Shown here one piece after another: positions 1-64,000 of a stretch of 64,000 bases of DNA. Below the pieces are notes generated by a model. It was not told the DNA's origin. It ran no database searches and worked only from the letters and a program-made list of their open reading frames with translations. The stretch spans positions 3,098 to 67,097 of the forward strand of contig JACRNH010000026.1 in the NCBI GenBank assembly GCA_016219325.1. The letters are read 5' to 3'. Source of the DNA: Candidatus Collierbacteria bacterium. GTDB taxonomy: Bacteria > Patescibacteriota > Microgenomatia > UBA1400 > JACPES01. A program made the translations under genes and the position numbers. Numbering within the stretch: position 1 is the first letter of the stretch; each line of letters starts with the position of its first letter.

Positions 1-325
1 TTCTTAAAACCCATCCCACTCCGGTTACTCTGGGATCATTTTCCAATTTCCAGTCAGATTTTGTAAACTTATTTCTTAATTCTTTATACGTAGAAGCTTT
101 CCATAACAAATCGTCAGCATTTGCCACCATTGAGCGGAATTTTAAAATTTTAAATATTTTACCGTTCCGACCAACTCTTAATTGGGAAAAAAGTGCCGGT
201 CCGGAACTGCCTAATTTAATCAAAACCGGAATAATTAACCAAAGCGGTAAGAAAATAAAGGTCAATATTATTGCGACAGCAATATCCAATGCTCTTTTCC
301 CTATCCGGTAAACTGAAATTGTCAT
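1..325 (-). CDS. Initiating phosphoglycosyl transferase (bacterial sugar transferase, PglC/WbaP C-terminal-domain-like); N-terminal 108 aa only, gene continues past window start
   Basis: Reverse-strand translation from ATG at ~323-325: MTISVYRIGKRALDIAVAIILTFIFLPLWLIIPVLIKLGSSGPALFSQLRVGRNGKIFKILKFRSM...DPRVTGVGWVLR, the classic PF02397 N-terminus. Start overlaps the stop of the upstream manC-like gene. Not in the ORF track (partial). Confidence 0.7.
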   Translation of the reverse strand, partial: MTISVYRIGKRALDIAVAIILTFIFLPLWLIIPVLIKLGSSGPALFSQLRVGRNGKIFKILKFRSMVANADDLLWKASTYKELRNKFTKSDWKLENDPRVTGVGWVLR

Positions 326-1428
326 AAATATTCCGTCATCCCTTTTTCTTTTAGCCATTCGACAATGTGTTTAACCGATTGGGCTTTATTTTTAGGGACA
401 ATCAAGACTGCTTTCTTTGTTTCCACCATTATCATATCTTCCACTCCAACCGCTGCTAAAAGCTTTTTCCCTCCGCAGACAAAACAACCCTTAACATCAA
501 TTAGAATTGGTGGGATCCCCCTGGACTGATCGATCACATTTCCCGATTTGTCCTTAGTTGATAAATCGTAAACTACTTGCCAATCACCAATATCGCTCCA
601 CCCAAAATCACCAGGAACCAATAGTAAGTTGCCGGCTTTTTCGGATACTCCGTAATCAATTGATATCGCTTCCGTTTCCGCGTAAACATCTGCGGCTATC
701 ATATTTATATCTTTTCCGCCTAAAGCTGTTTTCAATTTTACTAATTGAGAATATGTTTTCGGCAAATGTTTTTTGAAAGACTCAAGAGCTGATTTTGCTG
801 TCCAGACATAGTTATTGGCGTTCCAAAAATATTTTCCTGTCGCCAAAAATTCTTTAGCCTTATCTTCTTTGGGTTTTTCGGTAAATCCAGTTACTCTATA
901 TACCGGCAAACCGTTGATATCGTTTATTTTGTCTCTTATTCTTATATACCCTAAACCGGTATGCGGAAAAGTCGGGCTGATGCCAACCGTCACCAAAAAA
1001 TCGCCGGTTAAAGCCGCGTTTGCCGCGGCCAGCATGGTCCGGCGGAATTCTTTTTCATCTTTAACCACGTGATCGGCGGCTAAATTAATAATCACCGCTT
1101 CCGGATCTATTTTCGATGCTATAATCGCGCCGACGCCCATTGCCATAGCAGTATCTTTTTTCTCCGGCTCGGCAAAAATATTTTGAGAGGGAACCGACGG
1201 TAAATCCGCTTCTACCATTGTCTTATACTTTGAGTTTGTAATTACCAAAACCCTTTCAGGAGGAATAATCGGAATAATCCGTGATAGAGTCTCCTGAAGC
1301 ATGGTTTTGTCGGAGATCAGCCGCAAAAATTGCTTGGGCTTGGCATTAGTCGACCGGGGCCACAATCTGGTTCCGCCGCCGCCGGCCAGAATTACCGCGA
1401 ATAAATGTTTGTTTGATGCTTGATCCAT
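322..1428 (-). CDS. manC: Mannose-1-phosphate guanylyltransferase (GDP-mannose pyrophosphorylase)
   Basis: N-terminal nucleotidyltransferase motif FAVILAGGGGTRLWPRS, 368 aa, typical ManC/CpsB length and architecture. Confidence 0.7.
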   Translation of the reverse strand: MDQASNKHLFAVILAGGGGTRLWPRSTNAKPKQFLRLISDKTMLQETLSRIIPIIPPERVLVITNSKYKTMVEADLPSVPSQNIFAEPEKKDTAMAMGVGAIIASKIDPEAVIINLAADHVVKDEKEFRRTMLAAANAALTGDFLVTVGISPTFPHTGLGYIRIRDKINDINGLPVYRVTGFTEKPKEDKAKEFLATGKYFWNANNYVWTAKSALESFKKHLPKTYSQLVKLKTALGGKDINMIAADVYAETEAISIDYGVSEKAGNLLLVPGDFGWSDIGDWQVVYDLSTKDKSGNVIDQSRGIPPILIDVKGCFVCGGKKLLAAVGVEDMIMVETKKAVLIVPKNKAQSVKHIVEWLKEKGMTEYL

Positions 1429-2495
1429 AACTCTTTTATTTTATCCTTAAATTCCTGTTTAAACATTTTATTAGGAAATCTTTCGCCACAAAGATTGTCG
1501 GGCAAAGCATGTTGAATAAATTTATTTATTGCTTCAACTAGCGAACCAACAGTTTGCCTGTCAAACAAAACTCCTGTTTTACCGTCTTTAATCATTTCGG
1601 CCGCGCCACTGTTTCGATAACTAATGACCGACGTACCACAACTTAAGGCCTCTACTGCCGTCAGTCCAAAGTCTTCCTCTTGAGGCATTATAACTGCTCT
1701 GGCATTCCGATAGTACTCAATTAGTTCCCGATCTGTCAAATATCCTGTGAATTTAATCGTCGATCCGGATAATTTTTTTAACTTTTTTTCTTCCGATCCG
1801 GTTCCTATCACGACCAAGGGTAATTTCAACTTATTGCAGGCCTTAATTGCCAAATCAATGTGCTTGTACGGCACCAATCTGGAAATAACCAGAAAATATT
1901 CTTTATCTGCTAAGGCCCGGCCTTGCCTTGCAAGGCCGGGCCTTTTTATGCCCAAAGACAACATCGGACGAAAAACTTCTGCCTCACGCCGATAAAACTT
2001 TAAACATCGTTTTCTTACAAGTTCGCTAATTGCCAAAATATAATCCGGCCTTTGGGCGGCTATATAATCCCAAATCCGCAATTTAGTCTGAACAATCCGC
2101 GCCGGCGGCCTGAATAATTTTGGAACTTCCCTCAAATAATCATTCGCATGACTCCATAAATATCTGGTCGGGGTTAGCAAATAACAAATATGCAATTGTC
2201 TCGGACTTGTAATTATTCCTTTAGCTGCTTCTGAAGTAATCGAAATAATTACGTCAAACTCTGAAAAATCAAACGACTCAAAGGCCAAAGGCATCAACCA
2301 GCCGAAAGATTCATGGTTGGTTTTCGCCCCCGGAATATTTTGCAGCCAAGAAGTTCTGATGTCCCAACTCTTAGCCCACGACGCTCCCTCCGGATCATAA
2401 ACACTGGTAAATACCGGCGCTTCCGGCCAAATTTCTTTGAGCGCCGTCAGCACCCTCTCCGCCCCGCCAAATTTATTTATTCTGTCGTACACCAA
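1392..2495 (-). CDS. GT4 family glycosyltransferase; carries one in-frame P1 palindrome
   Basis: N-terminal GGAERV motif, C-terminal EEDFGLTAVEALSCGTSVI (GT-B EX7E region). TTG start per ORF track. Confidence 0.7.
   Translation of the reverse strand: MVYDRINKFGGAERVLTALKEIWPEAPVFTSVYDPEGASWAKSWDIRTSWLQNIPGAKTNHESFGWLMPLAFESFDFSEFDVIISITSEAAKGIITSPRQLHICYLLTPTRYLWSHANDYLREVPKLFRPPARIVQTKLRIWDYIAAQRPDYILAISELVRKRCLKFYRREAEVFRPMLSLGIKRPGLARQGRALADKEYFLVISRLVPYKHIDLAIKACNKLKLPLVVIGTGSEEKKLKKLSGSTIKFTGYLTDRELIEYYRNARAVIMPQEEDFGLTAVEALSCGTSVISYRNSGAAEMIKDGKTGVLFDRQTVGSLVEAINKFIQHALPDNLCGERFPNKMFKQEFKDKIKELWIKHQTNIYSR
1911..1943. repeat. P1 palindrome AAGGCCCGGCCTTGC-CTT-GCAAGGCCGGGCCTT, in-frame in GT4 gene
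   Basis: Read directly; perfect 15-nt arms. Confidence 0.85.
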
Positions 2496-2506
2496 GGCGA
2501 TACGAA

Positions 2507-2534
2507 TGGTTAATGGTTAATGGTTAATGGTTAA
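2507..2534. repeat. Heptanucleotide tandem repeat (TGGTTAA)4 followed by degenerate TCA-rich repeats, intergenic, immediately upstream of GT4 gene 1392..2495 start
   Basis: Read directly. Confidence 0.8.
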
Positions 2535-2554
2535 TGATCATCGATCACCAATCA

Positions 2555-3655
2555 CTAATCATTAATTACCTTGTTATAAATTTTAAGCGTCTCTTCAGCG
2601 CACCTCTTCCAACCGAACATCTTCGCTCTTTGTTGACCAAGTTCTATCATTTTTTTTCTATATCCCTGATTATCCCTGATCTCCCCGATTTTCTCTATCA
2701 GCTCCGTCTCGTTTTTCGGATCAAAATACAATACGGCATTCCCATAAACCTCCGGCAAAGACCCAGCATTTGAACTGACTACAGGACATCCTGCCGCCAT
2801 AGCCTCCAAACCAGGCAACCCAAATCCTTCCGATTTTGACGGAAACACAAAGGCCAAAGCATTTCTGTAAAGCGCCGCCAATTCATTATCCGGAACAAAT
2901 CCGGCCAAAACAATCATATCTTTTAATCCCCTGTTTTCCACTTCTTTTCTAAACTTTTCCCAAAAAACATTTCGCGCGCATGCGACAACAAATTTAATTT
3001 CCGGGAATCGCGGCAAGATATCCAAAATAATATTTACATTTTTATGCGGATAAAGAGAACCTGTGTAAATTATATATGGCGAATCAACAAAGGCCCGGCC
3101 TTGCTGTGGCAAGGCCGGGCCTTTAAATACTTCCGATACCCCCTCATAAATCACGTTAATCTTCCCCTCCGCTTCCGGAAATCGCTCAACGATTTTCTTT
3201 TTCACCCAGTTAGACGGCACGATTATGGCTCTTGACTTTAAAACCGCGTGCCTTAAGACTAACCGGTAAAACAGATATTTCAGCCAATAAATCCAAACCG
3301 GCAAAGTAGTCGCAGTCGGCCCGACCTGCTCATGCCATAGAAGGTCATGAATAGTCACAACGAACGGTTTATTGTAAAAAAGAGGAACGTTGAAATGGGG
3401 AAAATGAACCAGATCTGGTTTTTCTAGGCGCAATATTCCGGGCATTTGAATTTGTTCTGCCAAAGTGTAATGTTTTATTTTAGGATTAATTGTGTTAACT
3501 TTGAGTTTTGAGTTTTGAGATTTGAGTTCGATATGTCGAGTTAGCATCTCGACATATCGTCCGATTCCGGCGTGTTCCAGCCCCGACAGCCTGGCATCAA
3601 TCACAATCTTTTTCATATCGCCTTTCTGATTTCCACTCCCAGTTTTACCAGCCAA
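2555..3655 (-). CDS. GT4 family glycosyltransferase; carries a P1 palindrome, a heptamer tract and a 12-bp-stem hairpin in-frame
   Basis: MKKIVIDARLSG...GIGRY N-terminus, EGFGLPGLEAMAAGCPVVSSNAGSLPEV C-terminus. Probable true start at MKKIV (~3616), overlapping the stop of the upstream GT2. Confidence 0.7.
   Translation of the reverse strand: MAGKTGSGNQKGDMKKIVIDARLSGLEHAGIGRYVEMLTRHIELKSQNSKLKVNTINPKIKHYTLAEQIQMPGILRLEKPDLVHFPHFNVPLFYNKPFVVTIHDLLWHEQVGPTATTLPVWIYWLKYLFYRLVLRHAVLKSRAIIVPSNWVKKKIVERFPEAEGKINVIYEGVSEVFKGPALPQQGRAFVDSPYIIYTGSLYPHKNVNIILDILPRFPEIKFVVACARNVFWEKFRKEVENRGLKDMIVLAGFVPDNELAALYRNALAFVFPSKSEGFGLPGLEAMAAGCPVVSSNAGSLPEVYGNAVLYFDPKNETELIEKIGEIRDNQGYRKKMIELGQQRAKMFGWKRCAEETLKIYNKVIND
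3089..3124. repeat. P1 palindrome AAAGGCCCGGCCTTGC-TGTG-GCAAGGCCGGGCCTTT, in-frame in GT4 gene
   Basis: Read directly. Confidence 0.85.
3501..3528. repeat. Heptanucleotide tandem repeat (TTGAGTT)4 in-frame near N-terminus of GT4 gene, followed by hairpin 3529-3559
   Basis: Read directly. Confidence 0.8.
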
Positions 3656-4509
3656 TTCAAAATCAACGGATATCTGCCAAAATAATGTTTCTTATAAAAT
3701 TGCCACATTGAATCCATAAACAATTTTTGGGTCTGTCTTCTCAAATCACCATCTCTACTCTGCTCCCGCCCGGATTGCTTTTTTAAATGCAAAGTTTTTA
3801 CTCCGGGATAAAAAAATATTTTAAATCCGGCTTCTTTTATCCTCAAACACCAATCAATATCTTCTCCGTACATAAAAAATCTCTCGTCCAGCAGACCTAT
3901 CTGATTAATGACTTCTGCGGGGACCATCATGAAAGCCGCGGAAATGCAATCGACCTCATGGGGAACTTTAAGGTTTTTCCAACCCTGATGATACCCTCCG
4001 AACAACCGGGTTTTGGGAAATAACTTTTCTAATCCCAGAAAATAACTCAAGGCATTCCAGGGCGTGGGAAATCCCCGGTGTGAAGCCGGATCGATCTTTC
4101 CATCCGAAGTTTGCAATAAACAGGTCGCCGCCCCGATAGATCGATCGTTCTCCATTACTTTCAAAACAGTTATCAAGACATCCGGCTCTACCAAAGTATC
4201 GGAATTCAGCAATAGGACATATCCTCCCTTTGCTTTTCGGATACCAACGTTATTACCCGCTGAGAATCCGAGATTTTTTTTATTCCTGATCAATTTAACC
4301 TCCGGGAATTCTTTCCTGACCATTTCCGCCGAACCGTCAGAAGAATTATTATCCACCACTATGACTTCCATATCCCTGCCTTCAAAACCGTTTGACTCCA
4401 AAACCGCGGATAAACATGTTTTAAGAAGTCCGGAAGTGTTGTAGTTTAAAATGATAACCGATAATTTAATTTTCATGTATCCGCCCCAATTTTTGATATA
4501 CCACGTCAA
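3613..4509 (-). CDS. GT2 family glycosyltransferase (WbbL/rhamnosyltransferase-like)
   Basis: LSVIILNYNTSGLLKTCL...VVDNNSSDGS...GFSAGNN motifs. Confidence 0.7.
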   Translation of the reverse strand: MTWYIKNWGGYMKIKLSVIILNYNTSGLLKTCLSAVLESNGFEGRDMEVIVVDNNSSDGSAEMVRKEFPEVKLIRNKKNLGFSAGNNVGIRKAKGGYVLLLNSDTLVEPDVLITVLKVMENDRSIGAATCLLQTSDGKIDPASHRGFPTPWNALSYFLGLEKLFPKTRLFGGYHQGWKNLKVPHEVDCISAAFMMVPAEVINQIGLLDERFFMYGEDIDWCLRIKEAGFKIFFYPGVKTLHLKKQSGREQSRDGDLRRQTQKLFMDSMWQFYKKHYFGRYPLILNWLVKLGVEIRKAI

Positions 4510-5665
4510 GGTCAGTAGAAATCTTTTCCCAATTAAAATTATTATCTACTAATCGCTTGCCGTTAATAGCCAGTTTTCTGGCTAATGCCGAATTATTCAA
4601 CAATTCAACCGTTGCCTGAACCAATTCTTCTTTTGAATCCCGGATTAAAGCGTTGACGCCATCTTTTGCCTTAATACCTTCAATTCCCAATGAAGTTGAG
4701 ACTACCGGCAATCCCGCCGCCATAGCTTCCAAAATCTTATATCTGGTTCCCCTGCCATTCCTGATAGGAGCCAACATGACATGGGCGCTTCCCAACGCTT
4801 CCCTGATATCGCCCACCTCTCCGATTACCTTAACCCCGGGAATCCTGTTGAGCTTCATGATCGCATCTGTCGCGTCCCGGCCGACTATTTTCAATTCGGC
4901 ATCGGGAATCTGAAGGTGAATATCCGGCCAAATTTCGTAGGCTATGTATTTGGCCGCATCCACATTTGGCAGCCATTTGTAGTTTCCCACAAACAAGACG
5001 GTCGGGGTTTTTGGCCTTTTTACCGGAGTATCTTTGAAATATTCTACGTCGATTCCGTTAGCAACAGTACTGACTTGCGCTTGCGGAACCATTCTTTTTA
5101 TCCAGTCCCTGTCTTCGGCAGACATCGTTACCAGATGATCTGCTTTTCTCCAAAATAATTTCTCCCAGAATTTAAGTTTAATCACATCTATATATAACAT
5201 CGGCCGTAAAAATGGCATCGCTGTCTGCTCTGTATAGGTTTGATAGCCCAAATACTCTATAGTTTGTTCCACTAAAAGCGTCGGGATTTCCGTCGCCGGA
5301 ATATTAGGCATGACATAAAAAGTTTCAGCGTGAATAATGTCATATTTCTCCTGATTCAATTCCTGCCTTAAAGCGTCCTTAGCTGCCTTGGATAGATAAA
5401 TACACACCAAAAAGGGATACGCCGTCAGTCCAGCCAACAATATATTCCTGATAGCCCACGGACTTTGCGTCCGCTTGAACAACATAATCTTACGGCAATA
5501 CGGCTTGAGTTTTCCGATATATTTTCTTTCATCGTCATCACGGATAAAAGAAAACAGAGAAATCTCATGTTTGTGGGCTAAATTTTTCAGCAAATTATAC
5601 GTCCGGATCTGCCCGCCGGAGTTCAACGGCCAAGGCAAATATGGAGTAAGCATCAAAATTCTCAT
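4466..5665 (-). CDS. GT4 family glycosyltransferase
   Basis: MRILMLTPYLPWPLNSGGQIR N-terminus; TRYKILEAMAAGLPVVSTSLGIEG C-terminus. Confidence 0.7.
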   Translation of the reverse strand: MRILMLTPYLPWPLNSGGQIRTYNLLKNLAHKHEISLFSFIRDDDERKYIGKLKPYCRKIMLFKRTQSPWAIRNILLAGLTAYPFLVCIYLSKAAKDALRQELNQEKYDIIHAETFYVMPNIPATEIPTLLVEQTIEYLGYQTYTEQTAMPFLRPMLYIDVIKLKFWEKLFWRKADHLVTMSAEDRDWIKRMVPQAQVSTVANGIDVEYFKDTPVKRPKTPTVLFVGNYKWLPNVDAAKYIAYEIWPDIHLQIPDAELKIVGRDATDAIMKLNRIPGVKVIGEVGDIREALGSAHVMLAPIRNGRGTRYKILEAMAAGLPVVSTSLGIEGIKAKDGVNALIRDSKEELVQATVELLNNSALARKLAINGKRLVDNNFNWEKISTDLDVVYQKLGRIHEN

Positions 5666-7137
5666 TTGCAGGCTTTGAGGTCAATAATCACATACTTATC
5701 TGTTTTTAATAAAGATTGACACTTATCCATTAATCCATTGGTTTCTTCGTCAAAATTAACCGAAATGTAATGAGTCGCCCCTTTGCTTATTTTGTCGTCT
5801 ATAGCTCCTCCCAGCGGCCAACCCAAACGATTGACCTGGAATAAAAATGCGGTATCCCCGCCATAAGGAGCGACAATTCTGGCATCCGCCGGCAGAATTT
5901 TATCCGCGGCCAATCCGGCTTCTATAATTTCCGGATGATTAATATTAAAATAATCTCTTATTTGAAACCAGCTAAACCCCAACATAAATACCGTTCCAAT
6001 CGCTAAAAAACCATAACTGGCTGATTTTGAAAAATATTCTTTTGGAATTGAAATCAAAAAATACATTCCTTTGGCCACAAAAACTGCCACTACAGGAGCC
6101 AATATCGATTGATAATAATCATGCCTGATATTGCCCGTAGCGATAATTATTAAATATGCCAAAGATCCAAAGCCCCACCAATCAAAAAACCAACCCTCTT
6201 TCTTAGAATGTTTGACTATCCAGCCTAAACCAAATAGAAACAAACCCCAATATCCTAAAATCAATCTTCCCAATCTATCCATAAACAACCATCTAAACCA
6301 AGCCGGCCTAAACCTAATCCCGTCTCCGTTAAATAACCAAGCGGAAGCCGGAATTCCTTCTGGAAATTGCTGAATCCAAAGCCTCCATAAAATAAACGGC
6401 AAAAAAGTTATTATCGCTGCCGTAAACAACCACCACCATTTCCTAAGATTAAATTGAAATTTGACAATTGACAGATAAAATAATGCCGGACCATAAATAA
6501 AAAGCCACACCGGCTTGAGCAAAACCGCCCCGATTGAAGCAGTCACTCCCACAAACCACATCAACAATCTGCCTTCAAAGATAAACCCGATCATTCCCCA
6601 ACTAGCAAGCAGTGAAAAGAACATTAATTTGGGTTCCGGCAAAACTGTCCGCGAATAATAAATATTGAAAGGTAAAAATGTCAGAACTGCCGCGGCCAAA
6701 ATCGCCGTTTGCCGTCCGTTAAACTTGTTGACTATCAAATATAAAAGCCAGATTGAACCCAATGAAAAAATGATTGAGGTCAATCTTTCAATTTTTACTA
6801 AACCTTCCAACCCACCTACTGCGTTTAACCCTCCCAACGATTGGATTATCGCAGCAACTAACCCGTTTATAAACGGTAATTCAACCATTCGCCACCCGAA
6901 AGGATTATCTTTTCCTGATGGGATAGAAGACAAATCCATATATTTCGGATGCAACAGATCTATTCCGTTTTTAACAAATTCCCTAGTCACCCCAGCTGTA
7001 TCCACTTGCCTCCACGAATGCCAATCTGCTAAAGGAAAATCAATCCGGTAAAGCCTGACAACAAATCCCAAAAGTATTATTGCTGACAATAATAAATAGT
7101 ATTTAATCTTTTTTCCCATATGCCAGAGACGCTCCAA
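5662..7137 (-). CDS. GT-C fold membrane glycosyltransferase (ArnT/PMT GT39/GT83-like)
   Basis: Polytopic membrane protein with DWHSWRQ / DE-containing first periplasmic loop typical of ArnT/PMT_2 family. Confidence 0.55.
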   Translation of the reverse strand: MERLWHMGKKIKYYLLLSAIILLGFVVRLYRIDFPLADWHSWRQVDTAGVTREFVKNGIDLLHPKYMDLSSIPSGKDNPFGWRMVELPFINGLVAAIIQSLGGLNAVGGLEGLVKIERLTSIIFSLGSIWLLYLIVNKFNGRQTAILAAAVLTFLPFNIYYSRTVLPEPKLMFFSLLASWGMIGFIFEGRLLMWFVGVTASIGAVLLKPVWLFIYGPALFYLSIVKFQFNLRKWWWLFTAAIITFLPFILWRLWIQQFPEGIPASAWLFNGDGIRFRPAWFRWLFMDRLGRLILGYWGLFLFGLGWIVKHSKKEGWFFDWWGFGSLAYLIIIATGNIRHDYYQSILAPVVAVFVAKGMYFLISIPKEYFSKSASYGFLAIGTVFMLGFSWFQIRDYFNINHPEIIEAGLAADKILPADARIVAPYGGDTAFLFQVNRLGWPLGGAIDDKISKGATHYISVNFDEETNGLMDKCQSLLKTDKYVIIDLKACK

Positions 7138-8713
7138 CTAACCCCCAAAACGCCAGCGCAACTTTACTGGCTTCAAATACATCAATGTAAAAAGCATTAA
7201 CCAGCAATCCTAAAATTCCGGCTATAACCGCGGCCAATGCGCCTTTGCCATCATAGAAATCTCTGTCTTTCAGGCTTTTCCATAATAAATATCCGGCATA
7301 AATAATTAACCCATAAAACGCAAGAAATCCCAATAGACCAGTCTCCCCCAACGCCCTAAGGTAATCGTTATCTGTTGATTCCGCTTCGGTAAAATCAGTC
7401 AGCTGAACTTTCAGCAAAGTTGAATACCCAGACCCCAACAACGGATTTTTCTTAAATCCGGCAATCGCTCTTGGCCAAAGAGCATCCAACCTGATCGCCG
7501 ACGACAATCCGTAAGTTAAAGCCGCGTCTGAATAAATTCTGGGTTTGGAAATTATCCTGACTACTCCGTTGGCGTCAGTTGAAGTAGATAGATCGGGAAC
7601 TTCATTGTAAACATCAGACGGAACCGAAGATTCCGTGGTCCCGTTTTCCCCCGTTCCGGATTGAAACCCTCCGCCTTCTGATCTAACCAATGTCGGCGGA
7701 ACATCGGTTTTATCAGCCACAAGCGCTAACTGATCGGTTAAATTAACATATCTTTGCGGGGTTTTCTGGTCCAGATGAAAAATATTGTTGGAGATATAGC
7801 CGTTAATCTTGGATAAATTAATTATTTGAGAAAATCTACCTGACAGGTCTCCGAATACCAAAAAGGTTACTGTCCCGAAAACCGTCATTATCAAAACCTT
7901 GGACAAGGTTTTTTTCCATCCCAGCGCATAGATATAAAAACAAAAAAGAGGAATTATACTTCCAACCAAAGCTAAATATGAAGTCCTGGAGGCGGTTAAA
8001 ATTAATAATGTATAGCCTAAAATAAACGAAGTCCAGCCCGATACTTTTCCCAACAACGATTTACTATAAAAAACCGCCCCCATTGTCAATGGCAATACCA
8101 ATACTAAGAATGCCGCCAAATCGTAATGGCCGGCGAAAGTGGAAGGGACTCTGGCATGCTCCGTCAAAACCAATCTCCAGCCCTTAGCGAATTCACGATT
8201 CATTGTTGAATAAACCGGCCATTGGGCGTACTTTTGGCCAAATCCGTAAACTGCCGCGGCTAAAACGACTAGCGCTAATACTTGAATTAAATTTTTAAAG
8301 TGACTCTTATTTTTAAATCCGTCATAGAACAAAAACAGCGGGAAAAAGTATTCGATTCTTCTGACCCAATGCAAGCCCCATTTCATAATATGAATGGTTT
8401 CCATCGGAATAGTTTTAACGATAAAAATCGCAGCCAAACCTGAAGCTGCCCCGATTGCCAGATATGCCGCCACTAGCCAAAATAAGGGGTTCTTAAACGG
8501 TTTTACTTTTCCTAAGATCCAAAGTACAAGGTAAATCAGGGCAAAGGCCAGGATAAAAAAGTCTTCCAGTCTGACTCTAACTATATATCCCGGTAAAATG
8601 TCAAATAAGGGAATCTTTGGGTAAAGCGGAATAAATATCGATAAAAATACCGCCAGCCAGAATAGCCAGGGCCGATTTAAAGGCTTCGAAATAATTTCTT
8701 TTATACTCGCCAT
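7103..8713 (-). CDS. O-antigen ligase/polymerase-like (Wzy_C domain) membrane protein with C-terminal extension
   Basis: Polytopic; TASRTSYLALVG resembles the conserved SRxxxLA of the Wzy_C/WaaL domain; long low-complexity periplasmic segment. The 5' end overlaps the next gene, so the true start is probably internal. Confidence 0.4.
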   Translation of the reverse strand: MASIKEIISKPLNRPWLFWLAVFLSIFIPLYPKIPLFDILPGYIVRVRLEDFFILAFALIYLVLWILGKVKPFKNPLFWLVAAYLAIGAASGLAAIFIVKTIPMETIHIMKWGLHWVRRIEYFFPLFLFYDGFKNKSHFKNLIQVLALVVLAAAVYGFGQKYAQWPVYSTMNREFAKGWRLVLTEHARVPSTFAGHYDLAAFLVLVLPLTMGAVFYSKSLLGKVSGWTSFILGYTLLILTASRTSYLALVGSIIPLFCFYIYALGWKKTLSKVLIMTVFGTVTFLVFGDLSGRFSQIINLSKINGYISNNIFHLDQKTPQRYVNLTDQLALVADKTDVPPTLVRSEGGGFQSGTGENGTTESSVPSDVYNEVPDLSTSTDANGVVRIISKPRIYSDAALTYGLSSAIRLDALWPRAIAGFKKNPLLGSGYSTLLKVQLTDFTEAESTDNDYLRALGETGLLGFLAFYGLIIYAGYLLWKSLKDRDFYDGKGALAAVIAGILGLLVNAFYIDVFEASKVALAFWGLVGASLAYGKKD

Positions 8714-9578
8714 TGCCTTTCAGTATACCAAATATCAACCACCGCGAGATCATTCCCAGTCCCAAAATAGCCTTAAGCAGAGGCATCTCCCAGCTTGGTT
8801 TATGAATTTTAAAAATGTGTTTTAATCCGTTAATCTCGCCCTGAATCCATTTTCCGCCTCCGGCTTTCCCCAAATGAACAATTGACGCCTTTGGGTTTAA
8901 CATTATATCCCAGCCCAATTTCCCGGCTCTCAAACACAATTCCACATCTTCTCCATACATAAATAGAGATTCATCAAAACCGTTTAACTTTTTCCACAGA
9001 ACATTTGAGACCCACATCGCCGTTCCGGCTACCCAGCCGGTTTTTTGCGGTCCACCGGAAAAAAAAGATTTCCGGCGCAATTGATAAGAAGGTAGAAATT
9101 GGCTAAAGACCGGTAAATCATCTAAGAACAGCGCCCAAAATGCCACCGTTGACAATTTTGGCAAATAACCACCTTGTTGTTGTATTGTTCCATCAGGATT
9201 AAGCAAATTACAACTGACAATCCCTACTTCTGGGTTATCTGATAAAAAGTTTTTCATTTCTTTAAAAGTCCCGGGGGTAACTTCCGTATCTGAATTTAAA
9301 AATAATAACCATTTGCCTGCGGCTTTCTTAGCGGCCAAATTATTTCCTTTAGCGAAGCCTAGATTAGTTTGGCTGTATAAATTCTGAATTCTGAATTCTG
9401 AATTCTGAATTCTGAAATGCTTTAGCATTTCAGCGCTCCCGTCCGTACTGGCGTTATCCAATACAATGATTTCGGCATTCAAAGAAGAGTTTTTCAAATC
9501 CTTGACAGCCGAACGTAAACAAGCCAACGTCAAGTCTTTAGTATTGTAAGAAAGGATAATAACGGATATATCTATCAT
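8601..9578 (-). CDS. GT2 family glycosyltransferase; contains in-frame (GAATTCA)5 tract
   Basis: ISVIILSYNTKDLTLACL...IVLDNASTDGS...GFAKGNN. Confidence 0.7.
   Translation of the reverse strand: MIDISVIILSYNTKDLTLACLRSAVKDLKNSSLNAEIIVLDNASTDGSAEMLKHFRIQNSEFRIQNLYSQTNLGFAKGNNLAAKKAAGKWLLFLNSDTEVTPGTFKEMKNFLSDNPEVGIVSCNLLNPDGTIQQQGGYLPKLSTVAFWALFLDDLPVFSQFLPSYQLRRKSFFSGGPQKTGWVAGTAMWVSNVLWKKLNGFDESLFMYGEDVELCLRAGKLGWDIMLNPKASIVHLGKAGGGKWIQGEINGLKHIFKIHKPSWEMPLLKAILGLGMISRWLIFGILKGNGEYKRNYFEAFKSALAILAGGIFIDIYSALPKDSLI
9380..9414. repeat. Heptanucleotide tandem repeat (AATTCTG)5 = (GAATTCA)n on gene sense strand, in-frame in GT2 gene (EFRIQNSEFRIQN)
   Basis: Read directly. Confidence 0.85.
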
Positions 9579-10174
9579 TGAAACAAACGATGGCGTCCAA
9601 GGCGGTAATGATAATCTTTTAGTTGTCTGTCGGCTATCTTTTTGGCCGGAACTCCTCCCGCAATTTCTCCTCCGGGAATATCCTTAGACACTACGGCTCC
9701 TGCTGCAATCACAACCCCGTCTCCGATATGAACTCCGGGTAAAATGACCGCCCTGGGGCCGATAAAAACATAATCACCTATCGCAACCGCCTGTTCAATT
9801 GCTCCGAAAAACTCATCATTAATGTTGTGTTCGCTATTATAAATTAAAACTTGGGAGGCAATGCTGGTATGACTGCCTATAGATAATTTTGCCCTGCCGT
9901 CAAGGAAACATCTATCACCGACAGATGTATCAACGCCGATTGAAATATTTTCCGGCTGATAGAACCTGCAACCCGTATGAATAGTAGAACCGTTGCCAAT
10001 CTTAACTCCCGCAAATCTATAAATATTATTTCTGATCGAGTGGAACGGAATCCAGCCGGAAAGCTCCAGTAAATAAATTTTAAAATCTAAAAAATAATTA
10101 TGAAATCTGATTATAATTTTCTTAGCGGCTTCTGAAATTGATAAGTCTTTACCGTATTTATCTTTCATATCCAA
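9575..10174 (-). CDS. Left-handed beta-helix (hexapeptide) O-acetyltransferase, WbbJ/LacA-like
   Basis: Repeated [LIV]G hexapeptide repeats IGDYVFIGPRAVILPGVHIGDGVVIAAGAVV. Confidence 0.7.
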   Translation of the reverse strand: MDMKDKYGKDLSISEAAKKIIIRFHNYFLDFKIYLLELSGWIPFHSIRNNIYRFAGVKIGNGSTIHTGCRFYQPENISIGVDTSVGDRCFLDGRAKLSIGSHTSIASQVLIYNSEHNINDEFFGAIEQAVAIGDYVFIGPRAVILPGVHIGDGVVIAAGAVVSKDIPGGEIAGGVPAKKIADRQLKDYHYRLGRHRLFQ

Positions 10175-10202
10175 ACTTCAATTATTTTCCTGCAAAGCAG
10201 GA

Positions 10203-11332
10203 TCAGGCTTCACCTGAAAATAATTTAAATAGTTTTATCATCTGGTTAGCCGCAATGTCCCAGCTAAATCGAACTGCTTTTATCATACCTTTTTTAATCA
10301 TACTTTGCCTTTGAATTTTATTCATAGACAAGACCTTCTCAATTTTTTGAGCCATATCTTTTATATTTATTGGATCAAACAAAATCCCGGCGTCACCCAC
10401 TACTTCAGGCATACTGGTAGTATTACTTGCCACAACCAAAGTTCCGACACTCATTGCTTCAACCGCCGGAATCCCAAACCCTTCATATAAACTTGGTAAA
10501 ACCAAAGCCTCCGCTCCGGCGTAAAGATCCGGCATATCTTCTTCCGGGACGTAACCCAGATATTTCACTTGTGAAGTTTGCGAAACTTCACCATTCAACA
10601 AAGGTTTCGCAAACTTCTCGTCAGCAAACTGCCGCCACGTTTTCCCCGCAATCATAAGACGGACATCCGGAAATCTATTTTTCACCTTTTCAAATGCTTT
10701 AATCAACCGTGGTAAATTCTTTTTCGGCTGCAGCGTCCCAACAAATAATAAATATTTTCCCGAAGTTCCTTCTTCCTTCTTCCTTCCTCCTTCTTCCTTA
10801 AATGCTTCGGAAACTCCCGGATATACTACTGTTATTTTCTCCGCCGGATAACCATACTCTTTCATTATTTCTCTCTTATTAAACTCGCTAATTGTGATAA
10901 CATGGTCCGCGCTTCTCACCGATTCTCTAGTCCAATTTACAAGCTGCCACAGCACAGCTGGTTTAAACGCTTCCGGGTATTTTAAAAACGATAAATCCAT
11001 GACGCAAACAACCCGCGGAACCGGAGACCATTTGGGAGCGTAATGTGACAGGGATAAAAACACATCCGGACGGGGCTTATGAAAATATAAATCCAGAGGC
11101 AATCTCCATCTAGTCCACAATCTCCCCGGCCCAATTACCCGATACTTCCAATACTCCGTCTCCTCCGGCAAATCAGCAACCGGTGGTCGCGACAAATAAA
11201 TCTGAAATTTTATTTCTTCCTTCTGCCCTATTCCTTTTTCCTTTTTCCTTTTGAACTGCTTTAGCAGTTCGAAGGCCCATACATTTACTCCTACCCTCTG
11301 TTTAATATTGGCTTCGTTTCCGTCAATTCCGA

Positions 11333-11339
<7 letters not shown>
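10203..11339 (-). CDS. GT4 family glycosyltransferase; two in-frame heptamer-repeat tracts
   Basis: EGFGIPAVEAMSVGTLVVASNTTSMPEV; low-complexity KEEGGRKKEEG and KRKKEKG segments encoded by TCTTCCT and TTCCTTT repeats. Confidence 0.7.
10766..10798. repeat. Imperfect heptanucleotide repeat (TCTTCCT)about4.7 in GT4 gene
   Basis: Read directly. Confidence 0.65.
11231..11251. repeat. Heptanucleotide repeat (TTCCTTT)3 in same GT4 gene
   Basis: Read directly. Confidence 0.65.
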
Positions 11340-12436
<1,097 letters not shown>

Positions 12437-12498
12437 AAATAATGAGCAATGAGTAGAAAGTAGAAAGTAATGAAACGATATTCATTACTCATTACTTC
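12437..12498. repeat. Intergenic inverted-repeat element family IG-A (AATGAGCAATGAGTAGAAAGTAGAAAGTAATGAA...TTCATTACTCATTACTTCTTACTCATTATTTTCT)
   Basis: Related copies at ~13273-13320 and ~30841-30930; stem AAGTAATGAA/TTCATTACTT. Confidence 0.7.
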
Positions 12499-13272
12499 TT
12501 ACTCATTATTTTCTATTTCCACAAAGAATATCTGTCTATAGAACGGCGGCCTTTCTAATAACATGAGCAATGGGATGAAAGGCAATAAAATCTTTCTAAA
12601 AAAAACATTTACCCAAAAATTAGAACTAATCCAACCGCGCATTAAAAACTTTCTGGTCAACATGTTTTCGTTGCCGGAAACAGTCAATTTAATCTTTCTA
12701 TCCAACCTTTTAGATGCCTTATCAATAAATGCAATTATATCAGTTTTGTCAGGCAAACCGTATTCAACCTGTTCTTTTAGAAACGTAAATTCTGTTTTAT
12801 GAGTTTTTAAATACTCATGACGCAACTCCTGGTCATGTCTTGAAGCTTCGGAACCGCAAGGAGCCCCGATAACAACGCCCGATTTTGACACTCTAATCAT
12901 CTCAAAGATAGACTTCTCCCTTACACCTGGCGATAAATGCTCTAGCATATCTGAACTAATTACCATGTCAAATGATTTGTCGGCAAAATCCAATTTTTCC
13001 GCTTTACCGACTACCCTGATTAAGTTTGGATGAAATGGAGGTTTGAATTCAACATCCACTCCTGTCACTGGCAATTTCAAATATGGAGTTATACCTAATC
13101 CCCCAGATCCGACTTCCAATATTGTAAGCTCCTTTTTTCCCTTAGCCCTTAGCCCTTGTCCTTTGACCTTTATCCACTCCACCATCGGCAAATATCTCAT
13201 TGCCAATTCCGGATGCCACCTGTACCACGGAGTGTGCTTTAATGCCAAAATTTCTTTTAACAAATTACTCAT
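12499..13272 (-). CDS. Class I SAM-dependent methyltransferase
   Basis: LEVGSGGLG glycine-rich motif I; DMVISSDMLEHL motif. Confidence 0.6.
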   Translation of the reverse strand: MSNLLKEILALKHTPWYRWHPELAMRYLPMVEWIKVKGQGLRAKGKKELTILEVGSGGLGITPYLKLPVTGVDVEFKPPFHPNLIRVVGKAEKLDFADKSFDMVISSDMLEHLSPGVREKSIFEMIRVSKSGVVIGAPCGSEASRHDQELRHEYLKTHKTEFTFLKEQVEYGLPDKTDIIAFIDKASKRLDRKIKLTVSGNENMLTRKFLMRGWISSNFWVNVFFRKILLPFIPLLMLLERPPFYRQIFFVEIENNE

Positions 13273-13320
13273 TACTCTTTACTCATTACTATTTACTCAT
13301 TATTTTCTACTCATTATCTT
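13273..13320. repeat. IG-A partial copy (TACTCATT heptamer-like repeats ...TACTCATTATTTTCTACTCATTATC)
   Basis: Read directly. Confidence 0.55.
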
Positions 13321-14734
13321 TCACCCAATGTTCAACCGTTACTCCCCGGAAATGCTGTTGATAGGTTCTGTTAAAATTCCGCGATTCCAGTAGCTGGCGG
13401 GTAGAGTCATCGGCATCAAAAATAGGTTGAGCGTATGGTATATACCAAAGAGATGGATAATAGATAATGGATGATGGATGAAGAGATGAGACATCAATTA
13501 CGCTTGATCTGCCCCGATTGTAATAATCAAACGGCGGTCTTACTGCCGGATGAATAACCACCATAGCTCCGGGTTCCCGCTTTTCTACATCAGCTACCGC
13601 CCCGGCCCAGTTTTCCCGGCGGTAAGTATCGCCGGAAACATAAACTGCCGAAGAGATCATCAACCCCAATACCATCGGTTCCAATAACCAACGCTGGCGG
13701 ATAGTCCCGGCGGCAGCCAAAATTAAAACCGGAGGCAAAATAAATAATAATCTGAAATAAGAAAAAACTGGAATAAAAATTCCGATTACCGCTCCTAGCC
13801 CCGTCGGCCAAATTATCCAACCCAATAAAATCATTAAAACCCGTTTAGACTCCTGTTTTTCAGACAACTCTTTAATTCCGCTAATTGCCAAAAACCAAAA
13901 AGCGGCACCAAGAATGACCGTCAATATAAGCAAACCTTCGGAATCCGGAAAAGGGATTCTGCCTGTCACAAATTTAATTGCTACCAACAATAAGTTTTTA
14001 ACCGATGTTTGGCTTAATTGCGCCCAAACAGGATTTCCGGCAGCAGACAGCCCTGATGCCAATTGCTTAAATAACATTGGGATCCATGGAATTACGGCCA
14101 CCAACGGCAAAATGTATTTTTTACCGGTGATAAGCAATAAGGGCAATAACAGCCAAACTAAATAATGGGAATATAATCCTACAGCGAAAAGCATTGTAAA
14201 TAAAATATAACTAATTCCTAATTTATTTTTCAGGGATTCATTTTTAATTAAAAAGTAAAAAGCGCAGGCAGTAAAAAAGGCTGCCATTGAGTACATCCTT
14301 GCTTCCTGGGAGTAATAAATCAGCAGGCCGGAAAAAGCAGCGAAAATAGCGCTGACATGCGAAGCTCTTAACGATAATCCGGAAACGCCTATAAAATCGT
14401 CTTTTTTACCTAAAATCAATTTGGAAATTTTATAAGTTAAATAAACAATTCCTATCCCAAATAAGACAGATGGGAAACGCAGCGAAATTTCCGAATCACC
14501 AAATACCTTAACCCAAAACCATAGTAATAAATGATGTGCCGGAGGATTGAAATCTCCGGCCATATAGCCAAATAACAATTGTTTTAAACTAAAAGATGTT
14601 ACCGCCCACCATTCTATCGCTTCATCTAACCACAATGATTGACTAAGTCCTACTAATCTTATCCAAAAACCAACTATCAATATTATTAACAGCCAAAACT
14701 TGTCAGATGGCGAAGATTTAAAAAATTTATGCAT
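13307..14734 (-). CDS. GT-C fold membrane glycosyltransferase (ArnT/PMT-like)
   Basis: Polytopic; LWLDEAIEWW in first loop (DE motif of GT39/83 family). Confidence 0.55.
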   Translation of the reverse strand: MHKFFKSSPSDKFWLLIILIVGFWIRLVGLSQSLWLDEAIEWWAVTSFSLKQLLFGYMAGDFNPPAHHLLLWFWVKVFGDSEISLRFPSVLFGIGIVYLTYKISKLILGKKDDFIGVSGLSLRASHVSAIFAAFSGLLIYYSQEARMYSMAAFFTACAFYFLIKNESLKNKLGISYILFTMLFAVGLYSHYLVWLLLPLLLITGKKYILPLVAVIPWIPMLFKQLASGLSAAGNPVWAQLSQTSVKNLLLVAIKFVTGRIPFPDSEGLLILTVILGAAFWFLAISGIKELSEKQESKRVLMILLGWIIWPTGLGAVIGIFIPVFSYFRLLFILPPVLILAAAGTIRQRWLLEPMVLGLMISSAVYVSGDTYRRENWAGAVADVEKREPGAMVVIHPAVRPPFDYYNRGRSSVIDVSSLHPSSIIYYPSLWYIPYAQPIFDADDSTRQLLESRNFNRTYQQHFRGVTVEHWVKDNE

Positions 14735-15615
14735 TATTTCGACGGTTTTCCCTTAAACGTAAATTCTATGACTCCAATTGTTGCTGCCGATTTAATAACC
14801 AGCAGAAACAACGGATATAATGTTAGCAAACTCAACAATCCTTCGCTAACTTTCCCTTTTCCCCTGATCGCCTTGATTACTCCTGCACCGACTGCCCACA
14901 ATGGAAATTCTTTTATCAATCCCCCCAAGATCCCGAATTTATAATTTCTTTTACCAGCCCATCTGGCCTGAATAAAAGCTTCTGACAAATTTTCCGGATT
15001 ATAATGATAAAATCTGGCTTTAGTTTCAGTAGCTTTAGTCCCAAGCTTTTCGCTTAAACTCCAATCGTCGTTATAGCCTTTATTTTCGTCAAATCCGCCA
15101 GCCCTGTCAAATTCTGTTCTTAAAATCGCCCGAAACACCGGCGCCGTTTCCGGATAATCTACCGGAATTGACCGCGGCTCATAGATGCCTTTGGCATAAT
15201 TCCAGAATCTGCTAAAACGGTTATTCCAGTTGACAACATATTCCAGTTTGGAGAAAGTTCCTTTTGATTTTCCTTCTTGAATCGGTTTAACTAAATCTGC
15301 CAAGAACGTCCGACTAAATATCATGTCCGCATCCACAAACACCAAAATATCCCCTGTCGAATGTTTTGTCCCCAAGTTCCTCGCCGCCCCCGCTCCCAAG
15401 TGCTTTTGCCTTAAAACTACCACGTCATTGCGAGGGGTGTACCGTCCGGTACGCCCCGTGGCAATCTCGACTTCTCTCTCCGTCCCATCCGTCGAACCAT
15501 CATCAACGATGATCACTTCTTTCGGCTTTAACGTCTGGCCAGCCAATGACTCCAGGCACCTGCCAATAACTTTCTCCTCGTTATAAACTGGAATTACTAC
15601 CGATATATCTTTCAT
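14734..15615 (-). CDS. GT2 family glycosyltransferase; carries P3 in-frame element
   Basis: ISVVIPVYNEEKVIGRCL...IIVDDGSTDGT...DADM. Confidence 0.65.
   Translation of the reverse strand: MKDISVVIPVYNEEKVIGRCLESLAGQTLKPKEVIIVDDGSTDGTEREVEIATGRTGRYTPRNDVVVLRQKHLGAGAARNLGTKHSTGDILVFVDADMIFSRTFLADLVKPIQEGKSKGTFSKLEYVVNWNNRFSRFWNYAKGIYEPRSIPVDYPETAPVFRAILRTEFDRAGGFDENKGYNDDWSLSEKLGTKATETKARFYHYNPENLSEAFIQARWAGKRNYKFGILGGLIKEFPLWAVGAGVIKAIRGKGKVSEGLLSLLTLYPLFLLVIKSAATIGVIEFTFKGKPSK
15424..15467. repeat. P3 element GTCATTGCGAGG-N19-CGTGGCAATCT in GT2 gene (encodes ...EIATGRTGRYTPRND)
   Basis: Shared with ~16396-16428 and ~35718-35750. Confidence 0.75.
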
Positions 15616-15683
15616 AACTTGACTCTTGACAGATACTATATATAATCACATCAATTAAAAGATTATCTCATAAAAATCCTATT

Positions 15684-16046
15684 ATGAATCCCGAACCAGA
15701 AATAAATAGTTTTGATTTGGCAAGAATAGTAATTGGCGATTCAATCCGCTCTGTTTATACTGACCCAAACTTATTAAAGGGGACAACTTTAGAAGATATT
15801 TTAGATCGACTTAATGACAAAGAGGGGGATTTAATGGTTCAAAGCGTTTTAGCAGGATATGCCGCTTCGGAACATGCAATGGTTGCTTCTGGTGAACCGA
15901 TAAATCTTGATAAACGTTTACTTGGGAAAAAATTGAATATTAGTGCTGTAAAACTTAAAGTCGAACTCAAAAAACAACTCTCTGAATTTTTAAGCCTCGA
16001 AGAAGAACCACGTCGAATTTTTCTTCAAGGACTGCTCTCTAAATAA
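15684..16046 (+). CDS. Hypothetical protein, 120 aa; only plus-strand gene inside a 20-kb minus-strand array
   Basis: ORF with ATG; no recognisable motif; acidic/charged; convergent 8-nt overlap with GT4 gene. Confidence 0.3.
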   Translation: MNPEPEINSFDLARIVIGDSIRSVYTDPNLLKGTTLEDILDRLNDKEGDLMVQSVLAGYAASEHAMVASGEPINLDKRLLGKKLNISAVKLKVELKKQLSEFLSLEEEPRRIFLQGLLSK

Positions 16047-17049
16047 TACCTTCAAACTCCTCTAAATATCTGACTGCAATCTTTTTCCAATCAAACTTTT
16101 TCGCCTGCTTTACTGGTTTATCCCTCCAATCAATCTTCGCCGCCGTTTCTAAACATCTCGCGTATTCCTCATTATCTTCCGGATTCTTAACAAAAACTCC
16201 AGAACTACCGATCATCTCTCTTCGCAAGGAATCGTCTGTCGCGACAACCGGAAGGTTACAGGCTATTGCCTCAAGATAAACCAATCCGAAAGCCTCATAA
16301 GATTCGGACGCCAAAGTAAACACATCCGCCGCCCGCAAATATTTCGCCACTTGATTGTGTGGTGTTACCAATCGCAAATACCTCTTGCTTTCACCGTCAT
16401 TGCGAGGAACAGGGCGACGCGGCAATCTCGTCAGATCGCCACGCTTCGCTCGCGATGACAAACCGTTCAACAACCGATTTCCTAATGCATCAATCTTTTT
16501 CTCCAGCGGACCCTCTCCTAGAATCAATAAGCTGCCTCTTTCCAGCTTCGCTACCGCCTTCACCACCTCCCCTACTCTTTTGTAGGAAACAAGATGAGAA
16601 ACTGTAATAAAAATCGGCCGCTCCAAATTAACGTCTGCCTGCTTGACATTCGGATTAAACTTTTCCAAATCAACTCCGTGGGGAATTTTGACAATTTTGA
16701 TGAACGGATTAACTTTTTTCGCCCATTCGTAACCTTTCTGCGAAAAAGCAATGAACAAATCCGGAAACATATATAAATTCCACCTGTCGTCCCGGCCGAT
16801 CCCGGCGTGTCCGCCCAAAACCAACTTAGTGCCTGTAAGCCATGAACAGAGACGGCAGCCGAATGCCTGCCAGTAACCGTTCAGCGGATAAATGATGTCC
16901 GGCCTCCGGCCAATTAACTGCCAGGCCGAAGTCAAAATCTCAATCTGATGTTTCCCACCCAGCCGTTGTCCTAACTCCTTTACATAATTCTCTACTCCTC
17001 TTTCAACTTTTCCCTGATAACGGCTGATAAAAACAATTTTCATTTTCAA
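16039..17049 (-). CDS. GT4 family glycosyltransferase; carries P3 in-frame element
   Basis: SESYEAFGLVYLEAIACNLPVVATDD C-terminal GT-B motif. Confidence 0.65.
   Translation of the reverse strand: MKMKIVFISRYQGKVERGVENYVKELGQRLGGKHQIEILTSAWQLIGRRPDIIYPLNGYWQAFGCRLCSWLTGTKLVLGGHAGIGRDDRWNLYMFPDLFIAFSQKGYEWAKKVNPFIKIVKIPHGVDLEKFNPNVKQADVNLERPIFITVSHLVSYKRVGEVVKAVAKLERGSLLILGEGPLEKKIDALGNRLLNGLSSRAKRGDLTRLPRRPVPRNDGESKRYLRLVTPHNQVAKYLRAADVFTLASESYEAFGLVYLEAIACNLPVVATDDSLRREMIGSSGVFVKNPEDNEEYARCLETAAKIDWRDKPVKQAKKFDWKKIAVRYLEEFEGII
16396..16428. repeat. P3 element GTCATTGCGAGG-N10-CGCGGCAATCT in GT4 gene (RLPRRPVPRND)
   Basis: Read directly. Confidence 0.75.
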
Positions 17050-17118
17050 TATTTATTTAAACAATTCATGTAGATTTAACATGCTATAGCAGAGTCAATC
17101 TACATAATTCATAATCAA

Positions 17119-19905
17119 TTATAAATTAAAATAGTGATCCTTATATTCTGCCAAATCAGCGGTATTTAGATACAACCTAAAATCCTGTTCCCGATCTATC
17201 AACTTTAATTTATCATCTTTCGGTTCATAAGGCGAAATTATGAATTTTGTAGCAGTTTGAGCCAACAGTTCAGCGCTTGGTTGTGGTTGCTGATTGAAAA
17301 CCGAATATGGAGGCAAAATCGGAAAATAATCTTTTTCCGTAAATCCTCCGGCTTTTTGTAAATAATTAACGAATCTCGTCAATTGAATCGGATTATTCCC
17401 GCCTAAAAGCGCAATCCCCATTTTTTGGGCTGTCAACCTATCCAAACAGCCTATCGCGCAATAAACCCGTGTCAAAGATCCTACCGACGCCATGGTTTGA
17501 TAAAACCTAAACGGAATATCATCTTTAATTGCTTGCCTGCGGGAAAAAATTCCACGGTCGAAATATGCGAATTCCAACAATATGGCAATCACTATTGCTC
17601 CGGCTAATAATTTAGATTTTTTTGTCAACCGACTGATTATTTGGGGAACAAATATCGCCATAGCTAATGACATGAAAATCCACGGCCTGGTAGTAATCCG
17701 CAACAGGGAAAATCCGGGGAGCAATTTAATCAAAAAATAAAACGGGGTTTTGATATTAAAGGCGACCAATGGAATAAGCCCCAACCAGACAATCCAAAAT
17801 AAGGCCCGGCCTTGCCTTAGCAAGGCCGGGCCTTTAAATACCAAATATATAACAACCAGTAAAACCGGTGTCAACCCTAAATACAAAATCTCTTCATTTT
17901 GCAATAAAGGATGGCTTCCGGCCAACGGGAAAAATAAGCTTTTAAATATTTTCATCCAACTCCAAAAAGGTAATGGCGCTTCCTGCAAATTCGCCCTGAC
18001 GGTTTGATTCCCGAATAATGCCAAAGGCAGCCAGCGGGGAATGGTTAAAATGAGTGCGGCAATCAACGTCTTAAGCATTTTAAGGCCTGGCCTTGCTGCT
18101 GTAGCAAGGCCAGGCCTTTTAAAAATAATCAAATAATATATAACTACGAACAGAATTGAATAGTACCCAATATTCAAATTATTGATAATAATCGCCGCCA
18201 ATGAAATTGCCGTCCAACCAAACCTTTTATTTTTTAATGCCCAATATAAAAACGGCAGCCAACTGGCGGCAATAACTAAACTCCAGTTCCCTTCTTCAAT
18301 ATGACTTATTATTTTCGGCGACAACACAAACATTCCCATCCCTAATAACACCAATCTCCACGATACTCCTGATTCATTCAATATTTTTTTAACTCCCCAG
18401 CCGGCTAATACCAAATGGCCAATCAGTAAAATCAAAAATCCCAATTCCAACGGCAGAAGCAATAGAATGTAATTTGGGGGATACCATAAAAAGTTTTGCG
18501 GATCTAAAAAGTATGGCATTCCGGCCATAATCCAAGGATTCCACACCGGAAATTTTCCGGCCAGCAAACTATTTTTGAAGAATAACGCGTCGGGCAAAAA
18601 CTGGGTGGTTAAATCGTTTCCGCGATAAAACAGCCGGTTAAAAATTCCCCGGCTAAAACCTTTGTCTAAAACCTCAAATTGCTTCCCACTCATTGACGAA
18701 AAATAAATTTCCGGATTATCTTTATAATTCTTTACCCGACTCAAAATCCTCTTCTGGCTCTCTGAATCAGAACCTAAATATTCTTCTGTCAATTTTTGAG
18801 AGATAATCCCTCTGGTGGTGCTCCAATGGTTTGAGTAATTAAAATTTACAAACAGAAATGACAACGACAACACGATTACTGACGCTATAACCATCGTCAT
18901 TCCGGGCCCTTCGGTCCTGAGACTTTCAGGATCTAAGGGCTTGACCCGGAATCTATTCAAGTAGATTCCAGCTTGCGCTGGGATGACACTGTTTTTTCCT
19001 AATTCAATCATCATCAAGGCAATTCCGAAAATCGCGTATGCCGCCAATAAGTGATTCTCAAATCCCGATACCGGTAAAATCCCTAAAAAATAAAACACCA
19101 TTCCTTTAATTAATTTCTGACGGAATATCAAAATTAAAAAGACAGCCGGAATTAAACTGCCAACCGTTAACCAAAACGGAAAATTTCTGATTCCTTCGGG
19201 GATAAATAACGCTCTCAATCCGTACCATTTCAGCGAAGAAATAATTCCCAATAAGTTCGTTGAAATCGTGTAATCGGCATTTGGAGAAAACGGGTTAGCT
19301 AGAAACTTGGCTCCGATCAAGAATAGACCGGCGACCAATCCGAGAACGGCCATTCTTTTCTGCTTAAACCAAATCCACCAAACAATCGGCAAAAAAACTA
19401 CAACTTCATGCGACAAAATTCCGAATAAATATAAAATGAGCCCACAAGTTTGTGCTAAAAAGGCTTGGCCTTGCTTCGCAAGGCCAAGCCTTAATAAATA
19501 AGTCGACGTCAACCCAAAACTCACCGCGATCTCTATATCAACTTGAGTCAGCCAATTTAAAACCACAAAATGAGCCGGATTCACCGCGTAAAAAAGCATT
19601 AAGTAAAAACTCTTATTTTTCAATAATTTCCACAACAAAACAATATTTATAAGATGGATAGAAAGTCCAAGCAAATGAAATCCACCGGCATCCAAACCGG
19701 ACAGTCCGCTCCCTATCCAAAAGAATAATTGTTGGCCAACTGGCCGATAAAACGCTTCTGAATGATGATCAAATATTTTTGCGAAAGGTTGTTTATAAAC
19801 ATGAGACAAAAATACCCAATCGTCTTGAGAAAAATAAGTTCCGAGCGTCGGAGCAAACACAACCGCCGCCGCAATCAAAATAATTCCCAACTGCCAAAAT
19901 TTCAT
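17119..19905 (-). CDS. Large polytopic membrane protein, YfhO-family-like (928 aa), putative polymer glycosyltransferase; three in-frame P1 palindromes
   Basis: Many TM segments; GKFPVWNPWIMAGMPYFLDPQNFLWYPPNY resembles the YfhO FPLWNP...G.P motif; N-terminal FSQDDW region. Confidence 0.45.
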   Translation of the reverse strand: MKFWQLGIILIAAAVVFAPTLGTYFSQDDWVFLSHVYKQPFAKIFDHHSEAFYRPVGQQLFFWIGSGLSGLDAGGFHLLGLSIHLINIVLLWKLLKNKSFYLMLFYAVNPAHFVVLNWLTQVDIEIAVSFGLTSTYLLRLGLAKQGQAFLAQTCGLILYLFGILSHEVVVFLPIVWWIWFKQKRMAVLGLVAGLFLIGAKFLANPFSPNADYTISTNLLGIISSLKWYGLRALFIPEGIRNFPFWLTVGSLIPAVFLILIFRQKLIKGMVFYFLGILPVSGFENHLLAAYAIFGIALMMIELGKNSVIPAQAGIYLNRFRVKPLDPESLRTEGPGMTMVIASVIVLSLSFLFVNFNYSNHWSTTRGIISQKLTEEYLGSDSESQKRILSRVKNYKDNPEIYFSSMSGKQFEVLDKGFSRGIFNRLFYRGNDLTTQFLPDALFFKNSLLAGKFPVWNPWIMAGMPYFLDPQNFLWYPPNYILLLLPLELGFLILLIGHLVLAGWGVKKILNESGVSWRLVLLGMGMFVLSPKIISHIEEGNWSLVIAASWLPFLYWALKNKRFGWTAISLAAIIINNLNIGYYSILFVVIYYLIIFKRPGLATAARPGLKMLKTLIAALILTIPRWLPLALFGNQTVRANLQEAPLPFWSWMKIFKSLFFPLAGSHPLLQNEEILYLGLTPVLLVVIYLVFKGPALLRQGRALFWIVWLGLIPLVAFNIKTPFYFLIKLLPGFSLLRITTRPWIFMSLAMAIFVPQIISRLTKKSKLLAGAIVIAILLEFAYFDRGIFSRRQAIKDDIPFRFYQTMASVGSLTRVYCAIGCLDRLTAQKMGIALLGGNNPIQLTRFVNYLQKAGGFTEKDYFPILPPYSVFNQQPQPSAELLAQTATKFIISPYEPKDDKLKLIDREQDFRLYLNTADLAEYKDHYFNL
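17800..17835. repeat. P1 palindrome (spacer CTTA), in-frame in YfhO-like gene
   Basis: Read directly. Confidence 0.85.
18081..18119. repeat. P1 variant AAGGCCTGGCCTTGC-TGCTGTA-GCAAGGCCAGGCCTT, in-frame in YfhO-like gene
   Basis: Read directly; compensatory C/T-G/A change keeps palindrome. Confidence 0.8.
19459..19493. repeat. P1 variant AAGGCTTGGCCTTGC-TTC-GCAAGGCCAAGCCTT, in-frame in YfhO-like gene
   Basis: Read directly; compensatory changes keep palindrome. Confidence 0.8.
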
Positions 19906-19963
19906 ATTTTTGATACTTCAATTATTTTCCTGCAGAGCAGGATCAGTCTTTGCCTGAAAATAA

Positions 19964-21256
19964 TTAAAAAGCTTCATCATTGGTAATAGAGTTAATATAT
20001 TCCAGTAATTTTTTCGGTTGGTAAGATCCGGGAACAAACTCCGCTTCGCTTTGATATGGAAATAAAATCGTCTGTTTAAGATTTTGCCGCTTAAAATTAT
20101 CTATCAATTTTTCCTGAAATCCCGGCAATTCTAAAAACCACGGAAATTGCGTCAGCCATGGCTTAGGAGGCAATCTATCGGATAAAACGTACGCCAGTTC
20201 CGGACCATTGACTAATAATACCGGTTGGTTTTTATCGGTCTCCATCGCCAATTTTGCCGCTACTTGATAAAATTCGGGCTCCAAAAATCGGTCAGGCTTT
20301 TGCCACTGGGCCTGAATTATCCTGAACCAGAAAAATCCCAAGTAAACTACCATTAGGCTTATTAAAATATAATTTTTATAATTTTTATAACCTTTATAAT
20401 AGTTATAAAGGCTTCCAATTTCCAACGCTAAAAAAGCGATCATTGGCTGAAAATGAAATAATCCAAATCTGGGAAAGACAAATAATCCAGACCAAAACGC
20501 CCACTGCAACGGACAATTTATGCTGAAAAATTTTCCCCACTCCCTCCTGCCTTTCAGTAATGCCCCCGCCCCTACAATTAACGCCGGGGCTAACGCCAAA
20601 GCCCAATGCCTCCACGTCGCCAAATCCAAATGCCCCGGCATCCTCGGGAAAAGCCGGAAAGTAAAATCGTAAGCCCAAAACCAATAATCGTTCAGTATTC
20701 CTCTGGACCAAAACCAAACCAGGCTCGTTCCTATTGTCACGGTGACCGCCACAACTAAACGTTTCCACTGTTTCCAAAACAAAGGGAATAACCACACCAC
20801 TGACTGTTTAACTAAAAACGCCGGAGCCAAAAACAAAGAGTTATCAAAATGAAACGCCAATAAAAGCAACGGCGCAACCGCTAAATCAAACCATAAACCA
20901 TTCCCGTCAAATAACGGCTGAAACAGCATAAAACTTATCAACGAAATAATTCCTGCCGTCTTTCCCCAGTGCTTGGCAGCTATTAAATAAATTAAGATAT
21001 CGGTAAAAATAATTATTAACCAAGTTAAAACTTTTAAATTCCAAATAGACAATCCGGTCAACCAAAACCATCCCTGTAAGATCCACATTAATCCCGGAGT
21101 CCACGGAACAATCATATCCCGGTAAAGTTCAAATCCGTTTTTCATCAAATACGGCATCAGCATCATCTCCGGCCAGACCTCAAACCGAAGTTGAGTTAAT
21201 ATCAGCAGATGGACAACGATCAAAAACGCAGCCTGTAGCATACTCCCATCCCCCAA
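19964..21256 (-). CDS. Polytopic membrane protein, hypothetical (possible GT-C/mannosyltransferase-like)
   Basis: Hydrophobic throughout; KNY 9-mer DNA repeat encodes YKGYKNYKNY. Confidence 0.35.
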   Translation of the reverse strand: MGDGSMLQAAFLIVVHLLILTQLRFEVWPEMMLMPYLMKNGFELYRDMIVPWTPGLMWILQGWFWLTGLSIWNLKVLTWLIIIFTDILIYLIAAKHWGKTAGIISLISFMLFQPLFDGNGLWFDLAVAPLLLLAFHFDNSLFLAPAFLVKQSVVWLFPLFWKQWKRLVVAVTVTIGTSLVWFWSRGILNDYWFWAYDFTFRLFPRMPGHLDLATWRHWALALAPALIVGAGALLKGRREWGKFFSINCPLQWAFWSGLFVFPRFGLFHFQPMIAFLALEIGSLYNYYKGYKNYKNYILISLMVVYLGFFWFRIIQAQWQKPDRFLEPEFYQVAAKLAMETDKNQPVLLVNGPELAYVLSDRLPPKPWLTQFPWFLELPGFQEKLIDNFKRQNLKQTILFPYQSEAEFVPGSYQPKKLLEYINSITNDEAF

Positions 21257-21849
21257 TTAAACATTTTCTTTTCCTCGACTTTTAGGCCGGCTTTTTTGAA
21301 TAACCCTTCCAAAAGTTCGACATTAAAAAATGTCAAGTGAGCTCTATTCCAAACTCTTCCTTTTCCAAATTTTTTCCAAAAAAACCAAATAACTTGAAAT
21401 AGCCAACTCCCGCTATCGATTTCTACAATTATCGATCCGCTTCCTTTAAGAATTCTTTTTAATTCTATTAATGTCCCAAATGGATCAATTACGTGTTCCA
21501 AAGTTTCCAGAATTGTAATTAAGTCCACAGACGAATTTCTCAGAGGCAGTCTATGGGCGTCTGCCTGAATAAAAACGATATTCCGGTGTATTTTCTTTCC
21601 GAAAGCCAGGGGCGGCAAATATGGGTCTATGGCGATTATTTTATTTAATTTAATTCTCTTAGACAATGAATTAACAAAACTTCCGTCAGCCGAACCGACT
21701 TCAACTAAAACATCAGCTTTCTTTCCGCCGACGGATTCCGCTACCGCTTTTAATTTCCCGCCATGCCAAATTCTCTGCAGGAAATTTGTTTTTACCCCGG
21801 ACGAAAAATAATCGGCCGGTACTTGCGACCAAATTTTAGGTAAATCCAT
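21220..21849 (-). CDS. Class I SAM-dependent methyltransferase
   Basis: LVEVGSADGSF motif I, DLITILETLEHV. Confidence 0.6.
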   Translation of the reverse strand: MDLPKIWSQVPADYFSSGVKTNFLQRIWHGGKLKAVAESVGGKKADVLVEVGSADGSFVNSLSKRIKLNKIIAIDPYLPPLAFGKKIHRNIVFIQADAHRLPLRNSSVDLITILETLEHVIDPFGTLIELKRILKGSGSIIVEIDSGSWLFQVIWFFWKKFGKGRVWNRAHLTFFNVELLEGLFKKAGLKVEEKKMFNWGMGVCYRLRF

Positions 21850-21875
21850 ATTTTGAGAATTGTATACTAAATTAT

Positions 21876-23792
21876 ATGTTGGTTACACCTGATTACGGTT
21901 TATCCGATATCTGGAATTTCAATTATCCGCTGAAAAATTTATTAAGTGAATCCTTAAAAACTGGAAAGTTTCCCCTTTGGACAGATATGATTGGAAACGG
22001 TTTCCCGATCGGGGCCGAGGGGCAAATCGGAGCCTTCAGCCCATTAAATTGGCTCATCTTTGGATTGCTGCCAATGCCGCAGGCGTTTACGGCGGCCCTT
22101 CTTTTAACATTCGTCATAACGTTTACCGGATCATATTTACTGATGAGGAAAATTGGATTGTCGAAAATCTTGAGCGCCATATCAGCGTTATTTGCCTCAT
22201 CCAATGGATATTTTATAGTCCAAATGACGCACCTTAATTTACTGCAATCTTTTTCTTTTATTCCTTGGGCCCTATTATTTACTGAAAAATTAATTTTCGA
22301 GAAAAATCTCCGGCCGGTACTGTGGCTGGGAGTCGTGCTGGCACAAATGGTTTTAGCCGGTTACCCGCAAACATTCATTAATACTTTGCTTATTTTAACT
22401 ATGTATTTAACTATCAGAAATTGGAATAAAAAAATATCTAATTTTACTAAGATAGCAGTCGCGGCTACCGTCGCAATTTTGCTGTCGGCGGTTCAAATTA
22501 TCCCTTTGCTTGAATTGGTAAAACAATCCGACAGCCTGTCTGCCGCAACCGGGCAAAGGTATATTCACCCTTTGCCGATAAAAAATCTATTGTCAATATT
22601 TTATCCTTTTATATTCGGAAATCCCTCTCGGGGAACATTTTCATATTATGGAAAGGGCTGGCCGATCTTCTGGGAAAATCTATTATACGTTGGGATTATC
22701 CCTTTCTTAGCGCTGATAGTCGGCGTAATTAAAAAAAGAATTTCCGGAACGCCAAAATATCTTGGACCTAAGAAAGCGATTGTAACCGTTTTTTTAATCA
22801 GCCTAATTCTATCCTTGGGAAAAAATACTCCGGCCGGATTGTTATTTAAACTTCCGCCGTTATCTTTTACCAGAATTGAATCCCGATTTCTGGCTTTCTC
22901 TAATATTTCACTGGGATTATTAGCCGGACTATTTTTATTAAAAATACTTTTCGGATTTTCTAAAAATTCACGGATAAAAGTTGTAATTGTAATCGCCTGT
23001 TTGCATATTTTCCAAATGGCATGGACTTTCCGCGATTATCATCTGTGGGGAAAAGATGAACAGTGGTTGAAAAAACCGGAAATAGCAGAAAAATTAAACC
23101 CTAATTCCAGAATAGTCACCATAAATCAGGAAGACTTATGGAAAAAGGCCGACTCTTATCAGGGATGGGAAGGAAAAGAAAATATGGTTCGCTACGCCGG
23201 AAAAACATTGGGGCCAAATTCAAACATGATTTTCAATATTAAACAGCTTGGCGCTTACGCTCAACAATATCCCAGACGTTTCGATATATTCAGACATTTT
23301 ATTTACGGAAACGAAACTCTGGGGAAAAATATCCGCGGCGTTTTCGGGGTAACCCATATTATCGACGCTTCATCCGGAAAAATTGAAATCGCGGAAAACC
23401 CATCGGCCATGCCGAATATTTGGACCTCAAGTCGGATTTATAAAGTAAAAGATATTGGAGAAGCGCTGGGAAGAATGTCGCAGCCGGACTTTACCTTAGG
23501 CGAAATTCTTTGGGAAAGTGAAACAGTCCCCGGCGCAAATGAAAAGATTGTGGTTTTCAACCGGAGCTGGTACCCGGGCTGGAAGGCTTACGCCAACGGG
23601 CAACAGATTAAAATTTATCCTGCCAATATCAACCAACAGGCAGTTATTGTGCCGTTTTCAATACCGCCATCTGAAATAACTTTACGGTATGACCCAATAT
23701 CATACAAAATCGGTTTCGCGATAACCTTTGCCACAATCATTGGATGGATTGTTTTATTTTTAAAGTCCACACCAAGGTCATATTATGTTTAA
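21876..23792 (+). CDS. YfhO-family-like polytopic membrane protein (638 aa)
   Basis: TGKFPLWTDMIGNGFPIGAEGQIGAFSPLNWL resembles YfhO N-terminal motif; many TM helices. Confidence 0.45.
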   Translation: MLVTPDYGLSDIWNFNYPLKNLLSESLKTGKFPLWTDMIGNGFPIGAEGQIGAFSPLNWLIFGLLPMPQAFTAALLLTFVITFTGSYLLMRKIGLSKILSAISALFASSNGYFIVQMTHLNLLQSFSFIPWALLFTEKLIFEKNLRPVLWLGVVLAQMVLAGYPQTFINTLLILTMYLTIRNWNKKISNFTKIAVAATVAILLSAVQIIPLLELVKQSDSLSAATGQRYIHPLPIKNLLSIFYPFIFGNPSRGTFSYYGKGWPIFWENLLYVGIIPFLALIVGVIKKRISGTPKYLGPKKAIVTVFLISLILSLGKNTPAGLLFKLPPLSFTRIESRFLAFSNISLGLLAGLFLLKILFGFSKNSRIKVVIVIACLHIFQMAWTFRDYHLWGKDEQWLKKPEIAEKLNPNSRIVTINQEDLWKKADSYQGWEGKENMVRYAGKTLGPNSNMIFNIKQLGAYAQQYPRRFDIFRHFIYGNETLGKNIRGVFGVTHIIDASSGKIEIAENPSAMPNIWTSSRIYKVKDIGEALGRMSQPDFTLGEILWESETVPGANEKIVVFNRSWYPGWKAYANGQQIKIYPANINQQAVIVPFSIPPSEITLRYDPISYKIGFAITFATIIGWIVLFLKSTPRSYYV

Positions 23793-25275
23793 ACATTTTT
23801 GGTCAAAAGTTATATTGACAATTATTTTTTCCCTGCTGGTTTTTCCAAATCTTGGAATCAGAACTTTATGGCAAGACGAGGCGGAAACCGCCTTAGTTGC
23901 CAGACAAATGGTCAAATCAAATAATTGGCTGCCATACGCTTATGACGACCAGGGACCGATCAATCAGGATTGGAATTATCAATTTTCAGTTAGCAAATTA
24001 TGGCGCTGGCATCCGTGGCTCCAATTTTATGTTACCATTCTGTCGTTTAAATTCTTCGGTGTTTCCGCCTTGACCGCCAGATTGCCTTTTACCTTAATCG
24101 GAATTTTATTTTTTTGGTATTGGTTGGGATTTATCGAAAAACACGGCCCGAAAAATAAACTATTCTATTTTCTGGCGGTTAGTTTAGTTTTAACTTCTGT
24201 CCCGCTTTTATTGCATATCAGGCAAGCCAGATATTATTCATTGGCATTGTTGTTTACCTTGATGGCGGTGGATGGATATTTGCTTAATCTGAAAAGGACG
24301 GTCCTCTCCAAAAGAGGGCCGTCCTTTAAATATATTCTCGGCAGCATTTTACTTTTTCACAGTTTCCTTCCCGGAGCGCTGGCTTTACAAATTTCTTTCT
24401 GGATTCATCAAATTTATCGTTTGATAAGACCCGGCCTTGCGATGCAGCAAGGCCGGGCTTTTATTCGGTTCGCCGCCACTTTCTCAACAACTCTAATCTT
24501 TACTCTCCCATGGGCCTGGTGGCTCAAAATCGGGGGCCAAAATCTAAACTTTAATTTAGAAATTATTAAACAAAATCTACACTGGCATTATGTTTACATC
24601 CATAAATTTATTTTTCCGGTTTTTCTTTTAATCCCGTTTTTATTTTCCGGAATTAGATCAAAAATTTTAAAAAACAATAATGGCTTACTATTTTTATTAA
24701 TAATCATTACCACCCTCGGGCTTTATACCATCAACCATCCATATTTTTTCCGCTATTTGGTGCCGTTAGTCCCGTTTTTCACTTACCTCGCCGCCCGGAT
24801 TATTGTTTCACTTCCTAAAAAATTGGCTATCGCTGCCACATTTATCGCCTTTTTCCCGGGTCTTAGACTTCTTCCTGACTATTTATTTGAAATTGCTCAT
24901 CCGTATATTGGAACTAATGAGCAGATAATAGCAATGCTTAATTCCGAAAAATTTTCTGGGACTAAAAGCCTGGCCGTAAATTACGACGACTTTACTTTCC
25001 GGTTTCATACTAATTTAATTGTTCATGGAGCCCAAGAATTGACAAAATTAAATACCTGCCCCGACTCTGTGATTATTTTTCCGGAGTGGGGAAATGAAGA
25101 CTTACTGGAGAATATTGCCAACGGTTGCCACTTAGAAAATTATCCGTCTGAAATTAGTTATGCAAAGCTGGCCGATGACCCAAGTCCGGTCAACCACCGT
25201 TTTACGCCTCCTCAAACCGGTTCAATTAAGATTTTTGTAAAACCTCCGGAATCTCTTGTTTATCCATCTGAATAG
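23785..25275 (+). CDS. GT-C fold membrane glycosyltransferase (ArnT/PMT-like); two in-frame palindromes
   Basis: LWQDEAETALVARQM first-loop motif; polytopic. Confidence 0.55.
   Translation: MFKHFWSKVILTIIFSLLVFPNLGIRTLWQDEAETALVARQMVKSNNWLPYAYDDQGPINQDWNYQFSVSKLWRWHPWLQFYVTILSFKFFGVSALTARLPFTLIGILFFWYWLGFIEKHGPKNKLFYFLAVSLVLTSVPLLLHIRQARYYSLALLFTLMAVDGYLLNLKRTVLSKRGPSFKYILGSILLFHSFLPGALALQISFWIHQIYRLIRPGLAMQQGRAFIRFAATFSTTLIFTLPWAWWLKIGGQNLNFNLEIIKQNLHWHYVYIHKFIFPVFLLIPFLFSGIRSKILKNNNGLLFLLIIITTLGLYTINHPYFFRYLVPLVPFFTYLAARIIVSLPKKLAIAATFIAFFPGLRLLPDYLFEIAHPYIGTNEQIIAMLNSEKFSGTKSLAVNYDDFTFRFHTNLIVHGAQELTKLNTCPDSVIIFPEWGNEDLLENIANGCHLENYPSEISYAKLADDPSPVNHRFTPPQTGSIKIFVKPPESLVYPSE
24293..24327. 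repeat. P1-related palindrome AAAGGACGGTCCTCT-CCAAA-AGAGGGCCGTCCTTT in GT-C gene
   Basis: Read directly; one mismatch between arms. Confidence 0.6.
24426..24460. repeat. P1 degenerate copy AAGACCCGGCCTTGC-GATGCA-GCAAGGCCGGGCTTT in GT-C gene
   Basis: Read directly. Confidence 0.7.
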
Positions 25276-25945
25276 ACCTCGCATCTCTTAGATTGATAAA
25301 CCATTTATGTTTTTTCAACCTATCAATTGTCGATAATTCCGATAGCCAATTTTCCGACCGTTTCAAGTGCGTCGTATGAAGATACCAGGTGTCAATAAAT
25401 TTCAACCTTTCTGGTATATCCTGAATTTTTTTGCCGCCGTACTCATACCATTCCTTCGGATACACCCCCTTAACTGTCAGTCTCGGCAAATTCCGAATTG
25501 CCCGAATATTTAAGTGGCCGCGGTAGTGGCCGATTTGATAATGCCCTTCCGACTCCGGCAAATAATGATATAAATCTCCGACAACATTCCTGGTTTTATT
25601 GACTAAAGCGATAGTTTCAGGACCGCAGGATTTCATTATCGAAATCAACTTTTCCAGATTATTTTTCGGCCAGATTTCATCTCCGTCAACCAATAAAATC
25701 CATGGCGTTTTGGTCATTCCCAACTGTTCGTTTCGTAATATAACAAGTTTTTTCCGGCTGACATTCCCTTTTTCCATAAATTCTATTCTTGAATCATTAA
25801 TGGATAAAATTTCATGAACTGTGTTATCGGTCGAGCCGGTATCCCAAACCAAAGCCCTTTTAACATCTTTAGACGCCAAAGCCGAAATTAAAACAGCTTT
25901 AATAAATCTGTCCTCGTTTTTAACGATCGTATGTAAGGTAATCAT
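25226..25945 (-). CDS. GT2-like glycosyltransferase (family 2, SpsA-like)
   Basis: ITLHTIVKNEDRFI...LVDGDE (DxD) architecture. Confidence 0.45.
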   Translation of the reverse strand: MITLHTIVKNEDRFIKAVLISALASKDVKRALVWDTGSTDNTVHEILSINDSRIEFMEKGNVSRKKLVILRNEQLGMTKTPWILLVDGDEIWPKNNLEKLISIMKSCGPETIALVNKTRNVVGDLYHYLPESEGHYQIGHYRGHLNIRAIRNLPRLTVKGVYPKEWYEYGGKKIQDIPERLKFIDTWYLHTTHLKRSENWLSELSTIDRLKKHKWFINLRDARSIQMDKQEIPEVLQKS

Positions 25946-26423
25946 TTACAACCTCCTTTAATAAATCTGCCATTACCCGGTGGCCTTTTTCGGTAAAATG
26001 ACCATCTTGCGGATAGTATAAAAAACCGGCTTCTTTTTTAGCTGCGTCTCTAAAATCCGGAACTAAGTTAACAACTTTAATGTCGTTTTTATCACCAAAT
26101 TCTACCAATAAATCGGCTGCTGTCGCCGGATATAATTTCCCTGTTTCAAATCCGTTCCTAACCCTGCCCTCGCTCCATTCGTCCTCCCCTGCCTGATGAC
26201 CATAAGGATAAGTCGTAACAACAAAATGGATCTTTTTTTTCTTCAATAAATCCTTGATTTTGATTAAATTGGCTGATATCTCTTTCCATGCTTCCGGATT
26301 AGCAGCATTCTCTTTGGATCTGGTGATATAGTGAGGATCGCTATTGAGATCGTTAACTAAAAACACTGTCGGTTCCGGCAAGTTTTTAATTTTCCTAACC
26401 AACTGTTTTGTTCTATCAGCCAC
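25920..26423 (-). pseudogene. SGNH/GDSL hydrolase, C-terminal half (block V DGHFTEKGH), out of frame with upstream N-terminal half
   Basis: Homologous to the C-terminus of the intact 436-aa SGNH protein at 38570..39880 (RYFYERDGHFNARGHGRVAEAL vs FLYYPQDGHFTEKGHRVMADLL); T8 homopolymer inside. Confidence 0.45.
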
Positions 26424-26467
26424 TACCGCATAGAGAGCGGAAGTAGATCTTAGCCAAAATTTAATTT

Positions 26468-27070
26468 TTAGTTAACCGTCGGAATAGCTACATGCGGCCG
26501 GCCCATTTGCTGCTGGAATAAAATATTTTGAAAATTCCCGTCCTTATCAATATCTTTGGCATACGCGAAATCATTTTGATAATCGCTCATATCAACATTA
26601 ACTATCACTAAATCCGGATTTAACGGCAAACCCTTATCTTTAATTATCCGATAATAAATAGCCGGGGCATAACTCATAACTCCCATGTTAACTGTCTCTA
26701 TTTTATGTCCGGTTTCCGCAGTCATTTCTTTCCCGGTTAAATACACAGCTATTTTAGCTTCCGCGACACTCTCCCCTTCTATAAATGAATCGCCAACCAC
26801 TAACACCCTAAAAACGCCTGCCGGCTTTAGCGCTTCCAAATCTTGCCCCCTAAATCCTAAGTTATTAACTTTGAATTCCACATCCCATTCCGGATATTTA
26901 GACCGGCAAACCGTATCCGGAACCAACTCGTGATGAAACTGCGGGCTCTGGCGGCGGCAAGCTCTGGTCTCAATATTCCGGTTACGGAAATTTTCCCAGC
27001 GGAAAAAAAATTCCGAAAATACTAAAAATATTAATCCCGACAAAAATGCCAAAAATACTTTTGACTTCAT
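26468..27070 (-). pseudogene. SGNH/GDSL hydrolase, N-terminal half (signal/TM anchor + GDS block I)
   Basis: VFRVLVVGDSFIEGESVAEA matches IYRILILGDSMTFGWGVEDG of the 38570..39880 paralog; ends at a stop and the downstream fragment is in another frame. Confidence 0.45.
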
Positions 27071-27073
27071 AAA

Positions 27074-28303
27074 TTAAATAGCCGCTAAAACTGTAGTAAG
27101 AGCCAATGACCCAAACAAGGCAATTGCGACTCCGACACCGCCGAAACTTACAATAGAAAATGGGACCGCTACTGCCAATACAACCAGCTGAAGAATTGAA
27201 AGCATGGCAAATTTTTTGGCGTTTGAATGGTAATAAAGCAGACGGCTCCACCAAGGAGTTGAAAATAAAAATAAAGAAAAATAGCCCATCATCCAATAGG
27301 CAAAAACAATTGATCCCTGAAAATTATTGCCGTACAAAAATTTTATCGCCCAAGGATAAACCGGAATTAATAAAAACATGGATGCCGCCAAACCGCCGGA
27401 CAAAAATAACGCTTTTTTTAAATATATTATAGATTCATTGCGGTTAGAAAAAGAAGCAAATCTCGGAGCCAGAACCCGGGAGATGGACGATGCCAACTGC
27501 TGAACCGGCATATATAACCTAAACGCAGCTTGATACCATCCGACCATCTCCAAAGAGACCATTCTGGTTAAGAAAAAAATGTCCAATCTGCTGCTGACTG
27601 ATGATGCCACAAAAGCCAAGGTCATCCATGACTGGTAAACGGTAAACTCTTTATGATTAAATTTATCACCTGCTTCAACGCTAATCAGATCTTTTACTTT
27701 CGGCAAAGCGATAATAGTTGACAATAGCAAACCAAGAATATAGCTCCATAAGGCCGATGCCAACGGTGACAATCCAATTTTCCATAAAATAAAAAATCCC
27801 AACAATCTAATAACAGACGATAGAATATCAACCGCGGAATCCAGAAAAAATTCTTTTCCGGCCTGAAGCGCGGTTTTTACAAAAGAAAAAATTGCTTTAG
27901 CCGGAATCAGCCAAACAGATATTTTAAGGGCATAAGAAATTTCAGGTTTTCCCAATACCCAGATTACCGCCGGAATAAAAATCCAAAGTAAGACGGAAAA
28001 AATAATGGAGAACAATATTTTTCTTTTTAACCCGTTTCTTAAGGCTATTGCCATCCATCCGGATTTGGAACCGAAACTGATGATGGCATTGTTTATGGCG
28101 ATGTCAAACAGATCAACCGCGGTTATGGCAACAGCTATGGCTATGCTGAAAATTCCGAAAACTGTCGGGCCTGCCTGATGGGCTAATATAAAAAAGAAGA
28201 CCGCCCCCAATACAGATGAGAGGTTATTCCCGATAAATACTATCGTCGTATCTTTAAATGTAGCGGTTCTAAAAGATTTTAATAATCCTAGTAATTTATT
28301 CAT
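27074..28303 (-). CDS. Polysaccharide biosynthesis protein / Wzx-like oligosaccharide flippase (MOP superfamily)
   Basis: 409 aa, about 12 predicted TM helices; N-terminal pattern typical of Polysacc_synt family. Confidence 0.45.
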   Translation of the reverse strand: MNKLLGLLKSFRTATFKDTTIVFIGNNLSSVLGAVFFFILAHQAGPTVFGIFSIAIAVAITAVDLFDIAINNAIISFGSKSGWMAIALRNGLKRKILFSIIFSVLLWIFIPAVIWVLGKPEISYALKISVWLIPAKAIFSFVKTALQAGKEFFLDSAVDILSSVIRLLGFFILWKIGLSPLASALWSYILGLLLSTIIALPKVKDLISVEAGDKFNHKEFTVYQSWMTLAFVASSVSSRLDIFFLTRMVSLEMVGWYQAAFRLYMPVQQLASSISRVLAPRFASFSNRNESIIYLKKALFLSGGLAASMFLLIPVYPWAIKFLYGNNFQGSIVFAYWMMGYFSLFLFSTPWWSRLLYYHSNAKKFAMLSILQLVVLAVAVPFSIVSFGGVGVAIALFGSLALTTVLAAI

Positions 28304-29768
28304 ATTTTGAAATTATCACCTCAAGGCTGGGACTAAAAACCTTAGATTCAATATCGTCCATCTTCAGTTGATTGTACTTTTTATTTTGCTCCGGAGTTAA
28401 ATCGTCCGGAGTTATGAATGTCACCAAATATCTTGGTTTCATATAGCCGGCTTTTTTATCATACAACCAGGAAAGGTCCTGATCTACAAAACTGGATTGC
28501 GGCTCTTTCCCGCTCAATAAAAATAAATATCTAACTCCATTGTAACGGCTGCAGCTAGAAATCGAATCCAAGTCAAATTCTTCGTTTCCCACATTTGATA
28601 TAGCCCAGACCACCGCCTGCCGTTTTACCGCAAGTCCCTGCGGATGATAAGACTTGGAAATTATAAATAAATTAAATCCGACTATCACCATAAGTCCCGC
28701 TACAGCTACGATTTTTCCCCACTTCTCCCAAATAAAATTGATTCCTCCGGCGGCCAAAAGTATCACTACCGGATACAAAACAGCCAAATAAAAATCATAT
28801 AAATTCCCGCCCCTTGATCTGAAAATAAAGATTCCAACAATCCCTGACAGAATCAATATCCGCAATATTGAATTTTCCGGAGTGGGAAGTTTACGAAACT
28901 TCCCGCTGAAAAATGGGATTGACAACAGAAATATCGTCAATCCAATCGCCCACCAGGGTTGATTGTTAACCCTGCCGTCGGCAATCTCCCGACACCAGGA
29001 ATAAAACTTCAATAAATTTCCGTTCAAATTGGTAATCGGAAATAATAACCGGCTTAAGCCTTGAGGTATAAACAACAGCGTATTTATATCCGGAACGCCA
29101 ACCGGCGGGTTAACTCCCTGCATAAACTTCCCTAAATTGGCTCCCGGATGGCGGAATTCAAAAAACACCAGGGGCAAAAGGGAAATTGCCAAAATCCCGA
29201 CCGCCGCTAGAATTCCTTTCCATTGCCGTCTAAAATTTAGCACCGCCGCAACTCCTACCGCCATGAATAGAGGCAAAACCGTCAAATCTGCCTGCCAAGC
29301 TAAAGCTAGAACTGATCCCAAAATTATCCACCACCAAATGGGAAGTTTACGAAACTTCCCATTTTTCAAAATATGGATGAGGCATAAAATTACCAGCAGA
29401 GACAATATCGGATCCAAAACCAGCGGCCACCAATGACGATCGCTCATTACCGCCATAAAACTCGTCGCCCACAGCAAAGCCGCTATCAACCCTATCCGCT
29501 CGCTAAATAAAGTTTTTCCCACCAGCCACATCAGCCAAATTGTTCCGGTTCCGAAGATCGCCGCGGTTATCCCCCAACCAATCGGATCAAGATGAGAGAA
29601 CCATAACGGAATTGACGAAAGATAATAAAATGCCGGACCGAGATGAAATCCAAACGGGGTTCCGCCGCCGATCAGAAAAGGCTTTCCTGTGGATACAAAT
29701 TCTCTTAGTTTCCAGACAATTACTTCCTCGTCGAATTCAAAATGAAACCAAGAATTTAGACTTACCAA
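28296..29768 (-). CDS. Polytopic membrane protein, hypothetical (possible GT-C); two in-frame P2 palindromes encoding GKFRKLP
   Basis: Hydrophobic; no soluble domain recognised. Confidence 0.35.
   Translation of the reverse strand: MVSLNSWFHFEFDEEVIVWKLREFVSTGKPFLIGGGTPFGFHLGPAFYYLSSIPLWFSHLDPIGWGITAAIFGTGTIWLMWLVGKTLFSERIGLIAALLWATSFMAVMSDRHWWPLVLDPILSLLVILCLIHILKNGKFRKLPIWWWIILGSVLALAWQADLTVLPLFMAVGVAAVLNFRRQWKGILAAVGILAISLLPLVFFEFRHPGANLGKFMQGVNPPVGVPDINTLLFIPQGLSRLLFPITNLNGNLLKFYSWCREIADGRVNNQPWWAIGLTIFLLSIPFFSGKFRKLPTPENSILRILILSGIVGIFIFRSRGGNLYDFYLAVLYPVVILLAAGGINFIWEKWGKIVAVAGLMVIVGFNLFIISKSYHPQGLAVKRQAVVWAISNVGNEEFDLDSISSCSRYNGVRYLFLLSGKEPQSSFVDQDLSWLYDKKAGYMKPRYLVTFITPDDLTPEQNKKYNQLKMDDIESKVFSPSLEVIISKYE
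28884..28904. repeat. P2 palindrome GGGAAGTTTACGAAACTTCCC (encodes GKFRKLP)
   Basis: Identical 21-mer also at ~29340-29360 in same gene. Confidence 0.85.
29340..29360. repeat. P2 palindrome GGGAAGTTTACGAAACTTCCC, second copy
   Basis: Read directly. Confidence 0.85.
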
Positions 29769-29821
29769 TCGTAGGCTTAAACCCGCCAGCAGAATTATTA
29801 ATAGAGAAAATCTATATTTTG

Positions 29822-29932
29822 TCAGGATTGTTATCTTGTTATCTTGCTAACTTGATATATTGCTAAAGATAGTTAAAGTCGCAACTGATAAGACTTCAGG
29901 ATAACAAGATAACAAGCTAGCAAGCTAACAAT
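29822..29932. repeat. Intergenic hairpin element IG-B (TGTTATCTTGTTATC ... GATAACAAGATAACA, 15-bp perfect stem, about 60-nt loop, TTCAGGAT direct repeats)
   Basis: Related copy at ~36712-36780. Confidence 0.65.
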
Positions 29933-29936
29933 CAAA

Positions 29937-30308
29937 TTATGTTGAACTTTTGGCTATCATCAGTATTCCCACGATAATCACAACTAAGCCGCTCCATCTC
30001 AATAGCGGAATATCTTCATGCAAAACAAATTTAGACAGAAGAATCGTCACGATATAAGCGAAAGCCACCATCGGATAAGCAAAGGACAATTTTTCCCGGG
30101 ATAAAACTACCAGCCATAAGAAAACATTAACTCCAAAAAATGCCAAACCTCCGATAACATACCTATTAGAAAATGTTTTCAAAATGATATTAATTAAACC
30201 GTCGGAAAACTTTAGTTCCCCCACTTGGGTCATCCCGATTTTTAATATCATTTGGCCGATGGCCGCGGCTGTCACCGGAATTAATATTGAAATAATGCGA
30301 TTAAACAT
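29937..30308 (-). CDS. SMR/DMT-superfamily small membrane protein, ArnE/ArnF-like (EamA-like)
   Basis: 123 aa, 4 TM, within aminosugar-lipid module. Confidence 0.45.
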   Translation of the reverse strand: MFNRIISILIPVTAAAIGQMILKIGMTQVGELKFSDGLINIILKTFSNRYVIGGLAFFGVNVFLWLVVLSREKLSFAYPMVAFAYIVTILLSKFVLHEDIPLLRWSGLVVIIVGILMIAKSST

Positions 30309-30840
30309 ATGTAAGTTTTTTCTTAATTTCTGCCGGAACGCCGGCCGCCAACACTTTCTCCGGAATATTTTTCGTAACCACGGTTCCGGCTCCGACCATT
30401 GTTTCTTTGCCTATTGTAACTCCTGACAGCACTGTAGCGTTAGCCCCAATAAAAACTCCTGTTCCGATAACGGTTTTCTCAACTCTTTTAGGATAATGCT
30501 TAATTAAAGGATGATCGGAGAATCCCACTGATAAATGGCTTAAAATTATGACCCCGGGGGAAACCGCGGCATGGTCTCCAATCTCTACTCTTCCGGCTAA
30601 ATCAATTATTGATCCCGGGCCCAAAAATACTTTACTGCCAAGAGTTAGTCCCGGCAATCCGGTCCTGTCAAGATTCATAAAATTAACCTTATCGATAACC
30701 GCCGACCAGGGGATATTGGCTCCGAATAATTTCATCCACAAAACCCGCAGAGGCGACCAGGGCAGCAGACGAAAAACCATATCCCAAAGACCAAAAATAA
30801 AGTACTTCAGTAATCGTCTTAATCCAATTTCTGTCAACAT
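30301..30840 (-). CDS. Hexapeptide-repeat (LbH) acetyltransferase
   Basis: VIGTGVFIGANATVLSGVTIGKETMVGAGTVV hexapeptide repeats. Confidence 0.65.
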   Translation of the reverse strand: MLTEIGLRRLLKYFIFGLWDMVFRLLPWSPLRVLWMKLFGANIPWSAVIDKVNFMNLDRTGLPGLTLGSKVFLGPGSIIDLAGRVEIGDHAAVSPGVIILSHLSVGFSDHPLIKHYPKRVEKTVIGTGVFIGANATVLSGVTIGKETMVGAGTVVTKNIPEKVLAAGVPAEIKKKLTYV

Positions 30841-30930
30841 TTATGTAATGAGCAATGAACAGAAAACAGAAAACAATGAAAATCATTATTCATTGCTTTC
30901 TACTCATTATTTTCTGCTCATTGTTTTCTG
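30841..30930. repeat. IG-A element copy (TAATGAGCAATGAACAGAAAACAGAAAACAATGAAAA...TCATTGCTTTCTACTCATTATTTTCTGCTCATTGTTTTCTG)
   Basis: Read directly; supplies the last 8 codons and stop of gene 30907..32508. Confidence 0.7.
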
Positions 30931-32508
30931 ACTAAACAATTCTACTCCAAATCTCCATAAAAACCATCCGCTGCTGATTATCCCTAAACTAATTATCCCC
31001 GGTAAAAAGGGAGTTTTGAAAAACCATGGCTTATATTGGCTGGCCCGCAGGAAAAAAGTTTGAAAATTAGTTATGCTGCCAAAATATGATTCTGACACAA
31101 ACCATAAGGAGAACCAGTTAAAAACTGTCATTAAAACGACCAGAGATAAACCAATAGCTCTACGGAAACGAACCGGAGACAAAACCAACAGTCCAACCAA
31201 TAAAATGGCCATATGCTCTGTTAAATTAGGGAAAAAATATCTTCCCTGAATTCCGAACGAAAAACCCTTGCTTCTCCAGAACAATAAATTCCAAGCGTAA
31301 ATACCCAATGTATAAATCAAGCTGCTGCCGATTAGCCAAGCAAACGGCTTTAAATTGGCGACAATTTTTATTTTCTTAAAACCGGTTATCAATCCGATTA
31401 AAAAAAGTCCCGTGATAATTTTTATAACCCGATAAACCCAAAGGGGCAATGTCAAAGACAGCCAGCGGTAAACCCCCCAATACCACGGTAATACTTGGCG
31501 GTAAAAATCAACTGCCGATATTTTAATATAGTCGATTAAAAATGGTTGAGAATTCAAACCAATAGTGTCTTCAACTTCGGGAATGAACATATTGGCCAGT
31601 AACGGCTGCGGAATAATATTCCTAAGAGCCGTCCTGTTTATTATTCCGATGAAAATAACCGCGGCTATCGCCAACAGAACTACGGCTGATATTAATTTCG
31701 GAACAAGTTTGTTCTTCCGGCCGGTAATTACTTTCAGCCAGAGAAATAATGAAATTATTATCAAAAAAACTCCTTGAGTTTTCGTCAACAAAAGAGCAGC
31801 CAAAGCCAAAATCAGGGCTATCAGGTTTTTCCAGGTCGGGCGAAGATCGGCTTTTAACAAAAAAAGCATCGACAGGGGATAAATAAAATTCATCAAAGAG
31901 TCGCTGGTAACGCCGCTGCCTGTAAACATCCGCATCGGCTGAAACACCGCCATAGCGGCTAAAACGTAAGCATAGAAAATCTGTTTAAATAATATTTTCC
32001 CGATATTAAAGACCACAACCCCTAATCCTACGGACAATAAAACCGTCGCCGCTCTGGACAAAAACACTCTGGAAACCAAATCAAGGCTCCAGAATTGCTT
32101 GTTTATGGCTGATATATATAAATAGTATAAAGGCGGATAACCTGTAGCTTCATTAATTGAAAGAATGCTTCTTGATTCTGCCGGCATCGCAATCATTTCT
32201 TTTTCGTACAGTCCGTAAACAGAATTGGCGTACTCAATATTATATTCAGGATGATATGTAAACTTATTATTTCCCCGCTCATCTCTAAAAACTCCCAGAT
32301 ATTTTTCCGATAAAACAATATCAGCTGATGTTGAATACCCTGATTGAGGACGGTTTCTCAACGCCGCAAAATCCTGGGCTTGGGCAAAATGAGCCTGCTC
32401 ATCAGGGGTTTGCCAAAGGGGAATCATTGCTGCCCAGCTGATTCCGGCGAAAAAAACCGCGGTTGAAAAAATTATTAAAAGTTTGGAGGCTTTCTGTTGA
32501 AATTCCAT
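30907..32508 (-). CDS. GT-C fold membrane glycosyltransferase (ArnT/DUF2142-like)
   Basis: PLWQTPDEQAHF loop motif; polytopic. Confidence 0.5.
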   Translation of the reverse strand: MEFQQKASKLLIIFSTAVFFAGISWAAMIPLWQTPDEQAHFAQAQDFAALRNRPQSGYSTSADIVLSEKYLGVFRDERGNNKFTYHPEYNIEYANSVYGLYEKEMIAMPAESRSILSINEATGYPPLYYLYISAINKQFWSLDLVSRVFLSRAATVLLSVGLGVVVFNIGKILFKQIFYAYVLAAMAVFQPMRMFTGSGVTSDSLMNFIYPLSMLFLLKADLRPTWKNLIALILALAALLLTKTQGVFLIIISLFLWLKVITGRKNKLVPKLISAVVLLAIAAVIFIGIINRTALRNIIPQPLLANMFIPEVEDTIGLNSQPFLIDYIKISAVDFYRQVLPWYWGVYRWLSLTLPLWVYRVIKIITGLFLIGLITGFKKIKIVANLKPFAWLIGSSLIYTLGIYAWNLLFWRSKGFSFGIQGRYFFPNLTEHMAILLVGLLVLSPVRFRRAIGLSLVVLMTVFNWFSLWFVSESYFGSITNFQTFFLRASQYKPWFFKTPFLPGIISLGIISSGWFLWRFGVELFSQKTMSRK

Positions 32509-33197
32509 AATTCCTTAAGATAAATTAACGTATCCGGGATAAGTTTAACCGTCGAGGTTTTGTCGTAACGCCTGATAAAAACTACCGGAATTTCAGTAAT
32601 TCTCAATTTAGCCCTTGAGGCTTTGACCATTATTTCGGTATCCCAAAACCATCCCGGACTGTAACACTTTCTAACAACAGGCAATATTTTATCCCTATCA
32701 AAGAACTTATATCCCGCTTCGGTATCTTTAAAAATTTCACCTAAAACTAAATTCCGAACACTGCCATACCCCTTGCTGGCAAACCACCTCGGCAGGCTTT
32801 TTAAAGTAAAATCGTAAATTCTCCATCCGGATGCAACATCAAATCCAGAATTTATTTCCGAAATAAACCTTGGAATATATTCCGGCGGAATTTCGCAATC
32901 GATATCAATATATCCGACTACTTTCCCCTGCGACTTTTCTATTCCTTCAGAAACAGACCTGCCCCGTCCCGAATTTTTATCATGAAAATACACAGACAAA
33001 TGTTTCCTGGGATTTTTTTTAATATATGATCTAATCAAGTTAGAAGTCCTATCAGTTGAGGCGTCTTCAATAAAAATAATCTCCCAGCTGAAACTACTGC
33101 CATCAAGAACATTAATTATTCTGTTCACGCTTTGATTAAAATGCTCGCTTTCGTTAAAACAAGGCAAAACCAAGCTAAAATCAAATTGATAAGCCAT
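32475..33197 (-). CDS. GT2 polyprenyl-phosphate sugar transferase (ArnC/DPM1/GtrB-like)
   Basis: FSLVLPCFNESEH...IFIEDASTD...GRGRS; size and motifs of Und-P glycosyltransferases. Confidence 0.6.
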   Translation of the reverse strand: MAYQFDFSLVLPCFNESEHFNQSVNRIINVLDGSSFSWEIIFIEDASTDRTSNLIRSYIKKNPRKHLSVYFHDKNSGRGRSVSEGIEKSQGKVVGYIDIDCEIPPEYIPRFISEINSGFDVASGWRIYDFTLKSLPRWFASKGYGSVRNLVLGEIFKDTEAGYKFFDRDKILPVVRKCYSPGWFWDTEIMVKASRAKLRITEIPVVFIRRYDKTSTVKLIPDTLIYLKELWNFNRKPPNF

Positions 33198-33221
33198 AAA
33201 GTGATATTATCATAGCAATAT

Positions 33222-33300
33222 CATTGGGACATGGGAACATTGGAACATGGGAACAAATGCTCTAATGCTCAAATGTTCAAATGTTCAAATGCTCTCATGA
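33222..33300. promoter_or_regulatory. 5' leader repeat element IG-C (CATTGGGACATGGGAACATTGGAACATGGGAACAAATGCTCTAATGCTCAAATGTTCAAATGTTCAAATGCTC) directly upstream of aminotransferase start
   Basis: Second copy upstream of RmlD-like gene at ~47372-47435, same orientation relative to downstream gene. Confidence 0.5.
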
Positions 33301-34502
33301 ATTCAATCAATCTTCCCGCTATTGAAGGAGGAAAACCGGTCAGGAAAGATTTTTTGGTTTTTGGCCGGCCAATGATTCTTAAAGAAGAAATTGATGAAGT
33401 TCTGGAGACCTTACGTTCCGGCTGGTGGGGAACCGGACCCAAAACCAAATTCTTCGAAAAAGAATTCGCCAAATATGCCCATGCCAAATACGCATTAGCG
33501 TTGTCTTCATGCACGGCAGCCACAGAACTGGCTCTTGATATTTTGGAAATTGGCACCGGCGACGAAGTCATTACAACTCCTCTGACATTCGTTTCTACTG
33601 CCAATGTAGTCCTCCACCGTGGCGCAACAGTCAAATTTGCCGATGTTGATCCAAACACCTGGAATATTGATCCAAAATTTATCGGAAAAACCATTACCAA
33701 AAAAACAAAAGCCGTAATTCCTGTCCACCTTCATGGACGGCCGGCAGATATGGATGCGATTACTAAAATTGCCAAGGATCACAAACTCTATGTTATTGAA
33801 GACGCTGCCCACGCGGCCGAAGCCTGGTATCACGGAAAAAAAATTGGCAGTATCAGCGACTTTACCGCCTTTTCTTTTTACGCCACCAAAAATGTGGCTA
33901 CCGGCGAAGGCGGAATGTTGACGACCAACAATAAACAATGGTTTGAAACCGCCGCGATCCGGGCTCTTCACGGCCTATCCGCCGACGCCTGGAACCGATA
34001 CTCTGCTTATGGATTTAAACCTTATGAAGCCGTTTATCCCGGATACAAAATAAATATGACCGATATCCAGGCGTCTTTAGGCTTACCTCAACTAAGGTCA
34101 ATTGAAAAAAGCTCTAAAGTCAGAACAAGAATCTGGCAGGAATATCAAAAAGCTTTTTCTAAAATAGAAAGTTTGATAATTCCGGCCACTGACGAAGCAA
34201 ACACTGTTCATGCCCGCCATTTATACGCTTTGGTATTAAAACCAGAAATGTTTAAAGTTGACAGAAACAGATTTGTCGCCGCTCTTCAGGAAGAAGGCAT
34301 TGGTTGCGGAGTTCATTTCATTCCGGTTCATCTGCACGAATATTACAGAAAAACTTTCGGATATAAGCTTGGTGATTTTCCGGAATCGGAAAAAATCGGA
34401 CTGAATATTTTCTCCTTACCTATTTATCCTACAATGAATAAAAATGACGTTAGTGACGTCATCAATGCAATCCAAAAATTGGTAGACTATTACAGAAAAT
34501 GA
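33231..34502 (+). CDS. DegT/DnrJ/EryC1/StrS PLP-dependent sugar aminotransferase (ArnB/PglE-like); true start probably MNSINLPAIEGG (~33298)
   Basis: IEGGKPV, LALSSCTAATELAL, FSFYATKNVATGEGG (PLP-lysine region). Confidence 0.75.
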   Translation: MGTLEHGNKCSNAQMFKCSNALMNSINLPAIEGGKPVRKDFLVFGRPMILKEEIDEVLETLRSGWWGTGPKTKFFEKEFAKYAHAKYALALSSCTAATELALDILEIGTGDEVITTPLTFVSTANVVLHRGATVKFADVDPNTWNIDPKFIGKTITKKTKAVIPVHLHGRPADMDAITKIAKDHKLYVIEDAAHAAEAWYHGKKIGSISDFTAFSFYATKNVATGEGGMLTTNNKQWFETAAIRALHGLSADAWNRYSAYGFKPYEAVYPGYKINMTDIQASLGLPQLRSIEKSSKVRTRIWQEYQKAFSKIESLIIPATDEANTVHARHLYALVLKPEMFKVDRNRFVAALQEEGIGCGVHFIPVHLHEYYRKTFGYKLGDFPESEKIGLNIFSLPIYPTMNKNDVSDVINAIQKLVDYYRK

Positions 34503-35470
34503 AAACTTATCTTATTACCGGAGGAAGCGGCTTTATCGGGAGTTTCATTTGCGAAAAATTGTTAGCTGAAAATAACCACATTATTTGTGTTGATAATTTC
34601 ATTACCGGCCAACGTAAAAATATTGAACATTTATTATCAAATCCCAATTTCACCCTGATCGAAGCCGATGTTTCAAAACCGGATTGGATTGAATCAACGC
34701 TCAACGTTCAACGCACAACGCTCAATTTCATCCTCCACCTCGCCTCCCCTGCCGGCCCCAACCCTAAAAGCCCCAAAAGTTATCATGCTCTCCCTGTAGA
34801 AACTTATTTGGTTAACTCTATCGGGACTCATTACCTTTTGGAACTTGCCAAAAAACACAATGCTGTTTTTCTGTTTGCCTCAACCAGCGAAGTTTATGGC
34901 GACCCCGAGGTCCATCCCCAACCGGAAACCTACTGGGGACATGTAAATCCCATCGGCCCCAGAGCAATTTACGACGAAAGCAAACGCTTTGGCGAAGCGA
35001 TTTGCGCCGCCTGGAGCCGCAAATTTGGCCTCCAAACCCGAATCGCCAGAATTTTTAATACCTATGGCCCAAGAATGAATCCTGATGACGGCAGAGCTAT
35101 CCCGCTTTTTATCCAATCATCCATCAACCATCAACCATTAACCATTCATGGTGACGGACATCAAACCCGCAGTTTCTGCTACGTTGATGACCAAGTTGAA
35201 GGACTGCTAAAACTTCTGCGCTCCGATCTAAATGCCGATCCGGTCAACATCGGCAACCCCGTCGAACTGACAATTAAAGAACTTGCGGACACAATTATCC
35301 GGCTAACAGGCTCAAAATCCACAGTTCAATATAATAAACTGCCGGAAGACGACCCCGAACGCCGCCGTCCGGATATTTCAAAAGCAAAAAAGCTTCTCGA
35401 CTGGGAACCGAAGGTTGGACTGGAAGAAGGACTGAAAAAAACTATTGAATATTTCCGAGGAGCTAATTAG
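34499..35470 (+). CDS. UDP-glucuronate decarboxylase (UXS/ArnA-decarboxylase-like SDR); carries an in-frame heptamer-repeat insertion
   Basis: ITGGSGFIGS, YDESKR, RIFNTYGPRMNPDDGRAIPLFIQ (UXS signature). Confidence 0.7.
   Translation: MKTYLITGGSGFIGSFICEKLLAENNHIICVDNFITGQRKNIEHLLSNPNFTLIEADVSKPDWIESTLNVQRTTLNFILHLASPAGPNPKSPKSYHALPVETYLVNSIGTHYLLELAKKHNAVFLFASTSEVYGDPEVHPQPETYWGHVNPIGPRAIYDESKRFGEAICAAWSRKFGLQTRIARIFNTYGPRMNPDDGRAIPLFIQSSINHQPLTIHGDGHQTRSFCYVDDQVEGLLKLLRSDLNADPVNIGNPVELTIKELADTIIRLTGSKSTVQYNKLPEDDPERRRPDISKAKKLLDWEPKVGLEEGLKKTIEYFRGAN
34694..34724. repeat. Heptanucleotide repeat (TCAACGY)4 in-frame in UXS gene
   Basis: Read directly. Confidence 0.7.
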
Positions 35471-35540
35471 TCGTTTATTACAGAGAATTATTCAATTTCT
35501 GTTACTAACAACTAACAACTAATTACTAATAACTATTTTA

Positions 35541-36479
35541 TTGACTGGCTGCGCCGGATTTATCGGATCTAACCTACTTGATCGTCTCCTCGCTGATGGT
35601 TATCGTGTCATCGGCGTTGACGACTTTAATGATTATTATTCTCCGATTCAAAAACGCTCCAATATCGCTCGCCACCTAAACGATAACAATTTTACCCTGA
35701 TTAAATCAGATATCAGTAGATTGCCACGTCGCTACGCTCCTCGCAATGACGAAACAATTAACATCGTCATTCACTTAGCAGCGAGGGCAGGAGTACGAGC
35801 GTCTATTAAAGAGCCGCTTTTATATCAGAAAGTCAACGTCGGCGGAACATTAAAAATGCTGGAGTTGGCGAAAGAATTAAAAGTTAAGCATTTTATTTTT
35901 GGCTCAAGTTCCAGCGTTTACGGAAACAATACTCCTGTCCCGTTTCGCGAAGACGCTGCTTGCGATCAGCCGATTTCTCCCTATGCCGCTACCAAAAGAT
36001 CGGGCGAATTATTATGTTTTGCTTATTCTCATTTATATAAAATTCCCACAACTGTTTTAAGATTCTTTACCGTATATGGTCCGCGGAACCGCCCGGATAT
36101 GGCAGCATTTAAATTCATGGACTCTATTGCAAATGAAAAACCGGTTGACTTCTACGGTCAAGACACCAGCCGGGATTATACATATGTTGATGACATTGTT
36201 AACGGCATTCTGGCTGCTATCAATTTCATTCCCGATAATTTTGATATTTTTAATTTAGGAAATTCTTCGCCAACAAAATTATCTGAATTTATAAATACAA
36301 TTGAAGAAGTTGTTGGTAAAAAAGCTATTTTGGTTAAAAAAGAACTTCCTCAAGGCGACGTTCAAACAACTTTTGCAGACATTTCAAAAGCGGAAAAAAT
36401 TCTGAAATGGAAACCAAAGGTTAATCTTAAAACCGGAATCGAAGAACTTTGGAAATGGTATAAAATGGCAGATAGATAG
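35541..36479 (+). CDS. NAD-dependent sugar epimerase/dehydratase (GalE/WbpP family); carries P3 in-frame element
   Basis: TGCAGFIGSNL Rossmann motif, YAATK catalytic YxxxK. Confidence 0.7.
   Translation: MTGCAGFIGSNLLDRLLADGYRVIGVDDFNDYYSPIQKRSNIARHLNDNNFTLIKSDISRLPRRYAPRNDETINIVIHLAARAGVRASIKEPLLYQKVNVGGTLKMLELAKELKVKHFIFGSSSSVYGNNTPVPFREDAACDQPISPYAATKRSGELLCFAYSHLYKIPTTVLRFFTVYGPRNRPDMAAFKFMDSIANEKPVDFYGQDTSRDYTYVDDIVNGILAAINFIPDNFDIFNLGNSSPTKLSEFINTIEEVVGKKAILVKKELPQGDVQTTFADISKAEKILKWKPKVNLKTGIEELWKWYKMADR
35718..35750. repeat. P3 element (opposite DNA strand, same sense orientation) AGATTGCCACG-N10-CCTCGCAATGAC in epimerase gene (RLPRRYAPRND)
   Basis: Read directly. Confidence 0.75.
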
Positions 36480-36485
36480 GTTATA

Positions 36486-36707
36486 ATGCAATCTATGAAT
36501 TTGATTTGGCAACCTATCAAAACTCTTCTGATAAAAATTGGCCGGATTCAGACAATGATAATAATGTCTTTATTTTATTATCTTATCTTAGGCCCGATGG
36601 CAATTCTATATCGAATATTTAACCGCCAAAAACCATCAGGACAAACTTATTGGATAAAAAAAGAACCGATTAAAGATATGGATTTATATCTAACTAGACA
36701 ATTTTAA
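36486..36707 (+). CDS. SxtJ-like small membrane protein (C-terminal YW...RQF motif), possibly N-terminally short
   Basis: Ends ...YWIKKEPIKDMDLYLTRQF, matching remembered SxtJ family C-terminus; genomic association with carbamoyltransferase. Confidence 0.35.
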   Translation: MQSMNLIWQPIKTLLIKIGRIQTMIIMSLFYYLILGPMAILYRIFNRQKPSGQTYWIKKEPIKDMDLYLTRQF

Positions 36708-36711
36708 AAGC

Positions 36712-36780
36712 TAGCTATCTTGCTAGCTTGCTATCTTGCTAAACTGGAAAACAAGATAACAAGATAACAAGATAACAAAA
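36712..36780. repeat. IG-B related element (GCTAGCTATCTTGCTAGCTTGCTATCTTGCTA...AACAAGATAACAAGATAACAAGATAACAA)
   Basis: Read directly. Confidence 0.6.
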
Positions 36781-36785
36781 TAAAT

Positions 36786-38573
36786 TTGTATATTCTCGGC
36801 CTTTCTTGCTTCTACCACGACTCTGCCGCCGCTTTAATCAAAGACGGTAAGGTCATCGCCGCTGCTCACGAAGAAAGATTTACCAGAATAAGACATGATG
36901 AAAATTTCCCGGAGGAAGCTGTTGAATTTTGTTTAAATTTCGCTAAGATTGCTCCGAAAGATCTAACCGCTGTCGCTTTTTACGATAAACCCTTTTTAAA
37001 ATTTGAGAGATTGCTGACCACCTATTTTGAGACCTGGCCCAAAGGCGTATTTTCCTGGGCTAAAGCCATGCCGGTCTGGCTGTCTAAAAAACTCTGGATT
37101 AAATCCCTGATTCAGGAAAAGTTGGATGGGTACTCCGGAAAAATTTATTTCCCCGAACATCATTTATCTCATGCCGCCAGCGCATTTCTGGTTTCTCCTT
37201 TTGAAAAAGCTGCGATTCTAACTATCGATGGTGTCGGTGAATGGGCTACGGCCACTAAGAGTATTGGAGACGGAACCAATATCACTCTGACACATCAAAT
37301 TGATTTTCCCCATTCTTTGGGACTTCTGTATTCCGCATTCACTTATTACACCGGATTTAAAGTGAATTCCGCCGAATACAAAGTTATGGGATTGGCGCCT
37401 TACGGAAAACCCATATACGCCAAACTAATATTGGACAACTTAATTGATGTTAAGCCGGACGGCAGTTTTAAAATGAATATGAAATATTTTGCCTATCCTT
37501 ACGGTTTAACCATGACAAACAATTTATTCTGCCAATTATTCAATCATCAACCTGCTCAAAAAGGCCAGAAACCGGCTGAATTTGAAATGGATATCGCTGC
37601 TTCAATTCAGGCAGTCACCGATGAAATTATGCTGCGCCTCACCCGGTCTTTATATCAGGAGACGAAATTAACAAATCTTTGCATGGCAGGAGGCGTTGCC
37701 TTAAACTGCGTTTCAAACGGGAAAATATTAAAGGATGGGAAATTTAAGAGTTTATTCATCCAACCGGCAGCTGGAGACGCCGGCGGAGCATTGGGGGCGG
37801 CGGAGGCCGTATACTACGGCCTAAATTCAGAATTCAGAATTCAGAATTCAGAATTTAAACGTTGGGCTTTCGGCTCCGCTCTGCTCGGTCCGGAATATTC
37901 CGACACCGAAATAAAGATATTGCTTGATAAAAATAAACTAAAATATAAAAAACTCTCTCAAAAACAATTGACAAAAACAACCGCAAGCCTGATCAGTGAT
38001 CAAAAGGTAGTCGGCTGGTTTCAGGGACGAATGGAATGGGGGCCAAGGGCTTTAGGAGCCAGATCTATTTTAGCTGACGCCAGAAATCCGGAAAATCAAA
38101 AACGGGTAAATCTGGCGATTAAATTCCGGGAAAGCTTCAGGCCGTTTGCTCCGGTGGTGATGGAAGATAAAATGGGAAATTGGTTTGACGCTACCTGGAC
38201 AGATCCCTATATGATCACGGTTTGCCAAGTAAAAAACGGTAATAAAGTTCTAACCACCCGAGATAACAGCCAAATACCGGCGGTAACGCATCTTGACGGT
38301 TCGGCAAGAATTCAAACTGTGAACCGGAAACAAAATCCCCTTTACTACGATGTCATCCATGAATTTTATAAAAAAACCGGCGTTCCGGTACTTATCAACA
38401 CCAGCTTTAACCGCCGCGGCGAACCGATTGTCTGCGCCCCCCAAAACGCCCTTGATTGTTTCTTAGGCACCAACATCGACAATCTTGCCATCGGCTCATT
38501 TTTACTTGACAAAAAAAACATGCCTGAAAACTTAATTAACACTGCCAAAGCCCAAATATTCGCCCCTGATTAG
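36786..38573 (+). CDS. Carbamoyltransferase, NodU/CmcH family; contains in-frame (GAATTCA)4-5 tract
   Basis: YILGLSCFYHDSAAALIKDGKVIAAAHEERFTRIRHD N-terminus (Kae1/HypF-like), about 595 aa. Confidence 0.8.
   Translation: MYILGLSCFYHDSAAALIKDGKVIAAAHEERFTRIRHDENFPEEAVEFCLNFAKIAPKDLTAVAFYDKPFLKFERLLTTYFETWPKGVFSWAKAMPVWLSKKLWIKSLIQEKLDGYSGKIYFPEHHLSHAASAFLVSPFEKAAILTIDGVGEWATATKSIGDGTNITLTHQIDFPHSLGLLYSAFTYYTGFKVNSAEYKVMGLAPYGKPIYAKLILDNLIDVKPDGSFKMNMKYFAYPYGLTMTNNLFCQLFNHQPAQKGQKPAEFEMDIAASIQAVTDEIMLRLTRSLYQETKLTNLCMAGGVALNCVSNGKILKDGKFKSLFIQPAAGDAGGALGAAEAVYYGLNSEFRIQNSEFKRWAFGSALLGPEYSDTEIKILLDKNKLKYKKLSQKQLTKTTASLISDQKVVGWFQGRMEWGPRALGARSILADARNPENQKRVNLAIKFRESFRPFAPVVMEDKMGNWFDATWTDPYMITVCQVKNGNKVLTTRDNSQIPAVTHLDGSARIQTVNRKQNPLYYDVIHEFYKKTGVPVLINTSFNRRGEPIVCAPQNALDCFLGTNIDNLAIGSFLLDKKNMPENLINTAKAQIFAPD
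37824..37856. repeat. Heptanucleotide tandem repeat (AATTCAG)4.7 = same (GAATTCA)n, in-frame in carbamoyltransferase gene (SEFRIQNSEF)
   Basis: Read directly; reverse complement of the 9380 tract; same orientation relative to host gene. Confidence 0.85.
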
Positions 38574-39880
38574 AACTTCAGGATACCCTGAATTTTGAGA
38601 TCTTGAATTTGCTGATTTTTAGTCTCTATCCCCAATAATTTATTGCCGATTAAATACTCAAACAAAGCTTCTGCCACCCGACCATGACCCCGGGCATTAA
38701 AATGGCCGTCCCTTTCATAAAAATACCGCTCTGTTTTTTTATCAGATAACACCGACAAGACGTCAAGATAGCGGATTTTTTCCTGTTCAAAAAAATCGCG
38801 GAATTCTTTCTGTGGTACGGCAGAGGCCAATTTAACCTCTTTTTTTTCACCAGTTAATCCTGAGTAACGCGACACCTCCTGCGGATCAGGCATTATTAAA
38901 ACTAGTAACTTATTACCCGATTTATCAACCGCGCGGTTCATGCCGCCAAAAACAAATTTTAATTTCCGCTTAGATTCCAATAAAATTTCATTGCACTTAT
39001 CCTCATCAACACAGTCTTTACTCTTTTCCTGCGTTACTTTAGGAACGCTGGTATCAATATTTAATATTTTTTTGAGGCGGTCAACAGCGGTTGGAGAATA
39101 TTTTTCCAAGGCTGTCATCAAAAGTATCGCTAAATGAGAATTACGAAGACCGGGAATTGCGAACTTCCATTCTGTCGGCCGGCTCTTGGCTAATCTACCG
39201 TATTTAATAACGGTATCCGGAAGCCGAACAACTGTCGGCATCCCGTCCTTATCCGTCTCTACCCAATCCGTATTGGCCATATCGCTGAAATCGTTATATG
39301 GAAACAACGATGTTATAACCATGTCAGGTTGAAATTTTTTTCCGAAGCTATTGTAATAAGCGTAAAAACCGTCCGGACCATACCCGCCGAGAAAACCGCC
39401 ATTGGCAACTTCGAATTTAATATTTTGATTAGTAGTTTTAGAAAATATATTTAGATTGCGTTCAAGTACTGCAGAAAAAGTCTCCCCGTCTTCCACCCCC
39501 CAACCGAAGGTCATTGAATCGCCTAAAATTAAAATCCGGTAAATCCCGACCGGTTTGGATTCAGAAACGTTTTCAGTATCGCGGAAACCGGCATTATTGG
39601 TATGAACAATGTTTTTAAATTCCCGGGTGTATCCAAGATGGACTGTATTTAAATTAGGCGAAAGCGTGAAAGGAGCTACTTGGCTGGATCGAAAAATTGA
39701 CAAGCCCTCTTTCAAAGTTTCGGCGAAAGTCGGTTGGGGATTGATATGTCTGACAATAAATTCGCCGGCGGCGACAGATATTAATATTGAAATACATACT
39801 GAAACTATCGCGAAAATAATCGTTAATTTCAGGAGACGATAACGTTCGTTTTTATTAGCAGCCGAAAGACTTGACATCAT
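38570..39880 (-). CDS. Membrane-anchored SGNH/GDSL hydrolase (putative glycan O-acyl esterase/transferase)
   Basis: N-terminal TM, ILILGDSMTFG block I, DGHFNARGHGRVAEAL block V. Confidence 0.6.
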   Translation of the reverse strand: MMSSLSAANKNERYRLLKLTIIFAIVSVCISILISVAAGEFIVRHINPQPTFAETLKEGLSIFRSSQVAPFTLSPNLNTVHLGYTREFKNIVHTNNAGFRDTENVSESKPVGIYRILILGDSMTFGWGVEDGETFSAVLERNLNIFSKTTNQNIKFEVANGGFLGGYGPDGFYAYYNSFGKKFQPDMVITSLFPYNDFSDMANTDWVETDKDGMPTVVRLPDTVIKYGRLAKSRPTEWKFAIPGLRNSHLAILLMTALEKYSPTAVDRLKKILNIDTSVPKVTQEKSKDCVDEDKCNEILLESKRKLKFVFGGMNRAVDKSGNKLLVLIMPDPQEVSRYSGLTGEKKEVKLASAVPQKEFRDFFEQEKIRYLDVLSVLSDKKTERYFYERDGHFNARGHGRVAEALFEYLIGNKLLGIETKNQQIQDLKIQGILKF

Positions 39881-39905
39881 TTATTTATTAATCATAATAA
39901 CATTC

Positions 39906-40088
39906 ATGCTTCCGTTCATCAAGAATATCCAGAGGCGTCTTTCGATATTCGGAGAGCTGTGGGAATATCTGAAAGTTAATAAAAAATGGTGGCTCGGACC
40001 GCCGATTATAATTCTACTAATTTTAGGATTATTGCTGGTATTAACCGAGGGCTCTGTGGTGGCCCCGTTTATTTATACTTTGTTCTAA
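39906..40088 (+). CDS. DUF5989/SxtK-like small membrane protein
   Basis: ELWEYLKVNKKWWLGPPIIILLILGLLLVLTEGSVVAPFIYTLF matches the remembered DUF5989 consensus that co-occurs with NodU-type carbamoyltransferases. Confidence 0.5.
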   Translation: MLPFIKNIQRRLSIFGELWEYLKVNKKWWLGPPIIILLILGLLLVLTEGSVVAPFIYTLF

Positions 40089-41218
40089 AATTGTTGAACA
40101 AAAATATTCCGTTGCTATTCCTGGCAGTATTATTAATTGCAAACTTAGAGGCTTTATTGCTTCTCCGTCATAAATCACCGTTTATATCAGATAGTTTCTT
40201 TTACCGGCATATGGTTTATCGGTATCTTGGGGATGATTACGATCAAGCCAGAAACAGAGCGATTGAGACTTTGCCTGCTAAATTAGATCAAATATCCTCA
40301 AATTTTTTCTACAATGATTCCAACTACCGCAAGGCGCTTAAACATTTTACCAAGCGCCCGTTCTACCCATGGTTAGTCGGCATAATCTACCGTTTTACAA
40401 ACCAAGAATATTTATCTTTTTTACTCCCGCAGCTATTGGCTTTAAATATTGTTTTGATTGCTTCAATTTATCTTTTCCGCCAAGGCCTAACTGATGCCGG
40501 AGCAATAATTTCGACAGCCCTGCTTGCCGCCTTTCCGCCCTTGATTGAGTGGACAACCTATTTTACCGGAGACGTTATCGGGGCCGGTTTTTGGCTGTTG
40601 CAAATCGCTTTACTTTTCAAACTGATCCAAAAACCAAAAGCAGAAAATACCAAAATTATTTTTATGGCGGTTTTAATACTGTCTTTATTAAACCGGGAAC
40701 AGAGCTTGTTGATGAACCTGATTGTTCCGATTCTTTATTTGAGTATAAAAAACCGACCGGCTAAGAGAATATTGGCAACCATATGGAAGCTTACTGTTTT
40801 AATTTCAATGATTTATCTGTCTGTTTTAAAGTTGACCAGACAATACACCATTCTCGACACCATTTCATATTTGAGGAACAATTATGGCTTATCTGAAAAT
40901 GTCTACACATTCAGCCAAAACATTCCGTTCATCCTGCAATCAATTATCTATGCCCATCAATCTTTTTTAATTGATTTGACCCATCACCGCTGGTGGCTGG
41001 CAATCGCCCTAACCGGAATTATCGGCGCGGTTTTCACTATGAAGCGGCCAAAAATAATCGATGCCGTCATGTTGGCGTCGGCCGTCGGCTCATACGCGGC
41101 TATTTTCATTTACCCGTCTTTTAGTTACAAATACTTTTTCCCTGTAGTAATTTCTTTAATCTATTTCTCAATAAAATTAATCAGATATAATCATAGTTAC
41201 CGTGATATTCCATATTAA
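39986..41218 (+). CDS. Polytopic membrane protein, hypothetical; real start likely internal (~40085, LNKNIPLLFLAVLL)
   Basis: About 9-11 TM helices; ORF-track start overlaps DUF5989 gene. Confidence 0.35.
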   Translation: MVARTADYNSTNFRIIAGINRGLCGGPVYLYFVLKLLNKNIPLLFLAVLLIANLEALLLLRHKSPFISDSFFYRHMVYRYLGDDYDQARNRAIETLPAKLDQISSNFFYNDSNYRKALKHFTKRPFYPWLVGIIYRFTNQEYLSFLLPQLLALNIVLIASIYLFRQGLTDAGAIISTALLAAFPPLIEWTTYFTGDVIGAGFWLLQIALLFKLIQKPKAENTKIIFMAVLILSLLNREQSLLMNLIVPILYLSIKNRPAKRILATIWKLTVLISMIYLSVLKLTRQYTILDTISYLRNNYGLSENVYTFSQNIPFILQSIIYAHQSFLIDLTHHRWWLAIALTGIIGAVFTMKRPKIIDAVMLASAVGSYAAIFIYPSFSYKYFFPVVISLIYFSIKLIRYNHSYRDIPY

Positions 41219-41984
41219 AGAACTCTACAAATACCGTGAATTGTTGTGGGTTCTGACCGCCAGAGAACTTAAAGTCCGTTACAAACAAACCTCCTTAGGA
41301 GTTCTTTGGGCGATTATTCAACCTCTTTCACTAATGCTTATTTTTACGATGGTTTTCAGTTACTTTACTAAAATAAATTCCGAGGGACTCCCTTACCCGA
41401 TTTTCAGCTACACCGCTCTTTTGCCGTGGACTTTCTTCCAAACCGCGGTTCAATTTGGCTCAATGAGCGTCGTCAATAACTCCGGCCTAATCACCAAAGT
41501 CTGGTTCCCGCGGGAAATTCTACCCCTGTCTTCCCTGCTGGCCGCTTTAGTTGATTTTCTAATCGCCGGAACATTGCTTATCGGTCTAATGATATTTTAC
41601 GGCACCGCTATTACCCCAAACATCTTCTGGCTATTGCTGCTTATCCCGCTCCAAATGGTGATTACCGCCGGAATTAATCTTCTTCTGGCCGCCTTGGTGG
41701 TGATGTTTCGCGATTTAAAGTTCGTGATTCCCTTGGGACTCCAAATATTATTTTATGCCACTCCGATAATTTACTCCATCAACATTATCCCCGACCGATT
41801 TGTTAAACTGGTTCTGGCCAATCCGCTCACCGGTTTGGTCGACAGTTACCGTAAAATTCTTCTCCAGGGTCAACCGCCAAATTTCTATTACCTTTCTTCC
41901 AGTTTGGTTACCGGACTGGCGCTATTGATATCGGGATACTGGTTTTACAAGCGGGTAGATAAAAGATTTGCGGATATCATTTGA
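41202..41984 (+). CDS. ABC-2 type transporter permease (Wzm/TagG/KpsM-like polysaccharide exporter)
   Basis: ELLWVLTARELKVRYKQTSLGVLWAIIQPL N-terminal signature, 6 TM. Confidence 0.7.
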   Translation: MIFHIKELYKYRELLWVLTARELKVRYKQTSLGVLWAIIQPLSLMLIFTMVFSYFTKINSEGLPYPIFSYTALLPWTFFQTAVQFGSMSVVNNSGLITKVWFPREILPLSSLLAALVDFLIAGTLLIGLMIFYGTAITPNIFWLLLLIPLQMVITAGINLLLAALVVMFRDLKFVIPLGLQILFYATPIIYSINIIPDRFVKLVLANPLTGLVDSYRKILLQGQPPNFYYLSSSLVTGLALLISGYWFYKRVDKRFADII

Positions 41985-42032
41985 AGAGAGGGCCAAAATT
42001 AAGGACGCGGTAAATTTACTAAAAATCCCGAT

Positions 42033-42296
42033 TTAATTAATTTGTTTTCCTTCTAATAAGAAAGGGACGTTTTTCTCGAACCCGAACATTTTTTTAAATT
42101 TAGAGACTATATTAAGTTCTTCGGGGAATACTCCGATAATCTCCAAGCCGATCGGCACGCCTTGTTTATCTTTAACAATTACGTCATTAGAGTAAGTAGA
42201 ATTCACTTCTTCAGACACAAAAGCTCTGGCAGGACTACCCCACCAAATATTCATGGTATTTCCAACCGGATCGAGTAATACTTTCATTTTGGCCAT
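42033..42296 (-). CDS. DUF2283-family putative antitoxin
   Basis: MKVLLDPVGNTMNIW...DKQGVPIGLEII resembles DUF2283 (YDPEADALYI...DGRLVGIEIL). Confidence 0.45.
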   Translation of the reverse strand: MAKMKVLLDPVGNTMNIWWGSPARAFVSEEVNSTYSNDVIVKDKQGVPIGLEIIGVFPEELNIVSKFKKMFGFEKNVPFLLEGKQIN

Positions 42297-42613
42297 AGTT
42301 TTTCTCCTTTATCAATCACTTTTTTCGTCTGATAAACCGTCACCACAAATCCACTACCGTTCAGATGCTTTGCCACTACTATGAGTATATCACCGTCCAT
42401 TTGTTTGCGGTAAAGCGCGATTGTCTCATCTTTCACGCTTCTAAATGCGCTATCTGGTTTTTGCAGGGCCTGCCCGACTTCCCGAACACCATATTTTAAT
42501 TCTTGATGTTTTTCCGTTTTTATTTTTTCCCAATATTGTTTTGACGTTCGGATTCTTTTTCCGAATACATCGATAACTTCAAAGAGCTGATCGGCAGAAA
42601 CAATATTTTTCAT
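42284..42613 (-). CDS. DUF4258-family putative toxin
   Basis: H..L..G.REV..AL and C-terminal ...VVTVYQ (DUF4258-like VITVY end); overlaps downstream DUF2283 gene by 13 nt. Confidence 0.45.
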   Translation of the reverse strand: MKNIVSADQLFEVIDVFGKRIRTSKQYWEKIKTEKHQELKYGVREVGQALQKPDSAFRSVKDETIALYRKQMDGDILIVVAKHLNGSGFVVTVYQTKKVIDKGEKLWPK

Positions 42614-42672
42614 TAATCAGGATTATCCTTTCGCATATGATTCTACAATAAATGTAATGTTACAATGTTTCA

Positions 42673-43455
42673 ATGGTTAATTCTGTTATAAATTTCCACC
42701 ACGTCTCCAAACAATATGTCAAGCAGCGCTTACGCTATGGAATGTTATCTGAGACCATTGGCCGATTGTTCATCAACGACCATTCCGGCAAAGCCGGATC
42801 CCGCTCTGCGGGACAACAATCAACCATTAACCATAATGTTATTAAGGCCCTCGACAACGTTAGTTTTGACATTAATAAAGGTGAGGCTTTAGGAATAATC
42901 GGCCCCAACGGCGCCGGCAAAAGCACAATTTTAAAATTAATTTCCAAAGTTACCGTTCCCGACTCCGGCCAAGTCACCGCAAACGGAAAGATCGGGGCTC
43001 TGATTGAGTTAGGCGCCGGCCTGCATCCGGAATTAACCGGCCGGGAAAATATATTTTTATACGGAGCGATTTTAGGGATGAAAAAACAGGAAGTCGAAGC
43101 CAAATTTGAAGACATCGTCGCCTTTGCCGAAATTAAAGAATTATTGGATATGCCCATCAAACGCTATTCATCCGGGATGTACGCCCGCTTGGGGTTTGCC
43201 GTCGCCGTCCAAATGGAACCGGATATCTTGCTGATTGACGAAGTCCTGGCCGTCGGCGACGAAAGTTTTCAAAAAAAGTGCTTTGCCAAAATGAAGCAAG
43301 CAAAAAACAAAGGCATCACTGTCGTTTTTGTCTCCCATAACCTCGATTGGATCAAGTTAATCTGCGACCGAGTTCTCTTAATCCAGCACGGCAAAATTAT
43401 TGCCGACCGCTCGCCCTGGCGCGCGATTTCCGCCTATCACTCCATATCATCATGA
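42673..43455 (+). CDS. ABC transporter ATP-binding protein (Wzt/TagH-like, no C-terminal carbohydrate-binding domain); carries P4 in-frame element
   Basis: Walker A GPNGAGKST, signature YSSGM, Walker B LLIDEVLAVGD, H-loop SHN. Confidence 0.8.
   Translation: MVNSVINFHHVSKQYVKQRLRYGMLSETIGRLFINDHSGKAGSRSAGQQSTINHNVIKALDNVSFDINKGEALGIIGPNGAGKSTILKLISKVTVPDSGQVTANGKIGALIELGAGLHPELTGRENIFLYGAILGMKKQEVEAKFEDIVAFAEIKELLDMPIKRYSSGMYARLGFAVAVQMEPDILLIDEVLAVGDESFQKKCFAKMKQAKNKGITVVFVSHNLDWIKLICDRVLLIQHGKIIADRSPWRAISAYHSISS
42786..42817. repeat. P4 palindrome CGGCAAAGCCGGATCCCGCTCTGCGGGACAAC in ABC ATPase gene (KAGSRSAG)
   Basis: Read directly. Confidence 0.7.
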
Positions 43456-43703
43456 CTCAAAAACGCCGAATTCTATTTCTGGTAATCTTAATTATTATCG
43501 CCGCCGCCATTAACGCGATCAAAACTCAAAACAGAGTATCTCAAAAAGAATTTACGACCCAAGTTCTCGACCAATACATTAAATATTACTGCCCCAACGC
43601 CGGAACTTGCTCCCGGGAAAAAGCTCTGTCAAGTCTCCGCAGTGACTGGCCGCAACTGTACTCACGGGGCTTCTCTATTCTTGAAAACAATGAAACGCAA
43701 TAA
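43453..43703 (+). CDS. Small hypothetical membrane-anchored protein (about 83 aa)
   Basis: ATG at ~43453 (MTQKRRILFLVILIIIAAAINAIK...), in-frame continuation of an upstream spurious ORF. Confidence 0.3.
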
Positions 43704-44868
43704 ATGGCTCTACCTTTGGCTGTTACTAGTCGGAATTATCTACCTGGCGCCTTGGTGGAGAAGCGTATATTTCCTCTGGGATGACATAGAGTTTTTGATT
43801 CTCTTAAAGTTCCATCTATGGAATACCCTACTTTTGTCTCATGAATATCAATTTTTCCCTATATTCCAGATTTTCTATTGGATAGAAATTCAATTATTCG
43901 GAGTCAACCCGTCTCTTTTTTTTCTCGTTTCAGTCGTCCTTCACATTGTCAATATTTTTCTTGCCTCAAGCCTTACTTTCCGACTAACGAAGAGTGAATT
44001 TTCCTCTGTGCTTGCAGCAATCCTGGTTAGCTTTAACAAATCCTTTTTCGAAATCATCTTTTGGCCTACTCTCCAATCTAATCTTCTCTTAACCACATCT
44101 TCTTTATTTGCTGTTTATCTCTTTTTAAAATCAAAAAATCAATACAATAACTACGATGCATTAAAATTATTTTTGATTATTCTAATCGGTAATTTCCTGT
44201 TTGGTTTCGGTATTGCGGTAGGTTTTATCTTCACTTTTACCGCTCTGATATTTTTTAATCCGGGAAAAGGAAGAAGCGTTCTTTCTTTCCTGACGGCGGC
44301 GGCAAGTATCATTGGAGTTATCGCTATCATATCTTTTTCAACCGCCGAACTTCGCCAAGAAGGAAAAATGCCTGAGTTGTCTTTCCGGCAACTTTCGCAA
44401 ATTGTTTATTTCACCGCCGTCGGCCCGTCGGAAGGAATCATTAGCCGTTTCTTTCTCCCCGGATTCGTCCCAAACATTTACAGCCTTCCCAACATATTGA
44501 TCATGATTCTAATTCCGGGAATACTCGTTATCTTTACCGGATTTCTGGTATATCGATTCTTCAAAAAAAAGTCATGGAAAAAATCATTATATCCGCTTTT
44601 TATGTTTTACTCTCTCACTGTTGCGCCATACGCCATCGCTGCGCTGGCCAGATCGGCAAATGGAGCGTATAAAGCGCTGGCCGACCGCTATGTCTACTAT
44701 CCGTTGTTCTTTTTTGTCTTGGCGCTTATTTACAGCTTATTTCTGTTTCAAAAACTACTCGGGATAAAACAAAGGCTATTTCACATATTGACGGTAGGAA
44801 TGACGATTATTATCGTTGTCGGGCATCTCGTTGCCATGAATTTTAAAGTTAATCTTCTCTTCTTATAA
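43642..44868 (+). CDS. Polytopic membrane protein, hypothetical (real start likely MKRNKWLYLW ~43693)
   Basis: About 10 TM, no soluble domain. Confidence 0.35.
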   Translation: MTGRNCTHGASLFLKTMKRNKWLYLWLLLVGIIYLAPWWRSVYFLWDDIEFLILLKFHLWNTLLLSHEYQFFPIFQIFYWIEIQLFGVNPSLFFLVSVVLHIVNIFLASSLTFRLTKSEFSSVLAAILVSFNKSFFEIIFWPTLQSNLLLTTSSLFAVYLFLKSKNQYNNYDALKLFLIILIGNFLFGFGIAVGFIFTFTALIFFNPGKGRSVLSFLTAAASIIGVIAIISFSTAELRQEGKMPELSFRQLSQIVYFTAVGPSEGIISRFFLPGFVPNIYSLPNILIMILIPGILVIFTGFLVYRFFKKKSWKKSLYPLFMFYSLTVAPYAIAALARSANGAYKALADRYVYYPLFFFVLALIYSLFLFQKLLGIKQRLFHILTVGMTIIIVVGHLVAMNFKVNLLFL

Positions 44869-44873
44869 CTTGT

Positions 44874-46490
44874 ATGAAAACCAATAAATATACAACTCAC
44901 AGAATGCTTTCTGGAATGTGGACGACATTAACCGTTGTGTTTCTAACAATATTCACTATCGGTATGCTAAAAAACCTCGGAAACATTGCATTCTGGCAAG
45001 ATGAAGGCGAAACGATGCAGTATGCCAGGACTATCCTCAAATACGGATATCCTTCTGTCTTTGACGGCAGAAGTTTCATTCTTCTCGATACCGGAGATAC
45101 ACAGTACGATCCAAAATATTACTTCAAGTATTGGACACCTTATCTACAATCGTACGTGGCTGCCATTCCCCTGTTATTTAATCACGGCATCGCCGACACT
45201 TTCTTGATTCGTCTGCCGTTTGCCCTCTTTGCCATCGTCGGCGCCTGGGGGTCCTGGATGGTTTTTTACCGTCTCGGTTATCCAAAGTTTGCTCTATTTC
45301 TCTACAGTACTCTTCTGGCCACCTCTGTCCAGCTCTACCTCTACTGGCGCCAAGCCCGCCACTACGCCCTCCAATTTCCATTGGCGCTGGGACTTGTTTA
45401 TTCTTATCTAAATTTAGGCAAAAGAAAATGGAACATACTATTTATAGTGTCCGGTTTTTTGTTTTATCACGCCTACTACCCCGGCTTCATCGCGTTTTAC
45501 GTTGCGATAACCATCCATGCCATAATCAGAAAATACCTTGACGTTAAATATTCCCTGAAACCTCTTTTCTCCTGTACGTTTATGCTTTTTGTTCTCAATT
45601 TCCCGGCTTACTTTCTTCTCCATCACTATGCCCAACGCCCCAGTAGCAATCCTTTATTCGCCTTTACTGATTACTTACTCGAATTAAACTATTTCGCCTA
45701 CTTTAAAATCACGGCGCTCTCGTTAATAATTGTCATTTTATATTTCCTCAAGTCCGAAAAACTAACCAACTTCAAACAAATATTGAACAGCTTATTATGT
45801 TCTCATAAATATTCACTCATTCTCTTCTTGCTTATTGTAGGTATCGTTCCTTCCATATCATCTTTTGGAGTTCAAAACCCACGTTACATTAGTATAGTTT
45901 TTCCTTTCGCCTTTCTTCTTGCCGGGACATCTTGGAAAAAACTCGTTGAACTTATTTCCATTAAACTTTCAATTTCTAATGTCGGCGGGAAGATAATCGG
46001 CCTCATAATTTTTTTCCTCTTGGTCAATATTTCCCATCCAGGATTTCCGTCACAGATAAAACAATTTTATGGCGAACTCAATAATGTTTATATCGGTCCG
46101 GTTACCGGCATCGTAAATACCATAACCGGTGTCGAAAAACCGCAACAACGAATTAACGCCGCGTCTTCTCTTCGCCCCGATCTTCTCATCGCCACTAATT
46201 TCGAAAACGCCGCCCTCTACGGTTACATGAACAATCAATTATTAAGCTATTTCGGACCCGCAGACAAATACAAATACGGCATCCGCCTCCCCGACTGGGT
46301 GATTATCAGAAAAGATTGGGGACAGGAAGAATACTTGCGGTCTTTTCTGGAAAAAGGCAATTACGAAAAAATCAAAACAGACTATTGCGATCTGCCATAC
46401 GAAAACGTCTATCTCGTCAGAACCCACAATTTCAAAACTGTCATCGATTGTCCCGACTCTAAACTAACTCTTTACAAACTAATTAAATGA
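44874..46490 (+). CDS. GT-C fold membrane glycosyltransferase (ArnT/PMT-like)
   Basis: FWQDEGETMQYAR first-loop motif, polytopic, 538 aa. Confidence 0.55.
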   Translation: MKTNKYTTHRMLSGMWTTLTVVFLTIFTIGMLKNLGNIAFWQDEGETMQYARTILKYGYPSVFDGRSFILLDTGDTQYDPKYYFKYWTPYLQSYVAAIPLLFNHGIADTFLIRLPFALFAIVGAWGSWMVFYRLGYPKFALFLYSTLLATSVQLYLYWRQARHYALQFPLALGLVYSYLNLGKRKWNILFIVSGFLFYHAYYPGFIAFYVAITIHAIIRKYLDVKYSLKPLFSCTFMLFVLNFPAYFLLHHYAQRPSSNPLFAFTDYLLELNYFAYFKITALSLIIVILYFLKSEKLTNFKQILNSLLCSHKYSLILFLLIVGIVPSISSFGVQNPRYISIVFPFAFLLAGTSWKKLVELISIKLSISNVGGKIIGLIIFFLLVNISHPGFPSQIKQFYGELNNVYIGPVTGIVNTITGVEKPQQRINAASSLRPDLLIATNFENAALYGYMNNQLLSYFGPADKYKYGIRLPDWVIIRKDWGQEEYLRSFLEKGNYEKIKTDYCDLPYENVYLVRTHNFKTVIDCPDSKLTLYKLIK

Positions 46491-47396
46491 CAGTTGCCGC
46501 TTCATTTCCAAAATCGCTTCGGAAAATGTCCGCATCGAAACATCAAGCCCCGCTTTAAGTTTTTCATTTGATAATCCGGACCAACGTGGATACGGACGAA
46601 AAGAAGTAGCCAAATATACCGATAAATTTATCGGTATAATCAATTTTGAGTTAAATCCAAAAACTCTGACTATCTCTGTAGCCGCCTGAAACGGCGATAA
46701 TGTACTTGATCCTACAACATGAAAAATTCCTGAGGGTTTGCGTTGAATAATGGTCTCGAGCGCTCCGGATATATCGTCAATATAAGTCAGGGTAAATAAC
46801 GTATCAGAGAACATTTTAAGAGTTTCTCCTTTAGAAAATTTATCCAATAACTTCCGGACGAAATCTTTTTTGTTTTCAAATTTCGTCCGAAATGGGTAGG
46901 CAATTCTAATAATCGTAAATTTGCATCCGGAATCAATTACCGCTTGCTCCCCCAACCATTTTGTCCGACCATACCAATTAATCGGATTCGGTTTATCTGT
47001 TTCTGTATAGAGTACGTTCTCCTTCCCGTCAAACACCGCGTCTGTAGAAACGTAAATTAAGTGTTTGCCTGTTTTAGCGCAAACACTGGCGATATTTCTT
47101 GTCCCCTCCACATTTATCTGATAGCATAATGCCTTTTTATCGTTTTTTTGTTTTTCCGCCTCATCTAAATCCGTAAAAGCTGCAAAGTGAATCACTACTT
47201 CTGAATCGTCTTTTATAATCGCGTTTTCTAAACTTTTTTTATCGGAAATGTTTACCCCGTTAGATCTGCTTAAATTTGTCCAATCAAAAACATCTGCGGT
47301 CAATTCCTTGACTCTTGACCCTACTAGTCCGGTTAACCCCGTTCCAATCACTTTAGTTTTATCGTTCATCATTTGGTCATTGGAACATTTGAACAT
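46479..47396 (-). CDS. dTDP-4-dehydrorhamnose reductase-like (RmlD family SDR)
   Basis: VIGTGLTGLVGSRV, YGRTK catalytic motif, about 290 aa core; ORF-track N-terminus reads through upstream leader repeat. Confidence 0.6.
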   Translation of the reverse strand: MFKCSNDQMMNDKTKVIGTGLTGLVGSRVKELTADVFDWTNLSRSNGVNISDKKSLENAIIKDDSEVVIHFAAFTDLDEAEKQKNDKKALCYQINVEGTRNIASVCAKTGKHLIYVSTDAVFDGKENVLYTETDKPNPINWYGRTKWLGEQAVIDSGCKFTIIRIAYPFRTKFENKKDFVRKLLDKFSKGETLKMFSDTLFTLTYIDDISGALETIIQRKPSGIFHVVGSSTLSPFQAATEIVRVFGFNSKLIIPINLSVYLATSFRPYPRWSGLSNEKLKAGLDVSMRTFSEAILEMKRQLSFN

Positions 47397-47435
47397 TGGA
47401 ACATATGCTTTAATGTTTAAATGCTCCCATGATCT
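47372..47435. promoter_or_regulatory. IG-C leader repeat copy upstream of minus-strand RmlD-like gene
   Basis: TCATTGGAACATTTGAACATTGGAACATATGCTTTAATGTTTAAATGCTCCCATGA. Confidence 0.5.
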
Positions 47436-47441
47436 CTTGTT

Positions 47442-50306
47442 CTAATGTTTTCTCGCCACCGTTAATAAAATCGGCGAGGCTTTCAACCAGTATAAAACAA
47501 TTGAAAGAGGGAAAGTGAAAATTAAAAGAGAGAGTAAAACAGCCGAAACCAAAATCGCCGAAACCGGCCCATTATTGGTTAAAGCCACAAAATTAAGCCG
47601 CGGCGAAATTAGGTACATAATACTTTGAGCCAGTCCGACCGGAATATATTCCGGCGCGTACAATTGCCGCTGTTCAATCACCTCAAAACCGACCTCTCCC
47701 AACAGATGCGCCAATCCTTTAGGGGTAAAATGAGTCAAGTGCCGGGGAGTATCCAGATGAAACCATTTTGACCCGAATATTAGTCTTTCGGAATTTGCGT
47801 AATTCGGACACTCAATAATTAATATTCCTTTTTTCTTCAACGACTTAAAAATCTTTGCCAAAGCCAGAGCTGGATTAGAAACGTGTTCCAGGCTCTCCCA
47901 AAATGTCGCTATGTCAAAAGTTGCCGAACTTATTTTTACTTTCTCTATTCCTCCGATCAATATATTATTATTCTTAGCGCCGGAAAACGAAGTTTCAATC
48001 CCGGTATAGTTGAATTCCGGCAAAAAGGATCCGGTTGAACCGTCCCCACAGCCAATATCCAATAATTTCCCGGATTTTTTATACTGGCGAATGATGTTAA
48101 GCCGCCTAAACTGAAGTAAATTATAAATAAGTGATTTTACCGGAAAATAATAAGTCTTTGGATAGTATTTAGATAAATCTTTAGGCGCGGGAACTGTAAA
48201 TCCATTTTGGCAAATGGTACAAAAAAACACGGAAAATTGTTCCCCGCTGACGCCATCTTTTACTACGTTTTCAAATCTGGTTAATTTTTGACCGCATTTC
48301 GGACAAGGCGCCGGCTGAATCAACAAGAAAGGCCCCCGCTGGAATCTAAAGAACTTCGCCGCCAAATACTGCCACAATGTCTTAAATGTTCCCAGAGCGT
48401 AAATCGTACTCCGGAACAAGTTAGCCGTATGCATCGCCGGATGGTATCGGCAGGAAATCGGGACTTCGGCGACTTTGAAATCCCAATAAACCGCTTGGGT
48501 GATAATGTCAAAACTAAATAAATAATCGTCGGAATTTTGCCGCCAAGGAACGCTCTCCAATAATTTTCTGGTGTACATCCTGAAACCCGAATGAAATTCC
48601 GACAGCTCCAACCCCAAAACTAACTCGTCAATAAACGACATCGCCCGATTGGCGATAAACTTTACCAACGGCATTTTATTTTTCAACGCTGTTTTTGGAA
48701 AAATAAATCTGGAACCCAGCGCGAAATCATATCCTTCGTTTACCTTTTCCACGAATTTCGGCAGAGCCGACGGATCGTATTGGTCATCCGGATGATATTC
48801 AATAATTACGTCCGCTCCGGCTTCCAAAGCTTTAGTCAAACATACTTTAAGATTTCCCCCGTACCCCAAATTCAATTCGTTTCTAAAAACTGTAATCGGC
48901 AGTTTTTTGGCGACCTGGTAAGTATCGTCCCGGCTGCTGTCATCTACCAAAATCACTTCGTCAACATATTTTTTAGGAATCTTCCGGTATGAATCGACTA
49001 AAGTTTTAGTAGCATTGTAAGCCGGCATTACCAATATTACTTTTTCCGTTTTCCTGCGTGGCACCAGTCTGGAAACCACTTTGACATCCGGCACCGGAAT
49101 AATAAACTTTCCTCCGTTTTCCAGATATTTGAATTGCTTTTCCATTATTTCCTCGGCAAAATTCCATGCCAAAATCACTGCAAAATCCGGTTGAACGTTA
49201 TTTATTGCTTCTTCCGGGGCTATCGGAATGTGGCTTCCCGGCGCCAACAGTCCCTGTTTATACGGAGTGGAATCAACGATAAAGTCCATCACCTCACCGT
49301 CAATTCCGCAATAATTCAATAAAATATTTCCCCTGGCCGACGCTCCGTATCCCACCACCGATTTTCTTTTTGACTTTATCTCCAGTATTTTTTTTCTCAA
49401 CCTTTCCCCCAACCGCGCCACCTCTTCCCCAAATTTCAGGTACGTTTCCGGCCGATTTATCCCGAAACTCTCTTCTAACTTTAATAAATCGCCAATAGCC
49501 GCCGTTCTTATATAATCGGCCCTATCTTTAGCGATAGTAATTCTCAATGCCCCGCCGTCAATCGCCGTCCGCCGGATATCAACTATAAATAATCCCTTTT
49601 TATCCAACAGGTATTTGATGGCCGCCGCCGAAAAATATGACAAGTGCTCATGATAAATTGTGTCAAAATATTTCTTCTCCACTAAATCCAAAAGATAGGG
49701 AAATTCACACACGAATAGGCCGTTTTTGGACAACAGCGTTTTTACTCCGGAAAATAACCCGTGCAAATCCTCAATGTGGGCGACTACGTTGGTGGCGGTA
49801 ATATAATCGGCATTTCCGTATTTTTTAACAATTTTGGCTGCGGTAGCAGGCGAAAAATACGCTGCCAAAGTTTCAACCCCTTTCAGCTCGGCCACTTTTG
49901 CCAAATTTTCCGCCGGATCAACCCCCAAAGTTCTGACTCCTAATTTCTTAAATTCAACCAGCAAACTCCCATCGTTGCTGCCGATATCCACCGCTAATTT
50001 GTTCTTTTTCACCGGCAGTTTCCGGATCATTTCCTGCGCTATCTGGAAAAAATTATCCAATCTGGTTTTTGACGCCGACGGGATATAAACATAATTCCTA
50101 AACATCAGCTCCGGATCAACGATATCCAGCAGTTGAACCAAAGTGCATCTGGGGCAAAATCCGACTCTAAGCGGAAATTTTTTTTCGGTTTTTTTCTCTT
50201 GTTTGGACTTCAAAAACGCGTTTGGCAGAGGCATTTCACCCAAATCAAGAAATTCCACCAGCTCCTTTGAGCCGCAAATCCGGCACCGCTCCACCATCTT
50301 CGTCAT
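47442..50306 (-). CDS. Three-domain fusion: NDP-hexose C-methyltransferase (TylCIII-like, Zn-ribbon + Methyltransf_13/14) - GT2 glycosyltransferase - class I SAM methyltransferase with Zn ribbon and C-terminal TM
   Basis: N-term CRICGSK...CPRC then MTase; middle VILVMPAYNATKTL...ILVDDSSRDDT...GSRF (DPM1-like GT2); C-term CPKCGQ...CTICQ then LLDIGCGDGS motif I; 954 aa. Confidence 0.6.
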   Translation of the reverse strand: MTKMVERCRICGSKELVEFLDLGEMPLPNAFLKSKQEKKTEKKFPLRVGFCPRCTLVQLLDIVDPELMFRNYVYIPSASKTRLDNFFQIAQEMIRKLPVKKNKLAVDIGSNDGSLLVEFKKLGVRTLGVDPAENLAKVAELKGVETLAAYFSPATAAKIVKKYGNADYITATNVVAHIEDLHGLFSGVKTLLSKNGLFVCEFPYLLDLVEKKYFDTIYHEHLSYFSAAAIKYLLDKKGLFIVDIRRTAIDGGALRITIAKDRADYIRTAAIGDLLKLEESFGINRPETYLKFGEEVARLGERLRKKILEIKSKRKSVVGYGASARGNILLNYCGIDGEVMDFIVDSTPYKQGLLAPGSHIPIAPEEAINNVQPDFAVILAWNFAEEIMEKQFKYLENGGKFIIPVPDVKVVSRLVPRRKTEKVILVMPAYNATKTLVDSYRKIPKKYVDEVILVDDSSRDDTYQVAKKLPITVFRNELNLGYGGNLKVCLTKALEAGADVIIEYHPDDQYDPSALPKFVEKVNEGYDFALGSRFIFPKTALKNKMPLVKFIANRAMSFIDELVLGLELSEFHSGFRMYTRKLLESVPWRQNSDDYLFSFDIITQAVYWDFKVAEVPISCRYHPAMHTANLFRSTIYALGTFKTLWQYLAAKFFRFQRGPFLLIQPAPCPKCGQKLTRFENVVKDGVSGEQFSVFFCTICQNGFTVPAPKDLSKYYPKTYYFPVKSLIYNLLQFRRLNIIRQYKKSGKLLDIGCGDGSTGSFLPEFNYTGIETSFSGAKNNNILIGGIEKVKISSATFDIATFWESLEHVSNPALALAKIFKSLKKKGILIIECPNYANSERLIFGSKWFHLDTPRHLTHFTPKGLAHLLGEVGFEVIEQRQLYAPEYIPVGLAQSIMYLISPRLNFVALTNNGPVSAILVSAVLLSLLIFTFPLSIVLYWLKASPILLTVARKH

Positions 50307-50396
50307 AGCTAGTGATTATACATACTCAAAATAAATGTTGTACAATCGGAACTTATGACTATTCTCTTAACCGGCGGCACCGGTTTCATAAACCTT

Positions 50397-51269
50397 TCAG
50401 GGTATCATTTTCAGACCATTGATGATAATCTCAACAAAATGTTCGCCAAAAGTTTTTATGGTATTTTCCGATTCGATGAACGGAACCAAATCCCGTTGAA
50501 CATCTCGCGGGTTAATTTTTTTTACCTTTTCCGCCACCCGGTCGATTACATCTTTTTTCTCACTGATTTTCAGCGCCGCTAATATTCTTTCCCACCGGGG
50601 AACCAGTTGTCCCTGTCTTTTTTGCGCCAGTTCAATCAGCCAAACTAAATCAAACAAGTCACGCCCCTTAAATGATATTTCTTGGTCCCGGCCGCGGAAG
50701 AAATCCCGTCCCAAAAAAGCAATAATTTTATTGGCAAACATTGTCGGCAAATCGTAAGCATTGACAAAAAATGTAAACTCCCGCGTAAAAATAGGGTGAA
50801 CCTCCGTTTGATAAAAACCGATATCTTCCTTGGCAAAATCGCACCGCACAAATAGTTGTTGCCGGTCGGCGGCGCTTTTAACCATTCCGACTTCGTTTAG
50901 GATTCGTGGAAATTTTATAAAAACAGTTCGGCTGTTATTTGCTAATTTTGTTTCCACGCTTTTATACTGCAAGTTTCCGGCGAAATAATTTTTAATTTTG
51001 GCGGAAAATTTTTCGATTTGGAATTTTCCCACGAAATCAAAATCTATGTCCTCTGATAACCGCGGCAAACCATATACTTTTCGCAGGCAAGTCCCGCCGG
51101 TGAAAATCAGCCGTTTAAAGTCGGAATCGCTATAAACAAAATGCAGCAGGTAATCCTGAATCGCCTCTTTCACCCGGCTAAAAATAAAAGGTTTATTCCG
51201 GCCGCGCTCCGCTTCGATCGTGTTTTTAATCACATCGACAATCATAGCTTCCTTTCTTTTTTTAACCAA
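50397..51269 (-). CDS. abiEii: AbiEii/AbiGii-family nucleotidyltransferase toxin (type IV TA/abortive infection)
   Basis: RLIFTGGTCLRKVYGLPRLSEDIDFDF (GGTxL...R.SxDIDF) hallmark. Confidence 0.65.
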   Translation of the reverse strand: MVKKRKEAMIVDVIKNTIEAERGRNKPFIFSRVKEAIQDYLLHFVYSDSDFKRLIFTGGTCLRKVYGLPRLSEDIDFDFVGKFQIEKFSAKIKNYFAGNLQYKSVETKLANNSRTVFIKFPRILNEVGMVKSAADRQQLFVRCDFAKEDIGFYQTEVHPIFTREFTFFVNAYDLPTMFANKIIAFLGRDFFRGRDQEISFKGRDLFDLVWLIELAQKRQGQLVPRWERILAALKISEKKDVIDRVAEKVKKINPRDVQRDLVPFIESENTIKTFGEHFVEIIINGLKMIP

Positions 51270-51916
51270 GCCGCTATTTTTTCCATCTTCGGCGAACCGG
51301 ACTTGGCCGCCAACTTGGAAAAATCGGCCTTTGCCTGTTTGCCCAAAGCGCCCCAGTTAATCCTGCCTTCTTTTAACACATATTTCCGCGTGCCTTCGTC
51401 GGAGACAAACTTTTTCAGGTATAGGAAATCAAACAAGGCCTTGTACGGATAAGCCATCTTTATTATCAAACCGGTATCTCCAAAAACCAATAGCTGATAT
51501 CCGCCGTAAAGTTCTCTCTTTATGTTCCGGTAAATAAATGTTGCTTTTGGGGAAGTATAGACGCGGGGAGACTTCAGCGTTACCGACGTCAAGCTAAAAA
51601 CAGACTCGGGAATAATATTGTATTTAGACAAAACATACTCCAAGGATACGTAAGAAGGCAAACGCAACACGTTGGCAAGATACATCCAGTATAATTCCGA
51701 TTGCTCCGGGTTGCCGGTCATCGTGTCTTGGTAGTGCGAAGACACATAAAATCCTTTCTTCAAAGGGGTTATCAGTTTCTCTTTCGTCAACTTTTTAATC
51801 CAATAATTCAAATCTTCGCCCTCTTTCCCCAAAGCCAAACCCAGGTTCTGCTTGGTAAAATATGGCAGTTGTTTAACCGTGGTAATTAAACGGATAAGTT
51901 GCATGTCATTCCACAA
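51242..51916 (-). CDS. abiEi: AbiEi-family antitoxin/transcriptional regulator
   Basis: About 220 aa, immediately upstream and overlapping AbiEii by 28 nt, N-terminal wHTH-like segment. Confidence 0.5.
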   Translation of the reverse strand: MWNDMQLIRLITTVKQLPYFTKQNLGLALGKEGEDLNYWIKKLTKEKLITPLKKGFYVSSHYQDTMTGNPEQSELYWMYLANVLRLPSYVSLEYVLSKYNIIPESVFSLTSVTLKSPRVYTSPKATFIYRNIKRELYGGYQLLVFGDTGLIIKMAYPYKALFDFLYLKKFVSDEGTRKYVLKEGRINWGALGKQAKADFSKLAAKSGSPKMEKIAAWLKKERKL

Positions 51917-52007
51917 TTAGTAAAATATATTACTAATTGTAGAACAAACTCTATATTTGTCAAGCCGCAACTTTTAGTATACCATCACCAGGTGGTACAA
52001 TCACCGC

Positions 52008-52994
52008 GTGAATAACCTTAATCGTTGCACTATTCTTCTCACCGGCGGAACCGGCTCATTCGGCAAAGCGTTTATTTCATTCTTGTTGTCTCAAGAAAAA
52101 TTTAGCGGCACAATCAGGGTTTTCTCCCGAGGGGAATACGAACAATATAAATTACAACAGCAGTATCTTAGTGATCCCAGGATTCGTTTCTTAATCGGAG
52201 ATGTCCGGGATAAAAATCGTCTCTATCGGGCAACGCAAGGAACCGATGTTATCATTCACGCCGCCGCTCTCAAGCACGTTACCATTGCTGAATATAACCC
52301 ATTCGAAGTGGTAAAAACCAATATTATCGGCTCTCAAAATATAGTTGAAGTGGCTATTGATACCAAAGTTAAAAAAGTAATCCTAATTAGTTCCGATAAA
52401 GCAGTTTATCCCATCAGCCTTTATGGAGCTACTAAATTAGCTGCAGAAAGAATATTTATTCAAGGAAATGTATACGCCGGCACCCAAAAAACCATTTTCG
52501 CGGTGGCCCGGTTTGGAAATTTCATGGGCAGCCGGGGAAGCGTTCTTCCATTATTCTCAAAACAAAGTCATTCGGGAATTTTATCGCTTACCCATCCCGA
52601 TATGACTCGTTTTTGGATAACACCTTCTCAAGCAGCCGCCTTCGTTTTATTGTCATTATCAAAAATGAAGGGCGGAGAAATATTTATTCCAAAATCTCCA
52701 ACTATCAAAATTATAGATCTCGCCAAAGCCATCGCTCCTAAAGCAAAGCATAAATTCACCGGAATTCGCCAAGGTGAAAAACTACATGAGGAGCTTATGA
52801 CAGAACAAGAGCTGGAGTCAAGCGAAACGTTTAACAATTACTATGTTATTCATCCAACAACTGAAGGAAAACTTACCCAACCAACAGAAAAAAAAAGAGA
52901 GAAACGGTTGCTATATCGCAGTGACAGTAATCAATGGCAACTTGATCTGAAAGGAATCAAGAACCTTCTAAAGCTTTCCATATCTCCCGGCTAA
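52008..52994 (+). CDS. UDP-N-acetylglucosamine 4,6-dehydratase (PseB/LegB/CapD short form)
   Basis: ILLTGGTGSFGKAFI, DVRD, VIIHAAALKHV, TNIIG. Confidence 0.7.
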   Translation: MNNLNRCTILLTGGTGSFGKAFISFLLSQEKFSGTIRVFSRGEYEQYKLQQQYLSDPRIRFLIGDVRDKNRLYRATQGTDVIIHAAALKHVTIAEYNPFEVVKTNIIGSQNIVEVAIDTKVKKVILISSDKAVYPISLYGATKLAAERIFIQGNVYAGTQKTIFAVARFGNFMGSRGSVLPLFSKQSHSGILSLTHPDMTRFWITPSQAAAFVLLSLSKMKGGEIFIPKSPTIKIIDLAKAIAPKAKHKFTGIRQGEKLHEELMTEQELESSETFNNYYVIHPTTEGKLTQPTEKKREKRLLYRSDSNQWQLDLKGIKNLLKLSISPG

Positions 52995-54066
52995 TATAGG
53001 TAACATCCTGCTTATTCAAACCAATATAAAACGGCAACGCCAGAGTTTGAGATGCCATCAGTTCGGCAACGGGAAAATCTCCCTTTTTATAGCCGAACAT
53101 TTTTCTCATAAAAGGCTGAAGGTGGATCACCGGAAGATACGGCTTCGTTTGTATTCCCTTTTTTGCCAATTTATTCATCACCCGATCTCTAACTCCGTTG
53201 GTAATCCGGATAACATAGACAAATAACGACAATGATCCCTGGGAATTAGTGCTTGGCATGACAATAGTCTTATTGCCATGCAAATTTTCGTTGTACCAAT
53301 TAGCAATCTTTCTCTTTTCTGCGATCATCCAATCAATTTTTTTTAGTTGGGTCATCCCCAAAGATGCGCTCATTTCATCCATCCGATAGTTGTATCCCAA
53401 TCTTTCGTGAATTAGCCAATCTCCATTAACATTTCTCCCCTGATTTCGCATACTCTTGCATAGATTATAAATTTTTTCCGAATCGGTCACTATCATTCCC
53501 CCTTCGCCTGTTGTCATTTGCTTATTTGGATAAAATGCATAAACTCCTACGTCTCCTATCGTCCCCGAATACTTTTCGTTATATTTCGAACCAAAACTTT
53601 CAGCGGCATCTTCAATAATCAATAGTTTATGTTTATTTGCAATTTTTAAAATTTCTCCCATATTTACCGGCTGACCAAAGACATGAACTGCCACTATTGC
53701 CTTAGTCTTTTTTGTAATTTTAGCCTCGATCAGTTTAGGATTGATATTAAAAGTCAAACTTTCAATATCCGCAAAAACCGGTTTCACTTTCTCATACAAT
53801 AAACAATTTGATGATGCTACAAACGAAAAAGGCGTAGTAATAACTTCATCACCCTCCCCCAGGCTTAACGCCCGCACAGCCAGATGAAGTCCGCAGGTTC
53901 CATTCGAAACCGCACAGGCGTACTTTGCTCCGGTATAAACAGAAATATCTTTTTCAAACTGCAAATATTTCGGCCCCAACGAAAGCTGACCGGAATTTAA
54001 CACCGCTAAAACTCCTTTTTTATCTTCGGCATCAATAAATGGTTTAGCCAGCGGATAAGTTTTCAT
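52957..54066 (-). CDS. DegT-family aminotransferase (PseC/LegC-like)
   Basis: CAVSNGTCGLHLAVRAL, EVITTPFSFVASSN, FAFYPNKQMTTGEGG. Confidence 0.7.
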   Translation of the reverse strand: MKTYPLAKPFIDAEDKKGVLAVLNSGQLSLGPKYLQFEKDISVYTGAKYACAVSNGTCGLHLAVRALSLGEGDEVITTPFSFVASSNCLLYEKVKPVFADIESLTFNINPKLIEAKITKKTKAIVAVHVFGQPVNMGEILKIANKHKLLIIEDAAESFGSKYNEKYSGTIGDVGVYAFYPNKQMTTGEGGMIVTDSEKIYNLCKSMRNQGRNVNGDWLIHERLGYNYRMDEMSASLGMTQLKKIDWMIAEKRKIANWYNENLHGNKTIVMPSTNSQGSLSLFVYVIRITNGVRDRVMNKLAKKGIQTKPYLPVIHLQPFMRKMFGYKKGDFPVAELMASQTLALPFYIGLNKQDVTYISREIWKALEGS

Positions 54067-54850
54067 TTTTTACCCTCCTCATCAGAAATTCCGCAAACTC
54101 AAAATCCAGATTAGTATCAATATCAACTGAACGTTCTTCCGGCATAACGTAAACCCTTGTTTTTCGCTCAAACAAATCTTTCTCCCCAAAAATCTCTCGT
54201 TTCCACATTGCGTAAATACTTCCATTCTGTAAATAAACTTTAGGCGCATCCTGTCTCCTCGTCACCAATTTCGTCGTCCTTTTAGACAAAGTGGCATAAC
54301 CCCTACTATCCACCTCATACATATTGAAGTATGGATTATTGTTGGATTCAGAAACCGAAAAGACGGATTCTGTGTTAGGAATATTCACTAACGTTTTCAC
54401 CGCTGCTTCGATATCTTTCACTATCCTTAACGGACCCGTGGGACTTAAATTAACCACAATATCGTACTGTTCTTTCCAATAATTTTCCGCTTTCCGCACC
54501 GCGTGAATAACGGCCGGAATTACTGAAATTTCATCCGTCGCTAGCTCTTTAGGACGCAAAAAGGGGGGGTTAACTCCGCATTTTTCCGCGACTGATTTTA
54601 TTTCTCCATCGTCTGTCGACACCACAATTCTATCCGCCCAGTCAAACTTTTTCGCTTGCTCAATAGTATAAGTTATTAATGGTTTACCATTTAATAAGCG
54701 AATATTTTTCCCGGGAACGCCTTTTGAGCCACCCCGAGCGCAAATTACCACAATAATAGAATAGCTTTTATACATTTGGTCTTTACTACGGTAGTATTTT
54801 ACCAGTATAATCGAAAATATGAAGGGATTAAAACAAACTTTTGAAATCAC
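54044..54850 (-). CDS. CMP-nonulosonic acid synthetase (acylneuraminate cytidylyltransferase NeuA/PseF/LegF family); contains G7/C7 homopolymer
   Basis: IIVVICARGGSKGVPGKN hallmark; true start likely MYKSYSIIVV. Confidence 0.7.
   Translation of the reverse strand: MISKVCFNPFIFSIILVKYYRSKDQMYKSYSIIVVICARGGSKGVPGKNIRLLNGKPLITYTIEQAKKFDWADRIVVSTDDGEIKSVAEKCGVNPPFLRPKELATDEISVIPAVIHAVRKAENYWKEQYDIVVNLSPTGPLRIVKDIEAAVKTLVNIPNTESVFSVSESNNNPYFNMYEVDSRGYATLSKRTTKLVTRRQDAPKVYLQNGSIYAMWKREIFGEKDLFERKTRVYVMPEERSVDIDTNLDFEFAEFLMRRVKNENLSAG
54563..54569. repeat. G7 (C7 on gene sense strand) homopolymer inside CMP-NulO synthetase gene
   Basis: Read directly; longest G/C homopolymer noticed in this AT-rich window. 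Confidence 0.8.
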
Positions 54851-55967
54851 ACCGGGAAGAAAAGTGGGGAAAAATCATCCGGTCTACTTAGTCGCCGAAG
54901 TCGGAGTTAATCATAACTGGCAGATTAAACCAAACCTGAAATTAGCCAAGGAATTAATTATGCTGGCTAAAAATACCGGTTTCGACGCAGTTAAATTCCA
55001 AACTTGGGTCACCGGCTTAATTTGCCGCCCGGAAGCCAAAAAGGCCGAATACCAAAAAACTAACACTGCTGGAGGTGTCAAACAGACCCAATACCAAATG
55101 ATTGCTAAATTGGAACTGCCGTTTTGGACATTTTTGGAATTAAAAACCTATGCCGATTCGCTGGGAATTACTTTTGTTTCTACTGCCGATGAACCGTTTA
55201 GTTTAGAATTTCTGGATAAATATATAGGCGTACCATTTTTTAAAATTGGTTCCGGGGAACTGGATAATCCACAAATGCATTGCGAAGTGGGTAAAAGAAA
55301 AAAACCGGTAATGTGGTCCACCGGCATGGGGACAATGGCTGAAGTAATGGCGACAAGGAACAACTTACTCAAAGCCGGTTGCGATCGGCAAATCATTTAC
55401 CAGTGCACTTCCAACTATCCGGCGGACAACAAAAACGCAAACCTTAACGCTATGCTGTCAATTCGTAAAAAAACCGGCGGATTAGTTGGACTATCCGACC
55501 ACACCACAGATAATCTAGTCTCCGAAACAGCCGCGGCCTTAGGAGCCGTGGCTATCGAACGGCATATCACCATTGACAAAAACTTACCAGGTCCGGATCA
55601 TCGAGCGTCTTTGGATCCCAAAGAGTGTCAAGATTTTGTTCGTCGAGCCAGACATCCCCGATCTGTAACCGAATTAAAAAAAGAATATGGAGAAAAAACT
55701 ATTAAAAGTATTTTGGGATCAGCCGAAAAAAAACCGGTTCCGGAAGAATCGGAAGTAATGGCCGTCGTCAGAAAATCCGCCACGAGCGGAGCCAAAGGAA
55801 TTCCGGCCGGAACAAAATTAACCGAAAAATCTCTGCCAGAATGGGTATATTTAATGCGGCCGCAAAACGGAGAAATTAAAGCCGACCAGTACTTTGAACT
55901 CTTAAGCAAAACGATAAACGCCGATATCCCCCCTTTCACTCCCCTAAAGCAAACTATGTTACGGTAA
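54819..55967 (+). CDS. Nonulosonic acid synthase (NeuB/PseI/LegI) with C-terminal SAF domain
   Basis: VAEVGVNHNWQ (AExGxNHNG motif), about 380 aa. Confidence 0.75.
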   Translation: MKGLKQTFEITPGRKVGKNHPVYLVAEVGVNHNWQIKPNLKLAKELIMLAKNTGFDAVKFQTWVTGLICRPEAKKAEYQKTNTAGGVKQTQYQMIAKLELPFWTFLELKTYADSLGITFVSTADEPFSLEFLDKYIGVPFFKIGSGELDNPQMHCEVGKRKKPVMWSTGMGTMAEVMATRNNLLKAGCDRQIIYQCTSNYPADNKNANLNAMLSIRKKTGGLVGLSDHTTDNLVSETAAALGAVAIERHITIDKNLPGPDHRASLDPKECQDFVRRARHPRSVTELKKEYGEKTIKSILGSAEKKPVPEESEVMAVVRKSATSGAKGIPAGTKLTEKSLPEWVYLMRPQNGEIKADQYFELLSKTINADIPPFTPLKQTMLR

Positions 55968-55996
55968 TTTTACAACCGGCATGCTAGAATAAAGCC

Positions 55997-57127
55997 ATGC
56001 TACAATCCAAAATAAAGGTTATTTATTTCACAGGTTCTTGGTCCGATTACGCTTTAATGGTACCAATTTTAGAAACGCTAAAACTGGAAAAAATGGTAGA
56101 ACTAGGCTTAGTTGTTACCCATATGCATCTGGACGAACGCTTTGGTCTAACCGTCAAACAAATCTTTGAAAAAGGATTTAAAATCATTGGAAAAATCAAA
56201 ACCGAAATCGTTGAATCCCAAATCGGAATGCTATCAGAGTATCAAGTCATAATTAAAGAACTCCCTCCAATCCTTCTAAGATATCGGCCCAACTACGTGT
56301 TAATCCAAGGCGACCGAATCGAAAGCGCCGCGGCCGCCATGACAGCTTACTTGTTAAGAATTCCAATCATCCATATCGGCGGCGGCTGTATTACCGGTTC
56401 TTTAGACAACGATTTCAGAAACATTATCACCGACCTCGCCGACTGGCACTTTCCACCTACTAAAACTGACGCCAAACGAATTGTCAGTAATGGAAAACCT
56501 AAAAACAGTGTCTTTGCGATTGGAGAACCGGGAATCGACTCGGCTGTAAAAACCAAACTTTTACCTAAAAAAAACTTATGGAAAAAATTCAACCTGGACT
56601 CGAATCAAAAACTACTTTTAGTCATTTTTCATCCCGACACAGGTGAAAAAAGAATTGGTCCCGCAGAACAAATTCAACCCCTATTAACCGTCTTAAGCGG
56701 CATTCGCCACCAAATTTTCCAGATTAATCCTAACGCTGATACCGGAGGTATTGTAATGCGTCGGCTGATCGTTAAATCATCTGGGGAAAAAAGTAATTGG
56801 CAAGTAATAAACAACCTGCCTCATCAACAATTATTGACTTTCTTTAAATACGCGGATGCAATTATTGGCAATTCCAGCGCCGCAATTGTTGAAGCTCCCA
56901 GTTTTAAACTTCCGGTAATAAACATCGGACGGCGCCAAAAGGGTAGACAGATGGCTAAGAATATTTTATCGGTCACTTACGACTCTAAACAAATCTCCCG
57001 CGCTCTGAAAACCGCCCTAAGTCAAGATTTTAAACAAATCCTTCACAACTGCAAAAATCTTTATGGAGACGGTAACGCGGCTGATAGATTTATCAAAATT
57101 TTCAAAAACAAAATTTTAAAGATATGA
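55997..57127 (+). CDS. UDP-GlcNAc 2-epimerase (hydrolysing), NeuC/LegG-like
   Basis: IPIIHIGGGCITGSLDNDFRNIITDLADWHF matches NeuC HIEGGE...D...RH region. Confidence 0.6.
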   Translation: MLQSKIKVIYFTGSWSDYALMVPILETLKLEKMVELGLVVTHMHLDERFGLTVKQIFEKGFKIIGKIKTEIVESQIGMLSEYQVIIKELPPILLRYRPNYVLIQGDRIESAAAAMTAYLLRIPIIHIGGGCITGSLDNDFRNIITDLADWHFPPTKTDAKRIVSNGKPKNSVFAIGEPGIDSAVKTKLLPKKNLWKKFNLDSNQKLLLVIFHPDTGEKRIGPAEQIQPLLTVLSGIRHQIFQINPNADTGGIVMRRLIVKSSGEKSNWQVINNLPHQQLLTFFKYADAIIGNSSAAIVEAPSFKLPVINIGRRQKGRQMAKNILSVTYDSKQISRALKTALSQDFKQILHNCKNLYGDGNAADRFIKIFKNKILKI

Positions 57128-58194
57128 TTGGCGGCAACCTATCGTTAGAACCTATCTCTCTAAAAAAGGTAAATCAAAATCTGTTTCCTGAAAATAAAAC
57201 TTTTTGGCTGCAATGCGGACGCGGCGGATTGACTTTAATTATTAAATTACTAGGCTTAAATCCAAAAGATGAAGTTTTGCTGCCTAGTTACCACTGTCAA
57301 GAAATCGTTAAACCTTTTTTACATAATGGAATTAAATGTATTTACTATCCTGTAGGCAAAAATTTACAAATTCGGCTCGCCGATATTGCGCTTAAAGTCA
57401 ATCCCCAAACCAAGCTTATTGTCATCATCCCTTATGCTGGTTGGCTCCAAAAAGAAACACGTCTTATCGAATCCTGGTGTCAACAAAAGAAAATTCCCTT
57501 GTTGAAAGATAACGTGCCGTTGGTACCGGAAATCGTCAAATCTCAACCAAATACGTTTCAGCTTTACAGTTTCCGAAAATATGCCGGGGTCCCTAGCGGT
57601 GCGGCGATGGTGCTGCCAAGAGAGTTCAACAAAGAAAATTATTTAGACATACATTTTTCACATCCAAAACTATTTCCCGAGTTGCTTCAAACGCTCGCGC
57701 TTCTCCTGAGAAGTTTTAGTCATCTTTTTCATTCAGATTTCGCTTGGGCAATTTCCTACAAACTATATCACTTAGGTGAAACTCTCTTCGACGACAAAGT
57801 CAGACACATCTCAATCTTATCTTATCATTGGGTGAAACGGATTAAATGGGATACAATCATTCGGAAACGAAGAGAAAATGCCAACTTTATGCAACAAAAA
57901 CTCATCCATCTAAAAAAAATTACCTTGTTGAATTTACCTTCTCCCAAACGAGCGACTCCCCTATTGTTTCCGATTGTCTCGTCTAAAGCCGCGCGCGTAA
58001 AAGATCTTATTAGAAGTGAAGGAATTTTTGCCACTCAATTGTGGCCTTTTCCCGAAAATCTTAGCCCCTCAAAAAATCCTGATTCCTACTGGCTCACCAA
58101 CAATCTTTTGTATCTGAATATAGATCAGCGTTATGGTAAAAAGGAAATGGACTATCAGATAAAAACATTAGCAAGGGGCGTCCGCCATGATTGA
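57124..58194 (+). CDS. Divergent DegT-fold (PLP aminotransferase-like) protein
   Basis: CGRGGLTLIIKLLGLNPKDEVLLPSYHCQE and YSFRKYAGVPSGAAMV resemble DegT small-domain and Lys regions but diverge. Confidence 0.35.
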   Translation: MIGGNLSLEPISLKKVNQNLFPENKTFWLQCGRGGLTLIIKLLGLNPKDEVLLPSYHCQEIVKPFLHNGIKCIYYPVGKNLQIRLADIALKVNPQTKLIVIIPYAGWLQKETRLIESWCQQKKIPLLKDNVPLVPEIVKSQPNTFQLYSFRKYAGVPSGAAMVLPREFNKENYLDIHFSHPKLFPELLQTLALLLRSFSHLFHSDFAWAISYKLYHLGETLFDDKVRHISILSYHWVKRIKWDTIIRKRRENANFMQQKLIHLKKITLLNLPSPKRATPLLFPIVSSKAARVKDLIRSEGIFATQLWPFPENLSPSKNPDSYWLTNNLLYLNIDQRYGKKEMDYQIKTLARGVRHD

Positions 58195-59131
58195 TATTTA
58201 TTATCTTAAAGAATACGGAAAAATTTTGGCTGAATATGAAAAAGCCGATTTCGAACTTTTCAAATATCAAAAGGGTCCGCATTCAGTCGTCTACCCTATC
58301 CTAAAAAGGAAAATTGATAGTAAATGGTGCGATATAACCTCACCTTACGGCTACTCCGGTCCCTTCGCCAACTTCCAAGATAAAAAGTTTTATCTGGAAT
58401 TTCGCCAAGCTTTTAATCTCTATTGCCAAAAAAATAATATCATCAGCGAATTTATTCGTTTTCATCCGCTGCTTAAAAATCACTTAACTGCCAAAGGTGT
58501 AATCCCACTAATAAAAAGAGGCGAAACAATCTGGATTGACTTATCAAAGTCTGAAAAGCAACTTTTTGGCGACTTCAGAAAAGGACATCGTAATATTATT
58601 CGAAAATCTCAAAATAATAATGTCTTAGTGAAACTGGAATCACCGCAGAAAATCAATCAATTCTATCGTTTATACATTGACACTATGAAAAGAAAAAAAT
58701 CTAAAGACTATTATTTATTCTCCGAAAAGTTCTTTAAAGATCACTTTAATAGATTAAACAATAATATCTTTTGGCTGGGAGCCCATTATCAAGATAAACT
58801 TATTGCCGGAGCCATATTTTTAAAATCGGATGATTTTCTCCATTACCATTTCGCCGGAAGTGACAGTCAATATTTAAGTTTAAGTCCGGGAACCTTGATA
58901 CTTTGGGAAGCAATTAAAATCGGCAAAGAACTTGGTCTTCGCAAATTTCATCTAGGTGGTGGAATTGATGATAAATTATTTTTTTACAAATCGGGATTTT
59001 CGGACAACCGTGCTGATTTTTATACCGGAGAAGTAATCCACAACCAAAAAACATATAACTATTTACTATCCCAAAAAAGCGACATAACTAATGAACATTA
59101 CTTCCCCTTATACAGACAACCAAAATTATGA
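58187..59131 (+). CDS. FemAB/BioF2-like GNAT-fold acyl/aminoacyl-transferase
   Basis: About 314 aa, HYHFAGSDSQYLSLSPGTLILWEAIK typical of Acetyltransf_6/FemAB family. Confidence 0.45.
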   Translation: MIDIYYLKEYGKILAEYEKADFELFKYQKGPHSVVYPILKRKIDSKWCDITSPYGYSGPFANFQDKKFYLEFRQAFNLYCQKNNIISEFIRFHPLLKNHLTAKGVIPLIKRGETIWIDLSKSEKQLFGDFRKGHRNIIRKSQNNNVLVKLESPQKINQFYRLYIDTMKRKKSKDYYLFSEKFFKDHFNRLNNNIFWLGAHYQDKLIAGAIFLKSDDFLHYHFAGSDSQYLSLSPGTLILWEAIKIGKELGLRKFHLGGGIDDKLFFYKSGFSDNRADFYTGEVIHNQKTYNYLLSQKSDITNEHYFPLYRQPKL

Positions 59132-61020
59132 AATTAAAACATCTTTTTTTCGTGACTTCAATGAATGAGTCCAAACAAAGTTTGTTACAGATTGACAAAC
59201 TGGATAAGCAAAATGTCAAAATAGAAATTATTTCTTCTGATCCGACTACAAATATCTTCTCGAAGAAACTAAATATTAAATTCTCGGACATCGGAAACTA
59301 TTATCCTGCTTCCCGGCGCGTCAAAACAGCCAAAAATCACTTAAATATGTTGATGGAAAAATGGAATTCTGACCCCCGGTTACATAAAAATCTTCTATAC
59401 AAAAGTCAATTCCGGCTCAACCGCCTGATTGGATATTCTTTAGACCTGTTTCTGGCCGAAATCCTACATAGCCTAATGACCGCTGAAGAAATAATTAAGA
59501 AAACAAAACCAGATGTAATTCATATTTCTCCGCGATGGCTGGAGTCTCCATTTAGACGCTATCAATCGGAGAAACTAAACCTAGAGAACATTGCCCTTTA
59601 TCAATTGGCCAAGAAGCGCCGCTTGCGAGTCATGAACTTCAGAATTCCGCTTTCACAAACAATGTTCGCTTATACAATAAACTTTTTGGTCGCATTAACT
59701 TGGCAATTACTTCGCGCCTCATATCATCAATTATTTCACCCGGCATCGCCTATTAAATCCAATAAATTAATCATCATGGCTAATTACTACCAATTGGAAA
59801 ACTTTATCCCGGCAATAAAGAAATTAAAAAAACAGAACCGCAGCCTCGCTGTTATCGGGAAGATCTCTCCCGAGCAAACAAAAAAATTAGCAAATCTCAT
59901 TCCAACATTTATATCTTTGGAAACACTGGAAAAACAAAAAAAAACCTTATGGCAAACACGGCTTATTAACACAGTCGCATTTAACCTTAAATTAATAATT
60001 TCATATTCTCATTTGAAACATTTCTTTGATCTGGAGAATCAAAAATATTGGCAATTTTTGTTCCCCAAATTTCTTTATTACTTTATGGCTGAATTCCCCC
60101 TTCTTACGGATTATCTCGACGGCGCCAACCATCTCTTCAAACAGGGAAAATTATTGGTAACTCCGGCTACGGCCGACAATGTTAGCCAAACCATTGCCAT
60201 GGCGGCTAAATCCACGGAAACAACTGTGCTGGAATTTCAGCATGGAATCATCTTGAATGAAGATGACGACCACTCTTTTAGAAATAACGATTATTTCGCG
60301 GTTTGGGGAGAAAAAACGCGTTCAATTATCGCCAAAAGTCAAAACCCGGAAAAAATTCCGATTACCGGATATCCGCTTTTTGACCGCTACCGATATCCAC
60401 ATTCGTCAATTATTTCCAAATCATCTCTAAGACAAAAATTACATATATCTCATCATAAAACAAAAGTTCTTTTAATCCTTTCCGTATTTCCCTCCGGCGC
60501 CACCAGATTATATCCAAACAAATCCCCATATCAATTTATGACGATGATATTCAATACCCTGCTGGCATCGGGCGAAGACTGGAAAGTGATATTCCGCCCT
60601 CATCCTTCGGTTGACGCATCATGGATTATCTCCTTAGCTAAGGATATGAAAATTGATCTTTTCTACGATCATCGGGAGCTTAAACTTGAAGAGGCGATTG
60701 CCGCCAGTGATGTTATTATTTCTAATCCTTCTACAACCACGATAGAAAGCATGTTCCAGCAAAAGCCAATTCTTTTATATGACTTTCCGGGCATGAATGG
60801 CGCCTATAATTATTCCAATTGGTTTATTATTTCTTCCGGCGCCACAGCGATGTTCAAATCTCAAACGGAATTAAAAAAATTGATAGAAAAGTCTCTTTAT
60901 GATAAACTATTTAGGAATACGATGTTTGCCCGGCAAAAAATCTTTCTAAAAGAATACTGTTCTGCGTTCTCTAAGCCGGCCACCGACAAAGCGCGATCAC
61001 TGATTGCTAAACTTAGTTAA
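59128..61020 (+). CDS. Putative GT-B nonulosonic-acid (sialyl-like) transferase, 630 aa
   Basis: C-terminal half has FRPHPS (HP motif) and SNPSTTTIES region reminiscent of bacterial GT-B sialyltransferase/capsule glycerophosphotransferase folds; location next to NulO cassette. Confidence 0.3.
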   Translation: MKLKHLFFVTSMNESKQSLLQIDKLDKQNVKIEIISSDPTTNIFSKKLNIKFSDIGNYYPASRRVKTAKNHLNMLMEKWNSDPRLHKNLLYKSQFRLNRLIGYSLDLFLAEILHSLMTAEEIIKKTKPDVIHISPRWLESPFRRYQSEKLNLENIALYQLAKKRRLRVMNFRIPLSQTMFAYTINFLVALTWQLLRASYHQLFHPASPIKSNKLIIMANYYQLENFIPAIKKLKKQNRSLAVIGKISPEQTKKLANLIPTFISLETLEKQKKTLWQTRLINTVAFNLKLIISYSHLKHFFDLENQKYWQFLFPKFLYYFMAEFPLLTDYLDGANHLFKQGKLLVTPATADNVSQTIAMAAKSTETTVLEFQHGIILNEDDDHSFRNNDYFAVWGEKTRSIIAKSQNPEKIPITGYPLFDRYRYPHSSIISKSSLRQKLHISHHKTKVLLILSVFPSGATRLYPNKSPYQFMTMIFNTLLASGEDWKVIFRPHPSVDASWIISLAKDMKIDLFYDHRELKLEEAIAASDVIISNPSTTTIESMFQQKPILLYDFPGMNGAYNYSNWFIISSGATAMFKSQTELKKLIEKSLYDKLFRNTMFARQKIFLKEYCSAFSKPATDKARSLIAKLS

Positions 61021-62568
61021 TCAAATACAGGGTAATAGTTCAAAAATATAACCCCTCTCGTCTGTCCATAACAAGCAATAACTATTCAAAACGTGCCTTT
61101 TAAGCTCTTTCTCGTTCTTAAATGTTTCTAGATCGGTTACTACCAGATATCTATAGTTTTTGGCCATTAATTCCGTCAGTTGAACTTCGGGCGATTTATT
61201 AATCCAATTGTCACCACTGGATAAATATTTATACTCTGCCAGATCTCTTTTTGTCATTTGCGCCGGTAAAAAATTGATCGGTATAGTCCAACGATCCAAA
61301 TAAAAACCGTGTAGAGGTGGGCTTACATTGCTTATCAACACCAATGAATCATCTTTGGGGACGAGTCCTTTTACTTCATTTATAAGTAGTGACTGTTTAT
61401 CCAATTCCAACGCTAGCTTTGGTTGAACAAATAGATAACTACGCCAACTGATCAAAATCAATAGAAAAAATACTGTTGGATAACGCCACCAACGATTGTT
61501 TAAATTAAGAGTAATCTTATATATAGAGTAAGAAATTCCTAAAGTTACCGGCGGCAATAAACTAGTGAAGTAATATTCTTGTAAACTATTGCCGGACATT
61601 ATTACCAACATTAGTCCAACAGACAAACCCCAGCTTAATATTAAACTACTGTAAATTTTGGCTTTTGTGCTTTTTTTTCTAAAATCAATAATCAAATAAA
61701 AAAGAGATAAAAGAAACAACAAAACTCCTATATTTGTCGCAGTAGCTACAACTAAATTGTCCAATAATCCCTTCCAAAATAAATAATCCCTAGAATAAAT
61801 TAAAAATATTGATAATAAATAATCTTTCCTCCATACTGCGTCAAAACTGCTTGGAGTCGTCGCTCTAACCGGAGAAATAACCATGAACCACCAAATATAC
61901 AAACTAAAAATTGTGATCATAGCCAATGTTAGAAAAGTCACCCAAATATACTTACTTTGGTTTTTTCGATTTATTAAAACCGCCACCGCCATCGGCGCCA
62001 ACAAATAAACATTGGTTAATTTCATCAGCACGCTTCCTACTGATAAAATTGACGATAAAACAACGTTCCTCGCCTTACTATTCTTTAAATATCTAACCCA
62101 GAGCACAAAAGCCCACACCATCATTGTGATCATCGGATATTCCGGCTGGATCGACCTCGACTGAATAATCGACAGCGGTAACACCGCCAAGAGCGCCACC
62201 GGTAGTAAACGGGATAACTTATCGCTAAAAAACAACGATTGAAATTTATAAATGGCAATTGATAACAACGGATAAAAAGCGATGATCCCCAACCTGGCCA
62301 AACTAGTGGAAAATTCCCCGGCCAATTTCATCAGTTGGGCGATACCCCACCACAACAGCGGAAACTCCTGAAGCAAATACCCAGGGCGAGCGAAATTGTG
62401 AACCACTGGCCGAAGAAATGTTGTTTCGTTTAGATAAAAACTTCTGATTATATCTAAATCCATTACCTGCCTAGTGGGAAACCATTCCACCGGAGGTTGA
62501 TGTAAATTGACTAGACGAATTGCAACCCCAAAAATAATTATTAGTAAAAGAAATAATTTTTCTCTCAT
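61021..62568 (-). CDS. Polytopic membrane protein, probable GT-C family glycosyltransferase
   Basis: 515 aa, about 12 TM, no soluble domain. Confidence 0.35.
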   Translation of the reverse strand: MREKLFLLLIIIFGVAIRLVNLHQPPVEWFPTRQVMDLDIIRSFYLNETTFLRPVVHNFARPGYLLQEFPLLWWGIAQLMKLAGEFSTSLARLGIIAFYPLLSIAIYKFQSLFFSDKLSRLLPVALLAVLPLSIIQSRSIQPEYPMITMMVWAFVLWVRYLKNSKARNVVLSSILSVGSVLMKLTNVYLLAPMAVAVLINRKNQSKYIWVTFLTLAMITIFSLYIWWFMVISPVRATTPSSFDAVWRKDYLLSIFLIYSRDYLFWKGLLDNLVVATATNIGVLLFLLSLFYLIIDFRKKSTKAKIYSSLILSWGLSVGLMLVIMSGNSLQEYYFTSLLPPVTLGISYSIYKITLNLNNRWWRYPTVFFLLILISWRSYLFVQPKLALELDKQSLLINEVKGLVPKDDSLVLISNVSPPLHGFYLDRWTIPINFLPAQMTKRDLAEYKYLSSGDNWINKSPEVQLTELMAKNYRYLVVTDLETFKNEKELKRHVLNSYCLLWTDERGYIFELLPCI

Positions 62569-62569
62569 A

Positions 62570-63469
62570 TTAGATCTTACGAGTTGCTACAACTATTTCA
62601 TCCTGAAAATCAGTCACACTGGCAATTCTGGTTAATTGGGCTACAACAGTGGCTAGTGCTTGCTGTTTTATCTCATCGCCATGATTAGTGGTAACTTTTA
62701 ATCGTTGTCTGACATTTGATACATCCACAATATCTACCCCTTCACACCACAAAACCTTAAAATCGTTTTTTCCAAGCAGTTTAGAAAGAGATTGTCTGTC
62801 GTAATGAAAAAGATGGCCGAAAGCATTATCAGTCTGAAACAATTCTTCCAATGGCATTGATAAAATTCCTCCCGAAATTCTTGCCAGAAAATATGCAATC
62901 CTGGAGATCAATCCCTTTTGATTTGGAACCGACAGCACTAAATATCCATTTCGCTTAATTTTTGTTGTTACTAGACGGATAATTTTGTGTGGATCGGAAA
63001 AATGCTCAAATACATTCCACAAAGTTACCATGTCAAATTTTCCTTTAACTTTGCCCAACTGCTCGGCTCCAAACCAGTAGATCAGATACGATTTGTTAAT
63101 CTTGTCTTTCATGAAAGGAGATGGCTCCATTCCCACTGTTATCGCGGTACTGAATTTTCTCTTTACTTCATCCAGAAACCAGCCGGCAGCGCAGCCAATA
63201 TCCAACACAGATATTCCATTTTTAAACAGTTCTTTATGCTTTTCAACAAATTGTTTGTGAGATTTCTTACGAAACATCCGGTAATATTTAAGCCATTGAT
63301 CAACCTGATAGGAATCAAAAAAATCCTTGTTAGGATTATGAAAATTAGGTTTAGCAAAAACTACGCCACAATGACTGCAATTGTATAAATTTGTCACCGA
63401 TAGTTTAATCGGTTGATCATCAATAAAATTACATTTACAAATTGGACAAAAGTTTTTATCTTTTTCCAT
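62570..63469 (-). CDS. Class I SAM-dependent methyltransferase with N-terminal Zn-ribbon
   Basis: CPICKC...CSHCG; VLDIGCAAGWF motif I. Confidence 0.55.
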   Translation of the reverse strand: MEKDKNFCPICKCNFIDDQPIKLSVTNLYNCSHCGVVFAKPNFHNPNKDFFDSYQVDQWLKYYRMFRKKSHKQFVEKHKELFKNGISVLDIGCAAGWFLDEVKRKFSTAITVGMEPSPFMKDKINKSYLIYWFGAEQLGKVKGKFDMVTLWNVFEHFSDPHKIIRLVTTKIKRNGYLVLSVPNQKGLISRIAYFLARISGGILSMPLEELFQTDNAFGHLFHYDRQSLSKLLGKNDFKVLWCEGVDIVDVSNVRQRLKVTTNHGDEIKQQALATVVAQLTRIASVTDFQDEIVVATRKI

Positions 63470-63485
63470 AAGAATTCCTCAAACA

Positions 63486-63998
63486 CTAACGCGATTTTCT
63501 AAAATTAGTCAATAGAAGCGCAACTTCGTCACCGATTTTCAAAATCTTCCAGGAAATCCAAAACAATATTAAGCTGCTCGTAGTCTGAAACACCAAAGCC
63601 AAATGTTCATATTTAATCCAAGGCGCCACTAATTCACGCAAAGCCGGCCTTTCGGGCGCCGCAACGTACCAATTACGCAATAATCCCCATTGCACCGGCC
63701 AAGTATAAACATACCCCAACAGCAACATTAAACTGAAAATCCAAATCCATCTTGAACTCCAATTTCTTTTCACCAAAACATAGACCAATACCGGAACGAT
63801 TAGAACAAACCTGTGAATCAAATTCGCCGGATTGGCGATAAACATTGCCGCCAGCGATGCCATGATTATCTCCGCGTAATCCAATCCCGTTTTTATTTTT
63901 CGCCTGGAAGCAATCCATATGATGTATAAATAAAGAATTCCTCCGGCAAAAATTGATAACCACATTAAGATCACGTCCGGCCGTAAATTAAATTCCAA
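63486..63998 (-). CDS. Membrane protein, hypothetical (may extend past window end)
   Basis: Hydrophobic ORF, 170 aa. Confidence 0.3.
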   Translation of the reverse strand: MEFNLRPDVILMWLSIFAGGILYLYIIWIASRRKIKTGLDYAEIIMASLAAMFIANPANLIHRFVLIVPVLVYVLVKRNWSSRWIWIFSLMLLLGYVYTWPVQWGLLRNWYVAAPERPALRELVAPWIKYEHLALVFQTTSSLILFWISWKILKIGDEVALLLTNFRKSR

Positions 63999-64000
63999 TT

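Follow-up and report, generated by a model that had tools for sequence, protein, structure and literature searches.

The 64-kb window analysed here (the whole stretch of DNA, 64,000 nucleotides) contains a single open reading frame in which a sugar C-methyltransferase, a GT2 glycosyltransferase and a second methyltransferase appear in one polypeptide, raising the questions of whether such a fusion is real and what it would do. A preliminary description made from the sequence had proposed three modules, two Zn ribbons and an adjoining RmlD-like reductase, and domain searches bear out each of these calls. The coordinates it gave are exact, the minus strand having gone unstated. The gene and the one variable linker within it are as follows.

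47442..50306 (including the stop codon), minus strand: tri-domain fusion gene (C-methyltransferase / GT2 / methyltransferase), a single open reading frame
49044..49073, minus strand: linker, residues 412-421, variable and K/R-rich (conservation, pLDDT)

The gene reads from ATG to stop over 954 amino acids with zero internal stops, and the protein is identical to NCBI MBI5357161.1 from 'Candidatus Collierbacteria bacterium', a member of the candidate phyla radiation. The close relatives L006 and L012 carry separate C-methyltransferase and GT2-methyltransferase genes in different frames, whose stop and start codons overlap exactly at the position of the linker, and one wrong base at such a junction could look like a fusion. 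That a frameshift or missed stop in this metagenome-assembled genome has joined three neighbouring genes is nevertheless a practically negligible prospect. An independent Logan assembly of run SRR12113407 matches window positions 46442-51306 exactly over 4865 bp, and the tri-domain protein is kept in 23 further 90%-identity clusters (58-87% identity) from four data sources, NCBI, JGI, ENA and Logan. The independent assembly and the related genomes, which bear on two of the checks named in the preliminary description, give no sign of a fusion created by sequencing error. The linker is the least conserved part of the protein (pLDDT <50 at residues 415-419), yet it stays in frame and constant in length, and the junction between the GT2 and the second Zn ribbon, where a linker is absent, is among the best conserved stretches. 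Comparison with an 87%-identical orthologue gives 0 indels and 284 synonymous against 126 nonsynonymous codon differences, with synonymous changes in excess in every domain and the linker alone reversed (3 synonymous, 7 nonsynonymous), a codon pattern that indicates purifying selection on all domains, on either side of the linker. The fusion is real and conserved, and is not an assembly artefact.

The N-terminal part of the protein is the following.

49074..50306, minus strand: module 1, NDP-sugar C-methyltransferase, residues 1-411 (Pfam, MtmC match, Foldseek)

Prediction of module 1 as a sugar C-methyltransferase of the TylC3/TcaB9/MtmC type is strongly supported, in agreement with the TylCIII-like assignment made earlier. 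It consists of an N-terminal four-cysteine Zn domain (Methyltransf_13, residues 8-69, E 3.4e-24), a SAM-binding Rossmann domain with the class I methyltransferase core (Methyltransf_12/25, residues 106-198) and a C-terminal Methyltransf_14 domain (residues 249-406, E 1.7e-52), all by Pfam. MtmC (4rv9, E 1.6e-98), KijD1 and TcaB9 match it over its full length, with E from 1.6e-98 to 6e-78, and the structural match reaches a TM-score of 0.95 with an rmsd of 1.7-2.0 Å (Foldseek). The Zn cysteines C8, C11, C51 and C54 are conserved, being invariant in the 23 fused homologues save for four sequences gapped at C8/C11. Residues Y72, H177, Y218, E220 and H221, also invariant in these homologues, are equivalent to Y76, H181, Y222, E224 and H225 of TcaB9, which are the positions mutated in TcaB9 studies. 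MtmC, TcaB9 and KijD1 belong to antibiotic pathways of actinomycetes, in which they work as soluble, stand-alone enzymes on dTDP-2,6-dideoxy or 3-amino-2,3,6-trideoxy-4-keto sugars. As no 2,3-dehydratase is present in the 64-kb window, the substrate of module 1 must differ from any tested one, and is probably a 2-hydroxy or 2-acetamido 4-keto-6-deoxyhexose.

The central module is a glycosyltransferase.

48327..49043, minus strand: module 2, GT2 with a GT-A fold, polyprenyl-phosphate glycosyltransferase type, residues 422-660 (PF00535, structure matches)

Glycos_transf_2 (PF00535) covers residues 425-584 (E 8e-22), and the earlier comparison with DPM1 and GtrB is sustained by both sequence and structure. 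The best PDB sequence match is PfDPMS (5mlz, 1.2e-13), followed by GtrB and ArnC, with other GT2 structures aligning to just the first ~60 residues, and the Foldseek matches are ArnC at the top, DPMS, GtrB and GpgS. In NCBIfam the best matches, every one of them far short of its equivalog cut-off (e.g., 67.7 vs 375 bits), are Dol-P hexose transferase, PpgS, AglJ and ArnC. The segment 505-HPDDQY-510 aligns with 89-DADLQH-94 of DPMS, so that the metal ligands D91 and Q93 correspond to D507 and Q509; R117, which binds the acceptor phosphate, corresponds to R533 in a GSR motif. K549 and N553 align with DPMS as well, and all five residues are invariant or nearly so. The positions of D89 and H94, which contact the sugar in DPMS, are occupied by H505 and Y510. 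Helices 547-564 and 630-653 of the predicted structure (AF2) are interface-like, and residues 617-629 form a flexible loop. Against a lipid-phosphate role speak, besides the low NCBIfam scores, the His in place of the first Asp of the DXD motif (HPDDQ), the lack of canonical transmembrane helices directly behind the GT domain, and the equally good structural match to GpgS, an enzyme outside the lipid-phosphate group.

The GpgS structures among the top matches, and the derivation of all characterised module 1 relatives from antibiotic deoxysugar pathways, could suggest that the GT2 acts on a soluble or non-polyprenyl phosphorylated acceptor, or on a metabolite aglycone, in a natural-product-like rather than an envelope pathway. 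GpgS is however a retaining GT81 enzyme, whose common ground with module 2 is the general GT-A fold only. Nearly all genes of the 64-kb island concern envelope glycans, PKS and NRPS genes being absent, and the hydrophobic anchor of the fusion protein and its specific linkage to a GT-C family likewise make a natural-product role highly improbable.

The remainder of the protein comprises three features.

48177..48326, minus strand: second Zn ribbon, residues 661-710, with C668, C671, C696 and C699 (conserved Cys)
47652..48176, minus strand: core of module 3, class I SAM methyltransferase, residues 711-885 (PF13489)
47445..47651, minus strand: membrane anchor, residues 886-954 (hydropathy, AF2 model)

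The four cysteines of the second Zn ribbon are invariant in 31 homologues, and three short strands are predicted at residues 676-705 (AF2). Methyltransf_23 (PF13489) spans residues 743-879 (E 4e-37, Pfam) with an intact motif I, LLDIGCGDGS, in which GCGDGS occupies residues 752-757; the earlier call of a Zn ribbon with a class I methyltransferase is in keeping with this domain and the invariant cysteines. Other invariant residues of the module are E804, E807, H808, W848, F849, H850, D852, R855, H856 and H859, and its nearest solved structure is 3cc8, a putative methyltransferase of B. cereus (profile E 4.9e-16). The anchor is modelled at a pLDDT of ~90 (AF2) as helices 888-911 and 914-940, a conserved central Pro933, an invariant S944-P945 and a terminal beta-strand at 946-953, the second helix being hydrophobic (mean Eisenberg hydrophobicity 0.74). 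T-x-P-L-S and SPILLTVA motifs are conserved in the fused and bi-domain homologues. The terminal transmembrane segment proposed before holds as a hydrophobic anchor, but a helical hairpin or re-entrant anchor is the more likely topology, since the chain comes back to the methyltransferase domain with a conserved strand at its C-terminus. Geometry between domains is uncertain in the whole-protein AF2 model (pTM 0.57).

The genes around the fusion gene indicate the setting in which it would function.

46479..47396, minus strand: RmlD-like NDP-4-keto-sugar reductase (PF04321, TIGR01214), 46 nt downstream of the fusion gene
44874..46490, plus strand: GT-C fold glycosyltransferase, ArnT/PMT_2-like, 538 aa (AF2 and Foldseek), convergent with the RmlD-like gene
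43642..44868, plus strand: conserved polytopic membrane protein with ~8-10 hydrophobic segments, likely start at 43690 giving 392 aa
43452..43703, plus strand: small conserved protein of 83 aa with one N-terminal transmembrane segment and a CP..G.C motif, encoded between the genes for the ABC ATPase and for the 392-aa membrane protein
41202..43455, plus strand: ABC-2 type exporter, permease at 41202-41984 and ATPase at 42673-43455 (PF01061, PF00005)
52008..52994, plus strand: PseB-like UDP-GlcNAc 4,6-dehydratase (TIGR03589), divergent from the fusion gene

The RmlD-like identity of the adjoining gene, already suggested, rests on PF04321 (3e-61), with TIGR01214 at 194 bits, below its cut-off of 224. 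The gene occupies the same position in loci L001-L004 (55-72% identity), and in the neighbourhood comparison distant split loci have no adjoining RmlD-like gene. The GT-C protein has no Pfam or NCBIfam match and shows remote matches to PF13231 proteins (E 2e-15); its model (pLDDT 88.5, pTM 0.88, AF2) has GT-C enzymes as all of its best 35 Foldseek matches, ArnT first, and it carries a W-x-DE-x-ET loop motif in which D43 and E44 are invariant. The same family adjoins the GT2-methyltransferase gene in distant lineages (L019, L020, L024, L025, L026 and L047; E 1e-42 to 1e-49), and other polytopic DE-motif proteins adjoin the module in L009, L018 and L036. The 392-aa membrane protein, with an invariant WDD after TM1, adjoins the GT-C gene in L001-L004; it has no family match, hhalign gives 11% probability against the GT-C family, and it is a candidate GT-C-like protein or flippase. 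No Pfam match was found for the 83-aa protein, which shares 57-58% identity with the small ORFs that L002 and L003 carry at this position. The PseB-like protein scores 399.9 bits with TIGR03589 (cut-off 407.75) and is a candidate supplier of the 4-keto-6-deoxy substrate. In L001-L004, L006/L012, L009 and L010 a PseB-like gene lies upstream of the module, either directly or within ~2.6 kb. No GtrA-type flippase gene is adjacent to the fusion gene, and the sole small DMT/EamA-like 4-TM protein is encoded 17 kb away.

The modules are also found in other arrangements. A genome scan shows the C-methyltransferase gene followed by the GT2-methyltransferase gene in L008, L010 and L012, the reverse order in six loci, the order C-methyltransferase, methyltransferase, GT2 in L016, and GT2 followed by C-methyltransferase in Bdellovibrionota. 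Independent fusions in other orders occur as GT2-CMT, CMT-GT2 and MT-GT2, and in most lineages the module is served by stand-alone soluble C-methyltransferases. The three modules are thus recurrently linked, together with a GT-C partner.

Extracytoplasmic glycosylation by a three-component system usually relies on a polyprenyl-phosphate glycosyltransferase that works together with a flippase and a GT-C enzyme. The fusion protein is, on balance, probably a membrane-tethered enzyme with three active sites that forms the cytoplasmic half of a system of this type. In the proposed pathway a 4,6-dehydratase would first produce an NDP-4-keto-6-deoxyhexose, for which UDP-4-keto-6-deoxy-HexNAc is the leading candidate in view of the conserved PseB-like neighbour. 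Module 1 would then use SAM to methylate the carbon beside the keto group, which to our knowledge is C3 in all characterised relatives, and the adjoining RmlD-like enzyme would reduce C4. At the membrane surface, module 2 would take the branched sugar off its nucleotide and attach it to polyprenyl phosphate, and module 3 would add a second methyl, probably an O-methyl, on the lipid-linked sugar or just before transfer. The polyprenyl-phosphate sugar would finally be flipped, and the GT-C protein would pass it to a cell-surface glycan or protein. The sugar and its nucleotide, the methylation positions, the step order, the flippase and the final acceptor are all parts of this proposal that we infer. 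Individual steps have precedents, in that ArnC loads a pre-modified sugar on Und-P (PMC12690121), UndP-Ribf is the substrate of an SDR epimerase in three-component systems (PMC11127046), and AglP methylates a lipid-linked glycan (PMC2952790). The GT2 relatives and the conserved GT-C partner lend indirect support to the earlier proposal that a methylated, possibly C-branched, deoxysugar is placed on polyprenyl phosphate. Direct channelling was too strong a claim, as reduction by a separate 4-ketoreductase has to come in between.

The ABC-2 exporter genes, separated by two small minus-strand ORFs, are within the conserved block in L003/L004 (67-69% identity), and such an exporter would also fit a cytoplasmic polymer pathway. 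Known methyltransferase-GT fusions cap S-layer and O-antigen glycans, as in trifunctional WsaE (PMC2943079) and WbdD (PMC11127046), and a similar chain-capping or terminating role in an ABC-transporter-dependent polysaccharide pathway is conceivable here, if unlikely. In that unlikely case the GT2 would provide a polyprenyl-PP-linked glycan, still growing in the cytoplasm, with a terminal C-methyl sugar, whose O-methylation by the C-terminal methyltransferase would halt elongation before export by the neighbouring ABC-2 transporter. However, sequence, profile and structure comparisons all place the GT2 nearest to enzymes that transfer a monosaccharide to a lipid phosphate rather than to polymerising or extending GT2s, and the phosphate-binding Arg and DxQ metal motif of DPMS are kept. 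The model contains no coiled-coil ruler, and the ABC ATPase, at 260 aa and without an extra C-terminal domain, has no room for a carbohydrate-binding module reading a terminal cap (concept in PMC11127046). The GT-C family moreover adjoins the GT2-methyltransferase gene even where no ABC transporter is detected within 6 kb.

A different step order, in which the GT2 first loads a 4-keto-6-deoxy sugar on polyprenyl phosphate and all tailoring, by the C-methyltransferase, the RmlD-like reductase and also the second methyltransferase, takes place afterwards on the lipid-linked sugar at the membrane, appears quite unlikely. It would be analogous to the DprE1/E2 conversion of decaprenyl-P-ribose to arabinose or to the action of ArnD, and lipid-level tailoring via a keto intermediate or an SDR has precedent (PMC11127046). 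Fusion to a membrane-anchored GT2 puts a normally soluble C-methyltransferase at the membrane, such fusions arose repeatedly and in both orders, and the DPMS sugar contacts are replaced (H505, Y510). Against this, module 1 retains the full three-domain fold of dTDP-sugar enzymes, including Methyltransf_14, and stand-alone soluble enzymes serve the module in most lineages. The three-component reading with tailoring by module 1 at the nucleotide level is preferred.

The component enzymes are known, and their combination in one protein is undescribed in the literature searched; the preliminary description had likewise not recognised the architecture. Module 1 shares with the 3-C-methyltransferases of the MtmC/TcaB9/KijD1/TylC3 type (4rv9, 3ndi, 5t64; ~37-45% identity) the three-domain fold, the four-cysteine Zn site, the SAM motif and the Tyr/His/Tyr-x-Glu-His active-site residues, and differs from them in being joined to a membrane enzyme in an envelope-glycan island. 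A TylC3-family enzyme is likewise assigned to an envelope glycan rather than an antibiotic in the predicted GDP-virenose pathway of Coxiella burnetii LPS, where it is proposed to make a 6-deoxy-3-C-methyl hexose (PMC3539893). That enzyme stands alone, with presumed cytoplasmic incorporation from the nucleotide sugar and no fusion, lipid-phosphate GT2 or GT-C partner described. Module 2 resembles PfDPMS/DPM1, GtrB, ArnC and PpgS in its GT-A fold, the Asp-x-Gln of DADLQ and the GSR arginine, and the whole protein resembles them in the amphipathic helices that follow the catalytic domain, in the pair of hydrophobic helices at the C-terminus and in having a GT-C partner. Unlike these enzymes, it has His for the first Asp of DXD and Tyr for the next His, an entire Zn-ribbon methyltransferase that separates the second interface helix from the membrane helices, and a C-methyltransferase fused at the N-terminus of the GT2.

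The Arn pathway for lipid A aminoarabinose (ArnA/B, ArnC, ArnD, ArnE/F, ArnT) follows the same logic of nucleotide-level tailoring, GT2 loading on undecaprenyl phosphate, lipid-level tailoring, flipping and GT-C transfer, and ArnC and ArnT are the top structural matches of module 2 and of the neighbouring GT-C protein, respectively. The Arn pathway uses formylation and deformylation in place of the C- and probably O-methylation proposed here, the enzymes of the present system are combined in one polypeptide, and no ArnE/F-like flippase gene adjoins the fusion gene. Systems of the Gtr, Citrobacter youngae ORF12-15 and CsbB/YfhO types similarly have a polyprenyl-P-sugar synthase gene beside a GT-C gene, and three-component systems are also alike in using auxiliary cytoplasmic enzymes to diversify the lipid-linked sugar and in their link to ABC-transporter-dependent glycans (PMC11127046). 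The auxiliary enzymes described in them are epimerases rather than methyltransferases (PMC11127046), and the literature searched holds no description of C-branched sugars delivered by this route. WsaE of Geobacillus stearothermophilus, with a methyltransferase and two rhamnosyltransferase domains, is also a trifunctional methyltransferase/GT2-type fusion, and its surface-glycan gene cluster likewise includes an ABC transporter (PMC2943079). Unlike the present protein it is soluble, and it extends a polymer and caps it with 2-O-methyl-rhamnose, using one methyltransferase and two glycosyltransferases with no C-methyltransferase, whereas the fusion described here combines two methyltransferases with one GT2 of the lipid-phosphate type.

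The 954-residue protein is encoded at window positions 47442-50306, coordinates that the preliminary description gave exactly; they belong to the minus strand, where translation yields a single open reading frame from ATG to stop, the plus-strand translation being riddled with stops. All five of the elements named in that description are recovered by a Pfam domain search of the translation, as follows:

aa 8-69, Zn-binding Methyltransf_13 (PF08421), E 3.4e-24
aa 106-198, class I methyltransferase core
aa 249-406, Methyltransf_14 (PF08484), E 1.7e-52
aa 425-584, Glycos_transf_2, E 8e-22
aa 743-879, Methyltransf_23 (PF13489), E 4e-37

NCBI has the identical protein as MBI5357161.1, in a metagenome-assembled genome (MAG) of a 'Candidatus Collierbacteria bacterium', with no annotation beyond 'methyltransferase domain-containing protein'. 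With respect to the joining of separate genes by sequencing error, an independent Logan assembly of SRR12113407 agrees with window 46442-51306 at every one of 4865 bp, spanning the entire fusion gene and both of its neighbours. The search of relatives that had been suggested likewise returned the same three-module protein in 23 further 90%-identity clusters (929-974 aa, 58-87% identity) from NCBI, JGI, ENA and Logan. In the alignment of these fused homologues, the junction between the C-methyltransferase and the GT2 (aa 407-421) is a variable, K/R-rich and nearly indel-free linker, and the junction between the GT2 and the second methyltransferase has no linker at all and is among the best conserved stretches. 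No indels separate the fusion gene from an 87%-identical orthologue; of the codon differences, 284 are synonymous and 126 nonsynonymous, with synonymous differences in excess in every module and the ratio reversed in the linker only. On five lines of evidence the fusion is real, and misassembly is rejected on the exact independent assembly, the 23 fused clusters, the alignment at the two junctions and the synonymous excess. There are no tRNA or Rfam elements in the window, and thus no RNA feature is involved.

The first module (aa 1-411) aligns end to end with MtmC (the D-mycarose 3-C-methyltransferase; E 1.6e-98), KijD1 and TcaB9. In the AlphaFold model of the fusion (mean pLDDT 83.9), it superposes on 4rv9, 5t67 and 3ndi with a TM score of 0.95 and an rmsd of 1.7-2.0 Å over about 405-414 columns (Foldseek), and both Pfam and Foldseek find the three-domain fold with its Methyltransf_14 C-terminal domain. 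The Zn cysteines C8, C11, C51 and C54 align with cysteines of TcaB9, KijD1 and MtmC and are conserved in the family. Residues Y72, H177, Y218, E220 and H221 correspond by alignment to TcaB9 Y76, H181, Y222, E224 and H225, a set of mutated positions taken from PDB mutant titles, and are invariant in the 23 fused homologues. Given the fold match and the retention of the Zn cysteines and the five TcaB9 positions, module 1 belongs, on alignment and model, to the NDP-sugar C-methyltransferase family and is intact. The characterized members act on 2,6-dideoxy or 3-amino-trideoxy dTDP-4-keto sugars (PDB titles). No 2,3-dehydratase is found in the window, so the substrate here is probably a 2-hydroxy or 2-acetamido 4-keto-6-deoxyhexose; a comparable substrate has been proposed in silico for Coxiella virenose (PMC3539893). 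In metagenomes, the commonest architecture of this C-methyltransferase is a fusion of about 765 aa with an NAD-dependent epimerase/dehydratase, and fusions with RmlC-like or cupin domains are likewise found (homologous proteins P0036-P0120, with source names that include Woesearchaeota, Nanoarchaeota, Magasanikbacteria and Udaeobacter). Because of these other fusions and their varied sources, the synthesis of C-branched sugars may be widespread beyond actinomycetes.

Module 2 (aa 422-660) ranks highest in NCBIfam against the Dol-P hexose transferase, PpgS, AglJ and ArnC families, all far under their cut-offs (at best 67.7 bits where 375 are required, and for ArnC 26.2 where 529 are required), so that the scores point to the broader type only and not to membership of a named equivalog. 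The best match to a solved structure is the Dol-P-mannose synthase (DPMS) of Pyrococcus (1.2e-13), followed by GtrB and ArnC, with the single sequence and an eight-member profile in agreement, and polymer-forming GT2s align only to the first ~60 residues of the module. Foldseek places ArnC, DPMS, GpgS and GtrB at the top. The functional residues of PfDPMS (PMC5526996) map as follows:

metal ligands: PfDPMS D91 and Q93 (motif 89-DADLQH-94) to D507 and Q509 (motif 505-HPDDQY-510)
sugar contacts: PfDPMS D89 and H94 to H505 and Y510
acceptor-phosphate binding: PfDPMS R117 to R533 (GSR), R131 to K549, S135 to N553

Across 31 homologues, every one of these positions varies little or not at all: D507 is invariant, Q509 is kept in 30 of the 31, and the non-ligand D89 of PfDPMS is His here. 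The acceptor-phosphate positions R533, K549 and N553, as placed by profile alignment, are conservative replacements rather than identities at two of the three. In the AlphaFold model, helices 547-564 and 630-653 and the low-pLDDT loop 617-629 are placed as the DPMS interface helices and acceptor loop, with hydrophobic moments of 0.33-0.39 that are like those of other helices of the fusion. Transmembrane (TM) helices do not directly follow the glycosyltransferase domain, as a 225-residue Zn-ribbon methyltransferase lies between it and the hydrophobic helices of residues 888-940. A TM-less PfDPMS remained membrane-targeted (PMC5526996), and directly following TM helices may therefore be non-essential. 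From sequence and model comparison together, module 2 is concluded to be of the polyprenyl-phosphate glycosyltransferase type, outside all named equivalogs. A separate homologue of 805 aa (P0026) joins a tRNA-synthetase class Ib (PF00579) N-terminal region to the GT2 and second methyltransferase, with 74% identity to module 2 and 53% to module 3; its contig is 4 kb long, and it could be either a true fusion or an artefact of assembly or gene calling.

In module 3 (aa 661-954), a four-cysteine ribbon (C668, C671, C696, C699) leads into a class I methyltransferase that retains motif I in full; here D750, G752, G754 and E771, comprising the glycine-rich motif and the acidic residue that ends strand 2, are invariant in the family alignment. 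The motifs FWESLEH and WFHLD-PRH-xH are also invariant, and the nearest structure by both structure and profile comparison is 3cc8, an uncharacterised methyltransferase of B. cereus. The module is, on sequence and modelled fold, a class I SAM-dependent methyltransferase of the Methyltransf_23 family. The Rossmann domain is followed by helix 888-911 and the very hydrophobic helix 914-940 (mean hydrophobicity 0.74, with a conserved central Pro), then by an invariant S944-P945 and a terminal strand that the model predicts with confidence. As this strand requires a partner in the cytoplasmic domain, the anchor would form a helical hairpin or a re-entrant segment instead of crossing the membrane once. 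Elsewhere in the window, a stand-alone Zn-ribbon and Methyltransf_23 protein of 299 aa (62570-63469, minus strand) is 28% identical to module 3 and has no hydrophobic tail. It abuts a PMT_2 GT-C gene (61021-62568, minus strand), and comparable pairs occur in two of the relatives' loci (L001, L003); pairing of a methyltransferase with a GT-C may thus be a recurring feature of such genomes.

The three activities are also encoded separately. In two Gottesmanbacteria loci (L006, L012), a 414-aa C-methyltransferase gene overlaps a 539-aa GT2-methyltransferase gene by ATGA; the products share 53% and 57% identity with the corresponding parts of the fusion, whose linker coincides exactly with the boundary between the two genes. 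Further arrangements appear in a scan of species-representative genomes.

Arrangements of the C-methyltransferase (C-MT), the GT2 and the Zn-ribbon methyltransferase (MT), with locus handles
C-MT, GT2 and MT all fused: L009
C-MT, then GT2-MT: L008, L010, L012
GT2-MT, then C-MT: L019, L020, L024, L025, L026, L047
C-MT, MT and GT2 as three separate genes: L016
MT, then GT2: L039
GT2, then C-MT, or the reverse: Bdellovibrionota, Oligoflexia, 'Deltaproteobacteria' and Yanofskybacteria MAGs

Individual proteins add fusions of GT2-CMT (P0139), CMT-GT2 (P0110) and MT-GT2 (P0141, P0146). Among 1.84 billion representative proteins, the GT2-MT pair has near-full-length matches in ~10-15 50%-identity representatives, down to ~34% identity, and the full tri-domain protein forms one cluster. 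Independent fusions recur, in every order, which strongly indicates a single pathway for the three activities. For L008, L009, L011, L016, L020, L025 and L047, which hold close relatives of this module, several genome records are titled 'uncultured Gammaproteobacteria bacterium'; since the named relatives are all Patescibacteria, these titles are treated as unreliable and are probably taxonomic mislabels.

The genes around the fusion form a block that is conserved in four relatives' loci (L001-L004) in the order fusion, RmlD-like reductase (46479-47396 in the window, minus strand), 538-aa and 392-408-aa membrane proteins, small TM protein, ABC-2 exporter, SGNH/AlgX-like proteins and PMT_2 GT-C, the two membrane-protein genes being convergent with the fusion and RmlD-like genes. 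The 538-aa neighbour (44874-46490, plus strand) has no match in Pfam or NCBIfam, and a profile search against PDB sequences finds nothing; its GT-C fold is evident from structure comparison only, with a model (pLDDT 88.5, pTM 0.88) whose top 35 PDB structural matches are all GT-C, ArnT first. A distant match to PF13231 proteins (2e-15) is also found, and the family carries an invariant Asp-Glu within a W-x-DE-x-ET loop. By HMM (E 1e-42 to 1e-49), this GT-C family directly adjoins GT2-MT in six distant loci (L019, L020, L024, L025, L026 and L047); it lies near the module in L008 (HMM) and in L001-L004. Other polytopic proteins with a DE motif adjoin the module in L009, L018 and L036. The neighbour screens (tblastn, HMM) are insensitive, having missed a Pfam PMT_2 protein beside the module in L005, so that no match is not to be read as absence. 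A lipid-phosphate GT2 gene beside a GT-C is a hallmark of three-component extracytoplasmic glycosylation (PMC11127046).

No dedicated small flippase (GtrA or an ArnE/F-like DMT/SMR protein) is adjacent to the fusion or its GT-C. The candidates for this role are:

43690-44868, plus strand, 392-aa polytopic membrane protein with an invariant WDD after TM1
43452-43703, plus strand, 83-aa protein carrying one TM helix and a CP..G.C motif, no family match
conserved block, ABC-2 exporter
29937-30308, minus strand, 123-aa EamA/DMT-like protein with four TM helices, beside a PMT_2 GT-C and a hexapeptide acyltransferase

The 392-aa protein matches nothing in Pfam and reaches a probability of 11% against the GT-C family in hhalign; it is conserved with the block in L001-L004, as is the 83-aa protein, and each is a possible candidate for the missing flippase or for an accessory subunit. 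The EamA-like protein resembles subunits of ArnE/F-type polyprenyl-phosphate-sugar flippases in size and family.

The main rival reading assigns the fusion to an ABC-transporter pathway, as a capping enzyme like WsaE or WbdD (PMC2943079). It is disfavoured, as the GT2 is closest to lipid-phosphate transferases and the model contains no long coiled coil. The Wzt-like ATPase is also short (260 aa, ABC domain 60-191), leaving no room for a CBM, and the linkage to the GT-C persists in loci where the insensitive screens detect no ABC exporter. In the most far-reaching reading, the fusion would be the tightest version of a hitherto undescribed module of four genes, for a TylC3-type C-methyltransferase, a DPM1-like GT2, a membrane methyltransferase with a Zn ribbon and an ArnT-like GT-C from a new family. 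The product of the module would be a C-branched, twice-methylated 6-deoxy(amino)sugar, built on polyprenyl phosphate for addition outside the membrane; this reading is tentative, and we give it somewhat below an even chance. In the mechanism preferred here, a 4-keto sugar would be made by a 4,6-dehydratase, methylated by module 1 at the carbon adjacent to the keto group, reduced at C4 by the RmlD-like enzyme and loaded onto polyprenyl phosphate by module 2. Module 3 would then add a second methyl group at the membrane, and the product would be flipped and transferred to an acceptor by the GT-C. Within this scheme we infer the identity of the sugar and nucleotide, the positions of methylation, whether C-methylation comes before or after lipid loading, the flippase and the acceptor. 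Tailoring both before and after lipid loading has precedents, namely the Arn pathway (PMC12690121), an SDR epimerase that acts on UndP-Ribf (PMC11127046) and AglP, a methylating enzyme for a lipid-linked glycan (PMC2952790).

A PseB-like UDP-GlcNAc 4,6-dehydratase gene (52008-52994, plus strand) is divergent from the fusion, both here and in closer relatives. The two are direct neighbours in L001-L004 and are separated in the window by an insertion (50397-51916, minus strand) of AbiEii/AbiEi-like genes:

50397-51269, minus strand, AbiEii toxin gene (PF08843)
51242-51916, minus strand, overlapping upstream 224-aa open reading frame, possible AbiEi partner, no Pfam match

These look like a toxin-antitoxin insertion into the glycan island. 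Two small overlapping open reading frames of 87 and 109 aa without Pfam match (42033-42613, minus strand) lie between the ABC-2 permease and ATPase genes, which are adjacent in L003, and may be a second small insertion, possibly toxin-antitoxin-like. Nearly the entire window (1-64000) is one envelope-glycan island, with many GT4 and GT2 genes, five PMT_2 GT-Cs, one DUF2142 protein and the following:

322-1428, ManC-like guanylyltransferase
7103-8713, Wzy_C
27074-28303, Wzx-like protein
36786-38573, carbamoyltransferase
59128-61020, CDP-glycerol glycerophosphotransferase-like protein

Positions 52008-59131 hold a gene set for a nonulosonic acid of pseudaminic or legionaminic type (PseB-like, DegT/PseC-like, CMP-transferase, NeuB, hydrolysing 2-epimerase-like, second DegT-like and FemAB/GNAT-like), and the same genes are found again next to the module in L001, L003 and L006. 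Four large polytopic membrane proteins without confident family (928, 430, 638 and 496 aa; 17119-25275), the 638-aa protein having a weak PTPS_related match (E 2e-4), could represent additional GT-C or polymerase families that have gone unrecognised. GC skew is negative in all 2-kb bins (-0.01 to -0.29; cumulative -4.96), with genes on both strands, which places the whole window on one replichore arm. Such an island is a striking outlay for a small-genome CPR bacterium.

C-branched sugars are found mainly in actinomycete antibiotics and in the lipopolysaccharides of a few pathogens. The four-gene module occurs in candidate phyla radiation bacteria, with partial forms (GT2 and C-methyltransferase, plus a GT-C-like protein) in Bdellovibrionota and related MAGs. 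The fusion and its split relatives suggest C-branched surface sugars in uncultivated host-dependent Collierbacteria, Gottesmanbacteria and other Microgenomates, made by a route through lipid phosphate and a GT-C instead of nucleotide sugars. If the far-reaching reading of the four-gene module is true, no earlier route would be known that brings a C-branched sugar to a cell-surface glycan via a lipid-monophosphate donor, and module 3 would be the first methyltransferase to serve a polyprenyl-phosphate monosaccharide specifically. A natural single-chain fusion fixes which enzymes cooperate, predicts methyltransferase action at the membrane on a polyprenyl-phosphate monosaccharide and offers one expressible construct for unusual methylated lipid-linked sugars in glycoengineering. 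The predicted structure assigns a putative function to a Pfam-less GT-C family, and a marker set becomes available for finding such systems.

The literature search found no description of the tri-domain architecture, of a gene module of C-methyltransferase, GT2, Zn-ribbon methyltransferase and GT-C, or of a C-branched sugar carried by a polyprenyl-monophosphate donor, and literature on PF08484/PF08421 and on C-methyltransferase with polyprenyl held nothing relevant. The kind of each module is already known, as is the logic that leads from nucleotide tailoring through lipid-phosphate loading and further tailoring to transfer by a GT-C, and the finding is an extension of these known principles rather than a new kind of system.

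Follow-up and report, generated by a model that had tools for sequence, protein, structure and literature searches.

A predicted nonulosonic acid cassette with a FemX-type transferase in an uncultured Candidatus Collierbacteria bacterium

According to the accounts in PMC7685785 and PMC10609480, the Escherichia coli O161 O antigen contains Leg5Ac7(D-alanyl), its lea cluster serves the synthesis of CMP-Leg5Ac7Ala (Li et al. 2010, as cited there), and Lea3 is termed an alanyltransferase. The O161 cluster has the order dehydratase, LegC aminotransferase, FemA/FemB-family protein, neuB, neuC, an ORF resembling the divergent DegT-fold protein called DegT2 below, nucleotidyltransferase and CMP-transferase, and it lacks an acetyltransferase. 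In contrast, E. coli O108, which produces 8eLeg5Ac7Ac, carries an acetyltransferase (Elg5) and neither a Fem nor a DegT2 protein. Leg pathways from UDP-GlcNAc, such as those of Bacillus subtilis (SpsM/C/D/G/E/F, PMC7439481) and O108 (elg), combine a dehydratase, an aminotransferase, an N-acylation step, a NeuB-type enzyme and a CMP-transferase, as does the locus described here. Among Fem-type enzymes, FemX has Lys305 as its catalytic residue, Sbb17 and Sba18 use Gly-tRNA to attach glycine to an amino sugar's amine, and DhpH-C of dehydrophos biosynthesis is a FemX-like domain (PMC12945691). Our reading of the literature turned up neither an enzymatic test of the proteins of O161, Lea3 included, nor an assay of any member of the Fem-like subfamily considered here.

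The cassette analysed here lies on a contig of Candidatus Collierbacteria, an uncultured bacterium of the CPR. We judge it probable that its genes serve to make, activate with CMP and transfer a 5,7-diamino-3,5,7,9-tetradeoxy-nonulosonic acid (NulO) in which the usual N-acetylation is replaced; the most likely product is a sialic-acid-like sugar bearing an amino acid instead of the usual acetyl group, with a charged tRNA probably serving as donor.

Gene layout and backbone enzymes

The window, i.e. the whole 64-kb stretch of DNA that was analysed, is a mixed glycan locus with several pathways. All eight cassette ORFs of the initial annotation were confirmed at their coordinates (Table 1), and HMM searches with each ORF recovered every family that it had named (dehydratase, DegT, CMP-transferase, NeuB, NeuC, FemAB), with matches far beyond chance. 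Its layout needed correction, as the aminotransferase and CMP-transferase lie on the minus strand. NeuB, NeuC, DegT2, the Fem-like protein and GT630 form a single plus-strand run, with a 29-bp gap between NeuB and NeuC and start-to-stop overlaps of 4-8 bp among the last four. For the CMP-transferase, the publicly annotated gene (243 aa) begins at 54775, which is likely the true start.

Table 1. Genes of the cassette, with window coordinates, strand and best-supported family match.
Gene product	Position	Strand	Family match
UDP-GlcNAc 4,6-dehydratase	52008..52994	+	PF02719/Polysacc_synt_2 3e-91
PLP-dependent C4 aminotransferase (PseC/LegC-like)	52957..54066	-	PF01041/DegT 1e-115
CMP-NulO synthetase (acylneuraminate cytidylyltransferase family)	54044..54850	-	PF02348/CTP_transf_3 6e-24
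NeuB-family NulO synthase (PEP condensation)	54819..55967	+	PF03102/NeuB 2e-66
Hydrolysing UDP-sugar 2-epimerase (NeuC/LegG type)	55997..57127	+	TIGR03568 NeuC_NnaA 338.5 bits
DegT2, divergent fold-type-I DegT-like PLP-type protein	57124..58194	+	DegT 37 bits, residues 34-129
FemX-type double-GNAT transferase	58187..59131	+	Acetyltransf_6 8e-16, FemAB 6e-10
GT630, 630-aa soluble GT-B of TagB/TagF type	59128..61020	+	Glyphos_transf 3e-8, C-terminal half

By family assignment, the set of dehydratase, C4-aminotransferase, NeuC-like, NeuB-like and CMP-transferase enzymes follows legionaminic-acid logic. The dehydratase, predicted to catalyse the first step, is of the short PseB/CapE/FnlA type with the active-site signature SDK...YGATK. 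It is a near-orthologue of inverting PseB, scoring 399.9 bits against the TIGR03589 PseB model (cut-off 407.75) and finding its best PDB sequence match in H. pylori PseB/FlaA1 (2gn4, 293 bits; PglF, 135 bits). This closeness is at odds with plain Leg stereochemistry, and the product may be Leg, 8-epi-Leg, an Aci-type compound or another sugar altogether. The canonical aminotransferase scores 298.9 bits against the PseC model and 276.4 against LegC, both below the models' own cut-offs, keeps the FYPNK lysine and EDAAES aspartate, and is predicted to yield a UDP-4-amino-4,6-dideoxy-HexNAc intermediate. The CMP-transferase reaches 152.6 bits with TIGR03584 PseF (cut-off 205.7). The synthase, judged from its scores, is of the Neu/Leg rather than the Pse type (TIGR03569, 287.6 bits versus 172.1 for PseI; PDB matches SpsE, 118 bits, NeuB, 114, and PseI, 96). 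The NeuC-like protein exceeds its TIGR03568 cut-off of 235.9 bits and has PDB matches near 1e-45 to the GNE epimerase domain and the hydrolysing GDP/UDP-diNAcBac 2-epimerase 5xvs, while the HMM and PDB family assignments place no PseG among the ORFs of the cassette.

The gene order of the cassette recurs in CPR relatives and in one Methanoregula MAG. Compared with the syntenic relatives, including loci L001 and L003, the dehydratase, aminotransferase and CMP-transferase are 41-51% identical (dehydratase, 42% to L001 and L003) versus 58-74% for NeuB, NeuC and the Fem-like protein (NeuB, 69-74% to L001 and L003), suggesting that the less similar block may have been swapped in.

The acylation step and its alternatives

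The AF2 model of the Fem-like protein (pLDDT 94.8) predicts a FemX-type double GNAT, with Sbb17/Sba18, FemX, FemA and MprF as its top Foldseek matches (TM 0.56-0.73 on the query). The 13 best structural matches are without exception enzymes that depend on aminoacyl-tRNA. Structure-based identity to FemX/FemABX and Orf11/Sba18/Sbb17 is 13-16%, and the family profile matches only Fem-type chains in the PDB (FemX_Wv, 3e-17). The family's invariant K268, inside a conserved F/Y-K-x-x-F motif, aligns with the catalytic Lys305 of FemX. As the cassette contains no PseH/LegH/PglD-type N-acetyltransferase, we propose from this model that the Fem-like protein takes that place, by aminoacyl-tRNA-dependent N-acylation of the C4 amine (the future N7). 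The initial annotation had hinted at a non-acetyl N-acyl or aminoacyl decoration, with a FemAB-like protein in place of PseH/LegH. That such an enzyme attaches an aminoacyl group where acetyl is usual is now supported by the FemX fold, K268, the genomic context and the difference between O161 and O108.

Relatives of the Fem-like gene have as neighbours not peptidoglycan genes but those for sugar 4,6-dehydratases and aminotransferases. Of 82 loci, 46 encode a DegT aminotransferase at a distance of no more than 3 kb; for a Polysacc_synt_2 dehydratase and a limit of 10 kb, the count is 40 of 84. In several loci the gene sits inside a PglF/PglE/PglC-type operon at the place expected for a PglD-type acetyltransferase, and no N-acetyltransferase was found within about 10 kb of it in L001, L003 or a Cetobacterium locus. 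The possibility, raised at the outset, that a canonical PseH/LegH is encoded elsewhere found no match in the window, whose two hexapeptide acetyltransferases (9575-10174 and 30301-30840) are WcaF-type O-acetyltransferases among other glycan genes. Nor is the other possibility raised there, that the FemAB-like protein groups with peptidoglycan Fem enzymes, borne out.

A non-orthologous acyl-CoA-dependent enzyme that adds acetyl, or another CoA-borne acyl group, to the C4 amine and so gives an ordinary di-N-acyl NulO seems unlikely. The modelled tandem-GNAT fold could by itself accommodate an acyl-CoA donor, Pfam classes the protein as Acetyltransf_6 (GNAT), its relatives appear at NCBI as 'GNAT family N-acetyltransferase', and the fold list does include tandem GNATs that use acetyl-CoA (VipF, the clavulanic acid Orf). 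These rank lower, however, with TM of about 0.4, below the 13 tRNA-dependent matches; the profile's restriction to Fem-type chains and the invariant Lys305 equivalent also count against a CoA donor, no CoA-pyrophosphate motif (Q/RxxGxG/A) is visible by eye in the family alignment, and O161 carries alanine exactly where a Fem-like enzyme should acylate, whereas O108 carries acetyl through a normal acetyltransferase. We regard it as very improbable that the Fem-like protein and DegT2 act outside the NulO pathway, on peptidoglycan precursors or another glycan, with the C4 amine acetylated by an LbH enzyme encoded elsewhere. The window does mix several glycan pathways, CPR bacteria make peptidoglycan, and a third hexapeptide (LbH) acetyltransferase with NeuD/PglB/VioB similarity (94 bits) lies just beyond the window end, about 5.6 kb downstream, and could in principle moonlight in the NulO pathway. 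Against this, the genes for DegT2, the Fem-like protein and GT630 come after NeuC, each start overlapping the preceding stop; the arrangement of NeuC, Fem, aminotransferase and dehydratase is found again in CPR, Methanoregula and Fusobacterium as well as in E. coli O161; and the score with the FemX equivalog model is 21.6 bits (cut-off 500). The downstream LbH gene is part of a complete UDP-GlcNAc 3-dehydrogenase/DegT/LbH/WecB (WbpB/E/D/I-like) operon, and from their neighbours we assign the LbH genes of the window, and the one next to it, to other pathways.

DegT2 had been described as a second, degenerate DegT-fold protein. It is indeed divergent, with Pfam DegT covering part of it (Table 1), the GEGG loop changed to PSGA and the SGT phosphate-binding motif to SGR. 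It is not degenerate: it aligns over its full length with canonical aminotransferases (hhalign probability 99.4%, 303 columns), with K152 at the position of the PLP lysine and D129 at that of the PLP aspartate; its motifs (SGR, LPxYxC, [EK]D, S[LFI]RK, DQRY) are kept across phyla; and it has a conserved Fem partner. The family numbers 936 clusters at E<=1e-30. Of 80 genome loci, 15 have a DegT2-like gene directly adjoining the Fem-like one, and the pairing occurs also in L088, on a Priestia plasmid and in E. coli O161; its lack in L003 and most Fem-like loci indicates that DegT2 is not obligatory. We propose that DegT2 tailors the newly attached aminoacyl group. Alternatively it could be a scaffold that binds sugar nucleotides but is dead as a catalyst, or another genuine sugar aminotransferase; these readings are possible but doubtful. 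The partial Pfam match and altered loops fit such a role, fusions to PglC-like, NeuC-like and GT4 domains (DegT2-like domains are joined to Bac_transf in L051, L055, L058 and P0266) fit nucleotide-sugar binding or channelling, and in Proteus a WbqC-like protein takes the place of the Fem-like partner. Yet the PLP residues and five motifs are strictly conserved between proteins only 20-24% identical, which argues for catalysis, and the cassette and most loci already have a canonical aminotransferase where one transamination suffices for the NulO backbone.

The candidate NulO transferase

GT630 matches PF04464 at 33.4 bits (cut-off 22.1) and falls well below the cut-offs of NF046086 BFO_1060 (59.3 versus 200) and TIGR04396 (54.2 versus 125). 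Foldseek with its AF2 model (pLDDT 88.8) gives GT-B folds (WecB, TagF, TarL). The GT-B fold and FRPHPS motif reported earlier thus stand, the latter at residues 489-494 and invariant in 16 homologues; other invariant residues are E369-x-Q371-H372-G373, along with R490-P491-H492-P493 within the motif. The sialyltransferase kinship does not, since no GT38, GT52 or GT80 enzyme is among the top 50 structural matches; its relatives are TagB/TagF and Tannerella BFO_1060. The large, helical N-terminal half is without a match, the sequence has no hydrophobic stretch that would point to a transmembrane helix, and a D/E-D/E-G motif could not be confidently assigned. In L001 and L003 the clusters encode proteins of similar size (622-634 aa) that show these weak Pfam/NCBIfam matches too, but which tblastn did not recover as GT630 homologues. 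On these sequence grounds GT630 is a candidate CMP-NulO transferase, distantly related to the Tannerella Pse/Leg transferases.

Proposed pathway and comparison with known systems

In the proposed pathway, the minus-strand DegT aminotransferase would produce the UDP-4-amino sugar, and the FemX-type enzyme would pass an amino acid, which by analogy with O161 may be alanine, from aminoacyl-tRNA to the C4 amine, later N7 of the final sugar. The PLP-type DegT2 would then tailor the aminoacyl group, our best guess being L-to-D epimerisation because tRNA carries L-alanine and the O161 sugar carries D-alanine. The NeuC-like enzyme would remove UDP with 2-epimerisation, the NeuB-like enzyme would condense the hexose with PEP, the cytidylyltransferase would form the CMP-sugar, and the TagB/BFO_1060-like GT-B would place the sugar on a surface glycan.

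The B. subtilis pathway offers, in SpsM, a precedent for a short PseB/CapE-like dehydratase feeding a Leg pathway, and among PDB entries its SpsE matches the window synthase best; O108 shares the NeuC-type 2-epimerase/hydrolase. Both differ from the window in using an acetyltransferase (SpsD, Elg5) where we propose the Fem-like protein with DegT2, and the dehydratase of the window resembles true PseB much more closely. FemX of Weissella viridescens and the streptothricin-type Orf11/Sba18/Sbb17 share the double-GNAT fold and the Lys305 equivalent, and amino-sugar acylation by Sbb17/Sba18 is the chemistry proposed here, but the window gene lies among nucleotide-sugar/NulO genes rather than peptidoglycan or antibiotic genes, and its putative acceptor is UDP-4-amino-4,6-dideoxy-HexNAc. 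The Tannerella forsythia transferases Tanf_01245 and TFUB4_00887 (BFO_1060 family), genetically proven to transfer Pse/Leg, resemble GT630 in the GT-B fold, TagB-like domain, HP motif and adjoining CMP-NulO genes, but have about 445 rather than 630 aa; TagB/TagF resemble it as well. DhpH, in which a PLP domain that makes the acceptor is fused to a FemX-like domain, sets a precedent for the pair of PLP enzyme and Fem-type transferase, although in the window a canonical aminotransferase already makes the acceptor. In Neisseria PglB/PglB2 a PglC-like domain is fused to a domain that N-acylates the C4 amine, a precedent for joining a phosphoglycosyl transferase to enzymes of C4-amine acylation; DegT2-like domains are found fused to Bac_transf.

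The closest counterpart of the cassette is the O161 antigen cluster, which has, like the window, a 4,6-dehydratase, a LegC-like aminotransferase, Lea3, NeuB, NeuC and a CMP-transferase, with the DegT2-like ORF overlapping and directly following NeuC. Lea3 is a full-length member of the Fem-like family (hhalign probability 100% with the profile, 5e-48), and the DegT2-like ORF matches the DegT2 profile at 97.4%. The two differ in gene order, in the dehydratase, which in O161 is of another type (29% identity over 150 aa), in the PtmE-like nucleotidyltransferase found in O161 and not in the window, in the TagB-like 630-aa transferase of the window and in its CPR host. Identities to the window are 30% for Fem (Lea3), 42% for NeuB (Lea4), 29% for NeuC and 37% for the CMP-transferase, and with Lea3 at only 30% the amino acid could differ from that of O161. 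The type of pathway is already known from O161, and the window cassette is predicted to be a new member.

Gene content and sugar type of the cassette

The open reading frames that the initial annotation had assigned to the nonulosonic acid (NulO) cassette are real and lie where it had placed them (see table). The plus-strand run comprises the genes for a NeuB-like synthase, a NeuC-like epimerase, DegT2 (the second DegT-fold protein), the Fem-like protein (a FemX-type double-GNAT protein) and GT630 (a 630-aa GT-B protein), with a 29-bp gap between the first two and start-to-stop overlaps of 4-8 bp among the last four. The 4,6-dehydratase (PF02719, 3e-91) is of the short PseB/CapE type, scoring 399.9 bits with the PseB model (cut-off 407.75) and, against solved proteins, 293 bits with H. 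pylori PseB as compared with 135 bits for PglF. The C4 aminotransferase (PF01041, 1e-115) scores similarly with the PseC and LegC models (PseC 299 bits, cut-off 423.5), and the cytidylyltransferase is PseF-like at a sub-threshold score (153 bits, cut-off 206). The synthase scores higher with the NeuB_NnaB model (287.6 bits) than with PseI (172.1 bits, cut-off 340), in both cases under the model cut-off, and has B. subtilis SpsE as its best PDB match. The hydrolysing 2-epimerase, of NeuC/LegG type, exceeds the cut-off of TIGR03568 (338.5 bits, cut-off 235.9) and matches the LegG-type structure 5xvs at 4.5e-45.

A pseudaminic acid pathway was considered for this gene set and rejected, as the PseC, PseI and PseF scores are all sub-cut-off, neither PseG nor PseH was found among the cassette genes in Pfam and NCBIfam model scans, and the cassette instead carries an epimerase of NeuC type. 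Dehydratase, aminotransferase, NeuC-type and NeuB-type enzymes together correspond to the way in which legionaminic acid is made from a UDP-sugar, and SpsM of B. subtilis is a PseB/CapE-like dehydratase able to feed that route (PMC7439481). Sequence alone does not give the stereochemistry of the product, which with a PseB-type dehydratase may or may not be D-glycero-D-galacto: on stereochemical grounds, if PseB really inverts and a 2-epimerising hydrolase acts after it, we would expect 8-epi-legionaminic acid or an Aci-type sugar rather than legionaminic acid (Leg).

Essentially all ORFs of at least 120 aa were scanned for a canonical PseH, LegH or PglD, and no GNAT or hexapeptide-type (LbH) N-acetyltransferase was found in the cassette. 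The LegH/PglD position in the Leg-type pathway is occupied by the Fem-like gene. Three LbH proteins encoded elsewhere were weighed as the missing enzyme and given other roles: two are WcaF-type O-acetyltransferases set among other genes, and the third, ∼5.6 kb past the cassette and just outside the window end, belongs to a complete WbpB/E/D/I-like operon (UDP-GlcNAc 3-dehydrogenase, DegT aminotransferase, LbH acetyltransferase, WecB 2-epimerase and GT2). This operon, preceded by an MptA_B-type GT-C gene, is a second, separate diacetamido-sugar pathway.

Positions of features in the window and in compared loci (L) and proteins (P)
Feature	Locus	Position	Strand	Remark
NulO cassette	window	52008-61020		
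Aminotransferase	window	52957-54066	-	
Cytidylyltransferase	window	54044-54850	-	start probably 54775
DegT2	window	57124-58194	+	
Fem-like protein	window	58187-59131	+	
GT630	window	59128-61020	+	
AbiEii-type toxin	window	50397-51269	-	PF08843, 1e-24
ORF overlapping toxin gene	window	51242-51916	-	
954-aa fusion	window	47442-50306	-	
Unmatched large ORF	window	17119-19905	-	
Unmatched large ORF	window	21876-23792	+	
Unmatched large ORF	window	23785-25275	+	
Unmatched large ORF	window	43642-44868	+	
Unmatched large ORF	window	44874-46490	+	
GT-C/PMT_2/DUF2142	window	5662-7137		
GT-C/PMT_2/DUF2142	window	13307-14734		
GT-C/PMT_2/DUF2142	window	28296-29768		
GT-C/PMT_2/DUF2142	window	30907-32508		
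GT-C/PMT_2/DUF2142	window	39986-41218		
GT-C/PMT_2/DUF2142	window	61021-62568		
Wzy_C protein	window	7103-8713		
Wzm/Wzt ABC exporter	window	41202-43455		
WcaF-type LbH O-acetyltransferase	window	9575-10174		
WcaF-type LbH O-acetyltransferase	window	30301-30840		
WbpB/E/D/I-like operon	L085	11437-16980		just past window position 64000
DegT2-like/PglC-like fusion	L051	8346-9986		
DegT2-like/PglC-like fusion	L055	8274-9992		
DegT2-like/PglC-like fusion	L058	3332-5005		
DegT2-like/PglC-like fusion	P0266			
DegT2-like/NeuC/WecB-type epimerase fusion	P0171			
DegT2-like/GT4 fusion	P0254			
DegT2-like ORF, E. coli O161	L092 (NZ_CP195454.1)	11144-12127		
DegT2-like cluster, P. mirabilis H63	L091 (NZ_OL790811.1)	5731-10573		
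Gfo/Idh/MocA and SDR genes, CPR relative	L003	13078-15288		
Gfo/Idh/MocA and SDR genes, E. coli O108	L093	10828-13259		

The Fem-like protein and its DegT-fold partner

The AlphaFold (AF2) model of the Fem-like protein (pLDDT 94.8) has a double-GNAT fold, for which Foldseek returned FemX, FemA and Sbb17 at E-values of 6e-15 to 5e-13 (TM 0.68-0.73). Sbb17 and Sba18 rank first among PDB folds, followed by FemX, FemA and MprF, all of them aminoacyl-tRNA dependent, while for acetyl-CoA-dependent tandem GNATs the TM-score is at best ∼0.4. Sbb17 and Sba18 are aminoacyl-tRNA-dependent peptide synthases whose structures were solved with the amino sugar streptothrisamine. A profile built from 30 members of the Fem-like family retrieved only Fem-type chains from the PDB (FemX at 3e-17), and in the profile-to-FemX alignment the family-invariant lysine K268, within an F/Y-K-x-x-F motif, falls on Lys305 of FemX_Wv, the catalytic residue of FemX (PMC12945691). 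The fold ranking, this retained lysine and the alanyl group of the E. coli O161 antigen (discussed below) point indirectly to aminoacyl-tRNA as the predicted donor. The isoelectric point is uninformative as a sign of tRNA binding, every protein of the cassette being basic (pI 8.9-9.8). A role in peptidoglycan synthesis, or orthology to the Fem enzymes that act there, was rejected, since the match to the NF047883 FemX equivalog (21.6 bits) is far under its cut-off of 500 and the neighbouring genes encode a sugar dehydratase, an aminotransferase and NulO enzymes.

The same kind of neighbourhood surrounds the family elsewhere. Two metagenomic contigs from CPR relatives (L001 and L003) carry the same cassette, with Fem-like proteins 58-62% identical to that of the window and the order NeuB, NeuC, DegT2 (where present), Fem, aminotransferase, dehydratase and CMP-transferase; a Methanoregula MAG has this order too, and in a Fusobacterium genome the Fem gene adjoins NeuB and NeuC. 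Among GTDB species-representative genomes there were no close relatives, the best match being 39% identical. A DegT aminotransferase lies within 10 kb of the Fem-like gene in 56 of 84 loci and a Polysacc_synt_2 dehydratase in 40 of the 84; of the 82 non-redundant loci, 46 have an aminotransferase within 3 kb and 13 have one within 500 bp. In annotated loci of Proteiniborus, Bacillus and Cetobacterium and on Priestia plasmids, the Fem-like gene takes the usual place of the PglD acetyltransferase in a PglF/PglE/PglC-type operon.

Identity to the syntenic relatives is 41-51% for the dehydratase, aminotransferase and CMP-transferase, as against 58-74% for NeuB, NeuC and Fem, and the low values for the former block therefore suggest that it has been exchanged. 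GC content falls to 0.33-0.38 at 58187-63469 (0.334 in the Fem-like gene), compared with ∼0.40-0.43 elsewhere in the window, a dip that together with the uneven similarity to relatives suggests modular exchange inside the cassette. In L003, Gfo/Idh/MocA and SDR genes flank the CMP-transferase gene, a feature shared with the 8-epi-Leg cluster of E. coli O108, and the related CPR cassettes may have different epimers as their products.

DegT2 had been described in the initial annotation as degenerate, which proved mistaken. It aligns over its full length with canonical aminotransferases (hhalign, 99.4% probability, 303 columns) and its catalytic residues are kept, with K152 and D129 falling on the Schiff-base lysine (K182) and the PLP aspartate (D153) of the canonical aminotransferase in the window; Pfam matches only part of the protein (residues 34-129, 37.2 bits). 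In 15 of 80 genome loci, which represent several phyla, a DegT2-like gene (20-24% identity) directly adjoins the Fem-like gene, as it does in one further locus (L088) and one Priestia plasmid, and the motifs SGR, LPxYxC, [EK]D, S[LFI]RK and DQRY are kept in all of these proteins. Given this conservation of catalytic residues and of motifs across phyla, we rejected a pseudoenzyme as the leading reading. The family, which numbers 936 clusters at E ≤ 1e-30, includes fusions in which the other domain is a PglC-like phosphoglycosyl transferase (four cases), a NeuC/WecB-type epimerase (one) or a GT4 glycosyltransferase (one), and these fusions indicate that it works on nucleotide sugars.

Our preferred hypothesis is that DegT2 would act as a PLP-dependent epimerase of the attached aminoacyl group, because the alanine borne by tRNA is L-alanine and that of the O161 antigen is D-alanine. 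DegT2 is absent from L003 and from most Fem loci, and would therefore be an optional tailoring step. The family also occurs with a different partner: in Proteus mirabilis H63, an O-antigen-type cluster located after cpxA (on a chromosome filed as a plasmid) encodes, in order, a DegT aminotransferase, a GT2, a WbqC-like protein (PF08889), an unannotated 323-aa DegT2-like ORF and an SDR, so that a WbqC-like protein takes the place of the Fem-like one. The Leg cluster of A. wodanis contains a second aminotransferase said to resemble that of V. vulnificus CMCP6.

The GT-B protein and the surrounding glycan locus

Searching the PDB with the GT630 sequence gave chance antibody matches only, and its fold was therefore taken from AF2 and Foldseek. 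The modelled protein is a soluble GT-B (pLDDT 88.8), and the folds closest to it are those of WecB-type epimerases, TagF, TarL and further GT-Bs. The initial annotation had proposed a GT-B sialyltransferase related to GT38, GT52 or GT80; the GT-B fold and the HP motif are borne out, but not the kinship, as there is no sialyltransferase among the top 50 PDB fold neighbours and no match to the Pfam and NCBIfam sialyltransferase models. GT630 does match PF04464 (Glyphos_transf) at 33.4 bits, over the cut-off of 22.1, and, below threshold, NF046086 (BFO_1060; 59.3 bits, cut-off 200) and TIGR04396 (54.2 bits, cut-off 125). The pseudaminic (Pse) and Leg transferases of Tannerella forsythia belong to BFO_1060; they have a TagB-like domain and an HP motif, and their function was proven through knock-out and complementation (PMC5420450). 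QHG (371-373) and RPHP (490-493) are invariant in 16 GT630 homologues. GT630 adjoins the NulO genes in the window, and the L001 and L003 clusters each encode one TagB-like protein of similar size (622-634 aa) with like domain matches. Taken together, the related models, the invariant motifs and the conserved synteny make GT630 a reasonable candidate for a CMP-NulO transferase of TagB type, and not of GT38, GT52 or GT80.

The whole window is a glycan locus, with many GT-C/PMT_2 proteins, GT2 and GT4 glycosyltransferases, a Wzm/Wzt exporter, methyltransferases and a carbamoyltransferase. Membrane glycosyltransferases of the GT-C/PMT_2/DUF2142 kind are unusually dense (at least six in the 64 kb). 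In a 954-aa fusion, a GT2 is combined with a sugar C-methyltransferase (Methyltransf_13/14) and with another SAM methyltransferase, and five ORFs of 408-928 aa lack a library match (NCBIfam scanned for all five, Pfam for two). Immediately upstream of the NulO cassette is a gene for an AbiEii-type nucleotidyltransferase toxin, and the ORF that overlaps it upstream may encode its AbiEi antitoxin. Scans for tRNA and Rfam features across the window found none.

Relation to the E. coli O161 pathway

When E. coli genomes were searched at the DNA level for distant matches to the Fusobacterium NeuB and NeuC genes, the O161 cluster was located, in which galF is followed by genes for a 4,6-dehydratase, a LegC-family aminotransferase and a 'FemA/FemB family protein', then neuB, neuC, an ORF, a nucleotidyltransferase, a cytidylyltransferase and the O161 wzx; no acetyltransferase is present in this O-antigen cluster. 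The Fem gene of O161 belongs over its full length to the Fem-like family (hhalign 100%, 5e-48; 30% identity to the window protein). The O161 antigen has been shown chemically to contain Leg5Ac7(D-alanyl), and the gene has been named as that of Lea3, an 'alanyltransferase' (PMC7685785, PMC10609480). E. coli O108, which makes 8eLeg5Ac7Ac, shares the core genes with O161 but has an ordinary acetyltransferase and lacks the Fem gene. In these two serogroups the Fem-like gene therefore tracks the amino acid at N7, a contrast that supports the central proposal of the initial annotation, a non-acetyl N-acyl or aminoacyl decoration associated with the FemAB-like protein; its observation stands and its main interpretation is supported, apart from the two details corrected above.

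The O161 ORF after neuC is a member of the DegT2 family (97.4% probability), with SGR, VPDFIC, SLRK and DSRY. PGAP predicts a hypothetical protein of 263 aa from what is actually an ORF of 327 aa, which overlaps the end of neuC and only at that length includes SGR and VPDFIC; the annotated start site is probably wrong. The pairing of Fem-like and DegT2 extends across Bacillota, Fusobacteriota, Pseudomonadota, CPR bacteria and methanogens. We tentatively suggest that the two might constitute a widespread two-enzyme module bringing aminoacyl-tRNA into nucleotide-sugar metabolism, a reading to which we give somewhat less than even weight: Fem would aminoacylate the C4 amine of a UDP-4-amino-4,6-dideoxy-HexNAc, and the PLP-type partner would then epimerise the L-aminoacyl group to the D form or otherwise tailor it.

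Amino sugars and nonulosonic acids that carry amino acids are often determinants of serotype, as with Leg5Ac7-D-Ala, Leg5Ac7AcAla and Qui4N bearing Gly, Ala, Asp or Ser. Decorations of the N-alanyl and N-glycyl type have long been known, including the D-alanyl groups of E. coli O161 and Vibrio vulnificus, and the Leg5Ac7AcAla of V. vulnificus was reportedly described by McDonald in 2018. The searchable literature yielded no work connecting NulO or bacillosamine pathways with Fem-type enzymes, no biochemical description of the enzymes responsible for attaching amino acids to these sugars, and no enzymatic test of the lea-type arrangement. A chemically solved glycan, that of O161, is now tied to a gene of FemX type and to a PLP-type partner that had gone unremarked, and through this link from a conserved module to a solved structure the origin of aminoacylated amino sugars can be tested directly. 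Were the module reading true, it would explain how bacillosamine-type sugars and legionaminic acids come by their N-alanyl and N-glycyl groups; should the mechanism hold, it would clearly exemplify the use of aminoacyl-tRNA in nucleotide-sugar biosynthesis and provide a genomic marker predicting aminoacylated surface sugars, and E. coli O161 would offer a tractable system for tests. The findings also indicate that Collierbacteria may carry sialic-acid-like sugars on the cell surface. The window cassette represents, in a CPR bacterium, the 'lea'-type pathway of O161, a precedent by which its arrangement is not new in kind; what sets it apart from that pathway is the PseB-type first enzyme and the TagB-like transferase.
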